A stretch of DNA of 64,000 bases. Source: Amphiscolops sp. MND2022. Lineage: Eukaryota. The notes below the pieces were generated by a model. The model was not told where the DNA came from. It saw only the letters and a program-made list of their open reading frames with translations, and did not search any database. The number at the start of each line of letters is the position of its first letter. The first letter of the stretch is position 1. This document shows positions 1 through 64,000 of the stretch, in pieces. Where the stretch lies: contig OZ076409.1 in the NCBI GenBank assembly GCA_964187785.1, positions 1,178,001-1,242,000 of the forward strand, in the 5' to 3' direction. The translations under genes and the position numbers were made by a program.

Positions 1-178
1 TTGTTTTGAAGTGTTCCTCACATCCGCCAGCATCAGGATGAGTTAAGGCAGCTAATTTTTTGTAATTACGCTTGATATCCTCAACGTCTGCGTCATCCTT
101 TACGAGAAGAAATCTCATACGGTGTGAACGGACGTTGGATGAGTTTTTTTTTGTTTCAGCTCCCTAATAATTTTTTCC
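1..178 (-). repeat. Partial second copy of J-domain gene 2 (runs off window start)
   Basis: 1-178 is near-identical to 3186-3363 and includes the LTHPDAGG codons. Confidence 0.9.
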
Positions 179-657
179 CAAAACAGCGTAAGAACAATTC
201 CAGCTCTTGCGCAACGGAAGATCCAGAAAATTAAGGCCATAAGAAACAAAATTTGCATGGATAATGAAGTATCTGCTAAGCATTGATCCAAGGGAAGCAC
301 GACATCTTGTAACTTAACCTTGGGAGGCCAAGGTATTCGAATTGAAGAGTTGCCAAGTATAGGATAATTTTCAGTATCTCCGAACAATACAGGGTAATCA
401 ATACATTGTAGTAGTATGACTGATAATAATATAACGAAAATGAACTGACACAAGGTGAAAAGTTCAGTCGTCGCAATACATAAAAACCCATTTCGCTGAT
501 GATAGAGGTATACTCGACGAAAGAAATCATCAAGATTTTCAACATGATGCCACGACTTCGCAATATCTGCAAAATAGGTCATATGGTCGTCACCAGGTAG
601 AGCCCCGGTGGTTTCATCCTCAGGGTAAGTGTCCAGCCGCTGATACTTGGTTCCCAT
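115..657 (-). pseudogene. ATG9: ATG9 N-terminal fragment (~160 aa) fused in frame to 20 aa of J-gene 2
   Basis: WHHVENLDDFFRRVYLYHQRNGF...CIDYPVLF matches the metazoan ATG9A N-terminus (WHHIENLDLFFSRVY...HQKNGF...CVDYDILF). Homology breaks at 178/179, after which the ORF ends EKIIRELKQKKTHPTSVHTV, as does ORF 3300-3692 (one residue differs). Confidence 0.85.
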
Positions 658-1966
658 TTCGAAGAGGTATCAATGCAAACAATCACATCCCCATTGCAAT
701 CTGAAACAGAACTATAGTTAAGAAGAAGAGATGCATTAACCTTCGGGATGTGGCAGTACAAATGACTTTCTATCATTGATTCCAGAACAAAGTAAATAGT
801 ATTTAAAAAATTGACACAGAAGAAAGGCAAGTGAGGATTGCAGAGTTATAATAATTAATCGATGCTTGCAATAAAGCCAGCCAACGCGTTTATAACATGC
901 TTGTTTTCGCAATTTAGCAAACCAACTAGCGTTTCTTCAATGTTTTGATTTTGAAGCTCCTTAATGAAACTCCTTCGGTGTTCTTGGTATGAGACACAGG
1001 AAAAAAAGAAATGTGCAGTATCATAGACAACTTTACAATAGGGAACTTTCCTAGGATATGGTGCAAGCATTTTCATGATGCTGTTTCTTACTTTAAGCCC
1101 TGAGTAATTTGAGTACATAAGACCTTGCTTCATTTCTCGTTGCCATAAGTGGGTGGGCGGAAATAGGTCGGAAGAAAATCAGAGTTAGTCCTCAGGTCGA
1201 CATACCAATTTTTGGAAGGGATCGAAACAACTTGGATCGAAATTTTTATAACGTAGTCAGATATGTTCACATACCCCTAGTGCCCTGAATGCAGGAGCGA
1301 AGCGAAGCGGAGCGACGTGCCATATGGCCATGCCTCAATGTTGCTACTTGGCAAAGGGAGCAAAGCGACCGAGCCATACATCAAATACGATAAAATTCGA
1401 CCGCATGCCATTCGATCCCTGCAATTCGATCAAAAGGTTCGACCTCTGTCCTGTAACGTCCTCAATACGAAAACGTGTTTATAGTAGAATTAATTCTATG
1501 TCCATATAGAAGAAATGTTTATTTGAATTTATGAATGTATTCAATGTGAGATATAGCTCTGGGAATTTCGACAATAGGCGAAAAGCAAATGACCAACTTC
1601 TCATATCGCTTGAATACCCTTTATCTTTATGATAGTCTGGCGAAGTCCGCAGATATCTGAAGGTTTTTATATTTTCTCAATACAGTCCGTCGAAACCCGA
1701 CGGTTTCTTACTTACTTTGGATACCTTACTGTCGAACCCCGACAGTTGGTTAACTTAGGATTGTCGATCCCCGACAACCCTTATTCGAATATGTCTGATA
1801 ACAATAATTTGTTTCTCATCGTAAATCTGTCCGAACGTGTGACGTTTATTCATTTTTAATTTTTCCAAAATTCTTTATATAGGTTTCCTATATTGCCCTC
1901 CTCTATAAGAGAGGTTATTCGCCGCTTAGAAGAAATAAACAAGCAAACATTAAAACACGCAAATCA

Positions 1967-2758
1967 TTAGTCTTTGCTGTTGTTTTTAAAACTGAGAAAC
2001 TCCTCTGCCGCCTCACATCCCTCAGCTTCGTATCGGAGTCTTGCCTCGGGGTCACTTAGTATCCGATGTGCCCTCTGAAGCCGAAAAAACACGTCGTAGG
2101 AGCCTCCATGATCTGGGTTGCAGAACAGGCTGAGTTTTTTAAATCTTTTTGCAATGGTCTCGACTGAAGCATTGGATGACACCATAAGTTGGTCGTACAG
2201 CGTCAGCTTGTCGCCCATTTTGAAGGTTTCTCTGGTTTCCAGTTCACTTTCGAGACCATTGACAGCTTCCCCCTGCAATTGCAGCTCCTCCACCAATATT
2301 TGTTCTTGACTGCGACTCTCCTCTATTGCAGTTATCTCTGCAGCATAGTCAGCTTCAATGCTGTCCACTTGTCGCCCCAATTTCTTCGACGTTTCCTTGT
2401 ACTCAGTCAAGGATTGTTGCCGCTGATTTGCTGCCTCCTTCCAGAGATGTAGTTGGCCGTCACTGATGTCTGCTTTCTTCTGCCAACTGAGGATCTCAGC
2501 TTTGAGAGCATCCAGTTGATAAACAACAGATTGCCGTTCCGTTATCAGTTCAGCATTTTTGTTTCGCAGTACTGACAGTCCTTCGTCGTCAATCTCAGCT
2601 CTTCTAACCAGCGTCACTGGATAGAGGGTGTCAACTGCCGCAACTTTCCGAGTTTTGCTGACAAGGCCTTCCACCCGGAACACTCCATAAGGCATCTGAG
2701 ACTTCACCACAAAAACCTCAGGCAGGTAGTAAACGATGTCCCCAGCTGAAGGATGCAT
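1967..2758 (-). CDS. J-domain protein 1: N-terminal domain + coiled coil + C-terminal J domain (NPD instead of HPD), 263 aa
   Basis: Intact ORF. LYDQLMVSSNASVETIAKRFKKLSLFCNPDHGGS..FFRLQRAHRILSDPEARLRYE is a J-domain pattern, preceded by a heptad-rich middle region. Confidence 0.8.
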   Translation of the reverse strand: MHPSAGDIVYYLPEVFVVKSQMPYGVFRVEGLVSKTRKVAAVDTLYPVTLVRRAEIDDEGLSVLRNKNAELITERQSVVYQLDALKAEILSWQKKADISDGQLHLWKEAANQRQQSLTEYKETSKKLGRQVDSIEADYAAEITAIEESRSQEQILVEELQLQGEAVNGLESELETRETFKMGDKLTLYDQLMVSSNASVETIAKRFKKLSLFCNPDHGGSYDVFFRLQRAHRILSDPEARLRYEAEGCEAAEEFLSFKNNSKD

Positions 2759-3072
2759 GCTTAAACACCAAAATCAGCACCACAATTGAGTATAAATGTA
2801 TAGTTACTGCACCTAAAACAATTGAGACGGTGCAGAGCGATGCCCGCTAGACATGGAATTTGTCGAAGTCGACATGTTCATTATCAAATGATTCAATCAA
2901 CAGGTGACTCTCACCTTGTCTCTTTTTTTTTTATAGTGAACACACTTTAGTTACCCCCTTTTTAAGTGATTCCCACCTAGAGAACTTTGTGTCAGTTTTT
3001 TTATTATGATGAATATTATTTTTAAAAAATCAAAAGTACGAAAAGAAATATAAAGTTAACAGTTCATTTCAG

Positions 3073-3779
3073 TTAGTCACTCCAATTAGCTCTCCGGGTT
3101 AACTCTTCTTCTGTCCTCTCTAACTTGAATGTGTCGTATATGTTTCTTGCATTCTGGTTACTCACTATAAGATACGCCCTATGGATTGTTTTGAAGTGTT
3201 CCTCACATCCGCCAGCATCAGGATGAGTTAAGGCAGCTAATTTTTTGTAATTACGCTTGATATCCTCAACGTCTGCGTCATCCTTTACGAGAAGAAATCT
3301 CATACGGTGTGAACGGACGTTGGATGAGGTTTTTTTTGTTTCAGCTCCCTAATAATTTTTTCCGTTACTCTGGCTTTGTTTCTCTCGCTCTTCACAAGTA
3401 TCTTTTGGCACTCGAGATCTTCCCCCAGCCTTCGTATTTTTTCTCGCTGCACTCTGTTGTCGAACTCAAGTTCGAGAATTTTCCTCCGCTGCTCTTCTTG
3501 CTCCCCGTTGATATGCTTCTCCCCAGACTGGAGTTGTTCCTCCAACGATTCAATTTTGAATATCGCCATATCCAGTTCCTGTCGGAGACCGATCAGTTGT
3601 GGATTAGTAACATCTGCCCTGTTTTTGATGTTGGCGGCAGCGAGCGTGTCTTTGGTGGCAACTTTCCGATGCCTGGAAATACATCCCTGCACTCTGTAAA
3701 GTCCTGGAGATACCTACGTTTTCATTTGATACAGTTCAGGAAGGTAGTAGACGTATTCATTTACTCGTCCTCCTCCCAT
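3073..3779 (-). pseudogene. J-domain protein 2, paralog of 1967-2758, with intact HPD but disrupted frame
   Basis: ATG at 3779 gives MGGGRVNEYVYYLPELYQMKT*VSPGLYRVQGCISRHRKVA (TAG 3714-3716), paralogous to IVYYLPEVFVVKSQMPYGVFRVEGLVSKTRKVA. Frame break near 3300-3340, then IKRNYKKLAALTHPDAGG. Confidence 0.8.
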
Positions 3780-4016
3780 CTCTGAACAAAAAAATTCAAC
3801 CAGCATGTTTTCAATTTCAATTTGGAATATTTATACGCTGCTAATTTACACTGCGTTTTCATGTGCATTTGATTGCTCTACTTCAGCATGCTCTCCCTTA
3901 AGACTCTTGATTTCAGCAAGGTACTTATTATACTCGTAAAACGGGTGGAAAGGTTGTAAAGCGAACCTGGTGGTTGTTCCTAGCTTCTTAAGTTGTATCA
4001 TGAAAAAAAAATTGTA

Positions 4017-4632
4017 TTAAAATCTGAAAAGCGTACCGCAAAGCATCAAAGTCAACATAGATAGCGCGATTTCTCTCGCTATCCACCATACAAACAACGT
4101 TTCTCTTTTTACGTTCTCAAAACACTGGAGAACGCTCCAGCTGAAACACAGCTGTCTACTTGGCAAATTCAGATGAAAGTATTCTGCATGGCCGTATTCT
4201 CCTCGTGGACCTAAGTAAACTTCCCGTCCTGTGACTTTAGTTCGACTGTGCTTCAATGCCCTTGCTCTGCTACTCCTCCACAGATCCTCCATCGTGAAAA
4301 GTCCGTTTTCTTTGAGCCCTACGATCTCGTGGGGTCATTTCACGTCTAGTATCATGGAAAAATGGTGTTGGTTCCACTTTGGCTCTTTCTATTCTTTTCC
4401 CGTATGTTATCCACGTACCGTTTGCCAACTTCAGTAAATTGGGATAAATAGGGTTGCATTCAGTCATTGTGTAGTTAGTAAAGAAAACTAGTGTAATCGG
4501 ATGCATGTATCTTATTACAGAGTTTCCGTCTCCACCTAGGCGTACTGGTACCTCTTCAGTGCAAAAGGTGTCTTCGATCACCATTACTTCCATTTTTGCG
4601 GATCGATGCATCGATCCCACCCTTGTCACCAC
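4017..4632 (-). pseudogene. Unidentified ORF region after the PBS (partly duplicated at ~5268-5589)
   Basis: Overlapping 120-aa and 91-aa ORFs with no recognisable motif. Confidence 0.35.
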
Positions 4633-5569
4633 TGTAACGTCCTCAATACGAAAACGTGGTTATAAAAGAATTCATTCTATGTCCAGATAGAAGAAAAGTT
4701 TATTTGAATTAGTGAATGTATTCAATGTGAGATATAGCTCTAGGAATTTTGACAATAGGCGAAAAGCAAATGGCCAACTTCTTATATCGCTTAAATACCC
4801 TTTGTCTTTATGATAGTCTGGCGAAGTCCGCCGATATCTGAACGTTTTTATGTTTTCTCAATACAGTCCGTCGAAACCCGACGGTTTCTTACTTACTTTG
4901 GATATGTCTTCGAATATGTCTGATAACAAAAATTTGTTTCTCATCGTAAATCTGTCCGAACGTTTGACGTTTATGCATTTTTAATTTTTCCAAAATTCTT
5001 TATATAGGTTTCCTATATTGCCCTCCTCTATAAGAGAGGTTATTCGCCGCTTAGAAGAAATAAACAAGCAAACATTAAAACACGCAAATCATTAGTCTTT
5101 GCTGTTGTTTGTAAAACTGAGAAACTCCTCTGCCGCCTCACATCCCTCAGCTTCGTATCGGAGTCTTGCCTCGGGGTCACTTAGTATCCGATGTGCCCTC
5201 TGAAGCCGAACAAACACGTTGTAGGAGCCTCCATGATCTGGGTTGCAGAACAGGCTGCAACTACTTCTTTGAGCCCTACGATCTCGTGGGGTCATTTCAC
5301 GTCTAGTATCATGGAAAAATGGTGTTGGTTCCACTTTGGCTCTTTCTATTCTTTTCCCGTATGTTATCCACGTACCGTTTGCCAACTTCAGTAAATTGGG
5401 ATAAATAGGGTTGCATTCAGTCATTGTGTAGTTAGTAAAGAAAACTAGTGTAATCGGATGCATGTATCTTATTACAGAGTTTCCGTCTCCACCTAGGCGT
5501 ACTGGTACCTCTTCAGTGCAAAAGGTGTCTTCGATCACCATTACTTCCATTTTTGCGGATCGATGCATC

Positions 5570-5588
5570 GATCCCACCCTTGTCACCA
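5570..5588 (-). promoter_or_regulatory. Primer-binding site, tRNA-Leu type
   Basis: TGGTGACAAGGGTGGGATC begins 1 nt after the LTR end and resembles the complement of tRNA-Leu 3' ends (TGGTGTCAGGAGTGGGATT / TGGTGGCAGCGGTGGGATT). Confidence 0.75.
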
Positions 5589-6326
5589 CTGTAACGTCCT
5601 CAATACGAAAACGTGGTTATAAAAGAATTCATTCTATGTCCAGATAGAAGAAAAGTTTATTTGAATTAGTGAATGTATTCAATGTGAGATATAGCTCTAG
5701 GAATTTTGACAATAGGCGAAAAGCAAATGGCCAACTTCTTATATCGCTTAAATACCCTTTGTCTTTATGATAGTCTGGCGAAGTCCGCCGATATCTGAAC
5801 GTTTTTATGTTTTCTCAATACAGTCCGTCGAAACCCGACGGTTTCTTACTTACTTTGGATATCTTACTGTCGAACCCCGACAGTTGGTTAACCTAGGATT
5901 GTCGATCCCCGACAACCCTTATTCGAATATGTCTGATAACAATAATTTGATTCTCATCGTAAATCTGTCCGAACGTTTGACGTTTAATCGTTTTTAGTTT
6001 TTCCAAAACTCCTTTTATAGGTTTCTTATATTTCTTTCGACCAGAAAAATTCGACCTATTTACATCCACCAGCCATAAGTGCCTGCAATACACACCCACC
6101 TCCTTCTTAGAAGTACTGACTGAGGATTGTCTAGCATATTGTATATATATTACCTTAGTTTCATCAGGGTCACGATTTACAATTGTAAGTTTGTGTACCA
6201 AAAATAATCTCACCATAGTAATATGTTGGGGTATGATTGCTAAACTACCTGGGTTTAAAATATCTGTACTTCTAGCAGTTGAATGTAAAAACAATAATAC
6301 TTGATTAGTGTAGAGTAGACAAGGAG

Positions 6327-6880
6327 ATTACCAGTCACTTGGCTTAGTACCATTTGACTTAATTTTTTCGTTGAGTCATTTGGCCTAAAAATTTTAGGCC
6401 AAGTGGCCACAAAATTTAGCCAACTCAATTCCAACTCAAGGAGTAAATATGTCAACTCCCGGAAATATCATAATGTGGGGCATATGCGGTGTATGCACGC
6501 TCGCCCTCACCGTTGCAAAGACCAGCTCCCACTACGATCACTTCGCAGTCTTCGTTGCCGCTAGGTCTTTGCTCTTGTTCGACCTCGCTTAGCAAGATGG
6601 TAATATAAACGGCCCCAAGGGGCCGCAGGGCACTAGAGGAAATGGGGATATATCCGAGGGTACTTGATATGACATGTTATAATAATACGCTGACTACGTT
6701 AAAAAGATAAATTCGACAAAATCTGCCACGTGTTTTCAACTAAGTGGGTTTAAGTCAAATGACTTTAAGCCAAGTGACCAATACCCGAGACACTTAGCTT
6801 AAAAAATTAAGCCAAGTGACCATTTGTATTAAACCAAATGACTTTAAGCCAAATGGCATTAAGCCAAGTGCCCATTTACC
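6327..6880. mobile_element. MULE/Foldback-like MITE with modular subterminal repeats
   Basis: TSD GACAAGGAG at 6318-6326 and 6881-6889. Arms are built from inverted CACTTGGCTTAA / TTAAGCCAAGTG units. Confidence 0.8.
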
Positions 6881-6889
6881 GACAAGGAG

Positions 6890-9800
6890 GCCAAGTATTG
6901 CTTAAAACACTAACTACGTGTTTCGATACTTGTTAGTTTCTTATCCCAAAGATAGCTTTGTGAACACTATAACACATTTTGTCCAGAGATGTCATATTTT
7001 GATGCAACCAATGGTAATACAGTACGTGACACGTGGTTCGACATATGAATCAAAGATACGTACAGCGTAAAATGGATTTAATCCTTGCGTTATAAGTATA
7101 CTAGTTTCTTTCCAGAAAATAATCATTGAGGCAGAGATAATGGGAGCATGTGTTTTGAAACTCAAATCGCGTTCAAACCATAAGCCAAGTATTTTACTTC
7201 CCTCAACAAGTTTTTAGTCGGACTGAAATACTTCTTTTGAGAAATTTACATGTTCAGTTTGGTCTTTATTCAGCACCAGCTTCCATTTGTATGTGTAGTT
7301 TTTCGCCTTTTCTAAAGATGTGCTTAGGCTTTCTTTGCTTGAAAGAGAAGTACTGTCATCTGCATACTTATATGTGTAGTCCGCATCTTGGAGGAAGCCC
7401 TTCATATTGAATTCAAACAAAAGTGGTGACAGTACAGCCCCTTGAGGTAAACTATTAGAAAGGACAAATGACATGTCGATATAATCATTGACTTGAATAC
7501 TGACATTCCAATTTGATAAAAAATCTTTTTATAGCAGCTAACATTTAGGCCACTGTTTATTAGCTTGCTTAGCAATAAAGTTTGATCTACGGAATCAAAA
7601 ACTTCCTCTAGATCATATACTGGTGCTATTGGTAAGTTTTTCATTGCTAAGATATCATCATATAATTTGTATAAGTAGTGCAAAGTTGATTTGCCTGGCT
7701 GAAAACCAAATTGTTGTTCATCAATGTCGAGGATATCTGATGATATTAGATTTCTGGCTATCACTCGTTCAACTACTTTTCTTAAATGTGATGTAAGTGA
7801 AATAGGTCTCCATGAAGATGGATTAGAATATTCAGTTTTGCCAGATGTTTTCAAGAATTTGACTATGGTTTTATCAAATGGCCAAATCCCCATAAAGAAT
7901 GCACTGTTTATCAAGTGCAAACATATGCTAATGGTGTTAAATTTGAATTTCTTTAATAGTTTAGGGTGAAGGCCATAAGGATCCACTCCCTTGGTCTTTG
8001 TCTTCATTTTCTTCATGGCTTGTTTAAGTTCATTCATTGCAATACGCATGTTTAGATCATTCTTGGCCTTCTTCTTGTAATAAATCCCAACGGTGTGAGA
8101 TAACTTCTTTTTCACTTCTACTTTTGTTTTTTCATAAAAATTTGTTTTTTCAATTTGTTTACCAGTCAGGTGTGCGCCTTCGAAGAATGTCGTTGAAAGA
8201 GCGCAGCTTTATGACAATCCTTTTCCAGTGTCGTACCATTGTGACGAAGTACTCCTATGATATTTAAGTCCATTGAACCATTGAATTTCCAGATATTATC
8301 GAAAAAGGTTTTTGAGTTTCCCTCATTCTTTTGTATGATGCAATTTTGCGCCCAACGGGTAATATTTATTTTCATTTCCTTTTTGAATTCGATTTTAGCC
8401 ATTTCATCAATGTTTCTGTTTTTCGGGTTACATTGGAGTCTATATTTTTTGCTACTTCTTTCAATTGTTTTGATAAGTGAGTCAATTTTTTGCTCCAGTA
8501 TGGTTTAGAATATTTACAAAAGTGTTTTCCGTGGAATCGAATTTTCACAAACTCCTCTCACTTGGCCCATAAATGTTAGGAGAGCTTTCGTAGGTGCTTC
8601 CGTTATGATGCTATCAATGTTTTCCACCATAATATTGTCCAGTTGTATACTTATTTCTTCCCAATTTGCCATTTTGTAGTTTAGCACACACCGTTTTGGA
8701 TTATCATTTATCACAGGAATATCTATATCAAATAGAACAGGCCAATGACTTTGCTCTGGAGCACCAGAGAAGAATTCGATATCTTCGATCACTCGTGCAT
8801 TGCATACCAGATTAGAGCAATTTTGTTCAGTGATGCAAAAATCGACTATGCTGCTACCTTTTTTGCTTGCTGGGACAAAAGTGGGCTGGTGAGGGCTTAT
8901 TATAGAAAGACTATTGTCGGCACAGTTGTCGGCGAGTAAATTACCATATTTAATTTCTAATTTATCACCCCATAGCGGATGCCTCGAATTCCAATCTCTG
9001 AAGATTTTTTATCCGGTTTTATTTTCATTTTTGCATAACGTATACGCTTCAGCTCAGCCAGAACATCTGTGGCGCTTTCGATGTTTTCAGTGATTCCTAA
9101 ATGTACGTTTATTGATCCCAGCAAAAATGACCTCTTTTCAATGGAGAGTGCTGCAAAACTTCTCTGGGTGTTATTTTCACTTCATAGGAGTTTAATAGTG
9201 TGTGTATGAGCAAGGAGCAACCAAGTTTGTCCGAATGGGCGCGGTAGATGTCGTAGTTACCAAAACCCTAAAGTTTTCTATGACTTTCAGAGACCGTAAT
9301 AACTTTTATGTTGTTGTCGTTTATATATTTATCCATAGCAATACACGAGTGAGGGGAGAGAACAGCAGTTTTTATAGTCATAGCCAAGAGAAATGGTTTC
9401 ATCACGAGTTGACTCAGTTCAACCTTTTCCACATTTCCTGGTACATTTCGAAGAATTCATCAAATGTTGTGTGATCGTTGCCGCAGTTCACACAGTAGAT
9501 TTCATTTGGTGGGATACAATATTTCGCATGTTCATGTTCTTCCTGGCACACATATTCTTTATGACGGTTTTTGGGTGCTCGTAGCCACAGATGGCACACC
9601 ACGATTTCGTTTTTACAAATTTTGGAAACATGGCTACCACATTGTTGACAGTTGAAACATTGAATAGTCCGTTTGGTGATACGATTTAGGTCCATCTTGA
9701 AGTACATATATTCTAGCATAATTCCATTTTGGAGATAATTGTTAAACGTGCAGTCTTTCAGGAAAACTAGTTCCACTAAAGGTATGGCCTTTCCGCCTTT

Positions 9801-10540
9801 GATATATCGGATCACTTGAATTTCTTCCTCTTTTTCGCCAGCTAATTCATTCTTGATGTCATCAGTGGAAATTTCAAGCGGCACATATCACCACTTGTTT
9901 CTCACTCTAGTGCAACAGTCTTTGTTGGTAAATAATAGTACAATCTTCCCAAGCTTGTTGATAGAAAAGAAATCCAGTTTGATACCGGGGAAATGAGTAT
10001 ATAGTTTAGTAATACAATGGAAGGAAACATATCATCATCTATTGTGCAAGAAATGTATAGCGTTTGTTTTTCAGGATATTTACGATTATCAGTGCTAGTT
10101 TCATTTACATTAGTATTGGTTTTTCTGAAACTTTGGATGCACAAAAAGGTTTATTGGTATTAAACGAGGTTACTAATCTTTTATATCTTCAATGTCCTTC
10201 TTCATTTCTAGATTGCTAAACACACACTTGAGACGATCATCTACATTGTCCAGACACCAACCACAGAACCACTTGCAGGCGTCGATCTCTCCGATTACTT
10301 TTAATTGCTTCAAGGACAAACTCGAACAATCTTCATGAAACCATATAGAGCACATGTCACACATTATTGCTAATAGACCATTTAGGACCTCCACATCACA
10401 CTTCTTGCAAACGCTTTCCGATGCCTCGTCAATTTTTGTATATTCTGCATTGTGATTCTCCCCGTCATCTTCGGCCGATCTCTTAAATCCACTAGGGCTT
10501 CTTCTTATCGGCACACCACCATATCTCATCTATTTAATAA
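6890..10540 (-). mobile_element. Degraded near-full-length LINE (I/Jockey/Nimb-like): ORF1 with PHD + Zn knuckles, APE endonuclease, RT
   Basis: PHD CKKC..CDMCSIWFHEDC..CGWC (10173-10529); QCFNCQQCGSHVSKIC and CVNCGNDH; DWNSRHPLWGD (~8960-9000); WRPISLTS, QFGFQPGKST, LPQGAVLSP, YADD. Many frameshifts. Confidence 0.85.
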
Positions 10541-10599
10541 GTTTATCAGAGCAATTAGGTTGCTCCTTTTGGGGAGTGTCTGAATGAATCTGAGAGTGT

Positions 10600-11110
10600 C
10601 TTTAAAGATTGATTCATTTCTTACAAACATGTCCCAGGTGTCTTTTTCGATAAGTTTCGATCTGTTGGGATAAGGGGCTGAAATTTGTGAGGGTATAGAG
10701 TACTTCGTTTTGGATTTTCCTCGGACAGTAGATGTTCAAAACCTTCCTGAAATGTTTTTTTTTGAATCACACCTAGTTTGTTTGTGACTACTTTATTTGA
10801 GAACCAGGTTGAGCTGTTATAGATCATCATAGGTCTGATAATACATTGTATATGTATGTTTTCAAGGCACTGTTGTTTTATGGATTTTTCCACAGATTTG
10901 CATAATCCTTTAAAGCCACCTGGCAGAGATTATCGCTCCGATCAAAATCCGCTATATCATCCAGTAGCGATCCTAATTTTTTTAAACTTTACTGAGGTTT
11001 GAGTCAGCCCCCATCAAGGTAATTTCAGTTTTATCTTGGTTGATGTGGAGATTAAACTCATTGAACACTTTTTTTTACTCCGGATGAGAAGTGTGATGTC
11101 TTCTCAGGAT
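10600..11110 (-). mobile_element. LINE ORF2 C-terminal fragment
   Basis: Post-RT motif CIIRPMMIYNSSTW. Confidence 0.55.
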
Positions 11111-11159
11111 ACTTTATGTCCGAAATCTACAACAAAGGAGTTTTGGTATAGTGTATATA

Positions 11160-11420
11160 TAATGTGAGGAACCATATTACGGTGGAATTCCTGTCATCGA
11201 AATTGAACCTTCGTCCTAGCGTCGAAGTCACATTGCCGCACGACTTTTGTCGAAGTAATTGCGTCGATACAAGTAGTAAATCACCAAAAAACATTTGCGT
11301 CGCAAATAACGATGTCTTTGGCCCTCGAATAAACCCCAATTTCCTCTAGGGCCCCGCGGCCCCTCGGGGCCGCTTTTGTTCCCATCTTGCTAAACGAGGT
11401 CGAACAGGAGCAAAGACCTG
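11160..11420 (-). repeat. Dispersed repeat core
   Basis: Reverse complement aligns with ~15245-15500 and in part with 6563-6660. Confidence 0.75.
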
Positions 11421-11479
11421 ACGAATATTTAAATACAGGTACCACATACACATATACCACATACCAGATACACAGGTAA

Positions 11480-14090
11480 CAGATTTTTTTCTATTGGTAA
11501 TTATCCACACTAAAAGGGACCCTCCAAAGTAGAAATGCTAAGACGGGGGACGGGCGAGGGCCGTCCTGACACAAGCCATCACACAAAAACTATATCAGCC
11601 AGACAGTCACTCTTTATTCGGTTTTGGATGTTACTGAGACTTTTACCAAGCTCTCGGCTTTTGCGTATCTCGTAATCAGGAGGCAAAAGTTTTTTCCTAA
11701 GAAAATGATACATAGCCATTTTACCAAGTACACGTTGAACAAGGGCTTCGAAGGTCAGATTTTTGTCCATGTGAACGCCCAGATTTTTCACAGATTTGGG
11801 GGGAGATATGGTAGTATTTCCCATTATCACACTTTCATCCCGACAGCTCAAGAAGTGCACAAGTTCAGTCTTTCCAATATGAGGGTTCTACTTTTTTACC
11901 ATCCACGAAGGTAATCGCTCAAATTTATCTTGAAGTGTCGACTTAGTATTTTTCGGTCGAATATACACGCAGTTAGTATCATCTGCGTACATGAATGGTA
12001 GAATATCATCACACGAGCTTGGAAAATCATTGACATGTATTAGAAACAATTGCGGTCCTATTATCTATTATCGATCCTTGTGGTACACAACACTCAACAG
12101 CTAGGGTGTTTGAATTTTGTTGGTTAATAGCAACGCATTGGGTGCGATCATTGAGATACGACCTGAACCATTCTAAGCCAATACCTCTCACACCATGGCT
12201 CTCTAATTTGAATAATAAAATTTCATGATTTATTGTATCAAAAGTTTTGCTTAGGTCTAATAGCATACAGGATATATCAAGATGGGTATTTTTCCGGATC
12301 AGTTCCGTTATGTCCGCTAGCGCTTGCAGTGTACGCATTTTTAATCTGAATCCGAATTGACGATAAAAAAACGATTGTTTACTTGCATGAATATATACAA
12401 TCTTTCGAAAACTACCAGCTCAAAGACTTTGCTCATAACCGATAAAATTTATTTCGGACTATATTTCTCACAATTGCTCTTTTTCCCAGAAGAAAAGATT
12501 GGGACCTTTTCCGCAGCTTTCAAAATGTTCGGGAATACACCACTTGATAACGATTCGTTGACAAGATAGGTCAGTCTATCACAGATCACATCAAGGCTAA
12601 CATATAATGTTTCAGCAGTTAGCCCATCTAATTCGGCCGCTTTAAGGTTTTTAGGGTTCAGTACAATTTTACAGGTTTCCGGGGATCAGTTGGATAGAAA
12701 AAAGATTTCTCATTGTTAGCTAATTCTTCAATAGTAAATGGAACAGTGGGAATCGAAGCAGCTAAAGTTTTGCTTATCGAAACGAACTTCTCATTGAACA
12801 AGTTTGATACGTCAAAATTATCTGTGTTCAAATTGTTTTCATTGTCCGCGATTATGAACTTCTGTCTACCAGTTAGTCGATTCAGTTCATTGAAAAAACG
12901 TTTTGGCGAATTCAAGAACCGGGTAAGTCGATCTTTACAGTATTCTCGTTTCAATTTTATAAACAAACTACATTAATTTAATTCCTTCTTTAGATTGGTA
13001 CAACTAATTGCAATGTAATTCAAATCAATTCCAGTGCCAAATTTTATTATCTCAAAAGAGAGTGATTCATGAACGTATATTGCCACACCTTTATTTCTAG
13101 TTTTTCCTGGTTCAAACGTCCATGGAAAAAAATTTATATAAAAAACAACGGTCTTCAGCGGATGATTCAACCTTCCACGTTTCGGACCAGCAAAGTAGAG
13201 ATGTTTATTTACTCCAAAATTCTATCAATGTTTACAATTCCTCAAATTGGAGGTCGATTGATCTCACATTTGGATAGAGAATCCATCCGTTTTCAACATT
13301 ATCAGAGGTAACCGTTTTGCAAGTTTCGTCACGTTTACGCTGTAATTTTTTAACGTTTTTATGTATAAATGAGAGGGCCCTCTAACAAAAATGTAAGCTC
13401 GTCTTGCAAACAGGATATATGAAATCTGGATCCCATTCATATAGCTTGATCTGATTCGCAAAATTAAGTTTACATTCATCAGTTTTATAAATGACCACTT
13501 TCTCATTTAACATGACCACCGATTCGATATGGGCTCGTAATCTTAACGCTTTGGCTAATCGCGCCCTCAACAGAGTGATGTCGTTGTTGATAAAGATTTT
13601 TTCTTCATAATCTTTGAGTGATTTTTTGGTCACCATCACCCCACTTTTTGTTTGTCTGCGTCCAAAAATTCACTTTGATAGGGCGCCCATCATCTTTGTT
13701 CAAGTTTTGGCATGAGGTACCCGGCTACATATGCTGTATTCTGTATTGAAATTTGGTGTCCCACTTTCATAGCAACATCAACAATTTTTCGGTAGACCTC
13801 TCCGTCGGCTTCTTCTTTCACACCGAATATTTTGACATTATCTCGCCTTCGATACTGCTTGTTAGAATGAGTGTTGAATAGGCTGCAAAGTTTACCAGTA
13901 GTTGGGGATTGCTCAGGGTCTTTGGACTGCTTCTCAAGAAGCTCCGAAATTGCAGAAGCTGCACTGAAACAAAACACAGAAACCGACAATTCATGAATCC
14001 TTTTGGTATTTTTGGGAGCCAGGTAGGGATCCACGCCATTTAGCTTTTTATGTTCTGCCCTTTTCCCGTGCATTCAACCAGGTGTGACGA
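11480..14090 (-). mobile_element. Degraded CR1/L2-like LINE
   Basis: ORF1 QYRRRDNVKIFGV and IFINNDIT; endonuclease [35 protein letters not shown]. Confidence 0.8.
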
Positions 14091-14099
14091 GCCCGCACC

Positions 14100-14900
14100 T
14101 TCATTTTGAATGGACGATGCAAATCAAGTAGAGGGCATGTTTTCTGAAACTATTAAATAAGTGTGTCACAACAGACATCTCGAAGTGCGACTTATAGTTG
14201 TTCTCGAAATGCGACCAGAGGTATTCCAAAAGTCGTTCTTTCAGACCTTGAGGATATTCAAAGTTCAAGTTTTTAGGTAGTCGATTGATTAGAGACATCG
14301 TCCGGGTGAAGAAACTTTGTTTGCAGATTGTCGAACGTGGTTTTCTGTGTTCAAATGTTAGGTGATTATGTGATTTTAATGGGCGAGGTTGATCACTGAA
14401 ACAAAGATAACGATTAAATGTGTAATCAAATCATGCATTCGTACATTTTGTCAGGAAAAGGATATGTTGTAGAGAGATACTGGTGATATTCGACATTTCA
14501 GTAGCAACTGCTTGTAATTACTCTTCCAATCACTACTGATCCATTTGGTACAGCGTTTTCATACATTTTTCAGAGACTTGGTATTCGTAACAATGTTGAA
14601 CTAGCAAACACTACTATAAATCAGAGTTGGCACCATACTTATACAAGTTCAATTTGGTGGCCAAAGACATTTTCGGCGAACTTCTTATCAACATGAAAAT
14701 TATACCAAGCGCTTTGCTCCATGCAATTTCAATATGATGGTCCCATTTCAGGTCTTTACTGACTAGAATTCCAAAGTCTCTCTGGCAGTCTGTTTTCCGA
14801 ACAGGTGACTTTGCGAAGCAACTTTCGGTGTTATTGTTAGAAGGTGACAGGTCGTGACATTTTCCTGTTTTCAATGGAAGACCTTAGTGCCTTCAAAAAC
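14100..14900 (-). mobile_element. CR1-like LINE 3' fragment
   Basis: QRDFGILVSKDLKWDHHI...KLNLYK post-RT motif. Confidence 0.65.
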
Positions 14901-14944
14901 CTCTCTTGGTTAGAAGGGGCATATTTGATTCCGGATGACTGGTT

Positions 14945-15845
14945 GGGCGTCCCATAATAGCGTCAAATTTTGACACGTTGAATTCCTAACGTCGAATCGT
15001 CAGAGTCGAAGAACAACGTCAAATCTAGTCGAACAACCAATGTTGAATCTTTGTCGAAATTAGGTCGAATTTCAGTCGAATTATTCCTGTTTCTTTCAGA
15101 TTAAAATGGCTGATAATACCTCCACTAAATACCCCAAACAAGGCTTTCCCCACATAATATGATGTCATATACGGTGTATGCACGCTCGCCCTCACCGTCG
15201 CAAAGACCAGCTCCCACTACGATCGCTCCGCGATATCTGTTCCCGCTTGGTCTTTGCTCCTGTTCGACCTCGCTCAGCGAGATGGAAACATAAGCGGCCC
15301 CAAGAGACTGCGGGGCACTTCAAGAAATAGGGGCATATCAAACGGCCAAAAACATTGTTAATTGCGACGCATATGTGTTTTTGGTGATTTACCACTTGCA
15401 TCGACGCAATAACTTTGACAAAAGTTTTTCGACAATGTGACTTCGACGCTAGGACGAAGCTTCAAATGCGACGATAGGAATTCGACCGTATTATGGTTCC
15501 CTGACTGGTGGCAGGAGAAATCCTTCCGCAAAATATCCTTGTGGTGAATGTGGACATGAGTGTAAAGTAGGAACCCTCGCATGCCATATAAGTGGTATTT
15601 GGTATCACGACAACACTTATTTAGGTGGGGGATTTCGCAAATTTGATTGGACAAATACACAATCCAAATGATAGTACTTATAAACAAAATAGCGGCAACT
15701 GAACATTACGATAACGTAGTCAGCTATGTTCACATACTCCTAGTGCCCAAAACGCATGAGCGAAGCGGAGCGACGTGCCATGTGGCCATGCCTCATGGTT
15801 GCTACTTGGCGAAGAGAGCAAAGCGACCGAGCCATACAACATATA
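14945..15845. repeat. Composite MITE-derived repeat with one GTCGAA-rich arm and two shared cores
   Basis: 15155-15335 matches 6470-6650; 15711-15842 matches 1248-1386. No second arm or TSD found. Confidence 0.6.
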
Positions 15846-16119
15846 TGCTAACCTCTTTAATTGAATCAAGTTCCATACATATTGGCTGTAACAGCACTGA
15901 AAGCTAGTAATTCTGTTGTTTGAGACCTATTTTGCATACAACTAAAATGCTAACTTATTCACATGAATCAAGTTTCATACATTCTGGCTGTAACAGCACT
16001 AAAAGATAGTAATTTGAATTCTGCTTTTTGAGACCTATTTTGTATTTTCGGCTGTATGAATAGCACCATACGGGTGTTCCATCTTCATTACTAAATGCTC
16101 TCAAGAAACGTAAAAATCT

Positions 16120-16890
16120 CACCTAGCTTTGGAAGCTATGCGAGCAACACAAAGATGAACCTGAAGAAGACACTAACTCAAAGGTGGAGAAAAATGCAAA
16201 ACGGCTCGCCCATCAGAAAATTTTGCTGATGAAAATCAAAAACTTTATCGAGATCGAAAGTGAAAACCGGTTAAAGAAATCAGAGGAAACCTTAGATACG
16301 AACTTGAATGAAATAATCGATAAACAGGAAAAGATACCATGTAAAATTAAATCAGCCTGGAAACCTCAAGCCAAGGTCCAGCCTCAGAAGTTGAAAGTAC
16401 ATATGCACGAAACATTGGTAGAGCAAGAAAAGGAACGACTTGATTTTGAAAAAAGGAGCAGAACCTAATACTTTTCCACGTGAAAGAGATTGTATTTAAA
16501 AACTCAGAACAAAAAAAAAACAAGAGGATTTGAAATTCTTTGACATTTTCTGCAAAGAAGGACTCAAATCCAAAAAACGCCTAGTCTTTTGGAAACGATC
16601 AGAATGAGAAAATCTCATACTGCAACTGAAACTGTGGATAAGCTTCGCCCTTTGAAATTGGTTTTTCAAAATAAATATGAGAAGATTAGCATCTTCCGAC
16701 TACTACGGATCTTGAAAATTGCAAACCAAAAGTTTAGAAATATCAGGGTATCTCATGACTATTCACAAGCAACACGGAAACTGAATAAAGTACTGATTGA
16801 AGAAGGGAATACCAGAGACGGAGAAAAATCTGGAAGCTTTATTTACAAGATTCGTGGCCCAGGGAGTCCTCTAGAGGTTCAGTAAAGAAA
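16120..16890 (+). mobile_element. LINE ORF1 remnant (CR1-like)
   Basis: Coiled coil followed by KLRPLKLVF...NIRVSHDYSQATRK. Confidence 0.55.
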
Positions 16891-16989
16891 AGAGACTATT
16901 GAAAACAAAAGTACAAAAGAAACTGCTTCTGAAGAATCGTGACTGTCGACGAACTTCAAATACATTTACAAATACAAACATTTTTACAG

Positions 16990-19830
16990 TGTACGAAGCT
17001 TTGTGCTTAGAAATCGAATAGTGGAATTCGCTGAAAAACTGAAAATGGAAATTGTTTTCTGAATAAGAATTATATCCTTCATTAGACTTTTGCTCGTTCA
17101 CCCATATTTCAAGAGTCCGTATTGGATAATAGGTTTCTTGTGTCTGTTGTAATATCTTATCGTTACAGAACTTAAGGTGAAATGCCACAGACGGTTAACA
17201 CAGATTAATGTTTGACTAGTTTATTCAACACTCGTTGGACATGGATCACGTAAGTTAGGTTTTCATCACGGAGAAAACCCTGATATTTGACGTATTGAGT
17301 ACAAGATATTTTAGTCTTTTCAGATACTAAATTGTCATCTTACCAGTTTAAAAAAGGAACCAATTCAATTTTTAATATGTTTTGACTAAGTGTTTTTATA
17401 GCCATTCTTTCGGGAATGTGTTCAACTTCATCTTGCAATGAAGATGTTTCATTTTATTTCATTTTTAATAAAACAATTAGCGTCATCAGCGAAGACAAAC
17501 GGGAAATATGTTTTTACATGAGTTCGGGAAATCACTAACATAAATAATATAAGACAGTGGTCCCAGATTAGATCCTTGCGGAACACCACAGTCAAAAAGT
17601 AATGGCTGTGAGACTTTACCATTAACTGAAACACATCGTCTCCTTTCACTTAGATATGATGTGAACCATTCCAAGCAAACCCCTCTGACACCATATGCTT
17701 CAAGTTTGTGCAGGAGATAGCCGAGGATTATTGTATCAAAAAGTTCTTGTAAATATAGCAAGTTACAAGAAAATTTGAGGTTAGAATAACCCCAAACATT
17801 TCTATAATAACAGAGAGAGAGAGAGCGCGGATGGGACTGAATTTTGATCTGAATCAAAATTGTCTCGAGTCGAGTAGTTCATTTTTATCCATGCAATTAT
17901 AAAATCGTTCATGTACAACACGTCAATTACTTTGCTAAATACGGACAAAACATATATTGGTCTGTAATTTTAACCTATAGATTTTTTTCCCGGTTTTGTA
18001 TTTCGGTACAACACTCGCAGTTTTCAATACCTGAGGAAAATTTTCAGTTTCTAGCGATTCATTCACAATTACGTTAGTTTTTCAACTATGACACCAGGAC
18101 TAACTTTTAGTATTTCTACAGTCAACCCATCTAGGCCAGGTGATTTATGGTTCTTTAGACTGTTAAAAAACCTCGTAATTTCAATGCAACCATCTGGATA
18201 AAAAATAGTGATTTTTCATTAACTTCATTGCCGTTAGACGTGAATGGGACATTTTCAAATGAATCCAGCTAAAGTCCTACTGATGGAAACAAATTTTTAC
18301 TGAACCTTTTGCCACATCAAGTTCATCCGCAATCAATCAATTTGTCTCGTTCTTGATAAAAAAATTGAAAAAACATATTTTGCGTTACCGGTGCTTTTGT
18401 CAAGTTCTTCGAGAAACACTTAGGGTTATTGATAAAATTGCTCAGACATGAATCAGCAATTGCATATTCAAAGCTGTGGATGCACAAAATTTCTTGCTCT
18501 TGTTTAGCGTAGTTTGTTCTGATAAGTTTTACAGCGCTTGTATCTGCTGAATTGACAATTCCTGTGAATAGAAAGGGCTATTTTACTTTCTTTTGTGAAC
18601 CAGGGTCTCACGGTATTTACAGGTTTCGGTAGGTTTTCTACAGTGAAGGCATTTACTGCTTCCTATTTTGCATTGGCAAAAGATTGAGTAATTGTGTTGA
18701 TGTCCGACCGTAAGTCTAAAAGATCCAGGCAATGGTTAGGGTATGTTAGATAGAGACTTTTGGCATTTCCGTCTCAGAGAACCGGTCTATCCGTAATAAA
18801 ATGTTTAGAACGAATGGATTGGGATTTATTTTTATTCATTTCAACGTAAATTGCAAAATGGTCTGTATCATACGTCTTTATAACTCTAAATTCCAAAGGT
18901 CTTTGGTAGTCATTGTGGATTATATGATCTTTTAAGTAGTCTGATTCATGCGTCACACGGGTTGGTTCTTCGATTCCGTGACTGCAACCAAGTGTTTTCA
19001 ACCAATTCAGATACCTATTTGCTACAGGACAGCATTTCAAGAGGCCAATATTAAAATAGGTTAACAAATAACAGTTCTTAATTTTACTAAGAAACCCAAG
19101 TTGTAACTCAAAGTGACCCTAGAAATCCTTTTTATTTACGGAATGTGAAGGGTAAAAACATACAACGGTGTTTTTTTGTTCTTTGTGGTACAATTTACTC
19201 CAGTGCAGTTCTAATCTGGAATAGAATCTGTTTGTATGCTAAACTCCAAATGTTCAAAGTACAGCGATTCAAGAACATATTTTGCGACACCTTCATTTCT
19301 AGTTGGAACAGGTTCAAATCCCATAGGCGCAAAGGATTCTAGTGAGTAGCCACTCTTTGCTGAGGATTCAGTCATCCCTGTTTCCGAACAGCAAATATAA
19401 GACGGTGTGTTTTAACGAAAGGTATCTATCAGCAGTTATAGTTTTTCAAAAATATAATTGATAGACCTTATGTTCTAATAAAAAAATTCATTCGTTTTAA
19501 ACCATTTGTTCTGTTGGGTTCATAAATTTTTTTACGTTTTAGGATGTGAAATAGAGGGCCCGTAACAAAAATGCAAACTACCTTTGCAAACAGAGTAAGC
19601 AAAATCCGGATCCCATCCATACAATTTAAAAAGTCTATCAAATACATTTTTGGAATCATTTGCTTGATAGACAACAATTTTTTTTATTGATCGTATTGAC
19701 AAAAATGACATCCTCACGTTGTCGCAAAGCCTTAGCCAAACTTGCTCTCAAAGAAGTAAGGTAATGTTGGTTCGAATTTCAAATTCTTTGAGTTTCGACT
19801 TGTTAGTCATCAAGTTGCGCAAAATCTGAT
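16990..19830 (-). mobile_element. Degraded CR1/L2-like LINE related to 11480-14090
   Basis: Shares LYGWDPDF / LYEWDPDF ORF1 tail; EPTRVT...TDHFAI; KLEAYGVRG, GVPQGSNLGP, FADD. Confidence 0.8.
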
Positions 19831-21374
19831 CATTCGGTGTATAAAGTAGTTTTGGAAAAGTTAATAATTAGTGTGAATTTGTCAAAGACCGTTGTAGTAA
19901 TCCATTAGTGTAGCGGTGCAGCAAGGTGAAATTTGAACGCGGTGAATTCTAGTCAAAACGCATAACTAGTAAATGGTGTAAAACAGTCAGTTATTAAACT
20001 GGAGGTTCATTAATTGCGTAATATGAAAATGGTGTAAGTTAGTCGAAGTTTGATTGAAGTTAACTTTTTTTGAGTTTTCAATTTTTAACATACCAAAAAG
20101 AGAAAATTTGTCAAAGTTTGACTGGTTTACGCATATTCAATAAGTACTTCAAACAAATGAACTTATATTGAATAGTTGCTTGGCGTTTAATTACCTTGAC
20201 TAAATTACACAATAACTTGGACTTATTTCCGCAACTATTTGTGTACTCAATAATTGAGTATTTCGAAATCGATAACTGCATTCAGTTTTTTAAGGTTACG
20301 TTTGAGATGAGCAAAGGTGTGGGGCTCTAAAGAGTATGAACTCTGAGCATAACTGTTATCCAAAAACAATGGGTAAATCGACCTTATACTTTGAGATAAC
20401 TTTGTGTCCTCTTCCAAACATAAACTGGACGGAAATCTCAGTAAAGATCAGTTGCTTCGTTTGTAGATCATCGAACCTCCAGAAAATGTTCAACCAATCA
20501 GTGCACATATTGTCATTCCTAAAAGGGGTGTAAATCTTATCGAACTTTCTTCGTTGCAAGAAAAGCTCTTGCTCGTACCAAGAAAAGTACTCAAAAATGC
20601 CAAAAATCACGTTTTTGCGACTTTTGCACTAAAAATCGCATTTTTTTCACTGAAAACAGGTGCAAAAGCACACACTGAGCTGCAACAAAGGAAAACAAGC
20701 CTTACCAAACAATTCCCCGTCGCAAAAGGTGTCTTTTCAAAATTTTCGCCAACCATGAGCCATTTGAGCGACACTTCTGGTCACAGGGGGTACATCTTCA
20801 CCACGCTTTTTCTCCACATCTAGACCAGATAGAGACACGCGGTTTGGACCATTAGCATTGTCTGCTCTTGCACTTGCTGTTCACCGAAAACCAAACCTCT
20901 AGGACGTCTCCACGAGAAATGGGAGTAGGAAGTAGGCAACACACGATTTGACCCCTCTGCCGCCTCGCTGGCTCGTGGCTGACCATCCACCAGTCACCTT
21001 CTTGCATGGCATAAAATGACTGAAAATAGCTCAAAAAACCTGTTAAACACCCGTAGCCACGTGCTACGGTTCTCTACACCTGCAAAAAAGATACCCGCTG
21101 ATGGGAACCAAGCAATTTTGTACGATCTCTGTCAACAAGTACCTGTTATCAAAATATACCAAAGGTACTCGGAAAAATCCCCTGAAAGACTGGAAAAACA
21201 CCAAAATACAACGTCATAGCATCTAAAAAATTTGGAAAAACTCTGGGTAAACGTCTCCTTCCAGAGTCCAATCGTTCTTGGCGTCCAATACCAGGGGGTC
21301 GGAAATTTCAAAACCATATAATAGGGCAGTAATCGGAAGCGATCCCTCTGTGGTCGCCAAAAAATGAGTTCTCA

Positions 21375-22146
21375 TGTAACGGCAAGCTGTTATCGGTCGC
21401 TTAATGCGCTAACAGAGGTGGAGGAACCTGCAGGAATGGGTGAATCGCTCGGGACAGGCGCCCATCGCCACAGATCCATTTTACCTCCAGGGGTGAAATA
21501 CGTCCCGGGGCCGCGGGTGCTTCGACGAATACAGTCCAACCGGTCCTAGTCTTTGATTGCTAATAGTAACGGGCATCTTTCTGACTCTCTAAAGACCACC
21601 GCTTAACTAGCATATAAAAACAATGCCAAGAATAAGGTAAATTTCCATTTCCAGGGTGACATGTGAATAAGATCTAAAATTGGGGAATAAGATCTAAACT
21701 AGCGCTAGCGCTACTGAATACAGCCAAAATCACTGAAAATACATGAAAACAGGCACGAATATGGCAAACCACACAGCTACAAGCTGGGGCGCAGGGGCTC
21801 CAAGCACCAAACAAGGATCTTTAGGCGAAAAGACTCATTTTTACGGTTTCCGCTACATAGGGTAGCATAATGCTGAAAATCGATAAAACCGGTGTGAGCA
21901 CCTCAAAAAGAGTCTATTTTCGGATGTTCTTGCCGTCTCTGGCTTCTGTCATGGCGGCGCGCCCGTGTTTTTGCTCGTTCTTGCTCTTTGTTGTCGAAGT
22001 ACCTGCCAATTTCGTGGAAACAGCGAAAAGAGTAATCACATGCTCAGTGCCACGTCACACATCGGATTAGAATTTTTGACAAAATTTCTGAACATGTCAA
22101 AGTTGCAAAATCGGTTGATACTGCTGTACCAGAGCTTGCCGTTACA
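21375..22146. mobile_element. 772-bp element with TGTAACG...CGTTACA ends
   Basis: Perfect 14-bp TIR TGTAACGGCAAGCT / AGCTTGCCGTTACA; no TSD seen. Confidence 0.55.
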
Positions 22147-22199
22147 ATACTTTGCAAAGTATAAAAAAATATGCTTCTGTTTTTTCACTCTGGTTTTCT

Positions 22200-22740
22200 T
22201 CACTTCACCTCTACCTCATGTATATTTTTCGCGAAATGTTGCACGATTTCCTCTTCCTCGTGTACACAATGCTTGTTCGATTGCTTCTGGTTTTACTTCC
22301 ATAATCTTAGTAGTCTCTTCGTGATGTGAAATTCCAACGCGGCGCAATAATGCTTTTTTTACTTGAGTCGAAGAGAGCTGAGTTGAGGCCAATATTATTC
22401 TCTTCTCCTGCACATCTAATCCAGCTGTGTCTAGAAGCTCTGCTGCCATTCCGTTGTCGCTTAGAATCATTCCAAATTCTTTCATTTAGCAACCATTTGA
22501 TGAAAAGTTACCACCAAGGTTCTGAGGCCGATTTCCATAACTTCTTGAACTTTTGAAATAAACAATAGGCTTCGTCATCTTTGAAAGCCTCATAAAGTGT
22601 CAACAATAATTTATCCTGTCTGTCAGTGGCGGCATTCAATCCATCGTCGATGGTGATTGATGAGGAAACATCTTCTGCGATAATTTTGAGTTGCAGAATA
22701 GCGAATGGCCCATGTTTCTCTTTAGTCGGCACTTCATGAA
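22200..22740 (-). pseudogene. Ty1/copia-like gag fragment
   Basis: EAYCLFQKFKKL...MKEFGMILSDNGMAAELLDTAGL...EKRIILAST resembles copia Gag of marine invertebrates. Confidence 0.5.
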
Positions 22741-22758
22741 GTGAAACGCGACTATTAT

Positions 22759-23482
22759 TGTAACGTCAACCACCTATCAGAGTACATCATAGAAGTGGGA
22801 CAATGCCTAGATTGCTTGAACAGGAGACCAGTGTCTTACTACAACCTAGACATTAGTTTTTAATCCCAAAATGGTCTCCTAAAAGGGACTTTTCCTATAC
22901 GTCTAAGGAGTCTCCTCAGTTAGAGCTCCGAGGCGACGTGCCGGCTCTCTCAAAGTCCGGACACGTCCCACAAGCCTGTAAAAACAATTCCTAATGTTCC
23001 TGCGTGTTTCTACATACCTCCGAGGTCCAAAAACAGGGGTTTAGCCAAAGTACATTCAATTAGTGAATAACGTCTAAACTGGGTGAAATAAGGGGTAAAA
23101 CATCACCAAACATCTACAAAAACCGCAAATATGGTACAGTAGATTCAGAAAACATCAGGCGTCAGTGTCAGCGAGCCTTGGTCTTGGACCTACTAGGTGG
23201 CACATGCAAAATATGCAAACTTCTGAGTTTCTTCATCTCTTGGGCCATTCTTCGGGTTCTGCTGGCAGCTGGGACGTCTTCCGAGGGAGATGGCGCAACA
23301 CGGCGACTTCGGGGATACTTCTGTGACGGTGTGTTCTCTCTCGGGTAGGGTGGGGGTGGTTTGCACTATTTTCCATCATCCTTTTCAATTTCCAGTACCT
23401 GTCAGGTCGGCCATCTTGATTTAGAAATTTTGCTATCGCACATTTCATCGAATTTTTGTGACGTCTTTTGCTGGACGTTACA
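22759..23482. mobile_element. 724-bp element with TGTAACGTC...GACGTTACA ends
   Basis: 9-bp TIR with TAT on both flanks; lies at the 5' edge of the gag fragment. Confidence 0.5.
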
Positions 23483-23589
23483 TATAGTGACTAAGTTTTT
23501 CAAACCACACGAACTGACCAAAATAGTTCTACGAAAGTTCTTCGAAATTTTATGGTGTCTAATTGCGCCATTTGGCCGAGCAAACTGAA

Positions 23590-23910
23590 CCAAAAAGATT
23601 TTTCCTATTTTGCCGCGTAACATACAGTATCGGGCGAGACGAAAGGGTCCCCCTTTCTGTTTTTTTTTGGCATTGTGAAGTTTTTCAGAACAATTTTTCC
23701 CCCAAAGGGTTCCCGCGTCAATTTTTTGATGTTATGCGACAATGGATGTTAAAAAATCCGAAAAGGTCTCCCTTTTAGTACGCCAATTTGATCCAAATTC
23801 TGGGCTTTTCGGGTAGAAAAGAATAGTAGAAGAATACTTGACACTTTGAAGTCCTTTAGCTATTTTTGAGCCTTAGATATGGCGCCGACTTATGCCGTTT
23901 CTGACTTGTT
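23590..23910 (+). repeat. Dispersed repeat family, possibly Helentron-associated non-autonomous element
   Basis: GGGTCCCCCTT units and terminal TTTTGAGCCTTAGATATGGCGCCGACTT...CTTGT, also at ~33945-33989 and 60660-60708. Confidence 0.5.
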
Positions 23911-24549
23911 GTCTACATCGGTTGTTATCTGCCATAATTGAGAGTCTCTCATCCTTCCATTTCGAATGATTATCAACTTTTGGATCAAAATTTGGTGGCT
24001 CTATTGTCACTGGCATTCCGCTACCATGTTAACTTTCTTCTTTCTCGATAAAAACAGTATCAGTGAACAATGTTTTACGTCAGTTCTCTGGCTCGCATCT
24101 TCTCCGTGTGATTCAATTCTGTACAAGTGTGTTGGTTTGCAAGCACTATAGGCGCGATATAATATTTAGCACCAATAAATAAGTTCACAGTAACTGATTT
24201 TAAAACAAAAAAGTGACATTGGGTACGTCGTGAAGCTCAAATCTATAAATGATGTTTACGCTGGAAGGATGAAAATCGGAATCTCTCTTGAAACAATCAG
24301 CGATTTACATGCAACATCCTCATGCAACTAGTTACAGAACTGCAGATTACAACTTTTTGCACCGACAAACTGACAGCTTTGAGCCAGGTCAAACAAACTT
24401 GTAAAAAAAAGTATTCAAGAAGACGTCCACCTCACAAAAGACGGAATCTTGAAGAAAAATGAAGAGAATTAATTTTCAAAATGAACTCAAGATGGCTTTG
24501 TCTGATCGGCGGACGATATCGAAACTAGTAGAAACAAACAAGCAAAATT

Positions 24550-24834
24550 GGATCTCTTTCACTATATCCCCCCTACAACAAAAAGGGGGGACATAGTGAA
24601 ACGCTATTAAATGCATGTATTGCAATATTCTAATAGCGCAGATCTGCTCTTATCTAACAACGCTTCTGATTGGCTGAGTAGTGATTTTGATAAAAAGAAC
24701 CAATAAAAAGTGTCGTTAGTTATGACGACATCAATTGATTGACAGAATAGCATGAGAGATTAGCCAATAGGAGATAAATATAAATGAGCCACAAACATTT
24801 ATTTCCTCAAGGGGGGACATAGTGAAAGAGATCC
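24550..24834. mobile_element. MITE with GG-initiated TIR (Merlin/MULE-like)
   Basis: GGATCTCTTTCACTATATCCCCCC / GGGGGGACATAGTGAAAGAGATCC; flanks GCAAAATT / GCAATATT (8 bp, 1 mismatch). Confidence 0.7.
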
Positions 24835-25373
24835 GCAATATTATAACACTAATTTCTGGAGAATTGTCATGAAAGTCCTCCATGGCAAACAAGAGGACTT
24901 GCTGGCTCCACTGAAGAGCCACTTGTTCGAAACTCCTCTTGATCCCAGGACCAATACATAAAAAGAGGCCTTTTTCTTCAGTAGACACTCACCACCTTTC
25001 TGCTCAATATCTCCAGTCGCTGACTAGCTAAAATCTGATAAGCCTTGGCTTGACGTCCGATCCGTTTCCATCAAGAAGCCCTCAAAAGCGGACTACAATG
25101 ACCCCACGGCAGATTCACCTGTTGTCGATATCCAGTCATATCCCCGAAGTCTTCGAAAGGATTCTCAAAATTCGGTTTTCTGACAAGTAACCTAATTGAC
25201 TTTGATCAAGAAAATCTTCTACCCAAGAAGATCACAAGCAGATCATTAGGGGTGTGCGATTAATTGATATTTCATTGAAAACCAATGAATATAATTAATT
25301 CATTGTTTTTATCAGCGCTGTAAATTTTCAGTCAATGAATCAATCTCAATTCTCATTGGCTGTTTTTAGGAAG

Positions 25374-28300
25374 TGTGACATACGAAGGTCACAACCCAAA
25401 AAGAGCAACAGTGTTATTGTCAAACAAACTCACAAACAACTGAATTAGCTACTGCTCTATTTATGTTTATACGATACGATGTAAAAGATATGATACTTTT
25501 GCCATCATGTATTTGAGATAGATCCAATACAGCTGAAGAGATATTACTGTACCTAGCCTGTTTTAAACCTAGATTTAGTGATCTTAACATGGCGCAGTAA
25601 GCAAGATTTTCTTTTTACCAAATTTGTCCACCTCTTTTACCCCTTCTACCCTATCAACATACAACTATACCAAAATGGCCGTAGCAACCAAAATACAACT
25701 GCCATATTTAGAAGACACCGGACTAGACGGTAAGAAACTATACACACCCAAAGAATGGACCGAAAGACTCCGGCACTACCTAAAAAGAATCTACAATATC
25801 GACATTAAACCGATATTAACGGATGACACGGTACCAACCGGAGATCCCTGGAATACAAAAGAACCTGAAATCAGACAAGATTTTATCTGGGGCGCCGGAC
25901 CGTCAGCAATTGAAATTATCACAGAAGGCGAATTCAACACGGACCCAGACACAATCACAACCGATAAACTAATACAACTATTCAAAGAGTACTACATGCC
26001 GAAAATAAATACATATCACAGCCGCGGAGATTTCTTCTGGGCCAAACAAGAAGAAAACGAGACACCAGAAGAACACTGGAAAAAGCTGATAACACTCGAA
26101 AAGAACTGCGAATTCAAAGATATTAAAAAGGAAGACCTATTAATATCGAAATTCATCACGAGCATAACCGATAAAAAAACTTCGGGAGAAGATTTTCCGC
26201 GAAAAGACCCTCAATCTGAAAACCACCGTGAAACTTATCACACAAAACAGCTACGACCGCCGACACAAACATTCTATCATACCAGCTGCACTGGCAAAAG
26301 ATAAAGAAATCAAAGAACAACCAGTCCAAAAAATACAACCAAAAATAAAAACCGATAAATACGGTGGCAAAACAATACAAAAGAAAAACAACTGCGGATT
26401 TTGTGGACAACAAAATTTGAACCCACAACACACATGTCCGGCAAAAAACGCGAAATGCAACAGTTGCCAGAAAATGGGCCACTTCGCACGAAAATGCCGC
26501 AGAAAACAAAACAAAAACGACCAAAGAAGAATCAACTATCTGGAAGAAACAAGTTCAGAAGAAGAAGAAAGCGAACCCGAAGAAATCCGCCAAATAACAC
26601 AAATAAACAAAATACTGTCCGACAACAACAACCACTACGGTGTCGAAATGATAATAAACGGGAAAAAGCAAAAATTTATAATCGACACCGAAACCCCGGT
26701 CACCATCATACCATATGACCAGAAGATACACAACACAAAAAAAAGCAAACCAATGAAAGAAAGATACCAGGACGTAAACAAAAACGAAATCAAATTCATG
26801 GGAAAAACATGGGTAACCGCGGAATATAACGGGACATCAGCCAAATTACCGATGCTGATTACCAAAAGAAATGATATCACACCACAACGGGGAGTAAATT
26901 GGCTAAAACAACTGCCAATAACAATAAATAAAATCTTATTGGACAACGAAACCAGCCAATCAGAAAGCATATACAAAAAGTACCACAAACTCTTTAACAC
27001 CAACCATACAATAAAAGACGCCGAAGTCAAAATACAGATAAAACCGGGATGTTACCCAAAACAACAAAAAGCACGACCGATACCCTACCATCTGCAAGAA
27101 GACGTAAAAAACGAACTGAACCGAATAATAGAATCCGGGCACCTAGAAAGACTAGAAACAATCGACGAAGATTGCTTTGTATCACCCGTAGAAATTACGG
27201 TAAAGAAAGACAAATCCGTCAAAATCGCACTAGACGCCAGAAAACTGAACGACAGCTACATTAAGAAAAGACCACATATGCCGAACATGGATGAACTACT
27301 CAACCAAATATCCGCGGAACTATCAAAAAACGATACCGACCCAGTTTGGATATCCGTAATAGACTTGGACTATGCATACGGCCAAATGAAACTAGCGCCC
27401 GAAACAAGCAAACACTGCAATTTTGCAATCACAGGAGAAAAAATCAATGGATATTACCGTTTCCGAAAAGGATTTCACGGCCCAGCAGACATACCCACAA
27501 TATTTCAAGAGAAGAAAGACCGCACGCTCGGACACGAAACACCCTTATGGCTAGATGACATCATAGTGGTCACACGAGGCACAAAAGAGGAACACACCCA
27601 AAAACTAGAATCAGTACTCACAAAACTCGAAAACGAAGGCTACAAGGCGAGCAAGAAAAAGTCAAAATTCTACTGAAAAGAGACAGTCTGGCTGGGACAC
27701 ACTGTTTCCCAGGACGGAATAAGACCGAACAAAGAAAAGACAGAAGCTATAAACAAACTAAACCCACCAACCAACACAAAAACACTCAAATCCGTTTTGG
27801 GGGCGATCCAATACTTTGCAAAATTCATACCAAACTTATCCAAAAAAAACTGACAATATGAGACAACTACTCAAGAAAAACACGAAATGGGAGTGGACAG
27901 AAGAACGAAACACCGATTTTAACAAAATCAAGAAAGAACTAACTTCACAACCATGCCTCGCACATTACAACGGGAACAAAGAAAATATTGTCACCACTGA
28001 CGCTTGCGGTGCCGGTATCGGAATAGCAATATGGCAGAAGCAAAGCAACGGAGATTTAAAGCAAATACCTTTCGCCAGCCGATACCTTAACGACGCAGAA
28101 AAAAATATTCAGTCGGAGAACTAGAACTACTGGCGGTAGTATGGGGATTAGAACAGTTCAGATTTCACCTGTACGGAAAACAAGTTCAACTATTCTCCAA
28201 CCACCAAGCTCTGGAACCGCATTTGAAAAAGAATAAATCAAATAAACAATATAGTGCCCGACTAACCCGGTGGCTTGACAGACTCAATCATTTCGACATC

Positions 28301-31112
28301 ACATTAAAATACACCGCGGGGAAAGAAATCAAATTCACGGACTTTATTAGTCGAAATCCCACCGAAATGGCGGAACCGGAAGAAAATTACGAAGAAGAAT
28401 TCGTGATTGACGCCATCGCGCAGCTTCCAACGGCAAATTACCGCATCGGCCGGATTTTCAACCAATCAGATCAGATCACTCCAATACGACTGTCATGCAT
28501 GATACGCGACGCACTCAGACAGGTACGCGCTGCAACAAAACAAACAATCATTCAAACTTTCAAACGACCGCTAATTACAATAACCATACCGTGACAGACA
28601 ATTATCATTTGAAATTAGAGAAGAACCAGACAATAGACAACAACAACAATTAAGATATGCAAGAACCGGAGAGATACCCCAGAGATGAAGAGGGGAGATT
28701 AAAAAACCATAGGGCGCGGACGACACAATCATGAAAATCATAGAAAGAAAAGATAATTCGCCGGAAACCAGAGATCTAGTGAGACAACGGATCGCATTAA
28801 CAAAACCCGGGAACATGCGCCATCACTACAACAAGAAACTAGAAAGACAAATTCTAGTGCCGAGAAGAAGAAGAACGAAAAAAAGTAAAACGAATCGATC
28901 TCCGACTAAAGCGGAAAGAAGAACATCGAGTAACCCACATCGGCGGGGGATATTTCAAAAACTTTGGTGACCAACCGTCACAGGAGCACCAAGAACACGG
29001 CATATCGGCAAAAACACCAATGGAGACCAATAGAGAGTCCGAGTCGACGGTCTCCTCCACCCCCGAAGAGCCAGTCACAACCCAAGAACCTGGCGCATAC
29101 CCGGCCATCCCGGTACAAGAATTTAGAGACGGGCCAATCGAGGAAATCGCTGTACGCTACGTACGCATCAACCGCGTAATAGAAAACAAAGCCATAAGGA
29201 ACAAGAAGCAAGAAGACAATGTTAGAGCGGCAGAAATAGACTTCATGCTTGATCTTGAAACTTTAATAAAAAAACTGCCGCAGACCCGGACTTGGTTGAG
29301 CTACAATGCTGCATCGAAGACAATAATCTCAGCCAGGCCCCAGAAGCCTACAAACAAATTATAAAGAGGCTAACCCACCGCTGGGGAATTACCATGGTCG
29401 ACGACAGAATTATCGTCCCAAGAAGCCTCAGATACGCAGCACTGAACGCACTCCATTCCGGACATCCCGGAATCAACAAGATGTGTGGCAGCCATATTCC
29501 GGTGGCCGAACATGCGGGCCGACATTGAGAAAAAACCAAAGACCTGCTCCGCCTACCTAAATGCCGGTAAGAATTTGAAATGTCAAATATCCAGTACCGA
29601 AAAAAAAACAAAAATAGAACCGCCGGAAAACCCAGGCGAAGAGATCCAAATGGATTTCACCGCAAACCTAAACAGTAAACATTTTGAACACTTCCCCTTC
29701 ATCCTAATTGCCGTCGATAGCAATAGCCGATGGCCAGTACCAAAAATTTGCAAAAATACGAATCATGAATCCGTAATAACATTCCTAAAGGAATATACCA
29801 ATATTTACGGCGTCCTGAAATCAATCAAAACGGATAAGGGAAGTGCATTCATATCAAAAGAGTTTAGTAAATATTGTAATGAAAACAATCTTACCCGTAA
29901 ATACGGTACAGCAAATTTACATATTGGAACGGGATTGGCTGAGAGAACCATCCAATCTCTGAAGAATTTAATAAAAGCCAACCTAGAAGACGGAACCAAT
30001 CTTAGAAATAATTTAGACAAAGCACTATATGTGCTTAGATATACAGCCCATTCTGAACTTCAAAAAACACCATTCGAACTCCATTTTGGACAAAAACCCA
30101 GAACGAAATTAACCAACCTAAAAAATGTTATTTCAGCCGACTCGAAAGACTTGTCCTTGTACATAACCCGAAGCTCTACGGGTGAAATCAAGTAAAAATT
30201 AAAGTAATACACAGAAAACTAATATCCAACCCATTACCATTTCAGAACAATACAACACCGACGAAACGGATAAACACCCGACAGACGACTACGGAGCAAC
30301 CGTCTTGCTCCAAATCAACCGAACCACAAACAACTTGTGTCTACAGAAGGAAAGAACCACCAAAGCCGAACAACCACGAAAACAGCGAAGATTGGATCCG
30401 AAGGAAAGACCAACCGAGAAATGAGAAGGGACAATTCACTTCTCCACAGAAAAACACCGGCAACATGACGGACTTAGACCCGAGCAACGTCTCAGATGAC
30501 GAATTTAACTGCTACAACAACAGTGAAGACAGGCCAATAAGCGTGAATGTGGACGATGAACTACAAATCCACCCGAAAGAAACGAGACTATCGCCGGAGA
30601 CAGGTATAAACCACGACCACATAATAACTAAACCAACAACGCCCGTAAGAAGGTCTAGAAGACTACCATTTCCAAAACAAATCGAAAAACTAGGCGGTAT
30701 CCCTAACCAAACCAATAATAACCGTAAAAGAATTAAACATAACCATAATTTGTTACAGGAAAGACGAACAACACCACCACAAAACAGTGAAGAAGAGGAA
30801 AACCGTAACATACGGACAAAAGAAGAAGTCAACTGTATTATACGGAACCAACACCCCAAAACCCCCAAATCACAAACCCACATGAAGAGGGGGGAATGTG
30901 ACATACGAAGGTCACAACCCAAAAAGAGCAACAGTGTTGTTGTCAAACAAACTCACAAACAACTGAATTAGCTACTGCTCTATTTATGTTCATACGATAC
31001 GATGTAGAAGATATGATACTCTTGCCATTATGTATTTGAGACAGATCCAATACAGCTGAAGAGATATTACTGTACCTAGCCTGTTTTAAACCTAGATTTA
31101 GTGATCTTAACA
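25374..31112 (+). mobile_element. Ty3/Gypsy LTR retrotransposon (Mag-like), decayed
   Basis: 216-bp TG...CA LTRs at 25374-25589 and 30897-31112 (6 mismatches counted), TSD GGAAG, PBS TGGCGCAGTAAGCA (tRNA-Ser type), PPT before the 3' LTR. Confidence 0.95.
25675..30195 (+). pseudogene. gag-pol: Gag with two Cys/His boxes, protease, RT, RNase H, integrase
   Basis: CGFCG...HTCPAKNAKCNSCQKMGHFARKC; IIDTE; LDARKLN, WLDD; TTDACGAGIG; HSGHPG, QMDF, KTDKGSAF, GLAERTIQ. Multiple stops and frameshifts. Confidence 0.9.
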
Positions 31113-31299
31113 GGAAGCTATGTAAAAATCAGGTCCAATTTCCGGCACTCGCAAATTTGGCTCTCGGGTATTTATCTATACACGGAACAGCCGTACCAAG
31201 TGAAAGAGAATGGAGTGACGGAGGTAACATCATTTCCAGTGGGAGGCAAAGTATTTCTACAGCAGACTTCAGAATGTTGATTTTTCTCAAAGAAAGTCT

Positions 31300-32520
31300 C
31301 TTGAAATAATGATTCTTTAACCTTTTCTGAATTCATTGATTTTCATCGACTTTTCAATTAATAAGCTGCCGCCATTGAGTGATCATTGACCGAGTTTAAT
31401 TTTTTCCCTAACCGTACACCCCTACAGACCATTTTCAGACCAAAAAGTAAACACGAGAAACATAGAAAAATGAAAAAGTTGCAGCATTGATCAATTCGGA
31501 CTTTCGACTCAAAGCTTTCGACAGTGTTTTGCAAAATGGACTGCTCACGAAGCTCTGGGGCACTGTTTCACGAGGGAATTTTCTCAAAATCATTGAAACA
31601 TACTTCGGAAATTGTACGTACAAACCTGGATAACGCATACAACTCTTCTTTCACTCCAAAGCGAGGCCTTCGTCAGGGAAGTGTCCTCTCTCCCATCGTT
31701 TTCACTTTTTAGGTCGCAGTTTGTAAGCAGCTGGCTGTAGCGTAAAAGTTAAACATGCGGACAGTTCACAAATCATAGTTACTGCGAATGACCTGCAAAG
31801 CTTTCAGTAAATCATCCAACGGAACCAGAGAACTGTAACTGTCCGTCAACATTGGTGTGGCTAATGGCGTATTGAGATTAAGAACTTGAAAAGGGACATT
31901 GTTCTGAGTGACAACAGAGAACATGCAACCCCGTTTTTACCTCGACAAAAAAATTAGCAGAATAAATTTCAGCAACAAAACTCTGGGTGTTATTGTCGAC
32001 GAGACGTTACCTTCCAAGCAAGATGCGGAAGCAACGAATGGACGAGGCAAGAAAACGGAAGACGCTGCACAAAAAAGGTGGCCTATCAAGAATATCATTG
32101 GAAAGCTTTTATAAAATCTCTAACTTGTCAATCGTTTTTTTGCACTCTATCCGAACTCTGTTCAACCAAAACAAACTTTGAAAATTACAAAGGTTCTTTT
32201 CACGAACTCGGGAGCAGCAGAAGTTTTGCTTGCTGTTCAAGCCTTTGACATTCTGTTTGAATTAATTACTGCGAAATTTTGCACTGAAATACTCTCATCA
32301 AAAGACATTTTGAAGAACTCGATACTCGAAGACGAAACAATTTCCAACGCAAGACCACAGAAATGGTCTGAAACGTTTTTTGATCGAACGAAGTGTAGTT
32401 TGACAATCAACTCAAAAAACCGAGAAACTTATCCAGAGAAGAGAAAAGGAAGATTTGTTGATTCACATAAGCAAGCACAAAAAATATTTGACGCTTGCAA
32501 AAAGAAGATACTAGCCTAGA
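31300..32520 (+). mobile_element. Degraded LINE RT fragment
   Basis: RGLRQGSVLSPIVF and KTLGVIVD. Confidence 0.6.
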
Positions 32521-32859
32521 AGATGTTGGATTCTTGCCTAGTCCTGAATAATAATTTTCCTCATACAACCCAAAACTACGACCAGTCCCTATGGAAACTG
32601 ACAAGACATCGATATACTTTTTTTCATTGCTAGCAAAACAAGGAAATGACCGCTGAACACGGTATTAAGTTTTCTATATACGAGACAATAGAAGCACACA
32701 GACATTTAAAATTAAATAGACAGGCAGGTCACTGTTAATATCGCCAATCCAAAAGGAATCAGCCAGTAGCCGAAGTAACCGATACCTTCGTGAATCCTGG
32801 AAAGAAAAAAGAAAACATACCTTGAAAAGGGAAAAAACAAACGGCAAACAAACCAATTG

Positions 32860-33990
32860 AATAGCTGAAAAACTCGACAAACTATAGCGGGATTTTTTGT
32901 GAGAACACCTAAACTTTTGTACAACTGAAACATACCGAAACTTGTAAAACAGAGACCTTTGGCTTTTTTAGCATCCATTTCGCGTCAAAACTGTCTGAAA
33001 AGTTTTACAGTGACACAAAAATTGAAAGGCGGACACTTCAGTCTCGTGCGGTTTTGAATGTTACAGTAAAAGGTAAACATTGAAAGCGGGGGAATTTGGA
33101 ATAACTTTCAGGAATTTCCCAGGTATTTGTTTAGTTTACAAACTGAACAAGAATTTCATCGTATTCGAGTCTGTCATAAAGATAGAAAACGATTGACTGT
33201 ATTAGTCGTGTTTTTTTGTTTTCTGAGCATCGACTAAATACGAGACTTGACTAAATTATTGATTTTGCTTCAAATAAGTTGACAACAGGATTTGTTTCGT
33301 TCTGCTTAAGGCTCGAATTGTTTCCAAATAGTGTAAAAACAGGGTGTTCGCGCCATTATAACTGATATAGTTGTTGGAAATCGAATTTTCCCGTAATTGA
33401 TAAACAGTTTCCAAACCATTCCCAAACAAATGTACAGTACGTGGGTTATTAGTCGGCGCTTTTCGTAGAAAACGCACACTATAGCACTAGGTATTTTTAA
33501 GAGCATCGAGGTGATAGATTTTATAAGCTTTGTAAGTTTTTGCTCCCACTACCTGGCACACTAAACTCGTGACTTCTACTGCCACTTGCCGTAGAGGCAA
33601 TTCAGGCTTTTATGAGGTCTGCGAAGCCATTGACCAAACATTTTTCGTGCATGTTATTTCGGCTTTGTCAGTTTTTTTGCAACTTGTTTGATTCCCTTTC
33701 ATCAATTGTTTGACATTTTGCAAAAAAATGGATGTTCAAAAAACCCCAAGCTCCTTCTTATTACAATTTTCGGCACTATGCGACTTACCGGAGACTTCAA
33801 AAAATTTTCGAAAAAAAGTTTCAGGCAATTCTTTTCCCTAGTTTTTAGTTTTTTGAGAGTTTAGTTTTGTTATCTTTTCGAGAGGTAGGTAAATTTCAAC
33901 AAAAGTGTACCTTTGCCTATGTAAAAATACTTGATATTTTTGCTTTTTGAACCTTGAGCGGAGCGCCGACTTGTCTGTTCCCGGCTTGTT
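32860..33990. repeat. Dispersed repeat cluster of the 23590/36940/60300 family
   Basis: Shared CGGTTTTG..TGTTAC motif and the family terminal motif at 33945-33989. Confidence 0.45.
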
Positions 33991-35524
33991 TTACTGGTAC
34001 AGAAACATTTTAATCTCAATCAACACATTAAAAACTGGATGTAATGAAACGCCTTCCCATTCACAAAAACATAATGAAGCGAGTGGAAACTTTCAAATAA
34101 ACGACACGAAGGCATCATCTTTCCTCAAACTTCTAAAGTGCTTTGGTGTCAGAACCGCAGAGGCTATTCTCAAGAAAACTAGGAACTGCCAAACCCGATT
34201 GCCAAAATTTTGTCAAAAAAACATGGTCAACGAGGACTGTAAACTAGGTTTATACATTTGCTCTAATAATGTAGTCTTATATTTGTTTAACTCAATATCA
34301 TACTGGAGCTAAATAAACAAAGTTGTAGATCTAGTATGCCATATTTGCTAATGTTCATTCATAAATGGAAGTCAGAATGCATTATACTATTTTTTCATGT
34401 GAACAATTTGAACCAAGATTGCGTTGTACAAAAATCGTGATTGACTTCTGTATCGTTATGCATCATGATGAAAATAGGCTACGATATATCTTGTTATGGT
34501 ATCTTAATACACGCCATTATACGTTTTTCAGTGTGACAACTATACGTCATTGAGCGGTTTGAAGGTTTGAGACGAGGTGTCACTATGCAGCTTTGCTATA
34601 TAATGATCTACGTTAATATACGGATTTAGGGATAATGTATATACGTTCTAATGCATGTTCTTTGAAGTTCCATGTTTGTACATGAAATTGTTTTTCGCTG
34701 TCATGTAGCTGTATTTCAAAATTCTTCATGTAGAATGATATCAAATGACGTAATTTTGTTTTTTTTCTTCATGATGCCTTGGAAAACTGAGTGTCACCCT
34801 AGGAGAAAGTAGAAAAAGTGCTTCAGAAATAGAATACGCTTCTTGAAAACTCTTCATACAGTTCAGAAGCTCTTCCCAATCAACTGCTTTTGTGAAGTTG
34901 TTAGTGCTCAATATTTCAAATCTCTCGCATCGAAACTGATTTTCGTTTGAGCAAAGATGGGAAATAGAATAAACAGGAGACCTCTTATATGTGTACGCTT
35001 ATCAGGAAACGCCATCATAATTTCAGAAATAGAAGTTTGCTCTAAGGGCCTTAGAAATGAGGACATTAGGAGATCCTGCGAAACCCAACCCGTGTTCTAA
35101 AATGAAGTAAACTTAAACAAAACCATGATCATAAACGAAAACCCTGAAGAAGAGGATTGTCACATTTTGGGTTTTCACCATTTCCCTAGTCGAGATTGCT
35201 TGAACTTTTTACATGCTGCATGGAAACATACAGGCTAATTTTTTTTACAAAACATGGAAAATTCCGGGAGCCTGCATGGAAACATTTTATAGCATTACCA
35301 TGCAGTTTCCACCATTTCACTTAAAACTGAAAACATTTCCACTTCTTCACCACCGCGACTACTTTGTTTTCACGCGTAAGTTCCTCAAGTAAGTACCTTA
35401 TGTAATCACCGTTAGTCAAATAGCACGCTGAATATGACGCTACTTTGAAACTTATAATAAGACTGAAGTTTATTTGCACTGAAGTCGCGGTAAAATTGAT
35501 GACGGTCTCAGCTGCTTTCAAAAT

Positions 35525-35724
35525 NNNNNNNNNNNNNNNNNNNNNNNNNNNNNNNNNNNNNNNNNNNNNNNNNNNNNNNNNNNNNNNNNNNNNNNNNNNN
35601 NNNNNNNNNNNNNNNNNNNNNNNNNNNNNNNNNNNNNNNNNNNNNNNNNNNNNNNNNNNNNNNNNNNNNNNNNNNNNNNNNNNNNNNNNNNNNNNNNNNN
35701 NNNNNNNNNNNNNNNNNNNNNNNN
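35525..35724. other. Assembly gap (200 N)
   Basis: Run of N. Confidence 1.
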
Positions 35725-35999
35725 ATAGAACAGGCAAACGAAATGTCAGCGAACACAATTTTTTTCACGCCTGTGTGTCTGTAAAAGAATAATACACTTG
35801 GTTTGTTAAATGTTCCTGCAGCATCTGTTTTGCAGAACTGTTTCATAAACTTCCATTTTTACATTAAAATTTTTACAGCCTTCAAGTATTTGTAGGTAAC
35901 TAATTAAAGTACCCACAGAACGTCTAGATCATGGAGATAACTTGCATTAAGATGAGAAAACGATCGTAAAATTAAATTTTATTTGTTTACATTTTGAAA

Positions 36000-36900
36000 T
36001 TAACCAGTTCAATAACGTTTTGATGGCCGTATCCCATCTGACAATGGTAAGGAAATTAGGCAATGAAGTTTTTGCTGCTAAAAATTGTTGACAATTGCTT
36101 GGAGTCTCCGGTGTGGCAATGGACAAAATCACGTGTTTTCTTCTCTCGCAAACTAAAATTTGATGAGTGCTCCCTATACCGACGGTGTCCAATTTTCACC
36201 CACTTCAATAACTCTCTGTAAATAAATTCGCAAATCGATTTCAAGTACATTTCAAAGCGAAAGTCTTCTTTTTACGAACAAGCGGGATTCAGAACAAAAG
36301 GAAGCACAGCTCTATCACTAGATATCACTCATCGAAATCTTCTTCTTGAAAATGCGAAAAATCGTGTTTGCCAACAGCACTTATAAACTTTGATATCAGG
36401 AAGGCTTTTAACTCAATGCTAGTGGACGGGTGCCCCTTCAAACTCTTGAAAAAAAACTTTCCTGTCACACTGTGTTGAATAAGTGAGTCGCTGTGGAAAA
36501 CCAGAGTCGCTTTCATCGATATGAAAACCTATCTTCCACCGAAGTTCCAAGATGTTTGGGCGCAAATTGCGTAACTTGTTAGCTGAGGATTTGGTTGAGA
36601 TAACTGACCACTTTAACATCCTCAACGCAGATGAACCAACATTTTTTAGCACCGAACAGTTCCACAACCCTTGATCTTTGTATATTCAATGGGCCTTGTT
36701 TGAAAGGTGTAAACAAACTTAGTCTGCACCGAACTACTTCTATGTGCACTATTGAGGGGTCATGCACAACTCAAAAAGAGATTGGAAAATTTGATCCAGC
36801 ATTAGGAAAACTGAGCAAATACGGATAGAACTAACATATTCTGCTATTGAACTTCTTTCAGTGAGGGCTGAAACGAAGAATTCATGGTGGTTGATGGCGA
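36000..36900 (+). mobile_element. Degraded LINE RT fragment
   Basis: EQAGFRTKGST (~36277-36310) and NFDIRKAFNS (~36386-36415). Confidence 0.6.
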
Positions 36901-36939
36901 CATTCAGTTTCTTTTGAACGTCATTCAGTCTCAAAGTGC

Positions 36940-37320
36940 AAAAAAATCTAAAAAGGGAGACCCTTTGGGCTTTTCGCAACTCCAGTTTGTTGCAAAATAT
37001 CAAAAATTGTAAAAGGGGACACTTTGGAGACAGAAAAATTCAAGAAAACTTCAAACAGTGTCAAAAAAAGCCAAATCGGCGACCCTAAAGTTTCGTCCGG
37101 TTTTGTATTTTTGAATTGTACTATAAAAACGGAATATTTGAAAAGGGGACCCTTTGCAGTAACTTGGAAGCCCATTTCCGCTTGCCGGGACAAAAGTTTT
37201 GTGGTTCTGTATAATGCCCACTACCCTTACATTGTGTTATTTGACGAATGAATAAGAAAAAAAACTAGCCACTTTAATAATTGCGCTCATGTTCTACTCA
37301 AATGCGTCAACTAAAAACTA
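36940..37320 (-). repeat. Dispersed repeat (same family, inverted)
   Basis: AAAAGGGGACCCTTTG units, the inverse of those at 60360-60500. Confidence 0.5.
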
Positions 37321-37933
37321 CAGTGTATGCCGAAGAAGGAATTAGGAGAATTTAAACAAATTTTTTGAAAAATAACATTTTAACAAGCTGATATCCAATG
37401 TCAAATTCGCACGGAAATTGGAGGCCTAAATGAAGCAACCACAAGAAGTCCAAGAAATGAAACTGGAGTGCATAAAAATGAGAAAACGATTGAAAATTTA
37501 ACGAACGTCATCTTGAAATTGAACGTCATCTTGAAATTATTTTCCGTTGTAAATGCTCTCCACCTGATAATATTCTTTTAAAAGTTAGGCAATGAAGCGT
37601 TTTCATCTCTACTGAATTTTCTCGATTCTTGCTGGGAAATTCATTCGTGGCGGCAATGGACCGGCGGACGAGTGTTCTTTCTTCGCAAACCAAAGAAAGA
37701 ACGACTGCATGAATGCTCCTTATATCGACCGCCGTTCTGCTCATTTTCACCCATTTCAGTAAATCTTTGAGAAGAAACTTGCAATAAACTCAAGAGTGTA
37801 TCTCTCAATGCAGAAAAAAGTCTTTCGGCGGCAACGAACAGGCAACGAACAGGTGGTATTGACAACAAAGAGAAGAACAGCTCAGTCATTGTATAGACAC
37901 CGTCTTGTTCAAGAGAATGCAATACAAACACAG

Positions 37934-38410
37934 CAGGGGCGGTAATATTACACGGACATGACAACTGAAAAATCACGGAAAATTTCACGTTAGATTCAAA
38001 CAAATTACACGGAAAAATTACTGAAAATGTATAAAAAACACGCTTTTTCACGCAAAACAATATCAATTAACACATATTTATTCAAAAAATTTTGCATTGA
38101 CATGAAGAAACAAAAGGTGTTTTATAGTAGTTTCATCCATACTTTCCCTTTCTTCGCTTAGTAGTTTATTGAAATGCGAGAATGTTCGCTCTTTCGACGC
38201 AGAAGACGAGGGAAGAAATAAATCAGTTAATAAGTGATTAAATTAGTATGTATTAACGATGAAAGGGGTATACGATGGCGGTAATTGTGTTATTTTACAC
38301 GCTTTTTCACTTATTGAGCTGTAATTTCATGCTATATCACGGCGTGATTTGATTAGTCGAATTACATGGAATTTCACGCGATTTCACTCCGTGTTTTATT
38401 TCCGCCCCTG
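37934..38410. mobile_element. hAT-family MITE
   Basis: TIR CAGGGGCGG / CCGCCCCTG with a perfect 8-bp TSD AAACACAG (37926-37933, 38411-38418). Confidence 0.9.
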
Positions 38411-40715
38411 AAACACAGTATGGTTGGCCAGTTGTCCCATTGAACAAATGGAACCCAACATTTCAAGCCAAAGGTTTCAAAAAGTTGAATCGTTTGAAAA
38501 ACCAGAGTCGTTCCGTTCCCATCGAAAAGATCGTTTACCAGTCACCGAAGTTCCAGGTTTTTATTGCCGCCCATCTGCTAGAGAGTGTGATGTCGCCATT
38601 ATTTTTTATCATCAACCAAAACAACTTTCACAGTGAAGAAGCGCAAAAAGTCACTTTGGAATATAATTTTTTCATTGTTAAAGGCCTAAGTCTGTAATGT
38701 CAACTGTTTAAATCTGTTCCAATATCCAGCAGTAATGGTTTGCTGACTGAAGAATGTTCGTGAGACGGAGACAAATCTGCAAGAGGTCTGATCAATCGTG
38801 ATGTAAATGACTCCAAGCTGGGGTCCTTTTTCGAAGAAATTTGTCAAGGCAGAAAAACAAGAAGTCCCTTGGATTAAAAATCCAAGCACAGCCACCGTGA
38901 TTAAACCTTCAAAAATTGAAAAAGCTAGTGAAGCCCGAATGTTATCCAATCCTTATGCTCTAGAAAAGGTTGAACGCTTTTCCAACACTCATTCGTACCA
39001 AACTATTATCTTTTCTCTCATTTTCAAGTAAGCCCAATCTGACAAGAAAAAATTCAACTTCATAACCGGATAGAACAAGTTTTTCAGAAAGATTTTAGAC
39101 ACAGATTTTTGACAATTATTGTCTTTTGTCAAGTTCTGTTGGATCTTGTTCTTTTTAATCTATTGAGTAGACATCTGGAGGTTAAGTTTATCTTGAAAGC
39201 TGAAACTGGAAAACGACTTACTGCATGAGGCACATATTTCACAGTCCTCATTCCCGAACAATAATGCTAGTCTTTTTGAAGGTTACGCCACATAATAACC
39301 AATCTTCTTGTGAAACCCAACTTATCTGAGATACAGACAACAAAATACCAACTTTTCATTGACTTTTGATGGGAGCGTGGGTGGAAACATGATGAGCACA
39401 ATTACTTCCCAAAGTGTTATACCATAATGACCTTGCATGGTTATGACACTACCGTGCTTTTTGGAAGACTTGGCGGACTGGTCTCAATTGTGAGGCTGTG
39501 GAGAAATTGTCGTGATTCCTGATCATTTTTCCTGGCATGTGGGCTACGCAGTCACGTCAGACCTGAAAAATTCAATCCTCAGACCTTCTACGGCCAAATA
39601 TTTATCAAAAGCTGTTATCACTTCGACTATAGGTTGTGGCCGAAAATTGTATTGAGGAAACTGACAACACCGCGTTTATATTTTTTAGTTCATTTGAAAG
39701 TTAGTTCCACAGCAATGCTCGTGTATAATGTAGCCGTAAAAAACGGTGTTACAAACGGCCAACTTGGCACAGGTTTGGGAATGAGTTCTCCAGATCCCTG
39801 TCAAAATGATTGTAACCTTGGCGATTATCTCTCAATATTGTCGGTAAATCCTTGTCCCACCAATACTCATAGTTCCAAAAACCATATCTGGAATGGGTTC
39901 CAGTATTTAAAGTTTTCATCACACACAATCGTTGTGGAGAAGGCCATAATAGTGCGCGCTCGCATTAGTTGCAACTGCCCCTTTGTCGGGCTCTGACTTT
40001 GATTTGTAACCAGGTGCAAGGTCTATTTTTTCCTGCTGGTCAGATAGTGTTCATCATGATGGGCAAAAATTTAGTATCGGAAATGGCATACGTTTGGCTC
40101 TGCAGAGCCAAAAATGTGTCCGACATTCCAAAAATCGGCCAATTTGAATCATGCTCATCAGATGTAAGGAAGGGGCATGTTTTGTGATAGTTTGTCTAAA
40201 TGCCTGATAGATTCCTAACTGCTACAGTAAAAAAATATGCCGATACAACGTCACCATTCAATTCCTAAATACAAATGGAAAAGACCTCAAATGGGATCAA
40301 TTTGTCGGTTCATGTAACGTTCTCTTGCTTTGTGAAACGGAGCTGCAGTCCGGACATCCAGACCCGTGTTCCATCCAAAGATCGTGAACGTCAAGCATTT
40401 GTAAATTAAAAAAGGTCGAGTTAGACTTAATTAGACCTCATTGATCTTCAAAGTCGGTTTTCATAACTAACCTGGGTATAAACATTTCTGACAATACAGC
40501 ACTCAATGTGGTCCATTTCAATTCCCCAGACTTTTTCAACCTTGGAGGATTCCTTGAAAAGTTTGGATTAGGACGGCAATTAACCTGTTGATACCATCAT
40601 TAAACATTTTATCATTCATTTACATTGATTGCAAAATCACTGTTACCCGGCTTGTTAAGTTTGAATTCTAAATGTTGGATACGCAAACATTAGCAAGTAG
40701 TTCACGCTAAACCAC

Positions 40716-41094
40716 GGTGCAACTTCAATTCGTCGAACATTCAAATCGTCGAAAAATGAAAAACTATTCAATTCGTCGAAAGAATTCCATATCAGCGATT
40801 ATTTTCATTTGGTTATAATTTGTGGCGATTAGCATATTTGTTGTATGGCTCGGTCGCTTCGCTCCCTTCGACAAGTAGCAATATTGAGGCATGGCCATAT
40901 GGCACGTCGCTCCGCTTCGCTTCGCTCCTGCATTTAGGGCACTAGGAGTATGTGAACATATCTGACTACGTTATCGTAATTTTGAATGCTCGAATTTGAT
41001 TGGCCGAAATCAATTTATTCCATTATGTCATACCATCCTCGCTAAATTAATACGTGTTCGACGAATTGAATGTTCGACGAATTGAACAGTCCCC
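40716..41094. mobile_element. MULE-like MITE
   Basis: 9-bp TSD CTAAACCAC (40707-40715, 41095-41103); arms of TTCAATTCGTCGAA units; core shared with 1248-1386. Confidence 0.85.
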
Positions 41095-41503
41095 CTAAAC
41101 CACAATCATTCTACGTGGTATATTTTAACTACAGTACTTGTCGCAAAAACAGCATCAATTCAACATTCAGTATATCATCTTTTTTATTTGATAGGTTAGA
41201 ATACAACAAAAGTAATCATCAACTTGATTGACTAGTATTCAAGCGAGTGGTCTGATGCTTGTTTTTTTTTCGTAGGTGACATCTGCAACGTCAGACATTT
41301 CAACGAGTATCATCATTTGACATCATTGATTAGAAGAAGTTAATGTTTTAATTATCAAAATGGAATGAACGTAATTTCAAGGCAGTTTGTTGACGTTTTT
41401 TCTTGTAGTTTTGTCATGCCAATAGAATGCCTCGAGAATGCAGCTCTTTATTGCCTGGAAAACAACATTTTACAGCGTTAAAATAGAATCAATGAATTGC
41501 AAG

Positions 41504-41904
41504 TGTGATGCCATGATGCATGTCCTCAAAGATTCTATAAATTTGAAATACTCTGAACTCTTAACCAAACCAATTAGTAAATGTAATCTAATTTAGAAAC
41601 TAAGAAACTTCATTTAATAGATCCTGTATCAAACTCCCCTGCTTCATCCTGTTGCTGTCACATTGTTAATTGATGTAACCTACCCTAGTTAATAGAATAT
41701 ATCTACTCGGAGAAATTGAGAATTCATCCTAGCAATCAGTCTTCCTCCCATACTCCAAGAACTGAGATCTCAGAAATAGATTGCACTCAGAACTAGCTAG
41801 CTACAAGATAAAAGATAAGACGACTCCGCTGTTAAAATCTTAGACTTCTTATGTCAGTTCTAACTCTTCTAAAAGAAACAACCACACAACTTTTTAACAG
41901 CTCA
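41504..41904 (+). repeat. 5' LTR
   Basis: Direct repeat of 59034-59434, followed by AT and TGGTGCGACC (PBS candidate). Confidence 0.97.
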
Positions 41905-42597
41905 ATTGGTGCGACCAAGAAAATTCTTTTCTGTCTCCCATTTATTTCACACACCTACAATTGTTGTACTTCTTTCCTTGACTTTCTCATACGCTATCTC
42001 TTTGTTCGACACACAGTTTCTCCACCTCTCAACATCGCCTATCGTTATTAACTTCAACGTTGCAACCAATTTCTATTTGAAATTGATTCGTGTTGCTATG
42101 GTTCTGACTGCGTTTCTCAACGTAATTCCTGTCAGTCATATTTCTTGGTTCTGACTACGTTTCTTGACGTAATTCCTGTCAGTAAAATTTTCGTTCCAAC
42201 CACCACTGAGTGAATTCGTGTTGGCTTTCTCTCTTTCTTCCGTTCCAACCGCAGACGTGCGATACGTGTTGGCCCTTCTTCAAGTGCTATCCAGCGATTC
42301 CTGCTAGTAAAAATCTCTTTGGTTCTAGCCGCTTGGATCAACTTTAAAGTTGGCACACATATTTAACACATATTTTCTACATAACATATTTATAATACCT
42401 TCTTATTCTCTCTTCTATAGTACAAACAGCATACAAAACTCTTTTAAAACTTGCTTACGGATCCAAATACACAACAATTAAGATATATAACACAGAAATC
42501 ACATATTTCTTTATATAACTTTCATTTTTCATACACCTATATACAACAAATTTTTGTACAACCTTTTTGACATACTCTTAATAAAACTTTATTGTAC

Positions 42598-42720
42598 ATG
42601 CCGCCTTCAGTAGACACTATAGTTAAACTTATTGTCTGCTTTTGGTTCTTTGTTGCTATCATTGCTGGTCTTGCACTTTTTCTGGACAAATTCTTAATTT
42701 CATTCATACCAAAATTTTGA
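42598..42720 (+). CDS. 40-aa single-pass transmembrane uORF
   Basis: MPPSVDTIVKLIVCFWFFVAIIAGLALFLDKFLISFIPKF*, translated by hand. Confidence 0.45.
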   Translation: MPPSVDTIVKLIVCFWFFVAIIAGLALFLDKFLISFIPKF

Positions 42721-42739
42721 AGTACAACCTTTTTCTTCT

Positions 42740-42979
42740 ATGTTAACAAGTATAGTACTACCTCTTTTTGGACTACTTAGTATCTACCACACTTTCCATA
42801 TACTTATCCAATATATACAAAAGCCATTCCTTCTTTTCATAAGTATTGCACTTACTATTTTCTTACAAGTTGCTTTCATAGATCAAATTTTACCATATAA
42901 CTCACACTTCAATACAAAATATCTTCTTTTCCGATACATCTATCCTTTATGGCAATCTTATTGTACTAATCAAACTTAA
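42740..42979 (+). CDS. 79-aa hydrophobic uORF
   Basis: Two hydrophobic stretches; ends 9 nt before the gag ATG. Confidence 0.45.
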   Translation: MLTSIVLPLFGLLSIYHTFHILIQYIQKPFLLFISIALTIFLQVAFIDQILPYNSHFNTKYLLFRYIYPLWQSYCTNQT

Positions 42980-42988
42980 TATCATATA

Positions 42989-45900
42989 ATGCTCCCCACT
43001 CCATTTACAGTCACTACTGACAAAAGACAAAATCGATCTCTTATACAAGATGTAACACCTTTTCTACAAAACATTATCTTTCAGTACACTAACCCACTTC
43101 CATTTGAAACAGAACCCCATATATTACATACTATTCCATTAGTACGAGAACATTGTGATTCTTACCTATATTATATCCACTATAAAACACTTGATATTAC
43201 ACCATCACAAACTCCTTTTCAAGTTATTTTTAACCCTGTTAAAGGAATAAATTCTGGAACATTTTATAGAACTATACACCCACAGAATATTACACTTTCT
43301 ATACAAGATGTTTTTCACACATACATGCAAAAACTCATTGAATTCAATGAACACCAAGACACACCACTTTATCGTCCTTCTCATTCACAAGAACTAAAAC
43401 ACCTATCTGAATATTTCGAGGTCCCCGATCTTGACACGAAAGTTCAAAGACATGATAACCCTCATTATTGGCTACAACGAGATATATTACAAATAAAACA
43501 TTTCCAGTTCAAATTCTTTACAAAAATTATCCTTACAGATGATACTATACCTCAAGTCAAAATTTTTACGCATTTCTTATTAAAGTTCCTTAGATTTAAC
43601 TATCAACTACTTTGGGAACAAAAAGACCAACAAGCTTATATTAACTTCCCACAAGCACTAACACATATAGAACTCCTACCATACATCATAAACAATCAAA
43701 ACAAACATTTACATTACATAGATCTTACTTCATTAAATGTTACACATTTTGAACAAATAAACCTAGATCACAACTTTGTACTTGAACATTCTGAAACTTC
43801 AGATAACAGACCTTATACTACATCTGATACTTCTCATACAACAACTCATAAAGAACAAACCTCTAATACCCAACCTTCATATATCAGACAACAATCAGAA
43901 CAATCAGAACAAACAGAACAAGAATCACCAACGCAAGAAACACTTGTTAACCTTTTTCAAAATCCTGATTCTCCTTCGAGACAACCACAATTACACGTCT
44001 CTGATATACAACTCCCAAATCCTTCTGAAACAAATACAATTCACATTACATCAGAACATTCTGAAGAAACAGTACAAAATACACGAAGTTTTACAATAAC
44101 GGATGATTCAAATCTTATAATCATTCCTACCCACACTATCACCCAAAACGAAATTACAAACCAAAATCAAGACAACACTTCAAATACTAACCCAGACAAA
44201 ACCTCTGTTTTATCTACATCTAATACTACTATTACACACCCCTCTCACACACAAATACTATCTCCTCGAAATTATAATCCACCTTCTGTTCCACCTCAAT
44301 TCTCAACTCAGATAAATACCCATAACTCTCCACAACAAAGCTCTTCAAATACACACTCTATTACACAGAACAATAATACAGTACATTTTCAAACACCAAC
44401 TCCACCATCATCTTCTGAAATACAATTTTTAACTTATACTCCAGCTCAAACCAATTCAGTACAAACTACACAGCCTACCTTAAACATTAACACAATTCAT
44501 TCCAATCCCTCTTCTAAATATACCACAGCCAGACAACTTTCTCGACCTCCTTTACAACCTATATTAACTAATCCAATATCATACAATCTTACCAGTACTA
44601 ATCCAAGTCATACACAACAATCTCAGATAAACTATAACACACACAACCAATTAAACACTCTTTCTTCCCAACATACATCCAATACAATCACTCCTACATT
44701 ACAAACTTCCCAATTTCATATACCAAATCCCCCTTCGACAACAATTAGAACTAACCCTCACCTTCATAGTACTTCAACTACTTCTTTACCTAATATTTCC
44801 AATAACCCCACATACAATACAACACCTCCATCTACTATGTCTCATAACACTATGTCACACCCAACATATATTAACTCTTCTACTTCTATATCAGAACCCA
44901 TTAAACCTTTTGATGGACTCGATCACAACTATACACCTGAAGAATATTTACAACATATTGAGGCACGTGTTACATTTTCCTTAGGTTTACAACCTACATT
45001 GGAACATGAATATAAATTTTGGCACGCCCGTCGCATGGCTTTTATACAATGCTCTTTAACAGGTACAGCACTAAGCTGGTACATTCGTTTAAACGACACT
45101 TATAAACAAGATTGGCACGCTTTTGTACAAGCTTTCAAAAAACAATTTTCCTCACAAAAGAACGCTTACTATGCTCAAGTTGAAGCCCTTAATTTAACAA
45201 AGAAAGACAATGAAACAGTACGTCATTTTGCACTCAAAGTTCAACAACTGGTTGAAAAAAAGGCTGTTGTAATGAGAATGCATCTACTATAAACCTTAAA
45301 TGTAATGAACTCTTTACAAAAGGACTTCCAAAAAACCTTAAAGATTTTGCAAATAAAAGACAAGTAAAACACACCTCCACTGTCTTAGAACCTTCAATTC
45401 CTTTTCATACTTTGGTAAAACTTGTTGACGCCGAAGATATTGCAAACGACAAAATCAGAACACACGATCTTGCACTTGAAATCAATAATATTACAAAACA
45501 ATTGAACACTCAAACTCTAGATCACCCATCTCAAGAACAACTTATGTATACACAACCCAAAGACCCAAATAACAAAAATAAACCTGCATATAAAAAATAT
45601 TGCTCATATTGTCATAGAACAAATCACTCCATTTCTGCTTGTTTCAAAAAACAACGAGATGACGAAGATTAACGAGAAGCATATGCTCGATCAAAATCTC
45701 CACAAAAATCATTCGTTCAGTACTTTCGTTCTCCTTCCAATGACAGAACAAAATACTATGATAATCGATACCGAAGTCGAAGCACTTCACGAGACAACTC
45801 TTATAACCAAAAATATTCACAAAACCGATACCGTTCTACATCTCGAGATAGAGACAAATTTCGTTATGACAAAAGTACTACTCCTCCACACTACTCCAGA

Positions 45901-46128
45901 TCAAGATATGACACATACAAACGTGATTCTCGATCTTACCGTTCTCCTTACAGATCTTCTTATAGATCCCCATATAGACAAAACTCTCGTCCTAGATACA
46001 GATCACGCTCTTATTCAAGAGATAACAAATTCACCAAATACACAAATTCATATAGACCACCTTCAAGACCAAGAGACTCTCGATTTTCTAGATCTCGCTC
46101 ACACTCAAACTCCAGAAATAAAATCAAT
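42989..46128 (+). pseudogene. gag: gag: long N-terminal extension, capsid, CCHC knuckle, RS-rich segment
   Basis: IKPFDG...IQCSLTGTALSWY capsid motif; frameshift in the A-run near 45255; CSYCHRTNHSISAC; one TAA at 45670-45672, then an open frame into pol. Confidence 0.85.
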
Positions 46129-49100
46129 ATGATACAACAACAAGAGCAAACTGACCCTATCAAATTTGAAGTACACATGTATCACCCAACAGCAATGGCA
46201 AATGCTGTCACACCTACAAGTTGGTTTTATACTCTATATGTACACACCCCATCAAGTATAGTACAAAGAGACAACCCATCTAGACTAGAAATTGCATTCC
46301 TCCTAGATAGCGGTGCTTCCATTTCTGTACTCAATTATCCAACATACATAACTCTTACAAAACTTCTCGATATCAGACCAAATCACACCTCTGATGTTGG
46401 ACCAACTCGAAATTCCAAAACACTAACTGTTGCAAACCAAACTGAAGTTCCTATTTTACATTATGCAAATGTAATTCTCAACACCACCATTGACGAAAAC
46501 TCTCGTTACTTTTCAGTACCCTTCGCAGTAGCTGATATCAAATACAACATCCTTGGCACACCATTCTTTGAAGACAATATACAAAACATAAATATTCAAG
46601 ACTTTACACTCGAATTTAAATACCAATCAACAACACACCCAAATTATACAAAATTCACAACACTCCTATCTAAAGATTATCCATACTTCTCTTACATTTA
46701 TAGAATTAACTCAAAAACTCAGATACGTCTAAAACCCAAATCTTCCAAAATTGCACACTTTCCGATCAAAAATTATCATAATCTTCATTTTACAACCACA
46801 CCACAAAACCACTTCTTTCCTTCAGTACCTCATACCTATTTTGCTACCAAATTCCGTTCAAACTTCAATTTCATTGAAGTATTCACAGACGACAAACCAG
46901 ATATTTGTGCAACTATTATTCAGAACACTTCAAAACATATTGCAACCCTACCTACAGGACATATTGGATACATTGAAGTTCCAATTACTAATGAAAAACC
47001 TAATTTCTTCCAAGTCAACGACATTAATACTTTAATACACAATGTTACCCATACTTATCATCCTGATATTACTGAACCACTTCCACAGACCAATTATATT
47101 GTACAATATGATCCTACAACCCCTCCTCCACAATTCTCTCTACATCAAATTTATATGACAAATAACGACATTCCAAACCAAACTTCTCCTTTATATAACG
47201 TTCAGCCTACTTCTCATACTTCCGAAAAACGCATTTTCCCTTCTCTACCATATACTTCTGAAAATCTGAAATTTATTAATAAATTTAACTTCCAATTTTC
47301 TGACCTTACAGATTCAGAATACATTACTCTTTGCAATATGTTACTCAAATATAAAACATGTTATGCAACCCATAAAAACGATGTTGGAAAAATTTCAACA
47401 CCCTTTCGTATAAGACTTAAACCAAATGCTCAACTTATGACACAACGTCCTTCCAAAGTCCCTATTCACTACCGAGACAAACTTAATGTACTTCTTATAG
47501 AACTCGAAAAATATAACATTATCAAACAAATTGGTTCTTCTCCTCAAGACAAACCTGTTTATGGCACAACTTATTTAAATCCTCTTATTATAATCCCCAA
47601 GGGAGATACAATTAAATGTGTATTAGACGCTCGACATCTTAACTCCAATACAGAACAATCTGATGAATCTTGGCCTATTGAACCTCTTGCTCCACAACTA
47701 GCACGCGCAAACAAAAAGTACAAATCTGCTATTGACCTTATGTATGCCTATGCACATACACCTCTTGACGAAGATACTATAAAACTTACCAGTTTCTCCT
47801 CCGGAGACAAACTTTTCTCTTTTATCCGAGGCTTCTATGGTCTCAAAGGACTACCAAACTTCTTTACAAAACAAATGTCTACTTTCTTTAAAACTCTTAT
47901 AGAACAAGGTTTCGCTCTTGTCTACATTGACGATATATTACTTTTATCTGATTCTAAAGAACACATGTTTCAACTCATAGAACAATTACACATTTTTAGT
48001 ACAAAAACTAATCTTAAACTAGCCCCTGAAAAATCCTTTTTCATGCTTCTTAAAGTCAAATTCCTTGGACATGAAATTGGTTACAATACAATTAAACCAA
48101 TCCACTCAAAAATTGCAGCTATTCATAAGATCCCTTCTCCAACTGGCAAAGTTGCCCTAATGAGTTTCATTGGCGCACTCAATTTTTACACCAAATTTAT
48201 TGAAAAACTACATATTAACCTCAAACCGTTTTACGATCTTTTACATGAAAACACTCCTTGGAAATGGACAGACGAACGCGAAAGTCTATTCCAAAAACTT
48301 AAAATGTCTCTCACTTCTGAAACAGAATTAACAATACCAAATACAAAGCATCCATTTTTCATTACAGTTGACGCTTCCCTTATTGGATTAGGCGCTGTCT
48401 TATTCCAATTAAATGAACAAAACAAAAAGAAAGTCATATCGTACAACTCTCGTATACTTAATCCACAAGAACAAAAACTCTCCACACTTGATAGAGAACT
48501 TCTTGGTATAGTACACGCACTTCAAATCTATGAATTTCTCATCATAGGTTCTCCCCATCCAATACATATTTTTACTGATCACAAACCTTTATTACATTGT
48601 TTTACAAAGAAAGGTAATCTCAGTCCTCGTTTCTACAGAGCTCAAATGCAACTGACAAAATTTTCAAAACTCAAAATAATTCACACCCCTGGAAAAAATC
48701 TCTCTGTTGCCGATATGTTGAGTCGCTCATTCACAAAAGCTGAATTACAACTTAACCAATTAAAACATAAACACCTCCCACCACAAATCGATTTTGCACT
48801 TTTACAAGATAACACTCTCAAACCTGTACATTACTTAATAAAACATGAAGAAATTCTACCTCATCAAAAACATGACTCTCATCCAATTCTTGCTGATTAT
48901 GGTACAGATCAATTCTCTATTCGTATCAATGATAAAGGAAATGACATTGTTGTCAAACCGTTACAATCCTTCTCATTCAAATCCATAACTCCTTTCCAAA
49001 CTAAGTTCAGGACACCTACCAAAAAGAACAACAAAACCCTTCATCAACAATCTCTCTTACTTAATGATACTGACGTTACAAGTGATGACGAAGATCATAT

Positions 49101-51183
49101 TTACACCAGAATTCCAAAATCTAACTCTTCCTTCTTACAAGACACAACATTACAAACAGAAAATTATTCTACTCTTAAACAACCAACTCACAACACCTCA
49201 CAGAAATCAGTTTCTGCAATAAATGTACAACCAAATTTACCATCTCTCACACACTGTCAACAAATCGTACCTTTTTATGATACACCATTTTTTAAGTACA
49301 AAAACTATTTTCAAGGTTTCTTCCTTCTCGATGATTACTCATTAGACATAAAAACTCTTCAACAACAACAATCTCAAGATCCGGTTCTTAGAACTGTTTA
49401 TTCTTGGTTATTAAACAATGAAAAACCCGAATTTGTAACACCTCTTATCACTGGTACTCCATTTCTACATGTATATTACAAAAGATTTTCACAACTTTTC
49501 ATTGACGAATCCACAAATCTTATTAGTCTATATATTACAAACCCTACTGTTAATAACCAATCCTCTACTCCAAATTTTGTACAAGACACTATTCGTATAT
49601 GCCTACCTTTCCGACTGTTTAAAACTGTCTTTAACAAACTTCATGAACACTCTCATACTGGTATGAAAATCACCTTCAATACATTCAAACAATATTACTA
49701 TATCCCATTCCTTGAAAAATGGCTTTCCATTTTTATACATGATTGTATTGAATGTCAACGAAACAAACACTTTAATATGAAAATTCAAACTGCTCCCACA
49801 CAATCTTTTTCAGAACATGCTCCATCTTTCAACTATCGAATTTCAATGGATACTAAAGGACCTATTAATCCTCCTTCTCACAACAAATCCTATATACACG
49901 TGATAATTGACGCCTTTAGTCACTTTGTTGTTACAGTACCCATCAAATCAAACAACGCAAAGACTGCTATCAAAACTCTCCTACACCATTCGATCATTAA
50001 ATTTGGACCACCCATATATCTTGTCACTGATCGTGGATCAGAATATGTTAATAAAGAAATGGCACACCTTTGCACACTTATGGGAATTCGTCATTCTCCT
50101 CGAACAGCTTATTCTCCTTGGACAAACGGCCTTGTTGACGTACAAAATAGAAATCTTGGTACCCATTTACGAATGTTCTTACATGATACACCTAAAGATT
50201 GGGCATTCCAAGTCCATTTGTACGCTTATGCACATAACTCACAACCACTTTCAGAACTCAACATTTCACCTCACGAAATTGTTTTCCACACTCGACCCAG
50301 AATACCCCTTACCTTTGATTTGAACCTTAACCGAGACACCTCTAAAACATGTATTTCACGATATTGCTCTCAACTTCCAGCACACTCCCATTATGATAAA
50401 TCCGATTTAAACCCATTTTTCTATAAAACACTTTCAAAACCCATACCACATTGGTTTCTCGCTGTAGAAACTGCTATGTTACAAATTTATTCTACAGTAT
50501 ACGAAAACACTCAACGAAAAGTCAATTCACACGCATACATTACAAAAACTTACCATGAAGGTAAACCCCTTCCTATTGGTACCTTTGTTTTAAAACGCAA
50601 TTTTACCCACGTTCACTTTTCTGACAAACTAAAACCCCTTCGGATTGGACCATATAAAATTCTTGACAGATTATCAGACGTCACATATGCACTACTTGCA
50701 CAAGATGGCTCCACAGTACACGTCCAAAGAAATCATTTAATTCCATACTATCCAAAAGAACCACTCTTATATCCACACCTGCGTAGTTTTATGCGCTTTT
50801 CAGACACAACTCAATTTCAAATTCCACAACCTACCAAATATGCAAACAGTGATTCTTCTCCTTTTAACTCTGACGAATCGTTGTCAGAAGAAGATTCCCA
50901 AACATTTGTAACACCATCATCATTTAGTACATCCAATCAGAATACACCACCTATAACATCCAATGACAGTTCTTTGACTCCCTCAACCAATGACAACTCC
51001 TTATATAGACATATAATTAATACCCCTCATACTATTATCTCTAATGACAGATCAAGACACTCCTCTAATAACCAAACCACTTCACTTCCTCCTCTAATTG
51101 ACAGAACCACAACAACTACCTATAAACTACGACAACAGCCCAAATTAGATTATAGACTTTTTATTACACCTTCACAACTGTAA
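46129..51183 (+). CDS. pol: pol: aspartic protease, RT, RNase H, integrase (1684 aa)
   Basis: LLDSGAS; LDARHLN, YIDD; VDAS...DRELL...TDHKPL; HEHSH..CIEC, SMD, TDRGSEY, GPY. The catalytic Glu position reads NGLVDVQNR. Confidence 0.95.
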   Translation: MIQQQEQTDPIKFEVHMYHPTAMANAVTPTSWFYTLYVHTPSSIVQRDNPSRLEIAFLLDSGASISVLNYPTYITLTKLLDIRPNHTSDVGPTRNSKTLTVANQTEVPILHYANVILNTTIDENSRYFSVPFAVADIKYNILGTPFFEDNIQNINIQDFTLEFKYQSTTHPNYTKFTTLLSKDYPYFSYIYRINSKTQIRLKPKSSKIAHFPIKNYHNLHFTTTPQNHFFPSVPHTYFATKFRSNFNFIEVFTDDKPDICATIIQNTSKHIATLPTGHIGYIEVPITNEKPNFFQVNDINTLIHNVTHTYHPDITEPLPQTNYIVQYDPTTPPPQFSLHQIYMTNNDIPNQTSPLYNVQPTSHTSEKRIFPSLPYTSENLKFINKFNFQFSDLTDSEYITLCNMLLKYKTCYATHKNDVGKISTPFRIRLKPNAQLMTQRPSKVPIHYRDKLNVLLIELEKYNIIKQIGSSPQDKPVYGTTYLNPLIIIPKGDTIKCVLDARHLNSNTEQSDESWPIEPLAPQLARANKKYKSAIDLMYAYAHTPLDEDTIKLTSFSSGDKLFSFIRGFYGLKGLPNFFTKQMSTFFKTLIEQGFALVYIDDILLLSDSKEHMFQLIEQLHIFSTKTNLKLAPEKSFFMLLKVKFLGHEIGYNTIKPIHSKIAAIHKIPSPTGKVALMSFIGALNFYTKFIEKLHINLKPFYDLLHENTPWKWTDERESLFQKLKMSLTSETELTIPNTKHPFFITVDASLIGLGAVLFQLNEQNKKKVISYNSRILNPQEQKLSTLDRELLGIVHALQIYEFLIIGSPHPIHIFTDHKPLLHCFTKKGNLSPRFYRAQMQLTKFSKLKIIHTPGKNLSVADMLSRSFTKAELQLNQLKHKHLPPQIDFALLQDNTLKPVHYLIKHEEILPHQKHDSHPILADYGTDQFSIRINDKGNDIVVKPLQSFSFKSITPFQTKFRTPTKKNNKTLHQQSLLLNDTDVTSDDEDHIYTRIPKSNSSFLQDTTLQTENYSTLKQPTHNTSQKSVSAINVQPNLPSLTHCQQIVPFYDTPFFKYKNYFQGFFLLDDYSLDIKTLQQQQSQDPVLRTVYSWLLNNEKPEFVTPLITGTPFLHVYYKRFSQLFIDESTNLISLYITNPTVNNQSSTPNFVQDTIRICLPFRLFKTVFNKLHEHSHTGMKITFNTFKQYYYIPFLEKWLSIFIHDCIECQRNKHFNMKIQTAPTQSFSEHAPSFNYRISMDTKGPINPPSHNKSYIHVIIDAFSHFVVTVPIKSNNAKTAIKTLLHHSIIKFGPPIYLVTDRGSEYVNKEMAHLCTLMGIRHSPRTAYSPWTNGLVDVQNRNLGTHLRMFLHDTPKDWAFQVHLYAYAHNSQPLSELNISPHEIVFHTRPRIPLTFDLNLNRDTSKTCISRYCSQLPAHSHYDKSDLNPFFYKTLSKPIPHWFLAVETAMLQIYSTVYENTQRKVNSHAYITKTYHEGKPLPIGTFVLKRNFTHVHFSDKLKPLRIGPYKILDRLSDVTYALLAQDGSTVHVQRNHLIPYYPKEPLLYPHLRSFMRFSDTTQFQIPQPTKYANSDSSPFNSDESLSEEDSQTFVTPSSFSTSNQNTPPITSNDSSLTPSTNDNSLYRHIINTPHTIISNDRSRHSSNNQTTSLPPLIDRTTTTTYKLRQQPKLDYRLFITPSQL

Positions 51184-51273
51184 TCTAGTCATTCTATCTG
51201 TTGGCTCACTCAAAACTAGTCACTCCGGTTGAATGAATGAAATATAACCCATAACAAGTTATCTCAAAGATAA

Positions 51274-52515
51274 CCTGTTGAAAACACTTCAACAACCCTG
51301 GATTCTTCCTCTGATATATCTCCATCAGCTCCAAGTATTCCTTCCCCACCTGAATCTTCAGTATCTAGCACCACAAACTCTAGTAATGTAACTCCTACTA
51401 CTCCTTCTAAAAGACCAAGATCATACATCTCTGAAACCACCTCTTCTTCACTTCTTCACAGACCACCTATAACCGAAATTCCTATAAACACTCGTCCCCA
51501 ACAAACTCCTATTAACACTCCTATTATACACATACCAAACCCTGAAAGTGTTGAACAATACGTAAATTACAAACATCCTACAGCTATCAAAACTGTTAGA
51601 CTACAACCTCAACTTAATCTAGTACAAATCCCTGACACTGAATATACAAAATTACCTTCACTGAAACTACCATCAGAACTTAGTACTACTTCTTCAAAAC
51701 TTTATCCACCACTAAAACCTCTTCGAAAACCTTCTACATCACTCTCAAATCTTTTAGACAATAATACTTCAGACTACGCTCCATCACGAGACACAAGCTC
51801 ACTTTTTGTACCTACTCATAGATATAATCTTCGTGACCTCCCTTCACGTAGACTTAGTACAGACACTTCAACACTCAATTTTTCCGCTCTTTCTAGCAAT
51901 TCTGCATTACGACTTGTAAGACAACACGCTCAACCATTGTCCTCTGACACACCATCTTCAGAACTCTTTCAATCTCCTTATTTTACTTCTGGTTTTGAAA
52001 CCGCTTCATTACTCTCATCTAACCCACAGACTGCATTTCTATCAGGAGATCTCTTTTCACAAGTAGTAATCCCTACTCCTGTTCCTGCACATATTAGACT
52101 GCCCGAATACTATACTGCAGAACACTCTAGACCTCCAACTCCAAATTTTGCTGACTATCCACTTAGAGTCGATGGTATAACCATCTACGACCCACAAAAC
52201 GATCTCCGATTTCCAATTCTTGCAGAACGTTTTATTAACAACAACGACCTCTTATCTCACAAACGCAAAGAAACAGAACTAAAACGTCTCCAGACATCAA
52301 ATCTAGAACTTAAATTTGAAGTCAAAGTTAAATTTCAAGAATTAAATCCACACCCAATATTTCACGTTTCTAAGATAGAACATAAAACCTCTCCTGCTCC
52401 TTTCGAAGTAGTACATATTGAATTTGAACGCGATCTTAATATACCCACTATCACATATGGCAACAGTGTCTTCTGTAACCCATACTTCGGTCTCAAATAT
52501 ACAACATCTTCTTAA
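51274..52515 (+). pseudogene. Ser/Thr/Pro-rich open frame (~413 codons, no ATG), probable env leader
   Basis: Stop-free by hand translation; overlaps the env signal-peptide frame near 52500. Confidence 0.55.
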
Positions 52516-55163
52516 ACCCTACATAACCTTTTACATAACAACTCTAATTCTTTATTTACATTTTTTTAACTCTACCTTTTCCATACCTATAACACCCTCT
52601 GACACAGAAAACTATCTTCCATCGGATGACCCGAATATTACAAATCTCATGGTTTCTCATTATGACTGTGCAAAACAACACAATCTGAGACAATTTAATC
52701 TACTTAATGTAAAACAATGCACTGAAGCTCCTTCCGACATTAAACATGCCAGTGTTAAAGCCCGTGTATATGTCCGAGCAAAAGCTAAACGTATCAAAGC
52801 TTTCAAATGCGTTGCTTATGCAAAGAAAGAAAGGAAAATATGCTTTCAAGGATCTGTAAAATAACGTCGTGTTGATCGAACCGTATGGAATCATAATACA
52901 TTACCGCTCCGTTACTCTTGATCCGGTAGAATGTAAAAACATTATACGCCATTTAAATGGTACAAATGATAAAATACTGAATAACCTTCAATACAACAAA
53001 ACCTTTACACTCTTAGAAGACCATTATTTTCAAGAACGTTTAGAACAATATCAAACTCCTTTCACTGTATATCAACTGAACAAAATGTATACAGGTACAT
53101 TTACATTTATGCCTGCTGATAAAAACTGGATATATGACCCTACAAAAAAACCTTATCATAACTGTCCTGCTCATCATCAATTCGAAGTTAACTTAGTTAG
53201 TTGGCGACTAGAAATTTCTGAAGTAGAACTTACATATGATGACACATCAAATGACATGATAATTGATGGACATACATTACCCTGCTACTTTGCAGATGGC
53301 TTCTGTAAACCCACTGCAAAAACTCCTTTTACTCTTGTTTGGTTTAATGATGATTATTGTCTAATTTTTACCCTACAAGACTTTATTGGACGTATGACTA
53401 AAATTGAAGATAGATATTGGATTGAAACAGACTCTTTTGTACATTCTCCACATCCAATAAAATCTAAAACTGCTTCTGGCATAAAAGGTACAGAACACCC
53501 CTATGTTTATGCCCCTCATACACAACACCCAAATAATCCAAGTCTTTCAAGATTTGAAGTTTTCCCTACAGCACACACATTTTGTGGTAAACCAGACCCT
53601 CTTTATTCTACACAATATTCAGACCTTTTTGTTACATACACTGATGGTTTCAATATGCATACAGGACAACCTAATCCTCATTCCATGATTGATGAGTATA
53701 TTTCTGGTAAAATAGTATTGGACACTTCAAATAACAAATTTGTTTTTCCTGCATTAAATGTATCAAACAATTTTGCTACCATTGATTATGATGCACATAT
53801 AAACACCAAAATCGATTATACTATTAATCATGTTTTCCGATCAATGACAGTACAAGAACTAAATACTCTTCATACAATATGTGAACTAGAACGAAATCAA
53901 CTCCTTACAATACTCGCAATGTCAGGACAAAACCCTCAACTTGCTGGATTCCTTTTAATCGGTAATAGAAGTAACTTCTTATACGTTGAAGGCTCAACCG
54001 CCTGGCTTTACGACTGTCCTCATTTTTTATCTCCTTTATACAAAGCAGATAGATGCTTTGACCGTATACCCATACATTTTAAAGATACCTTAATGTACGT
54101 TGATCCTATTACAAGACAAACTTATGATTATGCTACACCAATTACATGTGATAGTAATCCACGTAACATTATTGAACTAGATCCTGATTCAGACGATCAA
54201 GACTTTTACATTCTTGGACCTGAACCTATCAAACGCAAACCTCCACTAATGTTTACACCCTCACAAATCAAAACTACAATACGCCCTAATACTTTTACAG
54301 CCCAAGATGCTGGTATATATTCAAATGCAGAATTTGATCATTTTTGGAACCGTATTTTATTTTCTAAACATTCTGATTCTACACTCCAATTACTAGGCAA
54401 AGCTCTTAGTTATTCATTCATTTCATCTAATACTCCAAATTACGATGCAGATTCCCCTCAAGACTCTGGTAATCCTTACAATACATTACGCATAGGACTC
54501 CACGATAAACTCTTGAATTTAACTCCTCTTTTTACACCTACATGGTTTTCAGAAGCTTTTATTGCACTTTTTGGATACCCTTGTTACATTCTCACACAAT
54601 GTGGTATATACTTTTCTACATTTCTTTTCGTACAAGCTGCTCTTACGCTCATTGTGAAACTGTACAAAACAATATCTAATTAATATAATCTCAAAAATAA
54701 TATTACTTCACTTAGTTCTATAGCACATGGTTTTTTTAATGTTCTTACAGCACGAATGGTCAGTGACCTCCATGAGACTCAAAACAGAAAACCCAAAAGT
54801 ACACTTTTCAAATCCAAATCTTTAGATAATTTTATTGACACTTCTCCAAATTTAATTAACCATTCTACAGATGTTACTTCCCCTCCACCTTTCTATACTA
54901 AACGACCTAACAAAATTCAATTTCCTAAATTTAACTTCTTTCCGAAACGACACCACAATTCTCACCATAAAACGACTCCACTTCCTTTCTCTCCTGTTCA
55001 ACATCCTACACTTCCTAATTATACTCATAAAAACTTTCACTCGAATGACAATTTAACTACTCAACATGACACTTTAATTAACAACCCTGTCACTTCTACT
55101 ACGGATACACCAATTAAAATTTATTCGCGGATAAACTATCCTTTTCCTCCTCTATTTTCTTGA
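52500..55163 (+). pseudogene. env: env: class III (herpes gB/chuvirus-like) fusion glycoprotein
   Basis: Hydrophobic signal, HYDC..NVKQC..AFKC, ICELERNQL..NPQLAG, YDC..CFDRIPI..YVDPITR..TPITC, then a TM segment and tail. TAA at 52862 and 54681; frameshift near 52908. Confidence 0.8.
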
Positions 55164-55428
55164 ACACTCTCTCAGTTTTTCTCTAACTCTCTTTCAGTAC
55201 ACTTGCCTACTATTTCTTCACAATTGCTACTCCTCCACCACTTGAAACTCTTGCCGAAGTTCATCTTCCTCAGCCCAATAATACTTCTCTCATAATAACC
55301 GTCTTCAAAAACTCTTCAACTAAAGTTGACAAATCCACTCGTTAGTGTAATTTATAGTACTTTGACTTTAAAGTGCTAAGGCCTCTTGGAATAGATAACA
55401 CTGTGATTGTTGATGTTTTTAAAAAACA

Positions 55429-56757
55429 ATGACGCAAGCACAAATTGACCTACAAACACAGCTTGAACAAGCAACCCCAACAGATCTAATAACTAGACCT
55501 CTTTCAAATGATTCTCCTGTTCTCTATATTGAGACTTCAGAACAAACACCTCCAACTTTCCTTGAACCAATGGAACACACAAAAGTTGAAAATGAAAATC
55601 CAAAACCTACTCCTCCACAAGATGATACTGATCATACACAATCGGCACCACCTCCTCCCAAAAAGCGATATGAAATAATGAAAGATCCAATCTTTCTTTC
55701 ATCACCAATATATCCTCCTTCAATACCTTCAAAAATTTCACTTTGTACGAATCGCGATGATCATTTGATCTCAATTTTTTCTACTGACGATTTCGTCTTC
55801 AAAGCACAACTAACTTCTCTATATATGCATCCTACTGACTATTCATTTCGCTTATATGACAAAAATCAAGACTTCTTCACATCCATTGCTTCTAAAATAA
55901 TGGGTCCATAACAATATTGGCTCGAGAATGGAGTTAAAATTTTCTCTCTCCAATTCAATTTTCTTCGACCTTCTATATACGATCTCAAAACAGATGAATC
56001 TGATCCATCCTTTCTCTCTATAGCACAAAAAGCTACTCATCATCAGACATATACTAAATTTCTACAATACACGAAACCACAAAATCACATTTTTGTCAAT
56101 TACAAATATACATCACCGTTCACAATGACAAATATGTACACTCTGGACCACTCCTGTATAACAGGCTACCTTCGGAACTATGACCCTATAAAGCAATACT
56201 TCTGTTTGCTTCCATATAACAATACTTCACGTCCACTTATTGTACCTCAAGAATATCTCATACATTACGATGATTTTTTGTTGCCTTGCAACATTCCTAC
56301 TCAAATTGCAAAACCTCTTACTGTTATTAAACAACTCGTTTCTTCTCCACTTCACGATAAAGATAGAACGTACTATACAGCACTCTACAAACAAACGTAT
56401 TCCTACAATGAACTTCTCTTTTTCTCTGCCAAAGCTATCTCTTTCATGGTACAAGCTGAACAAAAAACTGAACATAAATCACACGCTTCACCCATAAAAA
56501 ACGCTCCTGACAAACTTTCCTCTGTAATAAACAACCGAACACTTCGCGACATAACAAATTTACTTGAACCCTATAAACGAAACTCCTCTGAAACACCTAT
56601 CACAACACTCACACATATACTACACTGCTACGACAGAACACACAAACTCCTTCAGACACTCGATTTAGACTCTCAACGCATCACTCAATCATCCCAAGCA
56701 ATCCAATCTGCTTTGGAAACTATAACTACTCTTTTTAACTCAACTAATCTTCATTAA
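55429..56757 (+). pseudogene. Accessory ORF (~442 codons, one in-frame TAA at 55909-55911)
   Basis: The 160-aa and 210-aa ORFs share a frame with no other stop between them; includes PPPPKKRY. Confidence 0.6.
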
Positions 56758-57177
56758 TGTTCTTCTACAGGTAATATAAAATTCTTAATTTTTCTTCTAT
56801 GGTACACTCTATGATACATCTGTGACACATCCTTCAAGGTATTTTCATTTTTACCTACTTCTTTAAAGTAAATTCTTGCTTTTGAATGAAATCTCAGGAC
56901 TGTTTTTTAAGTACACTAATTTTTCCTACAGTACATGTCAAAAAACTAACTATTTCTACTAAAAACACTACAATACAAGACATACAAGACAATATAGCAC
57001 AACACTAAATATGATACATTCCAGCTCCAAATTTTGTTGTACATCTTTGACTTGATATTGACATTTTTTCTTACACTTCCTCTGTTTTAGAAACATCTAT
57101 TCTTCCTCCTCCTTCATCCAAATTCTTTCAGAACATCCCAACTTCTCTTTCTTCGCATTCTTCCAACCCTCGTCATC

Positions 57178-57630
57178 ATGGCTCCAAATGCTGAAACAAA
57201 CGACATTATCACTATGACTTCAGAGTTTTCGAAAGTGCATAGTCTCAAAGCCGCCATTTTTCACACCATGGCATTCAAACTCTCGCTTGAAATTCACAAA
57301 AACAAAATTACGCCAAAATGTCTCATCGCTTTCTTAAAAGTCCTCTACAATGTCACGCAGATAAAAAAGAAAAAAATTACTTTTGAGCAATACTCGCGGA
57401 TCCATCTTCAAGGACCTAAAATTGCCATTTGCGAAACGGCCTCTAATGTTGTTTTCGTCCTAAATTCTTCCTTTACTTCAAAGGATCAGTATTTTCGTAC
57501 TGCTCTCCAAGAAGCCACTGACGCTTTTAATCATATGCTGAAAGATTTCGGGTATACTCAGAAATTAGAACTCTATGACCCGATCCAACACCAAACTCAT
57601 CCTCCATCGCAAAACTCTTTCTTTCAATAA
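57178..57630 (+). CDS. Accessory ORF, 150 aa, unknown function
   Basis: Intact ATG-TAA ORF inside the LTRs; splice-acceptor-like site at 57065-57090. Confidence 0.55.
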   Translation: MAPNAETNDIITMTSEFSKVHSLKAAIFHTMAFKLSLEIHKNKITPKCLIAFLKVLYNVTQIKKKKITFEQYSRIHLQGPKIAICETASNVVFVLNSSFTSKDQYFRTALQEATDAFNHMLKDFGYTQKLELYDPIQHQTHPPSQNSFFQ

Positions 57631-57855
57631 TCTCTATAACACAAACTTCTACTTACTTCTATTTCACTCTTCAACTGCATTTCATCTCCAAATCCTTCAT
57701 CTTTCTTCGATGATGCATTGAAATGTGGTTGCTGATCACTCCTCCCAAGAACTTCTCCTACACATGCTGACACTCTTCACTTCACCCATCCACGATGATC
57801 AACAACATCCATCTCCATTTTGGGTTCATCGACGTTGCCAAACTTTGTCCTCGTC

Positions 57856-57972
57856 ACTGGTCTTCACACCTCACGATGACTTCTTGACTGGTCTTCATAC
57901 TTCAAATGCTGACTTCTTGACTAGTCTTCACACCTCAACTGCTGACTTCTTGACTGGTCTTCATACTTCAAT
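57856..57972. repeat. Short tandem repeat, 31-33 bp period, ~3.5 copies
   Basis: ACT(G/A)GTCTTCA(C/T)AC starts at 57856, 57887, 57920 and 57953. Confidence 0.8.
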
Positions 57973-59033
57973 GGCCAATACAAATTTCAAACTGAACTGT
58001 ATAATCACTTTTAACCAATATAACCTGTAACTTATTTTAATCAAATTATAACTTTAATACAGTCTAGTGCTATATACTCTTATCTAATCTTTAGTGCTAT
58101 ATAATCTTATTTAATCTTAATCTTCTCTAATCGTAGTATAATTACCCCCATTAAAAATAATCCTTCCTAAATTCTACCTATAATTATCCTTGTAACCACA
58201 ATAATATCTAGTTCCATTGTATTGTGTATCGTACAATAACTTAATCTTATCTCATTATGTTGATACTTCTATACTACACTTTAAAAATATATCTCCAATA
58301 CCCATCTTTTACAGAACACAAGTCGTACTTACAGTACAAGAAATTTTCTAAGATTTTTGGACAAAATTTTTCTTTAACAAAACATGTTATACAACTTCGT
58401 TTTAATCCCCAAAAGCCTTCCCAACAATTTTCCAAATTTTCTTTAGAACTCTTCAAAAATGTCACTTCTAGTTTTCCAATGTTTGAAACTTGAAATAGCC
58501 AAAGTTTTTTTCAACTCTTGCTTCTGCTCTACTCTTCACTTTTGTTGAAAATGAACTCTCACTAGAACCTTGACTTTTCGAAACTTCTTCACTTTTGGTT
58601 CACATACCCGCCAATGTTGGTTCACAACTCATTGACAACTTCACGCTTTACTTCTTCAACTTGAAAAATTTTCAATGCTGACTAACTCATGTTGGTGAAA
58701 GAATTTTTCGAACAAGCCGATGGCTGATACGAAAAAGAAACATGAAATGATAAATAGTTGTCAACAATAACTTCAAAGAACTTGTCAGTCAAAGAAACTG
58801 AAAGAACTTGAACCTTGCTTGAACCTTTTTGCACCAATTGAAACGTCTATGACGTAAGAAGTCAAATCGTCTTAGGTTGTTCTCACTCCTTAAGTATGGT
58901 ACTCTATAAAACAAAACTCATGCAACTCTAGTACAACACAAATGAAACAAACCCATGCATATAACAAAAACTTCTAGAACTCCTCAAACCCAAACTGCAT
59001 ATATGTAATTTAATTTTTAAATTCCCGGTTGAT

Positions 59034-59434
59034 TGTGATGCCATGATGCATGTCCTCAAAAATTCTATAAATTTGAAATACTCTGAACTCTTAACCAAAC
59101 CAATTAGTAAATGTAATCTAATTTAGAAACTAAGAAACTTCATTTAATAGATCCTGTATCAAACTCCCCTGCTTCATCCTGTTGCTGTCACATTGTTAAT
59201 TGATGTAACCTACCCTAGTTAATAGAATGTATCTACTCGGAGAAATTGAGAATTCATCCTAGCAATCAGTCTTCCTCCCATACTCCAAGAACTGAGATCT
59301 CAGAAATAGATTGCACTCAGAACTAGCTAGCTACAAGATAAAAGATAAGACGACTCCGCTGTTAAAATCTTAGACTTCTTATGTCAGTTCTAACTCTTCT
59401 AAAAGAAACAACCACACAACTTTTTAACAGCTCA
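59034..59434 (+). repeat. 3' LTR
   Basis: Direct repeat of 41504-41904. Confidence 0.97.
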
Positions 59435-60299
59435 CAAGAATGATCTCTTGAAACAAATATAAATTACACAGAAATTTACTGCCAGCTGTCACTTGATTGG
59501 TTTTATGGTGACAGCCCAGATATATGATACATCAGGGTACCCAGGAGGTAAAGACTCAATTTCTCAAATAAACATCAAACCGCAACAAATTTTATAAACA
59601 ATTGATAAAAAAGTCCCACGGCCGAAATTTTGATTTTTTTCTTCTGAAAACAGACAAAAATTGCAAAAGTTACAACACTTGGCTTATTTTTGACTGTTTT
59701 TTGAAAGTTATCCTGCAAAAAGCTCGAGGTCAATTTTATATCTTGATTCAGATCAAAAACATTCGATTTCAGAATTTTCCTTCTAACAAAATTAGACGGG
59801 AAAAATGCAATTTTTTAACTTCTTGAAAATGTTTCAACGGGATTTCAATTGTCCTTGGCTGTTCTTTTTTGTTGAAAAAAACATTTGAAGAAGAAGTGTC
59901 AGTATGAACGAAAGAACGGTGTAAAGGCGCCAAAATTCATCTTCCCCAATAATTCCCCGATACACCAACTTTTTACTTTCATTGCATTTCATAACAAAAA
60001 GGATAATTGTATTTCTGGACTAAATCTGAAAAGCTCTGGCTCTCTGGAATTTTTTGGATGTCAAAAGCATGCCTTGAAAGAAAAAAGTGCTCTATTAAAG
60101 TTTTCACCTGTCATATTAGCTGTCTTCAGCTTTTTGGTACCAAAAATAGTTGGCATCAAAACATTATCTCGAAAAAATTGTGATCTTGCACAAATCTGAA
60201 ATAGCATTTTTTGTGTGAAAAATCACAAAAAATAAAACATTAAAAGTCCAATTCTTTTTTTTCTTTTTTTGATTTTTTGAAGACAGACTCGAAGCGACG

Positions 60300-60708
60300 A
60301 AATTTTTGTTCGGTTTGTTCAACTAAACGAATACGTGGGAAATGCATCTAAGTTATCGCAAAGGGTCCCCCTTTCAGTGTTTACTTTTTAAACGTAACAT
60401 ACAAAACCGGATGAGACCGAAGGGTCCCCCCTTTCAATTGTCTTCGGCGCTGTGAGATTTTTTTCGGAAAGTTTTTTGTCTTCAAAGGGCCCCCCTTCGA
60501 TGTTAATGATTGAAGTCCCCTCGTAATATCCGGAATTAGGCGCTATATCCGAACTTTTGACGTTATATCCGAACTACATTGCGTTTTTGTAAGGAGGAGG
60601 CGGAGGTTCAAAAACAGGAGTTTTTCATGAAAACGTCCTAAGCATATTTCAAATCTGCGCTTTTTGAGCCTTAGATATAGCGCCAACTTGAGACGTTCCC
60701 GTCTTGTC
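60300..60708 (+). repeat. Dispersed repeat (Helentron-like family)
   Basis: GGGTCCCCCTT units; ends TTAGATATAGCGCCAACTTGAGACGTTCCCGTCTTGT with a terminal hairpin. Confidence 0.5.
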
Positions 60709-61952
60709 GCAATTAGGTGAGCTTTCGGACACGCTAGGGACGAATGACGCACCAAAAGGATGAGACAAGACAAGAGTCTGTAGTTTTTTTGCGTTTTGTT
60801 CGATTTAGTGATGAATTCTAACAGACAAACCGTAATTCACAAAGTTTGTGTTGCAGGCGACAATGGCGGCGACTCAGTCCACTGTTGCAGTGACGGAGTA
60901 TTGATCAAGCTGTAGTCCCATGGTCGCATTCCTATAAGAGCCGAAGTAGTGCAGTTCGAATGCATTGCAGTAGCGGTCAATTGGTCCCAGCTAGGTACAA
61001 ACAAAGGCAAATATAAAATAAAATAAATGTGGATAAAATGTTGCTTTTAAAAAAGAAGTTTCAGTGCTTCAGTTAGTTTTGAACGTACTACAGGCATGGA
61101 ACATTTCCTATCGCGTATAATGGAACATGAAGGCTTCCAGTACACTTGTGCAGCTGCTACAACACTAACGTAGGTGATAGTATGTGATTTTGATTTACGA
61201 TATATCTATATTTTATAAACATGTTTTTATGAACTGTTTCGTATGGCAGCATTTTGGGGTTTTTCAGTATTTTTCTACTTTTCTCAACATTGATATTACA
61301 TTTTTGATGCAGTTTTCACTAGTAAGCGCCAAATCACGCGTGTTTACAAGAAAAACCAGCCCGTAGGTTCTAATACTTTCATTACAACCTGTCTGGTTGA
61401 GTTTGGGCAACACTCTAAAGTGCCCTGAAAATACTCTCAAAAACAAGGTTTTTGAGGTCAAACTGCAATTCAAAAGATTAAAGAGGTCGTCAAAATGAAT
61501 ATTGGGTGCCAAGTAGTGTGCCTCAAACTAAGTTTAGCACACTTAGGGTGTTTTGATTTCTTTTAGATCATGGACCCTTAGTGGCTTTTTCTGCTGTACC
61601 TAAGTCAATTACAGCAACAATGGGGTTTTTCCTCACAAAACACGTCTTGCAAAGAGCTCCAACGTCAACTTGGGATACCGTAACGCTTGTTACTGAATCC
61701 ATGGAGATTCTGAGTTACTTTTGTTTAATTCTTGCAGGGTTTGTGGCTTATACCAAGAGCGTTTACGCTCATGTTGGCGTTATACTTTGAAAATGCCGAA
61801 AGTGGCACTTTTTGCCAACAATAAATGAAAAACTGCTTGTGTTGACGAGTCGCACTTTCTTTTCATTTTTTCTCTCTTCCAAGTTCCCAAGTCAGAGATG
61901 AACGGTTTTAGACCGGACCTTTAGAAACGGTCCTTTAGAAAACGTTAGCAAT

Positions 61953-62677
61953 TGTAACGGCAAACGCGGAGCGTTTATGACGTGACAATAGAATGAAGGA
62001 ACTGGTACCATGGATATGGTCCGGGACGAACCACCATGACACCAGCTCCTTTTACCTGCTAGGGGTTGCCCGTCCCGAGGACGCGAACCGTCTTAGAGGA
62101 TGCTCTCTGGCCTGATACCAGTCTGTTACTGCTAAGAATCAGAGGAATTGAACTGGGATTTGCAACCACCGTGTAGATAGCTCATATAAACTGCTTGTTT
62201 TGTTGATAACTGAGTTTCGTCCAGTGGGAATCTCTTCATCGGTAAATGCAAAGCACGATTAATTGACAATAGCCCTCGAGCATATTTTTATCTTAATACA
62301 AAATTCCACATACAAATTAAGATAATAGAGTCCAGTTCGGCAAAAACTGTGAAAATTGGGCCGTCGGGAACCAGCGCTTGAGCTGGGCACAGCCCCTGGG
62401 CACGGGCAGACTCTTTAGCCTGTCATCAGTACTCTGGGTTCAGCACCGTAAAATGCAAGATTCTGCGGACAAACACCGTGGTTTGGCACGTTTGAGCTCT
62501 TTTTCTACCGTCTGCTCTCTCGGTCGTCTCGCTCTATCTCCCGGGGCGGTTTCCTTGACCGCTTTTCTTCACTTTCTGACAGGTACTTCGTCAAAAATAT
62601 GATCAGGAAGTCACGTCAGATTGGACGAATATTTCAAAAATTGTCAAAATTTCGTCTTGTTACAGGATGCCGTTACA
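61953..62677. mobile_element. 725-bp element with TGTAACGGCA...TGCCGTTACA ends
   Basis: 10-bp perfect TIR with AAT on both flanks. Confidence 0.55.
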
Positions 62678-64000
62678 AATTGTGCTGCGAATTCTTGGAC
62701 GTCTCCTTGAAAGATAGAGAGTCCTAGACACTCATTTCTGCTCGTTATGTACCTCGTCCGAGTTTGGTTCGCACCGATATCACCACTCGCTCATACGGCC
62801 AGAAATGCTGAAAAAGGCTGTAAAACATCTTTCAACATTATTTACGGCCCAATAACGGCACGGTAGACTAATAACGAGTGACCCATTGACGGTACTATGA
62901 AAAGTTTTGCAAGTATCTTTCAACGAAAATATCAAACAATCATATTTTCACAAATATTTTTAGAAATTTATTGTTGAACACAATTCATTAAGTCTCAAAC
63001 AACATACAAGCTCGCTAAAAAGAAGGATGAAAGCTCTGGTTTTTCCTTCCCCGTCGGGTCGGTCTTGGTGTTAATAACCAGAGGTCCAGCTCTTTTAATA
63101 GCCAATAAGGAGAGTACTCTAATGCGATCTGTGGTCGCCAATAAATGGTATTCTCCATGTTACGGGAAGCATCCTCCGTCTTTGCCTCCGTCCACGAAGA
63201 AGGAGGAACCTGTGATATGCCTATGTGGATTACGCTTTTTCCTCAAAACTACCGTCCAAACAGCTTTTAAAAACTATGCAAGTGAAATTGTGCTAAAAAT
63301 GCATTTCTCTAAATTACAATTACAGGAGATTGCAAAACAGTAGCTCACGAGCTAAAAAATAAAACAATAGTGCAAATTGCGGCATTATTGATTTCAAATG
63401 GCAACTTGTTGGGGTGCACAAGCACCGTGGGCATGTTCATGCAAAAAAACTCATTTTAGGTAATTACATCAAATAATAGCATCTTGCTGAGGAAAGCACG
63501 AGTTTTGCTATGGTGGAAAAAGAAATTTGCTTAATGCGTTCTTCAATTCTGCTTAGTTTTGGGTCTCGGGTTTGACAATTGTTCTTCTGGGCCTTTTTAA
63601 AGGGCTTGGTAGGTCTTTTTATTTGACACGGACACGATTTGCGTAAACTTTCAGTACATTGAATTCAATCTTCTTCGTTCAATGATTTTTTTCGAATTAT
63701 TTCACTGAAATGTATATCAGTGGACACTTCTGTTAAAAAAGAGTCTGAAAGACTAAAAACGAAATTTTATCATCACTCTAGACGTTGGAAAAGTGAACCT
63801 GAAAAGTTGGAGGTGAAATCAGTAGTAAAATAAATTTCATGTTACTGAGCTGTTGTATTTTGATCTCAGAATTTTCGGATAAAATGTGTGTAATAAACTT
63901 TGAAATTTGAGATACTTTTTGGTTCGGATGATTTTGGTCGCCTATAAATAATTCCAAGTCGAAATGCATAAACATGTAAATACAAGCAGTGATGGGTTGC

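Follow-up and report, generated by a model that had tools for sequence, protein, structure and literature searches.

What is an LTR retroelement that lacks gag and pol, and carries two genes for J-domain proteins, doing in the genome of Amphiscolops sp. MND2022? We addressed this question in a 64,000-nucleotide stretch of contig OZ076409.1 (assembly GCA_964187785.1, positions 1,178,001 to 1,242,000; hereafter the window). The original prediction, made from the letters alone, saw a gag/pol-less satellite moved in trans that brings its own Hsp70 adaptor. The parts it named, namely the LTRs, the polypurine tract and a tRNA-Leu primer-binding site that matches the host tRNA throughout, are real (Table 1). 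However, the window copy is a dead element, the product of a one-off internal deletion in an autonomous Ty3/gypsy family of ~10.5 kb.

Table 1. Parts of the window copy and its surroundings, in window positions
Feature	Positions	Strand	Basis or remark
5' LTR, 441 bp, ends TA...CA	5590..6030	-	
Primer-binding site, 18/18 nt against host tRNA-Leu(TAG)+CCA, directly abutting env	5571..5588	-	
env fragment, first tandem unit (the further-deleted unit)	5265..5567	-	comparison with full-length copies
J1 3' fragment, first tandem unit	5092..5257	-	
Polypurine tract, first unit	5018..5029	-	
Chimeric middle (third) LTR	4633..5017	-	diagnostic sites
Primer-binding site, second 18-nt copy, belonging to middle LTR	4614..4631	-	
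env 3' remnant	3846..4610	-	weak PF24664 match and mapping to full-length env
J2 accessory gene: N-domain, coiled coil, J domain	3073..3779	-	broken: premature stop and frameshift
J1 accessory gene, open frame of 263 aa, HPD motif altered	1967..2758	-	
Polypurine tract	1893..1904	-	
3' LTR, 441 bp	1452..1892	-	
MITE-like repeat (~350 bp), left part; the element's insertion target	1151..1451	.	uninterrupted copies at two other loci
MITE-like repeat, right part; 9-bp direct repeat outside both ends	6035..6071	.	
Host ATG9 5' part, from 3188-bp tandem duplication, fused to J2 3' end	179..657	-	PF04109 E 6e-26
Duplicated J2 3' end, start	1..178	-	duplicate runs on as J1 and LTR beyond window

Every confirmed part of the element lies on the minus strand. 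The outer LTRs are identical at 414 of 442 columns, and diagnostic sites show that the middle LTR takes its 5' part from the 3' LTR and its 3' part from the 5' LTR, with a 56-bp deletion at the switch. A fourth LTR copy sits immediately beyond the window edge. Relative to unoccupied copies of the host repeat, the insertion adds exactly 4 extra bases; the target-site duplication is degenerate, with 2 of 4 bases matching. J2 is interrupted close to its start by a premature stop and around 3330 by a frameshift. The J1 frame is open in both tandem copies. In other copies the J2 frame is open for 251 aa. A programmed frameshift in the J2 A-run was ruled out, since the frame continues through this run in other copies.

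The internal region of the window copy is colinear (93%) with env-J2-J1 of full-length copies. What had been taken for an unknown ORF is thus the 3' remnant of env, which maps onto the full-length gene and has a PF24664 match under the Pfam cut-off (E 2e-5); in family 2, env matches the same model at E 1e-18 and 2e-17, indicating homology to viral fusogens. No match to env was found among PDB sequences. Full-length family-1 copies are arranged gag-pol-env-J2-J1, with Ty3/gypsy gag and pol and with RT-RNase H before integrase. The order gag, RT, IN, env, J2, J1 is found at 6 of 18 mapped family-1 loci and 7 of 16 family-2 loci; exact 4-bp target-site duplications flank two loci of each family, and two more retain 3 of 4 bases. 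None of the family-1 or family-2 copies examined has gag, pol and env all uninterrupted.

These copies bear directly on whether the window holds a non-autonomous satellite, that is, a unit moved in trans that retains the J genes after losing gag-pol. Like TRIM and LARD elements, as these are commonly understood, the window copy has no gag-pol but still possesses LTRs, primer site and polypurine tract, and family 2 contains a second gag/pol-less LTR-env-J2-J1-LTR element (G000:C4:41215343). However, the two deletions differ in breakpoints and family. The window's primer-env junction occurs at this locus only, by pattern search and among mapped loci, and no other mapped locus shares the deletion, making this a single deletion derivative, which the original prediction had itself named as grounds for rejecting it. 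Unlike TRIM and LARD elements, it keeps env and J remnants and has not been amplified as a deleted unit. Packaging signals usually lie in the leader and gag, both of which are gone from the window copy. In addition, the full-length copies hold the same J genes, both window J genes are damaged, and the private changes in window J1 (10 nonsynonymous, 3 synonymous; ratio 0.98) are neutral. We consider a satellite very improbable.

How, then, did the window copy arise? Copies of the family pair with the tRNA over 12–13 nt only. The 18-nt primer form, exact or with one mismatch, occurs at six family-1/2 loci, and at five of them the leader is missing immediately behind this form; one of the five is an LTR-primer-env-J2-J1-LTR deletion that arose independently, in family 2. 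We infer that second strand transfer went wrong: plus-strand DNA with 18 nt of tRNA primer sequence copied at its end would have landed inside env. An unequal crossover between LTRs and the 3188-bp tandem duplication would have come afterwards. The short native primer site and the recurrent 18-nt junctions may together serve as a natural archive of such misdirected second strand transfers.

The remaining possibility for the locus itself is that the window copy was domesticated, whether as a J gene, to regulate the neighboring ATG9 or otherwise. This gene is single-copy, and the 3' LTR lies ~0.8 kb upstream of its start in the same direction; the open J1 frame in both tandem copies also fits such a role. 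But the HPD motif is altered, the private changes are neutral, as noted above, and open J frames as long as that of window J1 also occur in other decayed copies, so we regard domestication as most unlikely.

As predicted, J1 and J2 are intronless paralogs with the same layout: a VYYLPE domain at the N-terminus is followed by a long helix and by a domain matching Pfam DnaJ (E 4e-10 and 4e-13 for the two window paralogs). They are ~30% identical. The PF00226 cut-off is exceeded by J1, J2 and three of the four ORF4s, the J-domain ORFs of the sister families described below. Of the 80 J-domain copies read, 55 have an intact HPD, as do all four sister-family ORFs aligned, and the J fold is helical in an AlphaFold model. 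The J domain is C-terminal, and the canonical Hsp40 layout (N-terminal J, G/F region, peptide-binding domains) is thus absent; DnaJ models match just the first ~75 positions, far under cut-offs. The N-domain gave no Pfam match and nothing usable in the ESM Atlas, and a PDB profile search with it returned coiled coils and J domains only. The structure search that the original prediction had proposed for this domain yielded no match, and AlphaFold models were of low confidence there (pTM 0.27); our impression from the sequence is of an SH3-like barrel. Among viral contigs we found no relative, and the 38 loci in metagenome contigs all match the J domain only. A T-rich tract followed by AG, a candidate splice acceptor, precedes the starts of J1, J2, ORF4 and env.

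J genes are not confined to the two families. Younger sister families with RTs 43–48% identical, and with LTR pairs 98–100% identical, carry a single J-domain ORF (ORF4) in the same place as J2/J1. Their env is unrelated, so that J ORFs occur beside two unrelated env genes; ORF3 of these families had no fusogen match and was named env from position and size. Of the RT matches at ≥54% identity, 25 of 31 have a J match in the 12 kb downstream, as do 28 of 33 at 43–48% but 0 of 86 at 40–42%, the next groups out. In a tree of sequences from this genome, the J carriers form an RT clade with weak support (67/66). Between J1/J2 and ORF4 the J domains align (hhalign 92.7%) and the N-domains do not, and monophyly of J1, J2 and ORF4 is not rejected (p-AU 0.52).

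Could the J genes be captured retrocopies of host DnaJ genes, passengers that do nothing for the element? They are intronless, and the within-family signal of selection on J2 is weak. However, a tree that included 16 host J domains (row P0100 windowed off-centre) revealed no close parent among them. The more distant J1/J2-type matches fetched proved to be either relics of decayed elements or J genes in tandem pairs; profile-search matches P0103, P0123 and P0126 look repeat-like and were left out of this reading. In three lineages, frames and HPD have also survived while synonymous sites became saturated. Family 2 keeps both J genes despite such saturation, with pN and pS between families 1 and 2 of 0.27 and 0.86 for J2, 0.39 and 0.79 for J1, and 0.33 and 0.83 for env. 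These values and the J-RT linkage counts largely refute the passenger explanation, which we now give almost no credence.

In family 1, none of the six genes departs far from neutrality in its private variants (dN/dS 0.84–1.11), and shared variants give dN/dS of 0.53 for J1 (p 4e-4) and 0.50 for J2 (p 3e-3), compared with 0.43 for RT, 0.35 for IN and 0.41 for env. The J2 signal lost significance after filtering: without CpG sites the ratio was 0.63 (p 0.11), across six loci 0.54 (p 0.2), and with both restrictions 0.89 (p 0.57). Taken with the between-family values, these ratios support the predicted long retention of the J genes, under past purifying selection. The J genes are native accessory genes of an LTR retroelement.

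We conclude that the window probably holds a dead, deleted copy of an autonomous, env-bearing Ty3/gypsy element with two J accessory genes, likely cytosolic Hsp70 adaptors for a target of the element's choosing. The J ORFs would be read from spliced subgenomic RNAs, as env would be, and each product would work as a class-C-type J protein: the small N-domain would hold the client, the coiled coil would serve as a spacer or mediate oligomerisation, and Hsp70 would be triggered by the HPD loop. As client we tentatively put first the element's own Gag particle, during assembly or uncoating, and rank a host silencing or defence complex closely behind it.

In the fuller version of the latter idea, Hsp70 would be directed to dismantle or block such a complex, or the J proteins would be decoys for host J proteins. 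Polyomavirus T antigens act on Rb complexes. Precedents include the HPD J domain of those antigens (PMC4836724, consulted in part) and the plant J protein SILENZIO, which acts in transposon silencing (PMC8616336, likewise). Between families the J ORFs diverge faster than pol, like arms-race genes, and their presence beside two unrelated env genes also fits. Against this, nothing in family 1 pointed to positive selection (shared dN/dS <1) and we detected no chromatin- or RNA-binding domain in the N-domain, and we regard this version as rather unlikely.

If our main reading is correct, a J accessory gene across several gypsy families, some recently active, would point to a chaperone-dependent step in replication or counter-defence and provide a direct handle on it. 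A broader picture is conceivable, though we hold it with less than even confidence: an env-bearing Ty3/gypsy clade in which a single J-domain capture was followed by retention through env change and duplication of the gene, and which relies on Hsp70 adaptors that it encodes itself and makes from spliced RNAs, forming ‘complex’ errantiviruses with a chaperone accessory gene beyond this genome. J ORFs make up a large share of DnaJ matches in the Amphiscolops genome and would inflate Hsp40 gene counts.

The class appears undescribed, as had been suspected: we found no account of a J-domain retroelement ORF in the literature within reach, which excluded subscription journals, Repbase entries and bioRxiv supplements. 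The closest relatives in layout are the env-carrying Ty3/gypsy ‘ancient errantiviruses’ (Chary and Hayashi, PMC13524379), whose annotation, in the portions available, covered gag, pol and env only. Our elements share their LTR-gag-pol-env-LTR structure, Ty3/gypsy domain order, env with a viral fusion-protein match and tRNA primer site (Leu is among the primers reported there), but add one or two J-domain ORFs after env. Neither ‘DnaJ’ nor ‘J domain’ occurs in that paper's text, nor ‘DnaJ’ in seven supplements. Bdelloid rotifer LTR retrotransposons likewise have family-specific extra ORFs 3' of pol, some coiled-coil, which are reported to be separate units with expression from spliced messages; these ORF3s encode env, GDSL esterase, DEDDy exonuclease, or TM or coiled-coil proteins (Rodriguez et al. 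2017, PMC5408684), with no occurrence of ‘DnaJ’ or ‘chaperone’ in the portion consulted. Polyomaviruses encode J domains of their own, as does a phage (the RB43 J protein, PMC3486835), and pestiviruses carry Jiv insertions; we found none reported for a retroelement. As with the T antigens, in which HPD is kept (PMC4836724), a selfish element here supplies or captures a J-domain protein. In the portions of these sources available, the virus classes and architectures differ from ours, in which a retroelement ORF standing by itself has a coiled coil with the J domain on its C-terminal side.

Family 1, the ~10.5-kb Ty3/gypsy family to which the window element belongs, has the gene order gag-RT-IN-env-J2-J1 at 6 of 18 mapped loci, J2 and J1 being two J-domain paralogs; J1 accompanies RT at all ten RT-bearing loci among these 18. 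The element is on the minus strand of the window, which covers G000:C1:1178001-1242000 of a 1.07-Gb eukaryotic assembly; searching this host assembly with the LTR gave 42 matches, several paired ~10 kb apart. None of the family-1 copies examined has an uninterrupted gag-pol-env. In the window copy, a deletion joins the primer site (reference position ~460) to env (7386). This jump is absent from every other mapped locus. The gag/pol-less satellite class of the original prediction is thus not real, as loci with the full set exist and the deletion is unique among those mapped. The ORF region that it called unknown is present but not novel, being the 3' third of env.

Other features read from the window alone held up: the LTRs with a tRNA-Leu-type primer site, whose 18 nt all match a host tRNA-Leu(TAG) gene with CCA added, and the two J-domain genes, both with Pfam DnaJ matches. 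The window copy of J2 carries an early stop as well as a frameshift, and the HPD motif of J1 is altered. The outer LTRs are identical at 414/442 columns. The middle LTR is of 3' LTR type at diagnostic sites to position 82 (one of them private to the 3' LTR) and of 5' LTR type from position 223 onward, with a 56-bp deletion between these parts, a mosaic as unequal crossover would leave. The insertion site lies inside a ~350-bp MITE-like repeat, and four bases extra relative to uninterrupted copies of that repeat form a degenerate target-site duplication.

Features of the window, its surroundings and other loci of the host assembly (G000; C, contig)
Feature	Position	Strand	Description
Outer LTR	1452-1892	-	
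Middle LTR	4633-5017	-	
Outer LTR	5590-6030	-	
Fourth LTR copy	directly outside window		
Tandem duplication, 3188 bp	179-657; G000:C1 ~1172350-1178400	-	5-nt microhomology at joint; holds J2 3' end, J1, an LTR, part of MITE, first ~160 codons of ATG9
Intact ATG9	directly outside window		Only other ATG9 copy found; intronless 844-codon frame; LTR ~0.8 kb upstream of its start
MITE-like repeat family	1151-1451; 6035-6071; related core 15711-15851, 40829-40985		9-bp direct repeat at ends; one copy itself inserted into a family-1 LTR on C12
Non-LTR retrotransposon	7214-9887	-	Decayed; endonuclease and RT fragments
Gypsy element	25588-30971	+	A-rich, decayed; RT and zinc knuckle
Another gypsy element	42980-57630	+	gag, 1836-aa pol, env with PF24664 (E 6e-19); several unannotated ORFs at 51274-52515 and 55423-57630; RT just 31% identical to J family; strong C-over-G skew
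Young high-copy gypsy family (L150)	L150:4132-4977 (G000:C6:35283132-35283977)		1610-aa pol; different 282-codon fourth ORF, without Pfam match
J-domain array	G000:C12:54715757-54743077		ORF4-type fragments in tandem, ~1.3-kb period

Copies of family 1, and of a second family with the same layout (family 2), usually pair with the tRNA over only 12-13 nt. A pattern search for the LTR end plus the 18-nt form hit eight places: two in the window, one in a sister family, where this form is native, and five at other family-1/2 loci. Of the six family-1/2 loci with the 18-nt form, five lack the leader from the 18th base onward, and one of these five is an independent family-2 element, LTR-primer-env-J2-J1-LTR. 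In retroviruses, plus-strand strong-stop DNA extends over 18 nt of the primer and stops at the methylated A58. From the 18-nt form, the leader loss directly after it and this strong-stop end, we infer that each 18-nt-junction deletion traces back to a single event in which second strand transfer from full-length RNA went wrong.

Family 2 is complete at 7/16 loci, with LTR pairs 93-97% identical. Between the families, identity is 82% for RT, ~50% for env, 56% for J2 and 41% for J1. Because J1 and J2 are less alike (~30%) than either gene is across families, their duplication is older than the family split. Synonymous sites are saturated in every gene (pS 0.79-0.90), with pN of 0.27 for J2, 0.39 for J1 and 0.33 for env; low pN at saturated pS supports the long-term retention originally proposed. 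Variants that occur in one family-1 copy alone are near neutral in every gene, and shared variants give dN/dS of 0.53 (J1), 0.50 (J2) and 0.35-0.57 (gag, RT, IN, env). With CpG sites left out or the set reduced to six loci, the constraint on J1 persists (0.27-0.50, p ~0.003) but the J2 signal is lost (p 0.11-0.57). HPD is intact in 55/80 J copies read, tandem duplicates included. The J genes are native to the element and under selection.

The nearest other RTs (43-48% identical) belong to young sister families with long open frames for gag, pol and the env position, near-identical LTR pairs (98-100%) and a tRNA-Leu site that is natively 18 nt long. All four elements examined carry a further ORF (ORF4) of 337-373 codons: an N-terminal domain comes first, then a coiled-coil-like stretch and finally, at the C-terminus, an HPD J domain, which in one falls below the Pfam cut-off. 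Comparison of their third ORF with family-2 env found no similarity. At the sister-family loci L143, L146, L147 and L151, both the env-position ORF (at its C-terminal end) and ORF4 (in its linker) contain a PPRVYP-type proline-rich motif. Among the matches listed genome-wide, J matches lie downstream of RT in at least 25/31 and 28/33 cases in the two J-carrying groups and in 0/86 in the next RT groups out, where the sole element read has a fourth ORF of a different kind.

Of twenty further J loci examined, those of J1/J2 or ORF4 type are copies of the elements, relics or J genes paired in tandem; a few are host-type J genes, which lack the N-domain. In the J-domain tree, a J1/J2 clade (99/99) and an ORF4 clade (100/100) each stand apart from 16 host J domains; a common origin of the two is not demonstrated, nor is it rejected (p-AU 0.52), and the RT clade of J carriers is weakly supported (67/66). 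An N-domain profile search gave 74 cluster representatives. The majority of the 57 read resemble decayed copies, and five divergent proteins (P0073, P0100, P0112, P0118 and P0015) retain all three parts: N-domain, coiled coil, HPD J domain. P0015 falls with J2, P0118 with J1; a 10,100-base contig is listed for both, which hints that the two-gene layout may also occur elsewhere.

In families 1 and 2, a T-rich tract ending in AG stands directly before the start codon of J1 and before that of J2. Such tracts also precede env and occur at the 5' ends of ORF4, there with no ATG close behind. The J ORFs would be read from spliced subgenomic mRNAs; bdelloid ORF3s are described as separate, spliced units (PMC5408684). 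In the predicted J1 structure, 54 N-terminal residues without resolved fold are followed by one ~120-residue helix and the J domain. This is a specialised J-protein architecture, not a canonical Hsp40: the N-domain would bind a client, the coiled coil would come next, and the J domain would trigger Hsp70. Since no signal or membrane segment was seen by eye and the J ORFs adjoin two unrelated env genes, the proteins are likelier cytosolic or nuclear than engaged in folding Env in the ER. Of two candidate roles, both rated below even, help from Hsp70 in assembling or uncoating the Gag particle is slightly preferred to the remodelling of a host silencing or defence complex.

The literature searched, with Repbase and subscription journals outside reach, gave no description of a J-domain ORF in an LTR retroelement. 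A survey of 1512 env-carrying gypsy elements, in its accessible part, mentions none and annotates only three ORFs (PMC13524379); the J-domain accessory gene of this env-bearing gypsy clade is thus a real feature that has apparently not been described before.

Follow-up and report, generated by a model that had tools for sequence, protein, structure and literature searches.

Envelope-carrying Ty3/gypsy elements have so far been described as three-gene elements. For the “ancient errantiviruses” of Chary & Hayashi (eLife 2026; PMC13524379), the accessible part of the work reports that Ty3/gypsy elements with gB-type env genes occur in most metazoan phyla, with a chuvirus-like glycoprotein adjoining gypsy pol genes, and lists 221 ENV_HSV rows in a supplementary table; its main text, in that same accessible part, does not use the word “accessory”, and other ORF arrangements were not searched by the authors. 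Mosquito BEL/Pao elements carrying a Chuviridae-like glycoprotein are referred to there as well (Dezordi et al. 2020, via PMC13524379). In Cer1 of C. elegans, the protein CERV is translated from a spliced RNA, and export of the genomic RNA from the nucleus depends on it, as stated in the available portion of that article (Sun et al. 2023, PMC10309623), and plant LTR retrotransposons with additional ORFs are covered in the consulted section of Vicient & Casacuberta 2020 (PMC7264820). Classical insect errantiviruses, of the gypsy, ZAM and Idefix type, use a baculovirus F-type Env. LTR retrotransposons with additional ORFs have reportedly also been described in bdelloid rotifers by Rodriguez and colleagues in 2017. 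Complex retroviruses, e.g. lentiviruses, deltaretroviruses and spumaviruses, have accessory genes around and after env, a long leader and a skewed composition of the sense strand.

The element described here lies in a window of 64,000 nucleotides from Amphiscolops sp. MND2022 (GCA_964187785.1, contig OZ076409.1, positions 1,178,001 to 1,242,000), in which all its genes are on one G-poor strand, the + strand, to which the coordinates below refer. Our analysis indicates that it probably represents an abundant env-carrying Ty3/Gypsy family with a fused Gag-Pol, a 901-aa Env, three further genes and an exchanged 3’ slot. With the “ancient errantiviruses” it shares LTRs, the gag-pol-env order, a Ty3/gypsy pol, a gB/chuvirus-class Env and the presence of many highly similar copies in one genome, as far as the accessible part of the source describes them (PMC13524379). 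It differs from them by its three further conserved ORFs and by its length of 17.9 kb; of the first 30 of the 221 ENV_HSV rows, 16 give LTR coordinates, and the elements in these measure 9.3-13.0 kb from LTR to LTR. In the terms of Chary & Hayashi, and judged from the Pol and Env matches, it would be errantivirus-like, with a class III envelope of gB/chuvirus type. More unusual than this env are the three extra ORFs, one of which is exchanged between lineages as a cassette.

A recently inserted, decayed copy of an abundant family

The complete LTR retroelement measures 17,931 bp from LTR to LTR (41504-59434 of the window). Its 5’ LTR (41504..41904, with TG..CA ends) and 3’ LTR (59034..59434) are both 401 bp long and align with 2 mismatches, and the 4-bp target-site duplication CAAG stands on either side, at 41500..41503 and 59435..59438. 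The near-identical LTRs, the duplication and the recent insertion (LTRs 99.5 % alike) that an earlier note on this DNA had proposed are therefore all borne out.

The family is very abundant. A first look at the 1.07-Gb genome gave thousands of candidate matches (2,732 for the LTR, 4,271 for the env DNA and 2,970 for the accessory region), from which 40 candidates were scored for each query; all 40 scored LTR matches are 99-100 % identical. This abundance bears on the annotation of the host genome. Four full-length siblings, located on three other chromosome-scale contigs, are colinear with the window copy over its whole length at 96.8-98 %, three of them flanked by 4-bp target duplications of their own, and env and the accessory region adjoin at the same spacing in further copies. 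Since all four siblings are colinear, a nested insertion does not account for the env and accessory region; its absence from sibling copies, which the earlier note had named as refuting its reading, was not observed.

The window copy itself is damaged, again in agreement with that note, by four in-frame stops and two frameshifts. The frameshifts fall in gag (near 45256-45292) and in env (near 52905-52911), and the stops in gag-pol (45670-45672), in env (52862-52864 and 54681-54683) and in the ORF that follows env (55909-55911). The gag, pol and env frames are all broken, and the last ORF of the element, ORF-B, is intact. The description “potentially infectious” is unsupported, as it was worded, for any copy, and this copy is defective; it is a recent but decayed member of a family with many env-open loci.

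Gag-Pol and the Ty3/Gypsy backbone

In the family, gag-pol (42989..51183) forms one continuous frame of ~2,730 codons, which is broken in this copy; in all four siblings the open frame crosses from gag into pol over the position of the window copy’s stop. About 650 aa of low-complexity, T/S/P/N/Q-rich Gag precede a capsid-like Retrotrans_gag domain (45041..45256; PF03732, E 4.4e-9). This is followed by a CCHC zinc knuckle of nucleocapsid type, seen as a motif in the translation (45601..45642), and by a 145-aa Arg/Ser/Tyr-rich stretch (45688..46122; 32 R, 33 S, 19 Y) that links nucleocapsid and protease. The protease motif LLDSGAS, an aspartic protease signature, lies at 46300..46320. Reverse transcriptase and RNase H occupy 47704..48663 (RVT_1 at 47704, E 3.1e-13; RT_RNaseH at 48265, E 1e-24), with the RT motif YIDD at 47923-47940, and ~320 aa separate RNase H from the zinc finger of the integrase. 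In the elements of Chary & Hayashi, RNase H plus a “mini” domain in the bridge region serves as a mark of the “ancient errantivirus” type. The integrase (49612..50697) comprises an H2C2 zinc finger (PF17921, E 1.3e-8), a catalytic core (rve, PF00665, E 2.5e-17), both placed at 49612-50118, and an SH3-like C-terminal domain (PF24626, E 4.9e-5, below its cut-off).

The order protease - RT - RNase H - integrase is that of Ty3/Gypsy. The best solved relatives of Pol are the Ty3 Gag-Pol (7q5b, E 6e-49) and the Ty3 RT (4ol8, E 2.7e-36), with caulimovirus and foamy virus ranking behind Ty3, and no BEL/Pao Pfam family matched the element at E<=0.01. Judged by domain families, domain order and nearest solved relatives, the backbone is Ty3/Gypsy (Metaviridae).

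A class III envelope

The env gene (52457..55163) encodes a protein that matches Pfam PF24664 (Monjiviricetes_fusion) at E 6e-19, with 67.9 bits against a cut-off of 27. In the protein atlas, the nearest language-model clusters of Env are Monjiviricetes_fusion, then gB, then rhabdovirus G. By these matches Env is a class III fusion glycoprotein of the chuvirus/gB type. The open 901-aa env P0001 is 87 % identical to the window env over aa 1-150 and 95 % over aa 152-898, and 49 of the 50 best-scoring genome matches to it carry no stop. No baculovirus F-type env family was matched in Pfam, where Env matches PF24664 only; P0001 found no relative among solved structures by sequence, and a scan of IMG/VR with the env alignment gave none.

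The earlier note was right to see a gB/chuvirus-type envelope on a Gypsy element. Its suggestion that this pairing is rare is not supported in the form given; because such envelopes are already published as widespread among metazoans, in the accessible part of PMC13524379, a gB-type env on a Ty3/gypsy element is not new here. Classical insect errantiviruses differ from our element by their F-type Env, in whose place PF24664 is found, and the mosquito BEL/Pao elements, as far as they are described in the cited source, have the chuvirus-type class III env in common with it on a different backbone.

Three further open reading frames

The gene content noted earlier, namely uORFs, Gag-Pol, env and two accessory ORFs, is all present, with the correction that the extra ORFs are three and not two. 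The unusual genome complexity claimed for the element is real, and somewhat greater than was noted: gag and pol form a single fused frame, and the conserved extra ORFs, which we call ORF-P, ORF-X and ORF-B, number three. ORF-P and ORF-X both have counterparts at the corresponding places of a sister family with an env that is 56 % identical.

ORF-P fills the gap between pol and env (51274..52515). It is S/T/P-rich, has 413 codons and no in-frame ATG, and is parted from the end of pol by four stops. In the sister family its counterpart (L059:598-2034) shares 35 % identity with it (E 3e-35) and lacks Met as well. In both families the stretch from the stop of pol to the ATG of env contains only 4 ATGs, against ~12 expected, none of them in the frame of ORF-P. 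Coupling of ORF-P and env by termination-reinitiation was considered and discarded, given that the stop/start layout differs between the families: ORF-P overlaps the start of env by 59 nt here, whereas in the sister family its stop lies 1 nt before the ATG. An ATG-poor, Met-free ORF-P region might allow ribosomes on an RNA common to both genes to proceed to the start of env, for which the vpu-env RNA of HIV-1 would serve as a model by analogy.

ORF-X follows env (55429..56757; 442 codons from its ATG) and shares 35 % identity (E 1e-65) with the ORF that the sister family has at this place. Its pN/pS of 0.44 compares with 1.10 and 0.70 for the shifted frames. It is open in 16 of the 20 fetched copies and broken in all four full-length siblings, and 451 cluster representatives were collected at E<=1e-3. 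A long helix at the C terminus and a conserved cluster of basic residues mark the protein. No usable match was found in the protein atlas, none among solved structures with the ORF-X profile, and no relatives in IMG/VR. An AlphaFold2 model, poor with a mean pLDDT of 54.7, had no match in BFVD at E<=0.001, and against 48,161 PDB chains it gave only generic long-helix matches (Z<=6.3, residues 361-442), which speaks neither for a new fold nor against a known one.

ORF-B (57178..57630; 150 codons) occupies the last slot. It is open in 14 of the 20 fetched copies and in one of the four full-length siblings, and its 610 protein clusters are mostly of exactly 150 aa. When two subfamilies of the element are compared, ORF-B is found within a swapped cassette (56990..57740), in which identity falls to 58-92 % in 40-nt windows and 70-76 % in 200-nt windows between flanks that are ~98 % identical. 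The two ORF-B alleles encode proteins that are 76 % identical, with pN 0.145 and pS 0.76, a saturated synonymous divergence; they differ mostly at third codon positions, and both keep 179 codons. In the sister family the last slot holds an unrelated 313-codon ORF, so that the gene in this slot might be a replaceable module.

A relation of ORF-B to PRP18, to which its profile matched weakly among solved structures (E 0.028 and 0.056), is held unsupported; Pfam does not back it, and 30 ORF-B sequences searched there at E<=10 gave only seven unrelated single-member matches. The AlphaFold2 model of ORF-B is poor (mean pLDDT 50.7). Among longer proteins, ORF-B had three matches, of 273-287 aa and without domains, so that nothing points to a host gene from which it came.

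From the composition of the element, 5.8 % of codons should be stops, and open stretches of 413 or 465 codons have p ~2e-11 or 8e-13, respectively. The 20 fetched copies were the best-scoring matches, for which reason the open-frame counts lean to well-kept copies. At E<=1, Pfam gave noise-level matches only for ORF-P, ORF-X, both ORF-B alleles and the sister-family ORFs. On the sequence comparisons, ORF-P, ORF-X and ORF-B behave as real genes, open and under purifying selection, with functions and a mode of expression that are at most predicted.

Origin of the extra genes

The strongest competing explanation is that the extra ORFs came in with env from a chuvirus-like or other enveloped virus, as structural or entry cofactors and not as regulatory or counter-defence genes. 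We consider it unlikely, and attach the same low weight to its proposal that ORF-X is nucleoprotein-like or matrix-like and that ORF-P is a mucin-like surface partner of Env. It can draw on the placement of Env in the Monjiviricetes fusion family, on the position of ORF-P and ORF-X, which directly flank env and are conserved together with it in the sister family, and on the S/T/P-rich composition of ORF-P, as in mucin-type domains; yet neither translation begins with a hydrophobic signal or contains a membrane segment, Pfam offers no match, and the library of viral predicted structures returned none at E<=0.001, with a poor model as query.

That the extra ORFs are functionless passengers, open only through a very recent expansion from few master copies, is already disfavoured and strikes us as quite improbable. 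Family copies are 97-98 % alike, and open frames within the family alone consequently prove little; moreover, no function can be assigned to any of the three. Passengers of this kind are hard to reconcile with ORF-P and ORF-X being still open at 35 % protein identity in the sister family, with ORF-B alleles of equal length that are saturated at synonymous sites and show only a 14.5 % non-synonymous difference, or with the pN/pS of ORF-X, which lies below the 0.70-1.10 of the control frames. The idea of a composite, by nested insertion or by an assembly chimera of Gypsy and an unrelated env-bearing element (e.g. BEL/Pao), has next to nothing left in its favour beyond a length that clearly exceeds those of the published gB-type elements in the rows considered, since it is already refuted by the four colinear siblings on other contigs, three with their own duplications, and faces as well the constant env-accessory spacing, the lack of internal LTRs and of a second pol, and a Pol closest to Ty3 with no BEL/Pao family matched.

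Expression and possible roles

On our preferred reading, the downstream genes would be translated from subgenomic, probably spliced, RNAs. A motif scan of the sense strand turned up 5 acceptor-like sites, which are uninformative, and no splice donor that agrees with the consensus at >=8 of 9 positions; with no strong donor consensus, the splicing step has no sequence support, and the scan decides nothing. ORF-X might act in the nucleus on the element’s RNA, like CERV of Cer1 or Rev, a tentative idea drawn from analogy. Cer1 is likewise of Ty3/gypsy type and has, besides gag and pol, a gene for an additional novel protein, which makes it a candidate functional model for ORF-X; it has one extra gene whereas this family has three, and the likeness, taken from the available portion of the source, is one of analogy and not of sequence (PMC10309623).

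The contents of the ORF-B slot are exchanged between lineages, and the simplest route would be template switching when RNAs of related families are packaged together. Strongly constrained at the protein level and yet shuffled between co-circulating lineages by recombination, ORF-B would fit a gene in conflict with host defence, and it could conceivably be a host-interaction or counter-defence factor, a proposal we rate slightly above the one for ORF-X. Moving as a cassette among backbones that are 98 % identical, a small gene saturated at silent sites would directly attest that endogenous invertebrate retroelements are co-packaged and recombine, and would offer a handle on what the host uses against them.

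With complex retroviruses the family shares accessory genes by env, a long leader, a base skew and an upstream-ORF/env layout that recalls vpu-env and, as a way of working, also selected genes beyond gag, pol and env. It differs from them in having a Ty3/Gypsy Pol and a class III Env instead of a Retroviridae Pol and a class I Env, and its accessory proteins have no detectable relatives among theirs. The plant elements, as far as the consulted section of PMC7264820 covers them, and the bdelloid ones are also enlarged and carry extra ORFs beside gag-pol, some captured and shared across element types, in other hosts and with other ORFs. It is possible, albeit doubtful, that the family is an invertebrate counterpart of complex retroviruses, a still-active, env-bearing Ty3/gypsy lineage with three accessory genes, in which ORF-X would be Rev/CERV-like, ORF-B a small host-interaction factor and the last slot replaceable. 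If the three extra genes are functional, complexity of the lentivirus/deltaretrovirus type arose independently outside Retroviridae.

Non-coding regions and base composition

The leader (41905..42988; 1,084 nt) contains only 4 ATGs and a 47-nt tandem repeat (42099-42190). Its two uORFs, of 40 codons (42598-42720) and 79 codons (42740-42979), each encode a hydrophobic peptide and are open in all four siblings, a count of little power at ~98 % identity. A PBS-like 13-mer beginning TGG was read from the sequence 2 nt past the 5’ LTR (41907..41919); its reverse complement, as a 12-mer, does not occur in the PBS column of the Chary & Hayashi table in its accessible form (PMC13524379). The 3’ non-coding region (57631..59033) holds a 33-nt tandem repeat (57856-57971). 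No polypurine tract stands directly 5’ of the 3’ LTR, the last 20 nt before it not being purine-rich, and Rfam gave no matches in the whole window.

The composition of the element is A 34.4, C 24.5, G 10.1 and T 30.9 %, against 18.7 % G in the remaining window, which confirms the strongly G-poor coding strand described earlier. GC skew ranges from -0.23 to -0.71 across the element, and of the stop-to-stop frames of at least 80 aa, the + strand has 20 and the - strand 2. G-to-A editing as the source of the G-poverty was excluded, singleton differences being as frequent for G>A (0.134 per G) as for C>T (0.138 per C). The sole asymmetry among singletons concerns transversions to G, which occur less often than their complements, with C>G at 11 of 668 sites against G>C at 15 of 261, and T>G at 26 of 916 against A>C at 55 of 950.

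Structure and copy number of the element

As the earlier note had proposed, an LTR retroelement with env, 17,931 bp in length, is present on the forward strand at 41504-59434 of the window, with paired LTRs, shared flanks, and long frames mostly on one strand. The 5’ LTR (41504-41904, +) and the 3’ LTR (59034-59434, +) are each 401 bp long, start with TG and end with CA; aligned as direct repeats, they show two mismatches, and the identical four bases CAAG lie on the outer side of both. Frames of at least 80 codons within the element number 20 on the plus strand and 2 on the minus strand. Since stops are expected at 5.8% of codons, as computed from the element’s own base composition, its frames of 413 to 1,836 codons are far beyond chance.

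The assembly containing the window comprises 1.07 Gb, and the genome searches returned 2,732 first-look candidates for the LTR (40 of 40 scored at 99-100% identity), 4,271 candidates for the env DNA (39 scored non-self matches at 97-98% over all 2,752 nt), and 2,970 candidates for the post-env region. Through their LTR pairs, we picked four siblings of full length, which lie on three further chromosome-scale contigs. Three of them have their own 4-bp target duplications, while the 3’ end motif of the fourth was missed by the exact-match search. Each of the four aligns colinearly with the window copy over the whole LTR-to-LTR length (96.8-98% identity), and the differences are limited to small duplications or indels, such as a 284-bp tandem duplication in one of them. 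The possibility that the env and accessory region is a nested insertion, raised in the earlier note, was tested on these copies and did not hold: because the four siblings are colinear throughout, the region is part of the element.

The stops and frameshifts differ copy by copy among the window copy and its siblings. There is also a closely related subfamily with an open env: of the 50 matches that score highest against P0001, the open 901-aa env protein of the family, 49 lack an internal stop, a share that is skewed upwards because only top-scoring candidates were counted. On contig C11 of G000, four family LTRs in both orientations lie inside 36 kb (~57.06-57.10 Mb) and several more in the next 1.5 Mb, which suggests a local pile-up of insertions.

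Gag-pol

The 1,836-codon pol frame contains RVT_1, RT_RNaseH, Integrase_H2C2, rve, and an SH3-like tail, and a capsid-like retrotransposon domain lies at the end of the 770-codon gag frame (Pfam); a CCHC knuckle, the protease motif LLDSGAS, and YIDD are visible in the translation. Yeast Ty3 provides the best relatives of solved structure, namely its Gag-Pol (E 6e-49) and its RT (2.7e-36), followed by caulimovirus and foamy virus enzymes. By these sequence relationships, pol is Ty3/Gypsy and not BEL/Pao.

In the window copy, gag-pol is broken by an in-frame stop at 45670-45672 and by a frameshift in gag near 45256-45292. The gag-to-pol frame is uninterrupted across the site of this stop in all four siblings, and the fused gag-pol (42989-51183, +), a single frame of ~2,730 codons in the family, is therefore the native arrangement. 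Gag is unusually long, with ~650 aa of low-complexity sequence rich in T, S, P, N, and Q before the capsid-like domain (42989-45040). The 145 aa encoded at 45688-46122, which link the CCHC knuckle to the protease, include 32 Arg, 33 Ser, and 19 Tyr and are reminiscent of the RS domains found in splicing factors.

Envelope and published relatives

The env matches PF24664 (Monjiviricetes_fusion), the chuvirus-type class III fusion family, with E 6e-19 and 67.9 bits, the cut-off being 27. In a protein-language-model search, the neighbours of the intact family env are PF24664-type clusters, then herpesvirus gB, and then rhabdovirus G, all three of which are class III fusion proteins. The window copy of env is damaged by stops at 52862-52864 and 54681-54683 and by a frameshift near 52905-52911.

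The central surprise of the earlier note, a gB-type envelope on a Gypsy backbone, was already known, since Chary & Hayashi (PMC13524379), whose collection comprises 1,512 elements, report gB-type env on Ty3/gypsy elements from the majority of metazoan phyla, frequently present as numerous near-identical copies, and a chuvirus-like glycoprotein adjoining gypsy pol genes. The word “accessory” is absent from the main text of that work, whose authors state that other ORF arrangements were not looked for (PMC13524379). Of the first 30 of their 221 ENV_HSV rows, 16 give LTR coordinates, and these elements span 9.3-13.0 kb from LTR to LTR (PMC13524379), whereas the present element spans 17.9 kb. The PBS-like 12-mer of our element has no entry in their table (PMC13524379), a weak indication that the family is missing from it.

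Extra genes around env

Three further ORFs accompany env. ORF-P (51274-52515, +) occupies the gap between pol and env, lies beyond four stops that set it apart from pol, and has 413 codons, rich in S, T, and P, without a Met codon. ORF-X (55429-56757, +) follows env with 442 codons counted from its ATG and is interrupted in the window copy by a stop at 55909-55911. ORF-B (57178-57630, +), in the last slot before the 3’ LTR, has 150 codons and is intact in the window copy. Among 20 further copies sampled as the best-scoring post-env matches, 10 per subfamily, ORF-X is open in 16 and ORF-B in 14; in the full-length siblings, ORF-X is broken in all four and ORF-B is open in one.

On sequence grounds, stronger evidence for the extra genes than these open-frame counts is provided by their counterparts in a sister family from the same genome, known from a single 9-kb stretch (L059), whose env is 56% identical to that of the element. 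Between pol and env, this stretch has a Met-free ORF of 478 codons sharing 35% identity with ORF-P (E 3e-35), and behind env an ORF of 528 codons sharing 35% identity with ORF-X (E 1e-65). Within the family, the pN/pS of ORF-X is 0.44, whereas the two shifted frames give 1.10 and 0.70, as measured in 14 of the 16 open copies, two having been removed by the start filter. In a library of 1.84 billion proteins, ORF-X matches 451 cluster representatives (E<=1e-3), mainly fragments; one of them, 41% identical, is almost complete.

Among extra genes of Gypsy-type elements, CERV of Cer1 offers the nearest functional parallel (PMC10309623). A basic cluster of ORF-X is conserved (KKR in the element, KKK in the sister family) and the predicted model has a long helix at the C-terminus, for which reasons we tentatively favour, with low confidence, a CERV/Rev-like nuclear role.

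Proposed exchange of the ORF-B cassette

The 42 post-env matches listed include the window itself; of the others, 22 are full-length at 97-98%, 15 are at 91%, and 4 are partial. The entire difference between the 98% and 91% groups is confined to one patch, ~56990-57740, in which identity between the groups falls to 70-76% in 200-nt windows and on either side of which it is ~98%. The patch contains ORF-B with ~190 nt upstream and ~110 nt downstream. In one pair of copies, the two ORF-B alleles both have exactly 179 stop-to-stop codons and encode proteins that are 76% identical; their mismatches fall mainly at third codon positions, with a non-synonymous difference of 0.145 and a synonymous difference of 0.76, which is saturated.

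The ORF-B protein has 610 clusters at 90% identity in the protein database, most of exactly 150 aa, with identities grading from 98% to 77% among the best 120. Only three longer proteins contain it, and no known domain was found in these three. The simplest reading is that ORF-B is an old, constrained gene moved by recombination between related, co-circulating lineages; such recombination would in turn imply co-packaging and template switching of retroelement RNAs. In the sister family, the last slot is occupied by an S/T/P-rich ORF of 313 codons (L059:7210-8151), which is unrelated to ORF-B in sequence and matched nothing in Pfam.

One sibling (L031+L032) has a 160-bp duplication of 57020-57179, just upstream of the ORF-B start and within the recombining patch. 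A 33-nt tandem repeat of 3.6 copies (57856-57971) lies just 3’ of the swapped cassette, and its copy number is not the same in the two subfamilies.

Leader and expression

The leader is 1,084 nt long and contains only four ATGs. Its uORFs at 42598-42720 (40 codons) and 42740-42979 (79 codons) encode strongly hydrophobic peptides that resemble membrane segments; both are open in all four siblings, copies too alike to reveal selection. The stretch from the pol stop to the env ATG contains four ATGs, compared with ~12 predicted from composition, and this depletion is found in both families, in neither of which any ATG falls in the ORF-P frame. Such depletion fits a region that may be crossed by scanning ribosomes.

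ORF-P would then initiate at a non-AUG codon or via an upstream exon, and the RNA carrying it would also give access to env, much as a single HIV-1 RNA serves vpu and env. Splicing is without sequence support either way, since a motif scan of the element gave no strong donor.

Base composition

The plus strand of the element contains 10.1% G, compared with 18.7% in the remaining window, and its GC skew ranges from -0.23 to -0.71. This G-poverty is a property of the element lineage and not of the host, since the measured stretch of the sister family is likewise G-poor (7.5% G) and the second Gypsy-like element in the window is A-rich without G-poverty. APOBEC-type editing is argued against by singleton differences among 21 copies, in which G>A equals C>T per site. 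In the same singletons, transversions yielding G occur 2-3.5 times less often than the complementary ones; the counts are small, and the deficit would fit a bias in the replication cycle.

Other features of the window

The second Gypsy-like element (25588-30971, +) is degenerate, with RVT_1, RNase H, and rve and an AT skew of up to 0.52. A fragmentary non-LTR retrotransposon (7402-9887, -) has an endonuclease (PF14529) and an RT (PF00078). The only clear host gene seen within the window is represented by an exon of the autophagy gene ATG9 (118-669, -; PF04109, E 5.9e-26).

Two ORFs at 5095-5616 (-) and 1970-2773 (-) share nearly the same C-terminal stretch. One has a weak PF24664 match below the cut-off (E 4.6e-5), and the partner ORF nearby has a DnaJ domain (PF00226, E 4.1e-10); the former may combine a piece of glycoprotein origin with a duplicated DnaJ segment.

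Follow-up and report, generated by a model that had tools for sequence, protein, structure and literature searches.

Two overlapping genes probably follow pol in an LTR retroelement of Amphiscolops sp. MND2022. The first is ORF-L, a methionine-free open reading frame that likely begins at a CUG codon. The second is env, which has its own AUG and encodes a protein predicted to be a class III fusogen of the herpesvirus gB type. The element lies in a 64,000-nucleotide stretch of genomic DNA (referred to here as the window; positions are counted from its first letter). The original prediction had merged both genes into a single Env of ~1,300 codons, in which an ATG-less leader and an ectodomain frame were joined by one frameshift. 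Analogues for such a long leader are the foamy virus Env leader peptide and the long signal peptides of betaretroviruses.

Architecture of the element

The region under study belongs to a 17.9-kb LTR element at 41504-59434, a broken copy whose paired 401-bp LTRs are 99.5% identical and carry a CAAG target-site duplication on both sides (Table 1). Pfam domains in Pol follow the order RT (residues 678-802), RNase H (865-997), and integrase (1314-1482), and a protease motif was spotted by eye. From this domain order and gypsy-type Pfam matches only, we infer an affiliation with Ty3/gypsy. The ORFs located 3' of env gave no Pfam match, and for 55912-56754 the best ESM Atlas value (0.83) was at noise level. 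Searches of viral, metagenome, and prokaryotic genome contigs returned no related loci.

Table 1. Features of the element and their positions in the window
Feature	Position	Strand	Description
5' LTR	41504..41904	+	401 bp, TG...CA; CAAG at 41500-41503; PBS-like TGG tract from 41907
gag	42980..45672	+	Two frames; long S/T/Q/N-rich N-terminal part, Retrotrans_gag PF03732 (E 4e-9), CCHC knuckle
pol	45673..51183	+	Gypsy order: protease motif, RT, RNase H, integrase with SH3-like end
Two uORFs, 4 and 5 codons	51233..51254	+	ATG 51233 and ATG 51237
ORF-L	51298..52515	+	405 codons, Met-free, predicted CUG start; open frame from 51274
env	52457..55163	+	~900 codons, own AUG; broken in this copy
Env signal peptide, predicted	52457..52581	+	Hydrophobic core ~52523-52567; hydropathy 1.69 over 15 aa
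Class III fusogen ectodomain, predicted	52640..54540, approximate	+	Sibling residues 61-664 align to gB
TM helix, predicted	54590..54660, approximate	+	
Env tail frame	54684..55163	+	159 codons; amphipathic helix, then disordered part with PPPFY at 54882
Further ORFs 3' of env	55423-55911, 55912-56757, 57091-57630 (span 55423..57630)	+	
3' LTR	59034..59434	+	CAAG duplication at 59435-59438

ORF-L is a gene separate from env

The ATG-less, S/T/P-rich frame that had been placed at the start of Env does exist. It is Met-free and extends from 51274 to 52515 (413 codons stop to stop), with a disordered S/T/P-rich N-terminal part, a more conserved C-terminal part of ~160 amino acids, and no hydrophobic segment. 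Among the 69 sibling proteins that reach its last nine residues, drawn from the best 120 of 252 ORF-L homologues, 58 end at the same stop codon over an identity range of 60-96%; these siblings are not independent and possibly all come from the assembly of one species. The same pattern was seen by eye, without a formal count, in 27 of ~30 further cluster members. In addition, a sibling contig covering 50209-57155 is colinear, with zero indels between 50242 and 52909, junction included. The env AUG at 52457 overlaps the final 19 codons of ORF-L, whose residues remain conserved across the overlap. The Env residue above the ORF-L stop, as deduced from protein, is always K, E, or R (15 of 15 siblings), which is compatible with TAA, TGA, and TAG and suggests that the stop has been retained via synonymous change. 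Judged by sequence comparison, ORF-L is coding and under purifying selection; seven of the nine substitutions shown fall at third positions (p 0.008).

The frame change at the junction is thus a natural ORF overlap rather than a lesion. The shared ORF-L stop, Env's own AUG, and the colinear sibling contig speak against a long foamy- or betaretrovirus-like leader within one Env. Leader and env are separate ORFs in the large majority of siblings, not in all: 7 of the 120 homologues listed run on into the env frame, which they enter at six different positions. If an ancestral env had been a single continuous frame of ~1,300 codons, with the junction as its lesion, these seven proteins would be accounted for, and the span from 51237 to 55163 does come to 1,309 codons. 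However, seven joins at six positions are what random indels or sequencing errors inside the overlap would be expected to produce, and the single shared end codon, the colinear contig, and conservation of ORF-L through the overlap all argue against this reading, which is already largely refuted and scarcely credible. The ATG at 51237, where the original prediction begins, was rejected as a start, as it opens a 5-codon uORF in another frame and the sibling contig has no indel joining it to ORF-L. What remains of the proposed separate leader protein is a separate gene; since ORF-L lies outside Env, it is not a cleaved leader peptide.

A long-leader Env could also be a recoded product, with a programmed +1 shift at the last codon and stop of ORF-L yielding a minor ORF-L-Env fusion of ~1,300 amino acids. 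Phe followed by a stop ends ORF-L in 56 of the 58 siblings, resembling the shifty stops of other viruses, and 2 of the 69 sibling proteins enter the env frame exactly at the ORF-L end. A distant relative, P0072 (1,179 aa), has an extension of ~260 aa before its signal-like helix, but this extension shows no similarity to ORF-L. Env, moreover, starts 19 codons before the ORF-L stop with an AUG and signal peptide of its own, and this copy carries Ser at the ORF-L end. The sibling proteins further imply that stop identity varies and that, in 3 of 15 Env N-termini, the Phe codon would be unable to re-pair after a +1 slip. No close Env relative of 1,064-3,035 aa was found in a weak search that missed two distant long relatives. 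We regard such recoding as improbable and retain two separate genes. ORF-L itself had no Pfam match and no similarity to other proteins of the element; its C-terminal part reached at best 0.81 in the ESM Atlas, which is noise level, and AlphaFold2 gave a pLDDT of 37.6 for the last 192 residues.

Env is a predicted class III fusogen

Env is intact in natural siblings of 901 (P0271), 911 (P0272), and 918 aa, which head clusters of 1758, 603, and 424 members, respectively; P0271 and P0272 are predicted to contain a signal peptide, a gB-like ectodomain, and a TM helix. The signal-like segment of the original prediction was recovered as a hydrophobic stretch at ~52508-52566, in the frame next to that of ORF-L. 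Of the 19 Env relatives listed with this segment, 14 start at the Met matching 52457 and none extends upstream of it, a count that is partly circular because start calls were made by a gene caller choosing ATG, GTG, or TTG. In this copy, env is broken in three places that had not been listed previously. TAA stops lie in frame at 52862-52864 and, a few residues past the TM helix, at 54681-54683, and an indel near 52,910 changes the frame. The predicted ~160-aa tail with PPPFY is present as a frame (Table 1) but is cut off by the last of these stops, so this copy cannot make it. The env pieces in the window lack an R-x-[KR]-R site.

The CELER, CFDRIP, and DPITR motifs on which the class III assignment had been based were located at 53880, 54054, and 54102, and the assignment itself was borne out by a PF24664 match above the cutoff (E 6e-19) and by structural comparison. 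A monomer model of P0271 (pLDDT 67; central helix at 444-489) was matched by Foldseek to HSV gB (E 3.8e-13) and to chuvirus G (E 8.4e-30). Comparison of the model with gB using VIA gave Z 11.9, with Z 8.6 and rmsd 3.7 over 157 residues for gB domain IV. Whole-chain TM-scores to gB were low (0.2-0.3, rmsd 15-20), and a profile search of PDB sequences with Env gave 0 matches. The predicted fold supports Env as a class III fusogen of the gB/chuvirus G type. The G proteins of chuviruses/Monjiviricetes and herpesvirus gB are the best structural matches of Env; it differs from them in its low identity (9-15%), in being carried by an LTR retroelement, and in its long, motif-rich tail.

Translation of ORF-L and Env

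The CTG at 51298 stands in a strong context (ACC-CTG-G; -3 A/+4 G), and conservation of ORF-L among siblings starts at its Leu. In 35 of 36 siblings, the codon of the residue preceding this Leu begins with A, and sibling N-termini vary in frame and length up to that very residue. Met accounts for 14 of 35,797 aligned sibling residues. Only two ATGs occur in 1,183 nt, versus 5.3-8.6 expected (p 0.03-0.009), and both open uORFs of 1-2 codons. Composition explains part of this scarcity, since ATGs are likewise sparse in the S/T/P-rich part of Gag (3.0 per kb, versus 1.7 in ORF-L), and a codon test within ORF-L was not significant (p 0.15). CUG 51298 is the likely start of ORF-L, with env presumably reached by leaky scanning.

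Ribosomes would scan a single subgenomic RNA starting near the end of pol. Some would initiate ORF-L at CUG 51298, and the remainder would pass four uORFs (1-5 codons) and initiate Env at AUG 52457. Env would then be a conventional type I membrane protein, with a signal peptide, an ectodomain, a TM helix, and a tail of ~170 aa whose PPxY may recruit Nedd4-type ligases or ESCRT for particle release or Env trafficking. ORF-L would be a soluble accessory protein, and its PSAP, LYPxL, and YNLR words would suit an adaptor role like that of p12 or p6.

Splicing could alternatively serve the two separate ORFs, with the AUG of ORF-L provided by a 5' exon and env expressed from another splice or RNA, and with neither a CUG start nor leaky scanning. 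Tor3a elements are reported to have a spliced env mRNA (PMC4402516), and Cer1 an accessory protein expressed through splicing (PMC10309623). However, an upstream splice acceptor would not tolerate sibling N-termini that vary right up to the conserved Leu, and splicing would require neither a strong context around the CUG (-3 A/+4 G) nor an ORF-L devoid of internal Met. We consider splicing unlikely and favor initiation at the CUG. Among titles and abstract openings, mostly of open literature, we found no publication on non-AUG starts in gypsy elements.

Comparison with known systems

A gB-type Env in Ty3/gypsy errantiviruses has been published by Chary and Hayashi in a survey of 1,512 elements (PMC13524379). 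As described in its main text, the HSV/gB-type errantiviruses resemble the present element in their LTR-gag-pol-env order, gypsy-order pol, signal peptide, gB-like ectodomain and TM region, absence of a fixed furin site, and many recent copies. The present element differs in having 1.27 kb of coding sequence that separates pol from env, extra ORFs after env, and a length of 17.9 kb. The first filter of that survey allowed 1,000 nt outside insects, and other groups were searched further downstream. The words leader, PPxY, late domain, ESCRT, budding, cytoplasmic, and accessory are absent from its main text.

That additional ORFs can lie between pol and env is already known (PMC6431247). In the gypsy-like Tor4b elements of Oikopleura, pol and env are likewise systematically set apart, and the env RNA begins within this space at an internal promoter (PMC4402516), a precedent for the proposed subgenomic RNA. 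Compared by description only, that space is called intergenic, whereas the space in the present element is a conserved 405-codon ORF. The sobemovirus ORFx, as reported in PMC3791421, resembles ORF-L in lacking an AUG, in overlapping the following gene at its 5' end, in being conserved from a CUG with indels just upstream, and in a downstream gene translated via leaky scanning, as would apply to env. ORFx is much shorter and belongs to a plant RNA virus, and no homology is claimed.

Late-domain-like motifs in the Env tail and ORF-L

Of 16 close siblings, 13 have PPxY at the homologous position of the tail; in the tail of this copy alone, it arises in 6% of shuffles. Distant Env relatives, 24 in number, were considered as protein sequences, and 3 with tails of <50 aa were dropped. 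PPxY, P[TS]AP, or [LFI]YPxL (the last pattern having been set after the tails had been inspected) is present in 11 of the remaining 21 tails, versus 0.93 in 5,000 shuffles (maximum of 6), and in 1 of 21 ectodomain stretches of the same length. Canonical P[TS]AP alone is found in 6 of these tails, versus 0.12 in shuffles. Because the TM helix is followed by another helix of weak hydrophobicity, the tail is placed only provisionally on the cytosolic side. The tail PPxY is plausible as a budding or trafficking signal, better supported at the family level than from this tail. Across the wider gB-type family, Env tails show all three classes of late-domain motif.

ORF-L contains PSAP (51322), LYPPL (51700), and YNLR (51823; YNLRP in one sibling subfamily), kept in 32/40, 77/98, and 95/115 siblings, respectively, which is no better than their flanks. 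With YNLR and late-domain-like words, ORF-L may work like MLV p12 or the foamy Gag motif. The chromatin-binding sequence of foamy Gag is given as GGYNLRPRTY (PMC12125541), and the match to it spans four residues, a YNLR-like word arising in 16% of ORF-L shuffles.

It is quite possible, if short of probable, that ORF-L and env are separate genes and yet that their motifs are by-products of Pro/Tyr-rich disorder with no budding role, ORF-L serving, for example, in RNA export or silencing suppression. An accessory protein acting in RNA export has a precedent in Cer1 CERV (PMC10309623). Consistent with by-products, the ORF-L motifs are not conserved beyond their flanks, Pol also has two PPxY and one LYPxL, and 10 of the 21 distant tails contain none of the three motif classes. 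The excess in tails over composition-matched shuffles, for P[TS]AP in particular, argues against this view, as does the occurrence of two late-type motifs in only 1.6% of ORF-L shuffles. This alternative coincides with the preferred two-gene reading except in its last proposed step.

A rather doubtful extension of the two-gene reading is that the element represents a complex errantivirus lineage whose budding signals would be found not in Gag but in the Env tail and in an accessory protein initiated at a CUG. The Gag frames of the element have no late-domain motif. ORF-L would then be a p12-like adaptor that combines late domains with a nucleosome tether of the foamy type, and leaky scanning would yield both it and Env from one RNA. 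Titles and abstract openings, mostly of open literature, gave no publication on YNLR with retrotransposons or on late domains in retrotransposon Env tails.

Implications

With gB-type Env already established in gypsy elements (PMC13524379, main text), the fusogen alone would make this element one more member; the new parts are the AUG-less ORF-L and the tail motifs. As far as our literature searches reached, no description of the errantivirus budding mechanism was found, and the excess of late-domain-like motifs seen in Env tails across the family would offer a testable answer, Env-recruited ESCRT. A conserved AUG-less gene between pol and env would escape ordinary annotation as well as any survey that limits the distance from pol to env, and complex elements may therefore be under-counted.

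Env and ORF-L as separate genes

The original prediction described a single Env of ~1,300 codons (51237 to 55163) whose long leader joins a signal-like segment through one frameshift. Its elements were all located in the window: the Met-less S/T/P-rich frame (ORF-L, the supposed leader), the signal-like segment, the CELER, CFDRIP, and DPITR motifs, and PPPFY (see the table). The proposed start fails, as the ATG at 51237 opens only five codons in a different frame. A frame change does occur at the junction; it is not a lesion, and three breaks elsewhere in env had gone uncounted, namely, a stop at 52862-52864, a frame-changing indel near 52,910, and another stop at 54681-54683. Because the second stop lies just past the TM helix, this copy cannot make the Env tail.

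Coordinates of features in the window
Feature	Position	Remarks
Degraded LTR element	25369-31112	about 5.7 kb, smaller; repeats 96% identical; strong A skew
LTR element housing env	41504-59434	17,931 bp; LTRs of 401 bp each, 99.5% mutual identity
gag	42980-45672	~620-aa S/T/Q/N/P-rich N-terminal extension ahead of capsid-like domain
S/T/P-rich frame	51274-52515	no Met
Signal frame	52412-52864	signal-like segment
Ectodomain frame	52860-54683	CELER, CFDRIP, DPITR
Tail frame	54684-55163	PPPFY
Post-env ORFs	55423-57630	three (162, 281, and 179 codons), env to 3' LTR

Using the S/T/P-rich frame as the query, we retrieved 252 relatives of 227 to 723 aa, a range unable to reveal long fusions, and counted the best 120. 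Among these, 69 extend to the last nine residues of ORF-L, and 58 of the 69 stop at the window's end codon (60 to 96% identity). The remaining 11 comprise one with the same end (misclassed owing to a duplicated match), two ending a few residues early, five running on in a frame other than that of env, and three entering the env frame; across all 120, seven enter that frame, at six different positions. An ectodomain search among proteins of 1,064 to 3,035 aa found no long Env relative, although this search was weak, in that two distant long relatives escaped it. In an all-length search, no close relative above 334 aa was among the best 150 matches. Between 333 and 1,063 aa, intact Env proteins of 901, 911, and 918 aa were recovered, heading clusters of 1758, 603, and 424 members.

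The 901- and 911-aa proteins map onto the window from the ATG at 52457, 19 codons ahead of the ORF-L stop. Of the 19 listed relatives covering the signal-like segment, 14 start at the Met of this ATG, and none starts upstream (gene-caller starts, hence partly circular). A sibling contig from a public sequencing run spans 50209 to 57155 with 158 substitutions and seven indels; no indel lies between 50242 and 52909 in this one contig (depth, 3.5), which may not be independent of the window's source. Over the ORF-L stop, all 15 of 15 siblings have K, E, or R in Env, which, as deduced from the proteins, fits TAA, TGA, and TAG. Taken together, these observations indicate that the junction is a natural overlap of two ORFs. 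On this comparative evidence, Env is a protein of about 900 codons, separate from ORF-L; the single frame that defines a long-leader Env is lacking in the siblings, most of which keep two ORFs. A recoded ORF-L-Env fusion product is very improbable.

Coding status and product of ORF-L

Judged from its sequence, ORF-L is a real gene: seven of the nine substitutions shown between window and sibling contig fall at its third codon positions (p = 0.008; 40 of 207 differences shown). Conservation starts at the Leu of CTG 51298 (context ACC-CTG-G); ahead of it, neither length nor reading frame is constant among siblings. Of 36 siblings, 35 have Ile, Asn, or Thr (A at -3) immediately before this Leu, and five further siblings were called as starting from the equivalent codon. 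Met accounts for 14 of 35,797 aligned ORF-L residues, a count drawn from sequences related to one another, versus 1.2 to 1.3% in Pol and Env. Just two ATGs occur over the 1,183 nt leading up to the env AUG, opening ORFs of one and two codons, versus 8.6 expected from dinucleotides (p = 0.009) and 5.3 from element codon usage (p = 0.03). On the opposing side, the within-ORF codon test gave p = 0.15, and the S/T/P-rich part of Gag is likewise ATG-poor (3.0 per kb).

ORF-L has no hydrophobic segment by hydropathy, no Pfam match, no usable AlphaFold2 model, and no Atlas match above noise. It contains PSAP, LYPPL, and YNLR; shuffling yields two late-type motifs in 1.6% of cases and a YNLR-like word in 16%, and none of the motifs is better conserved among siblings than flanking sequence. 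The foamy Gag nucleosome-binding peptide begins with a YNLR-matching sequence (PMC12125541), a likeness that we treat as a lead only. Words resembling this chromatin-binding motif are present both in the integrase tail (YKLR; 51121, pol C terminus) and in ORF-L (YNLR; 51823).

Fold and tail motifs of Env

The predicted class III (gB/chuvirus G) fold was supported at the level of a modeled sibling. The window's env pieces match PF24664 (Monjiviricetes_fusion; E = 6e-19). An AlphaFold2 model of P0271, the intact 901-aa sibling (46 sequences; pLDDT, 67; pTM, 0.44), is beta-rich in its N-terminal half, has a central helix of 46 residues, and ends in a disordered tail. With Foldseek, herpesvirus gB was the top PDB match (E = 3.8e-13) and filled all 38 listed rows, and a chuvirus-type G led among viral models (E = 8.4e-30). 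VIA-align gave Z = 11.9 for gB (rmsd, 18 over 438 residues), 8.6 for gB domain IV (rmsd, 3.7 over 157 residues), and 7.2 for a rhabdovirus G. Global TM-scores of 0.2 to 0.3 indicate that the domain arrangement is different or poorly modeled. A sequence-profile search of the PDB matched no chain.

The tail is predicted to be cytosolic, although another helix of weak hydrophobicity lies after the TM. Late-domain motifs of the types counted here are established ligands of ESCRT factors and Nedd4 ligases. In 13 of 16 close siblings, PPxY occupies the homologous tail site. Of the 24 distant relatives (median ectodomain identity, 31%), 21 have tails of at least 50 aa, and 11 of these carry PPxY (3), P[TS]AP (6), or [LFI]YPxL (5; a pattern chosen after the tails were seen), versus 0.93 expected from 5,000 shuffles that kept composition; of 21 ectodomain stretches of matching length, 1 did so. 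Taken alone, P[TS]AP occurs in six tails versus 0.12 in shuffles, and PPxY is weak (p = 0.03). The element's Gag frames contain none of these motif types, and Pol contains three such motifs.

The element and its surroundings

The element is flanked by a CAAG target-site duplication and has a PBS-like tract. By Pfam, gag matches PF03732, and pol (1,836 codons) has RT, RNase H, and integrase in gypsy order. We file it as a gypsy errantivirus with a gB-type Env, its RT placed by domain order and gypsy-type Pfam hits. Gag changes frame near 45,280, a stop at 45670-45672 parts it from pol, and an RS-rich stretch follows its CCHC knuckle. Sense-strand C-over-G skew is strong across the element (about -0.3 to -0.6) and absent in the flanks.

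The three post-env ORFs are likely further accessory genes; they have no Pfam match, and Atlas matches are at noise level. The first two share one frame with a stop between them, and over 57155-57755 divergence from the sibling contig is strong. The degraded element encodes CCHC, RT, RNase H, and integrase. Several near-identical repeats (180 to 300 bp or more) lie in positions 1-9900, as do minus-strand ORFs of 144 to 268 codons that recur two or three times. The assembly is scaffolded, as shown by a run of N at 35525-35724.

Relation to known elements

Gypsy elements with a gB-type Env are already documented across invertebrates (PMC13524379), as are, in general, extra ORFs between pol and env (PMC6431247). 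In our searches of the open-access literature, we found neither an AUG-less gene overlapping env nor late-domain-like motifs in gB-type errantivirus Env tails.

P0072, a distant Env relative (33%; 1,179 aa; single member), carries about 260 extra aa ahead of a strong hydrophobic helix; this extension is unrelated to ORF-L. Given P0072, long-leader Env forms may occur elsewhere in the family. For ORF-L, we infer a start mechanism by analogy: a capped RNA would begin between pol and env, as in Tor4b elements (PMC4402516), and translation would initiate at the CUG at 51298, in an anatomy paralleling that of sobemovirus ORFx (PMC3791421).
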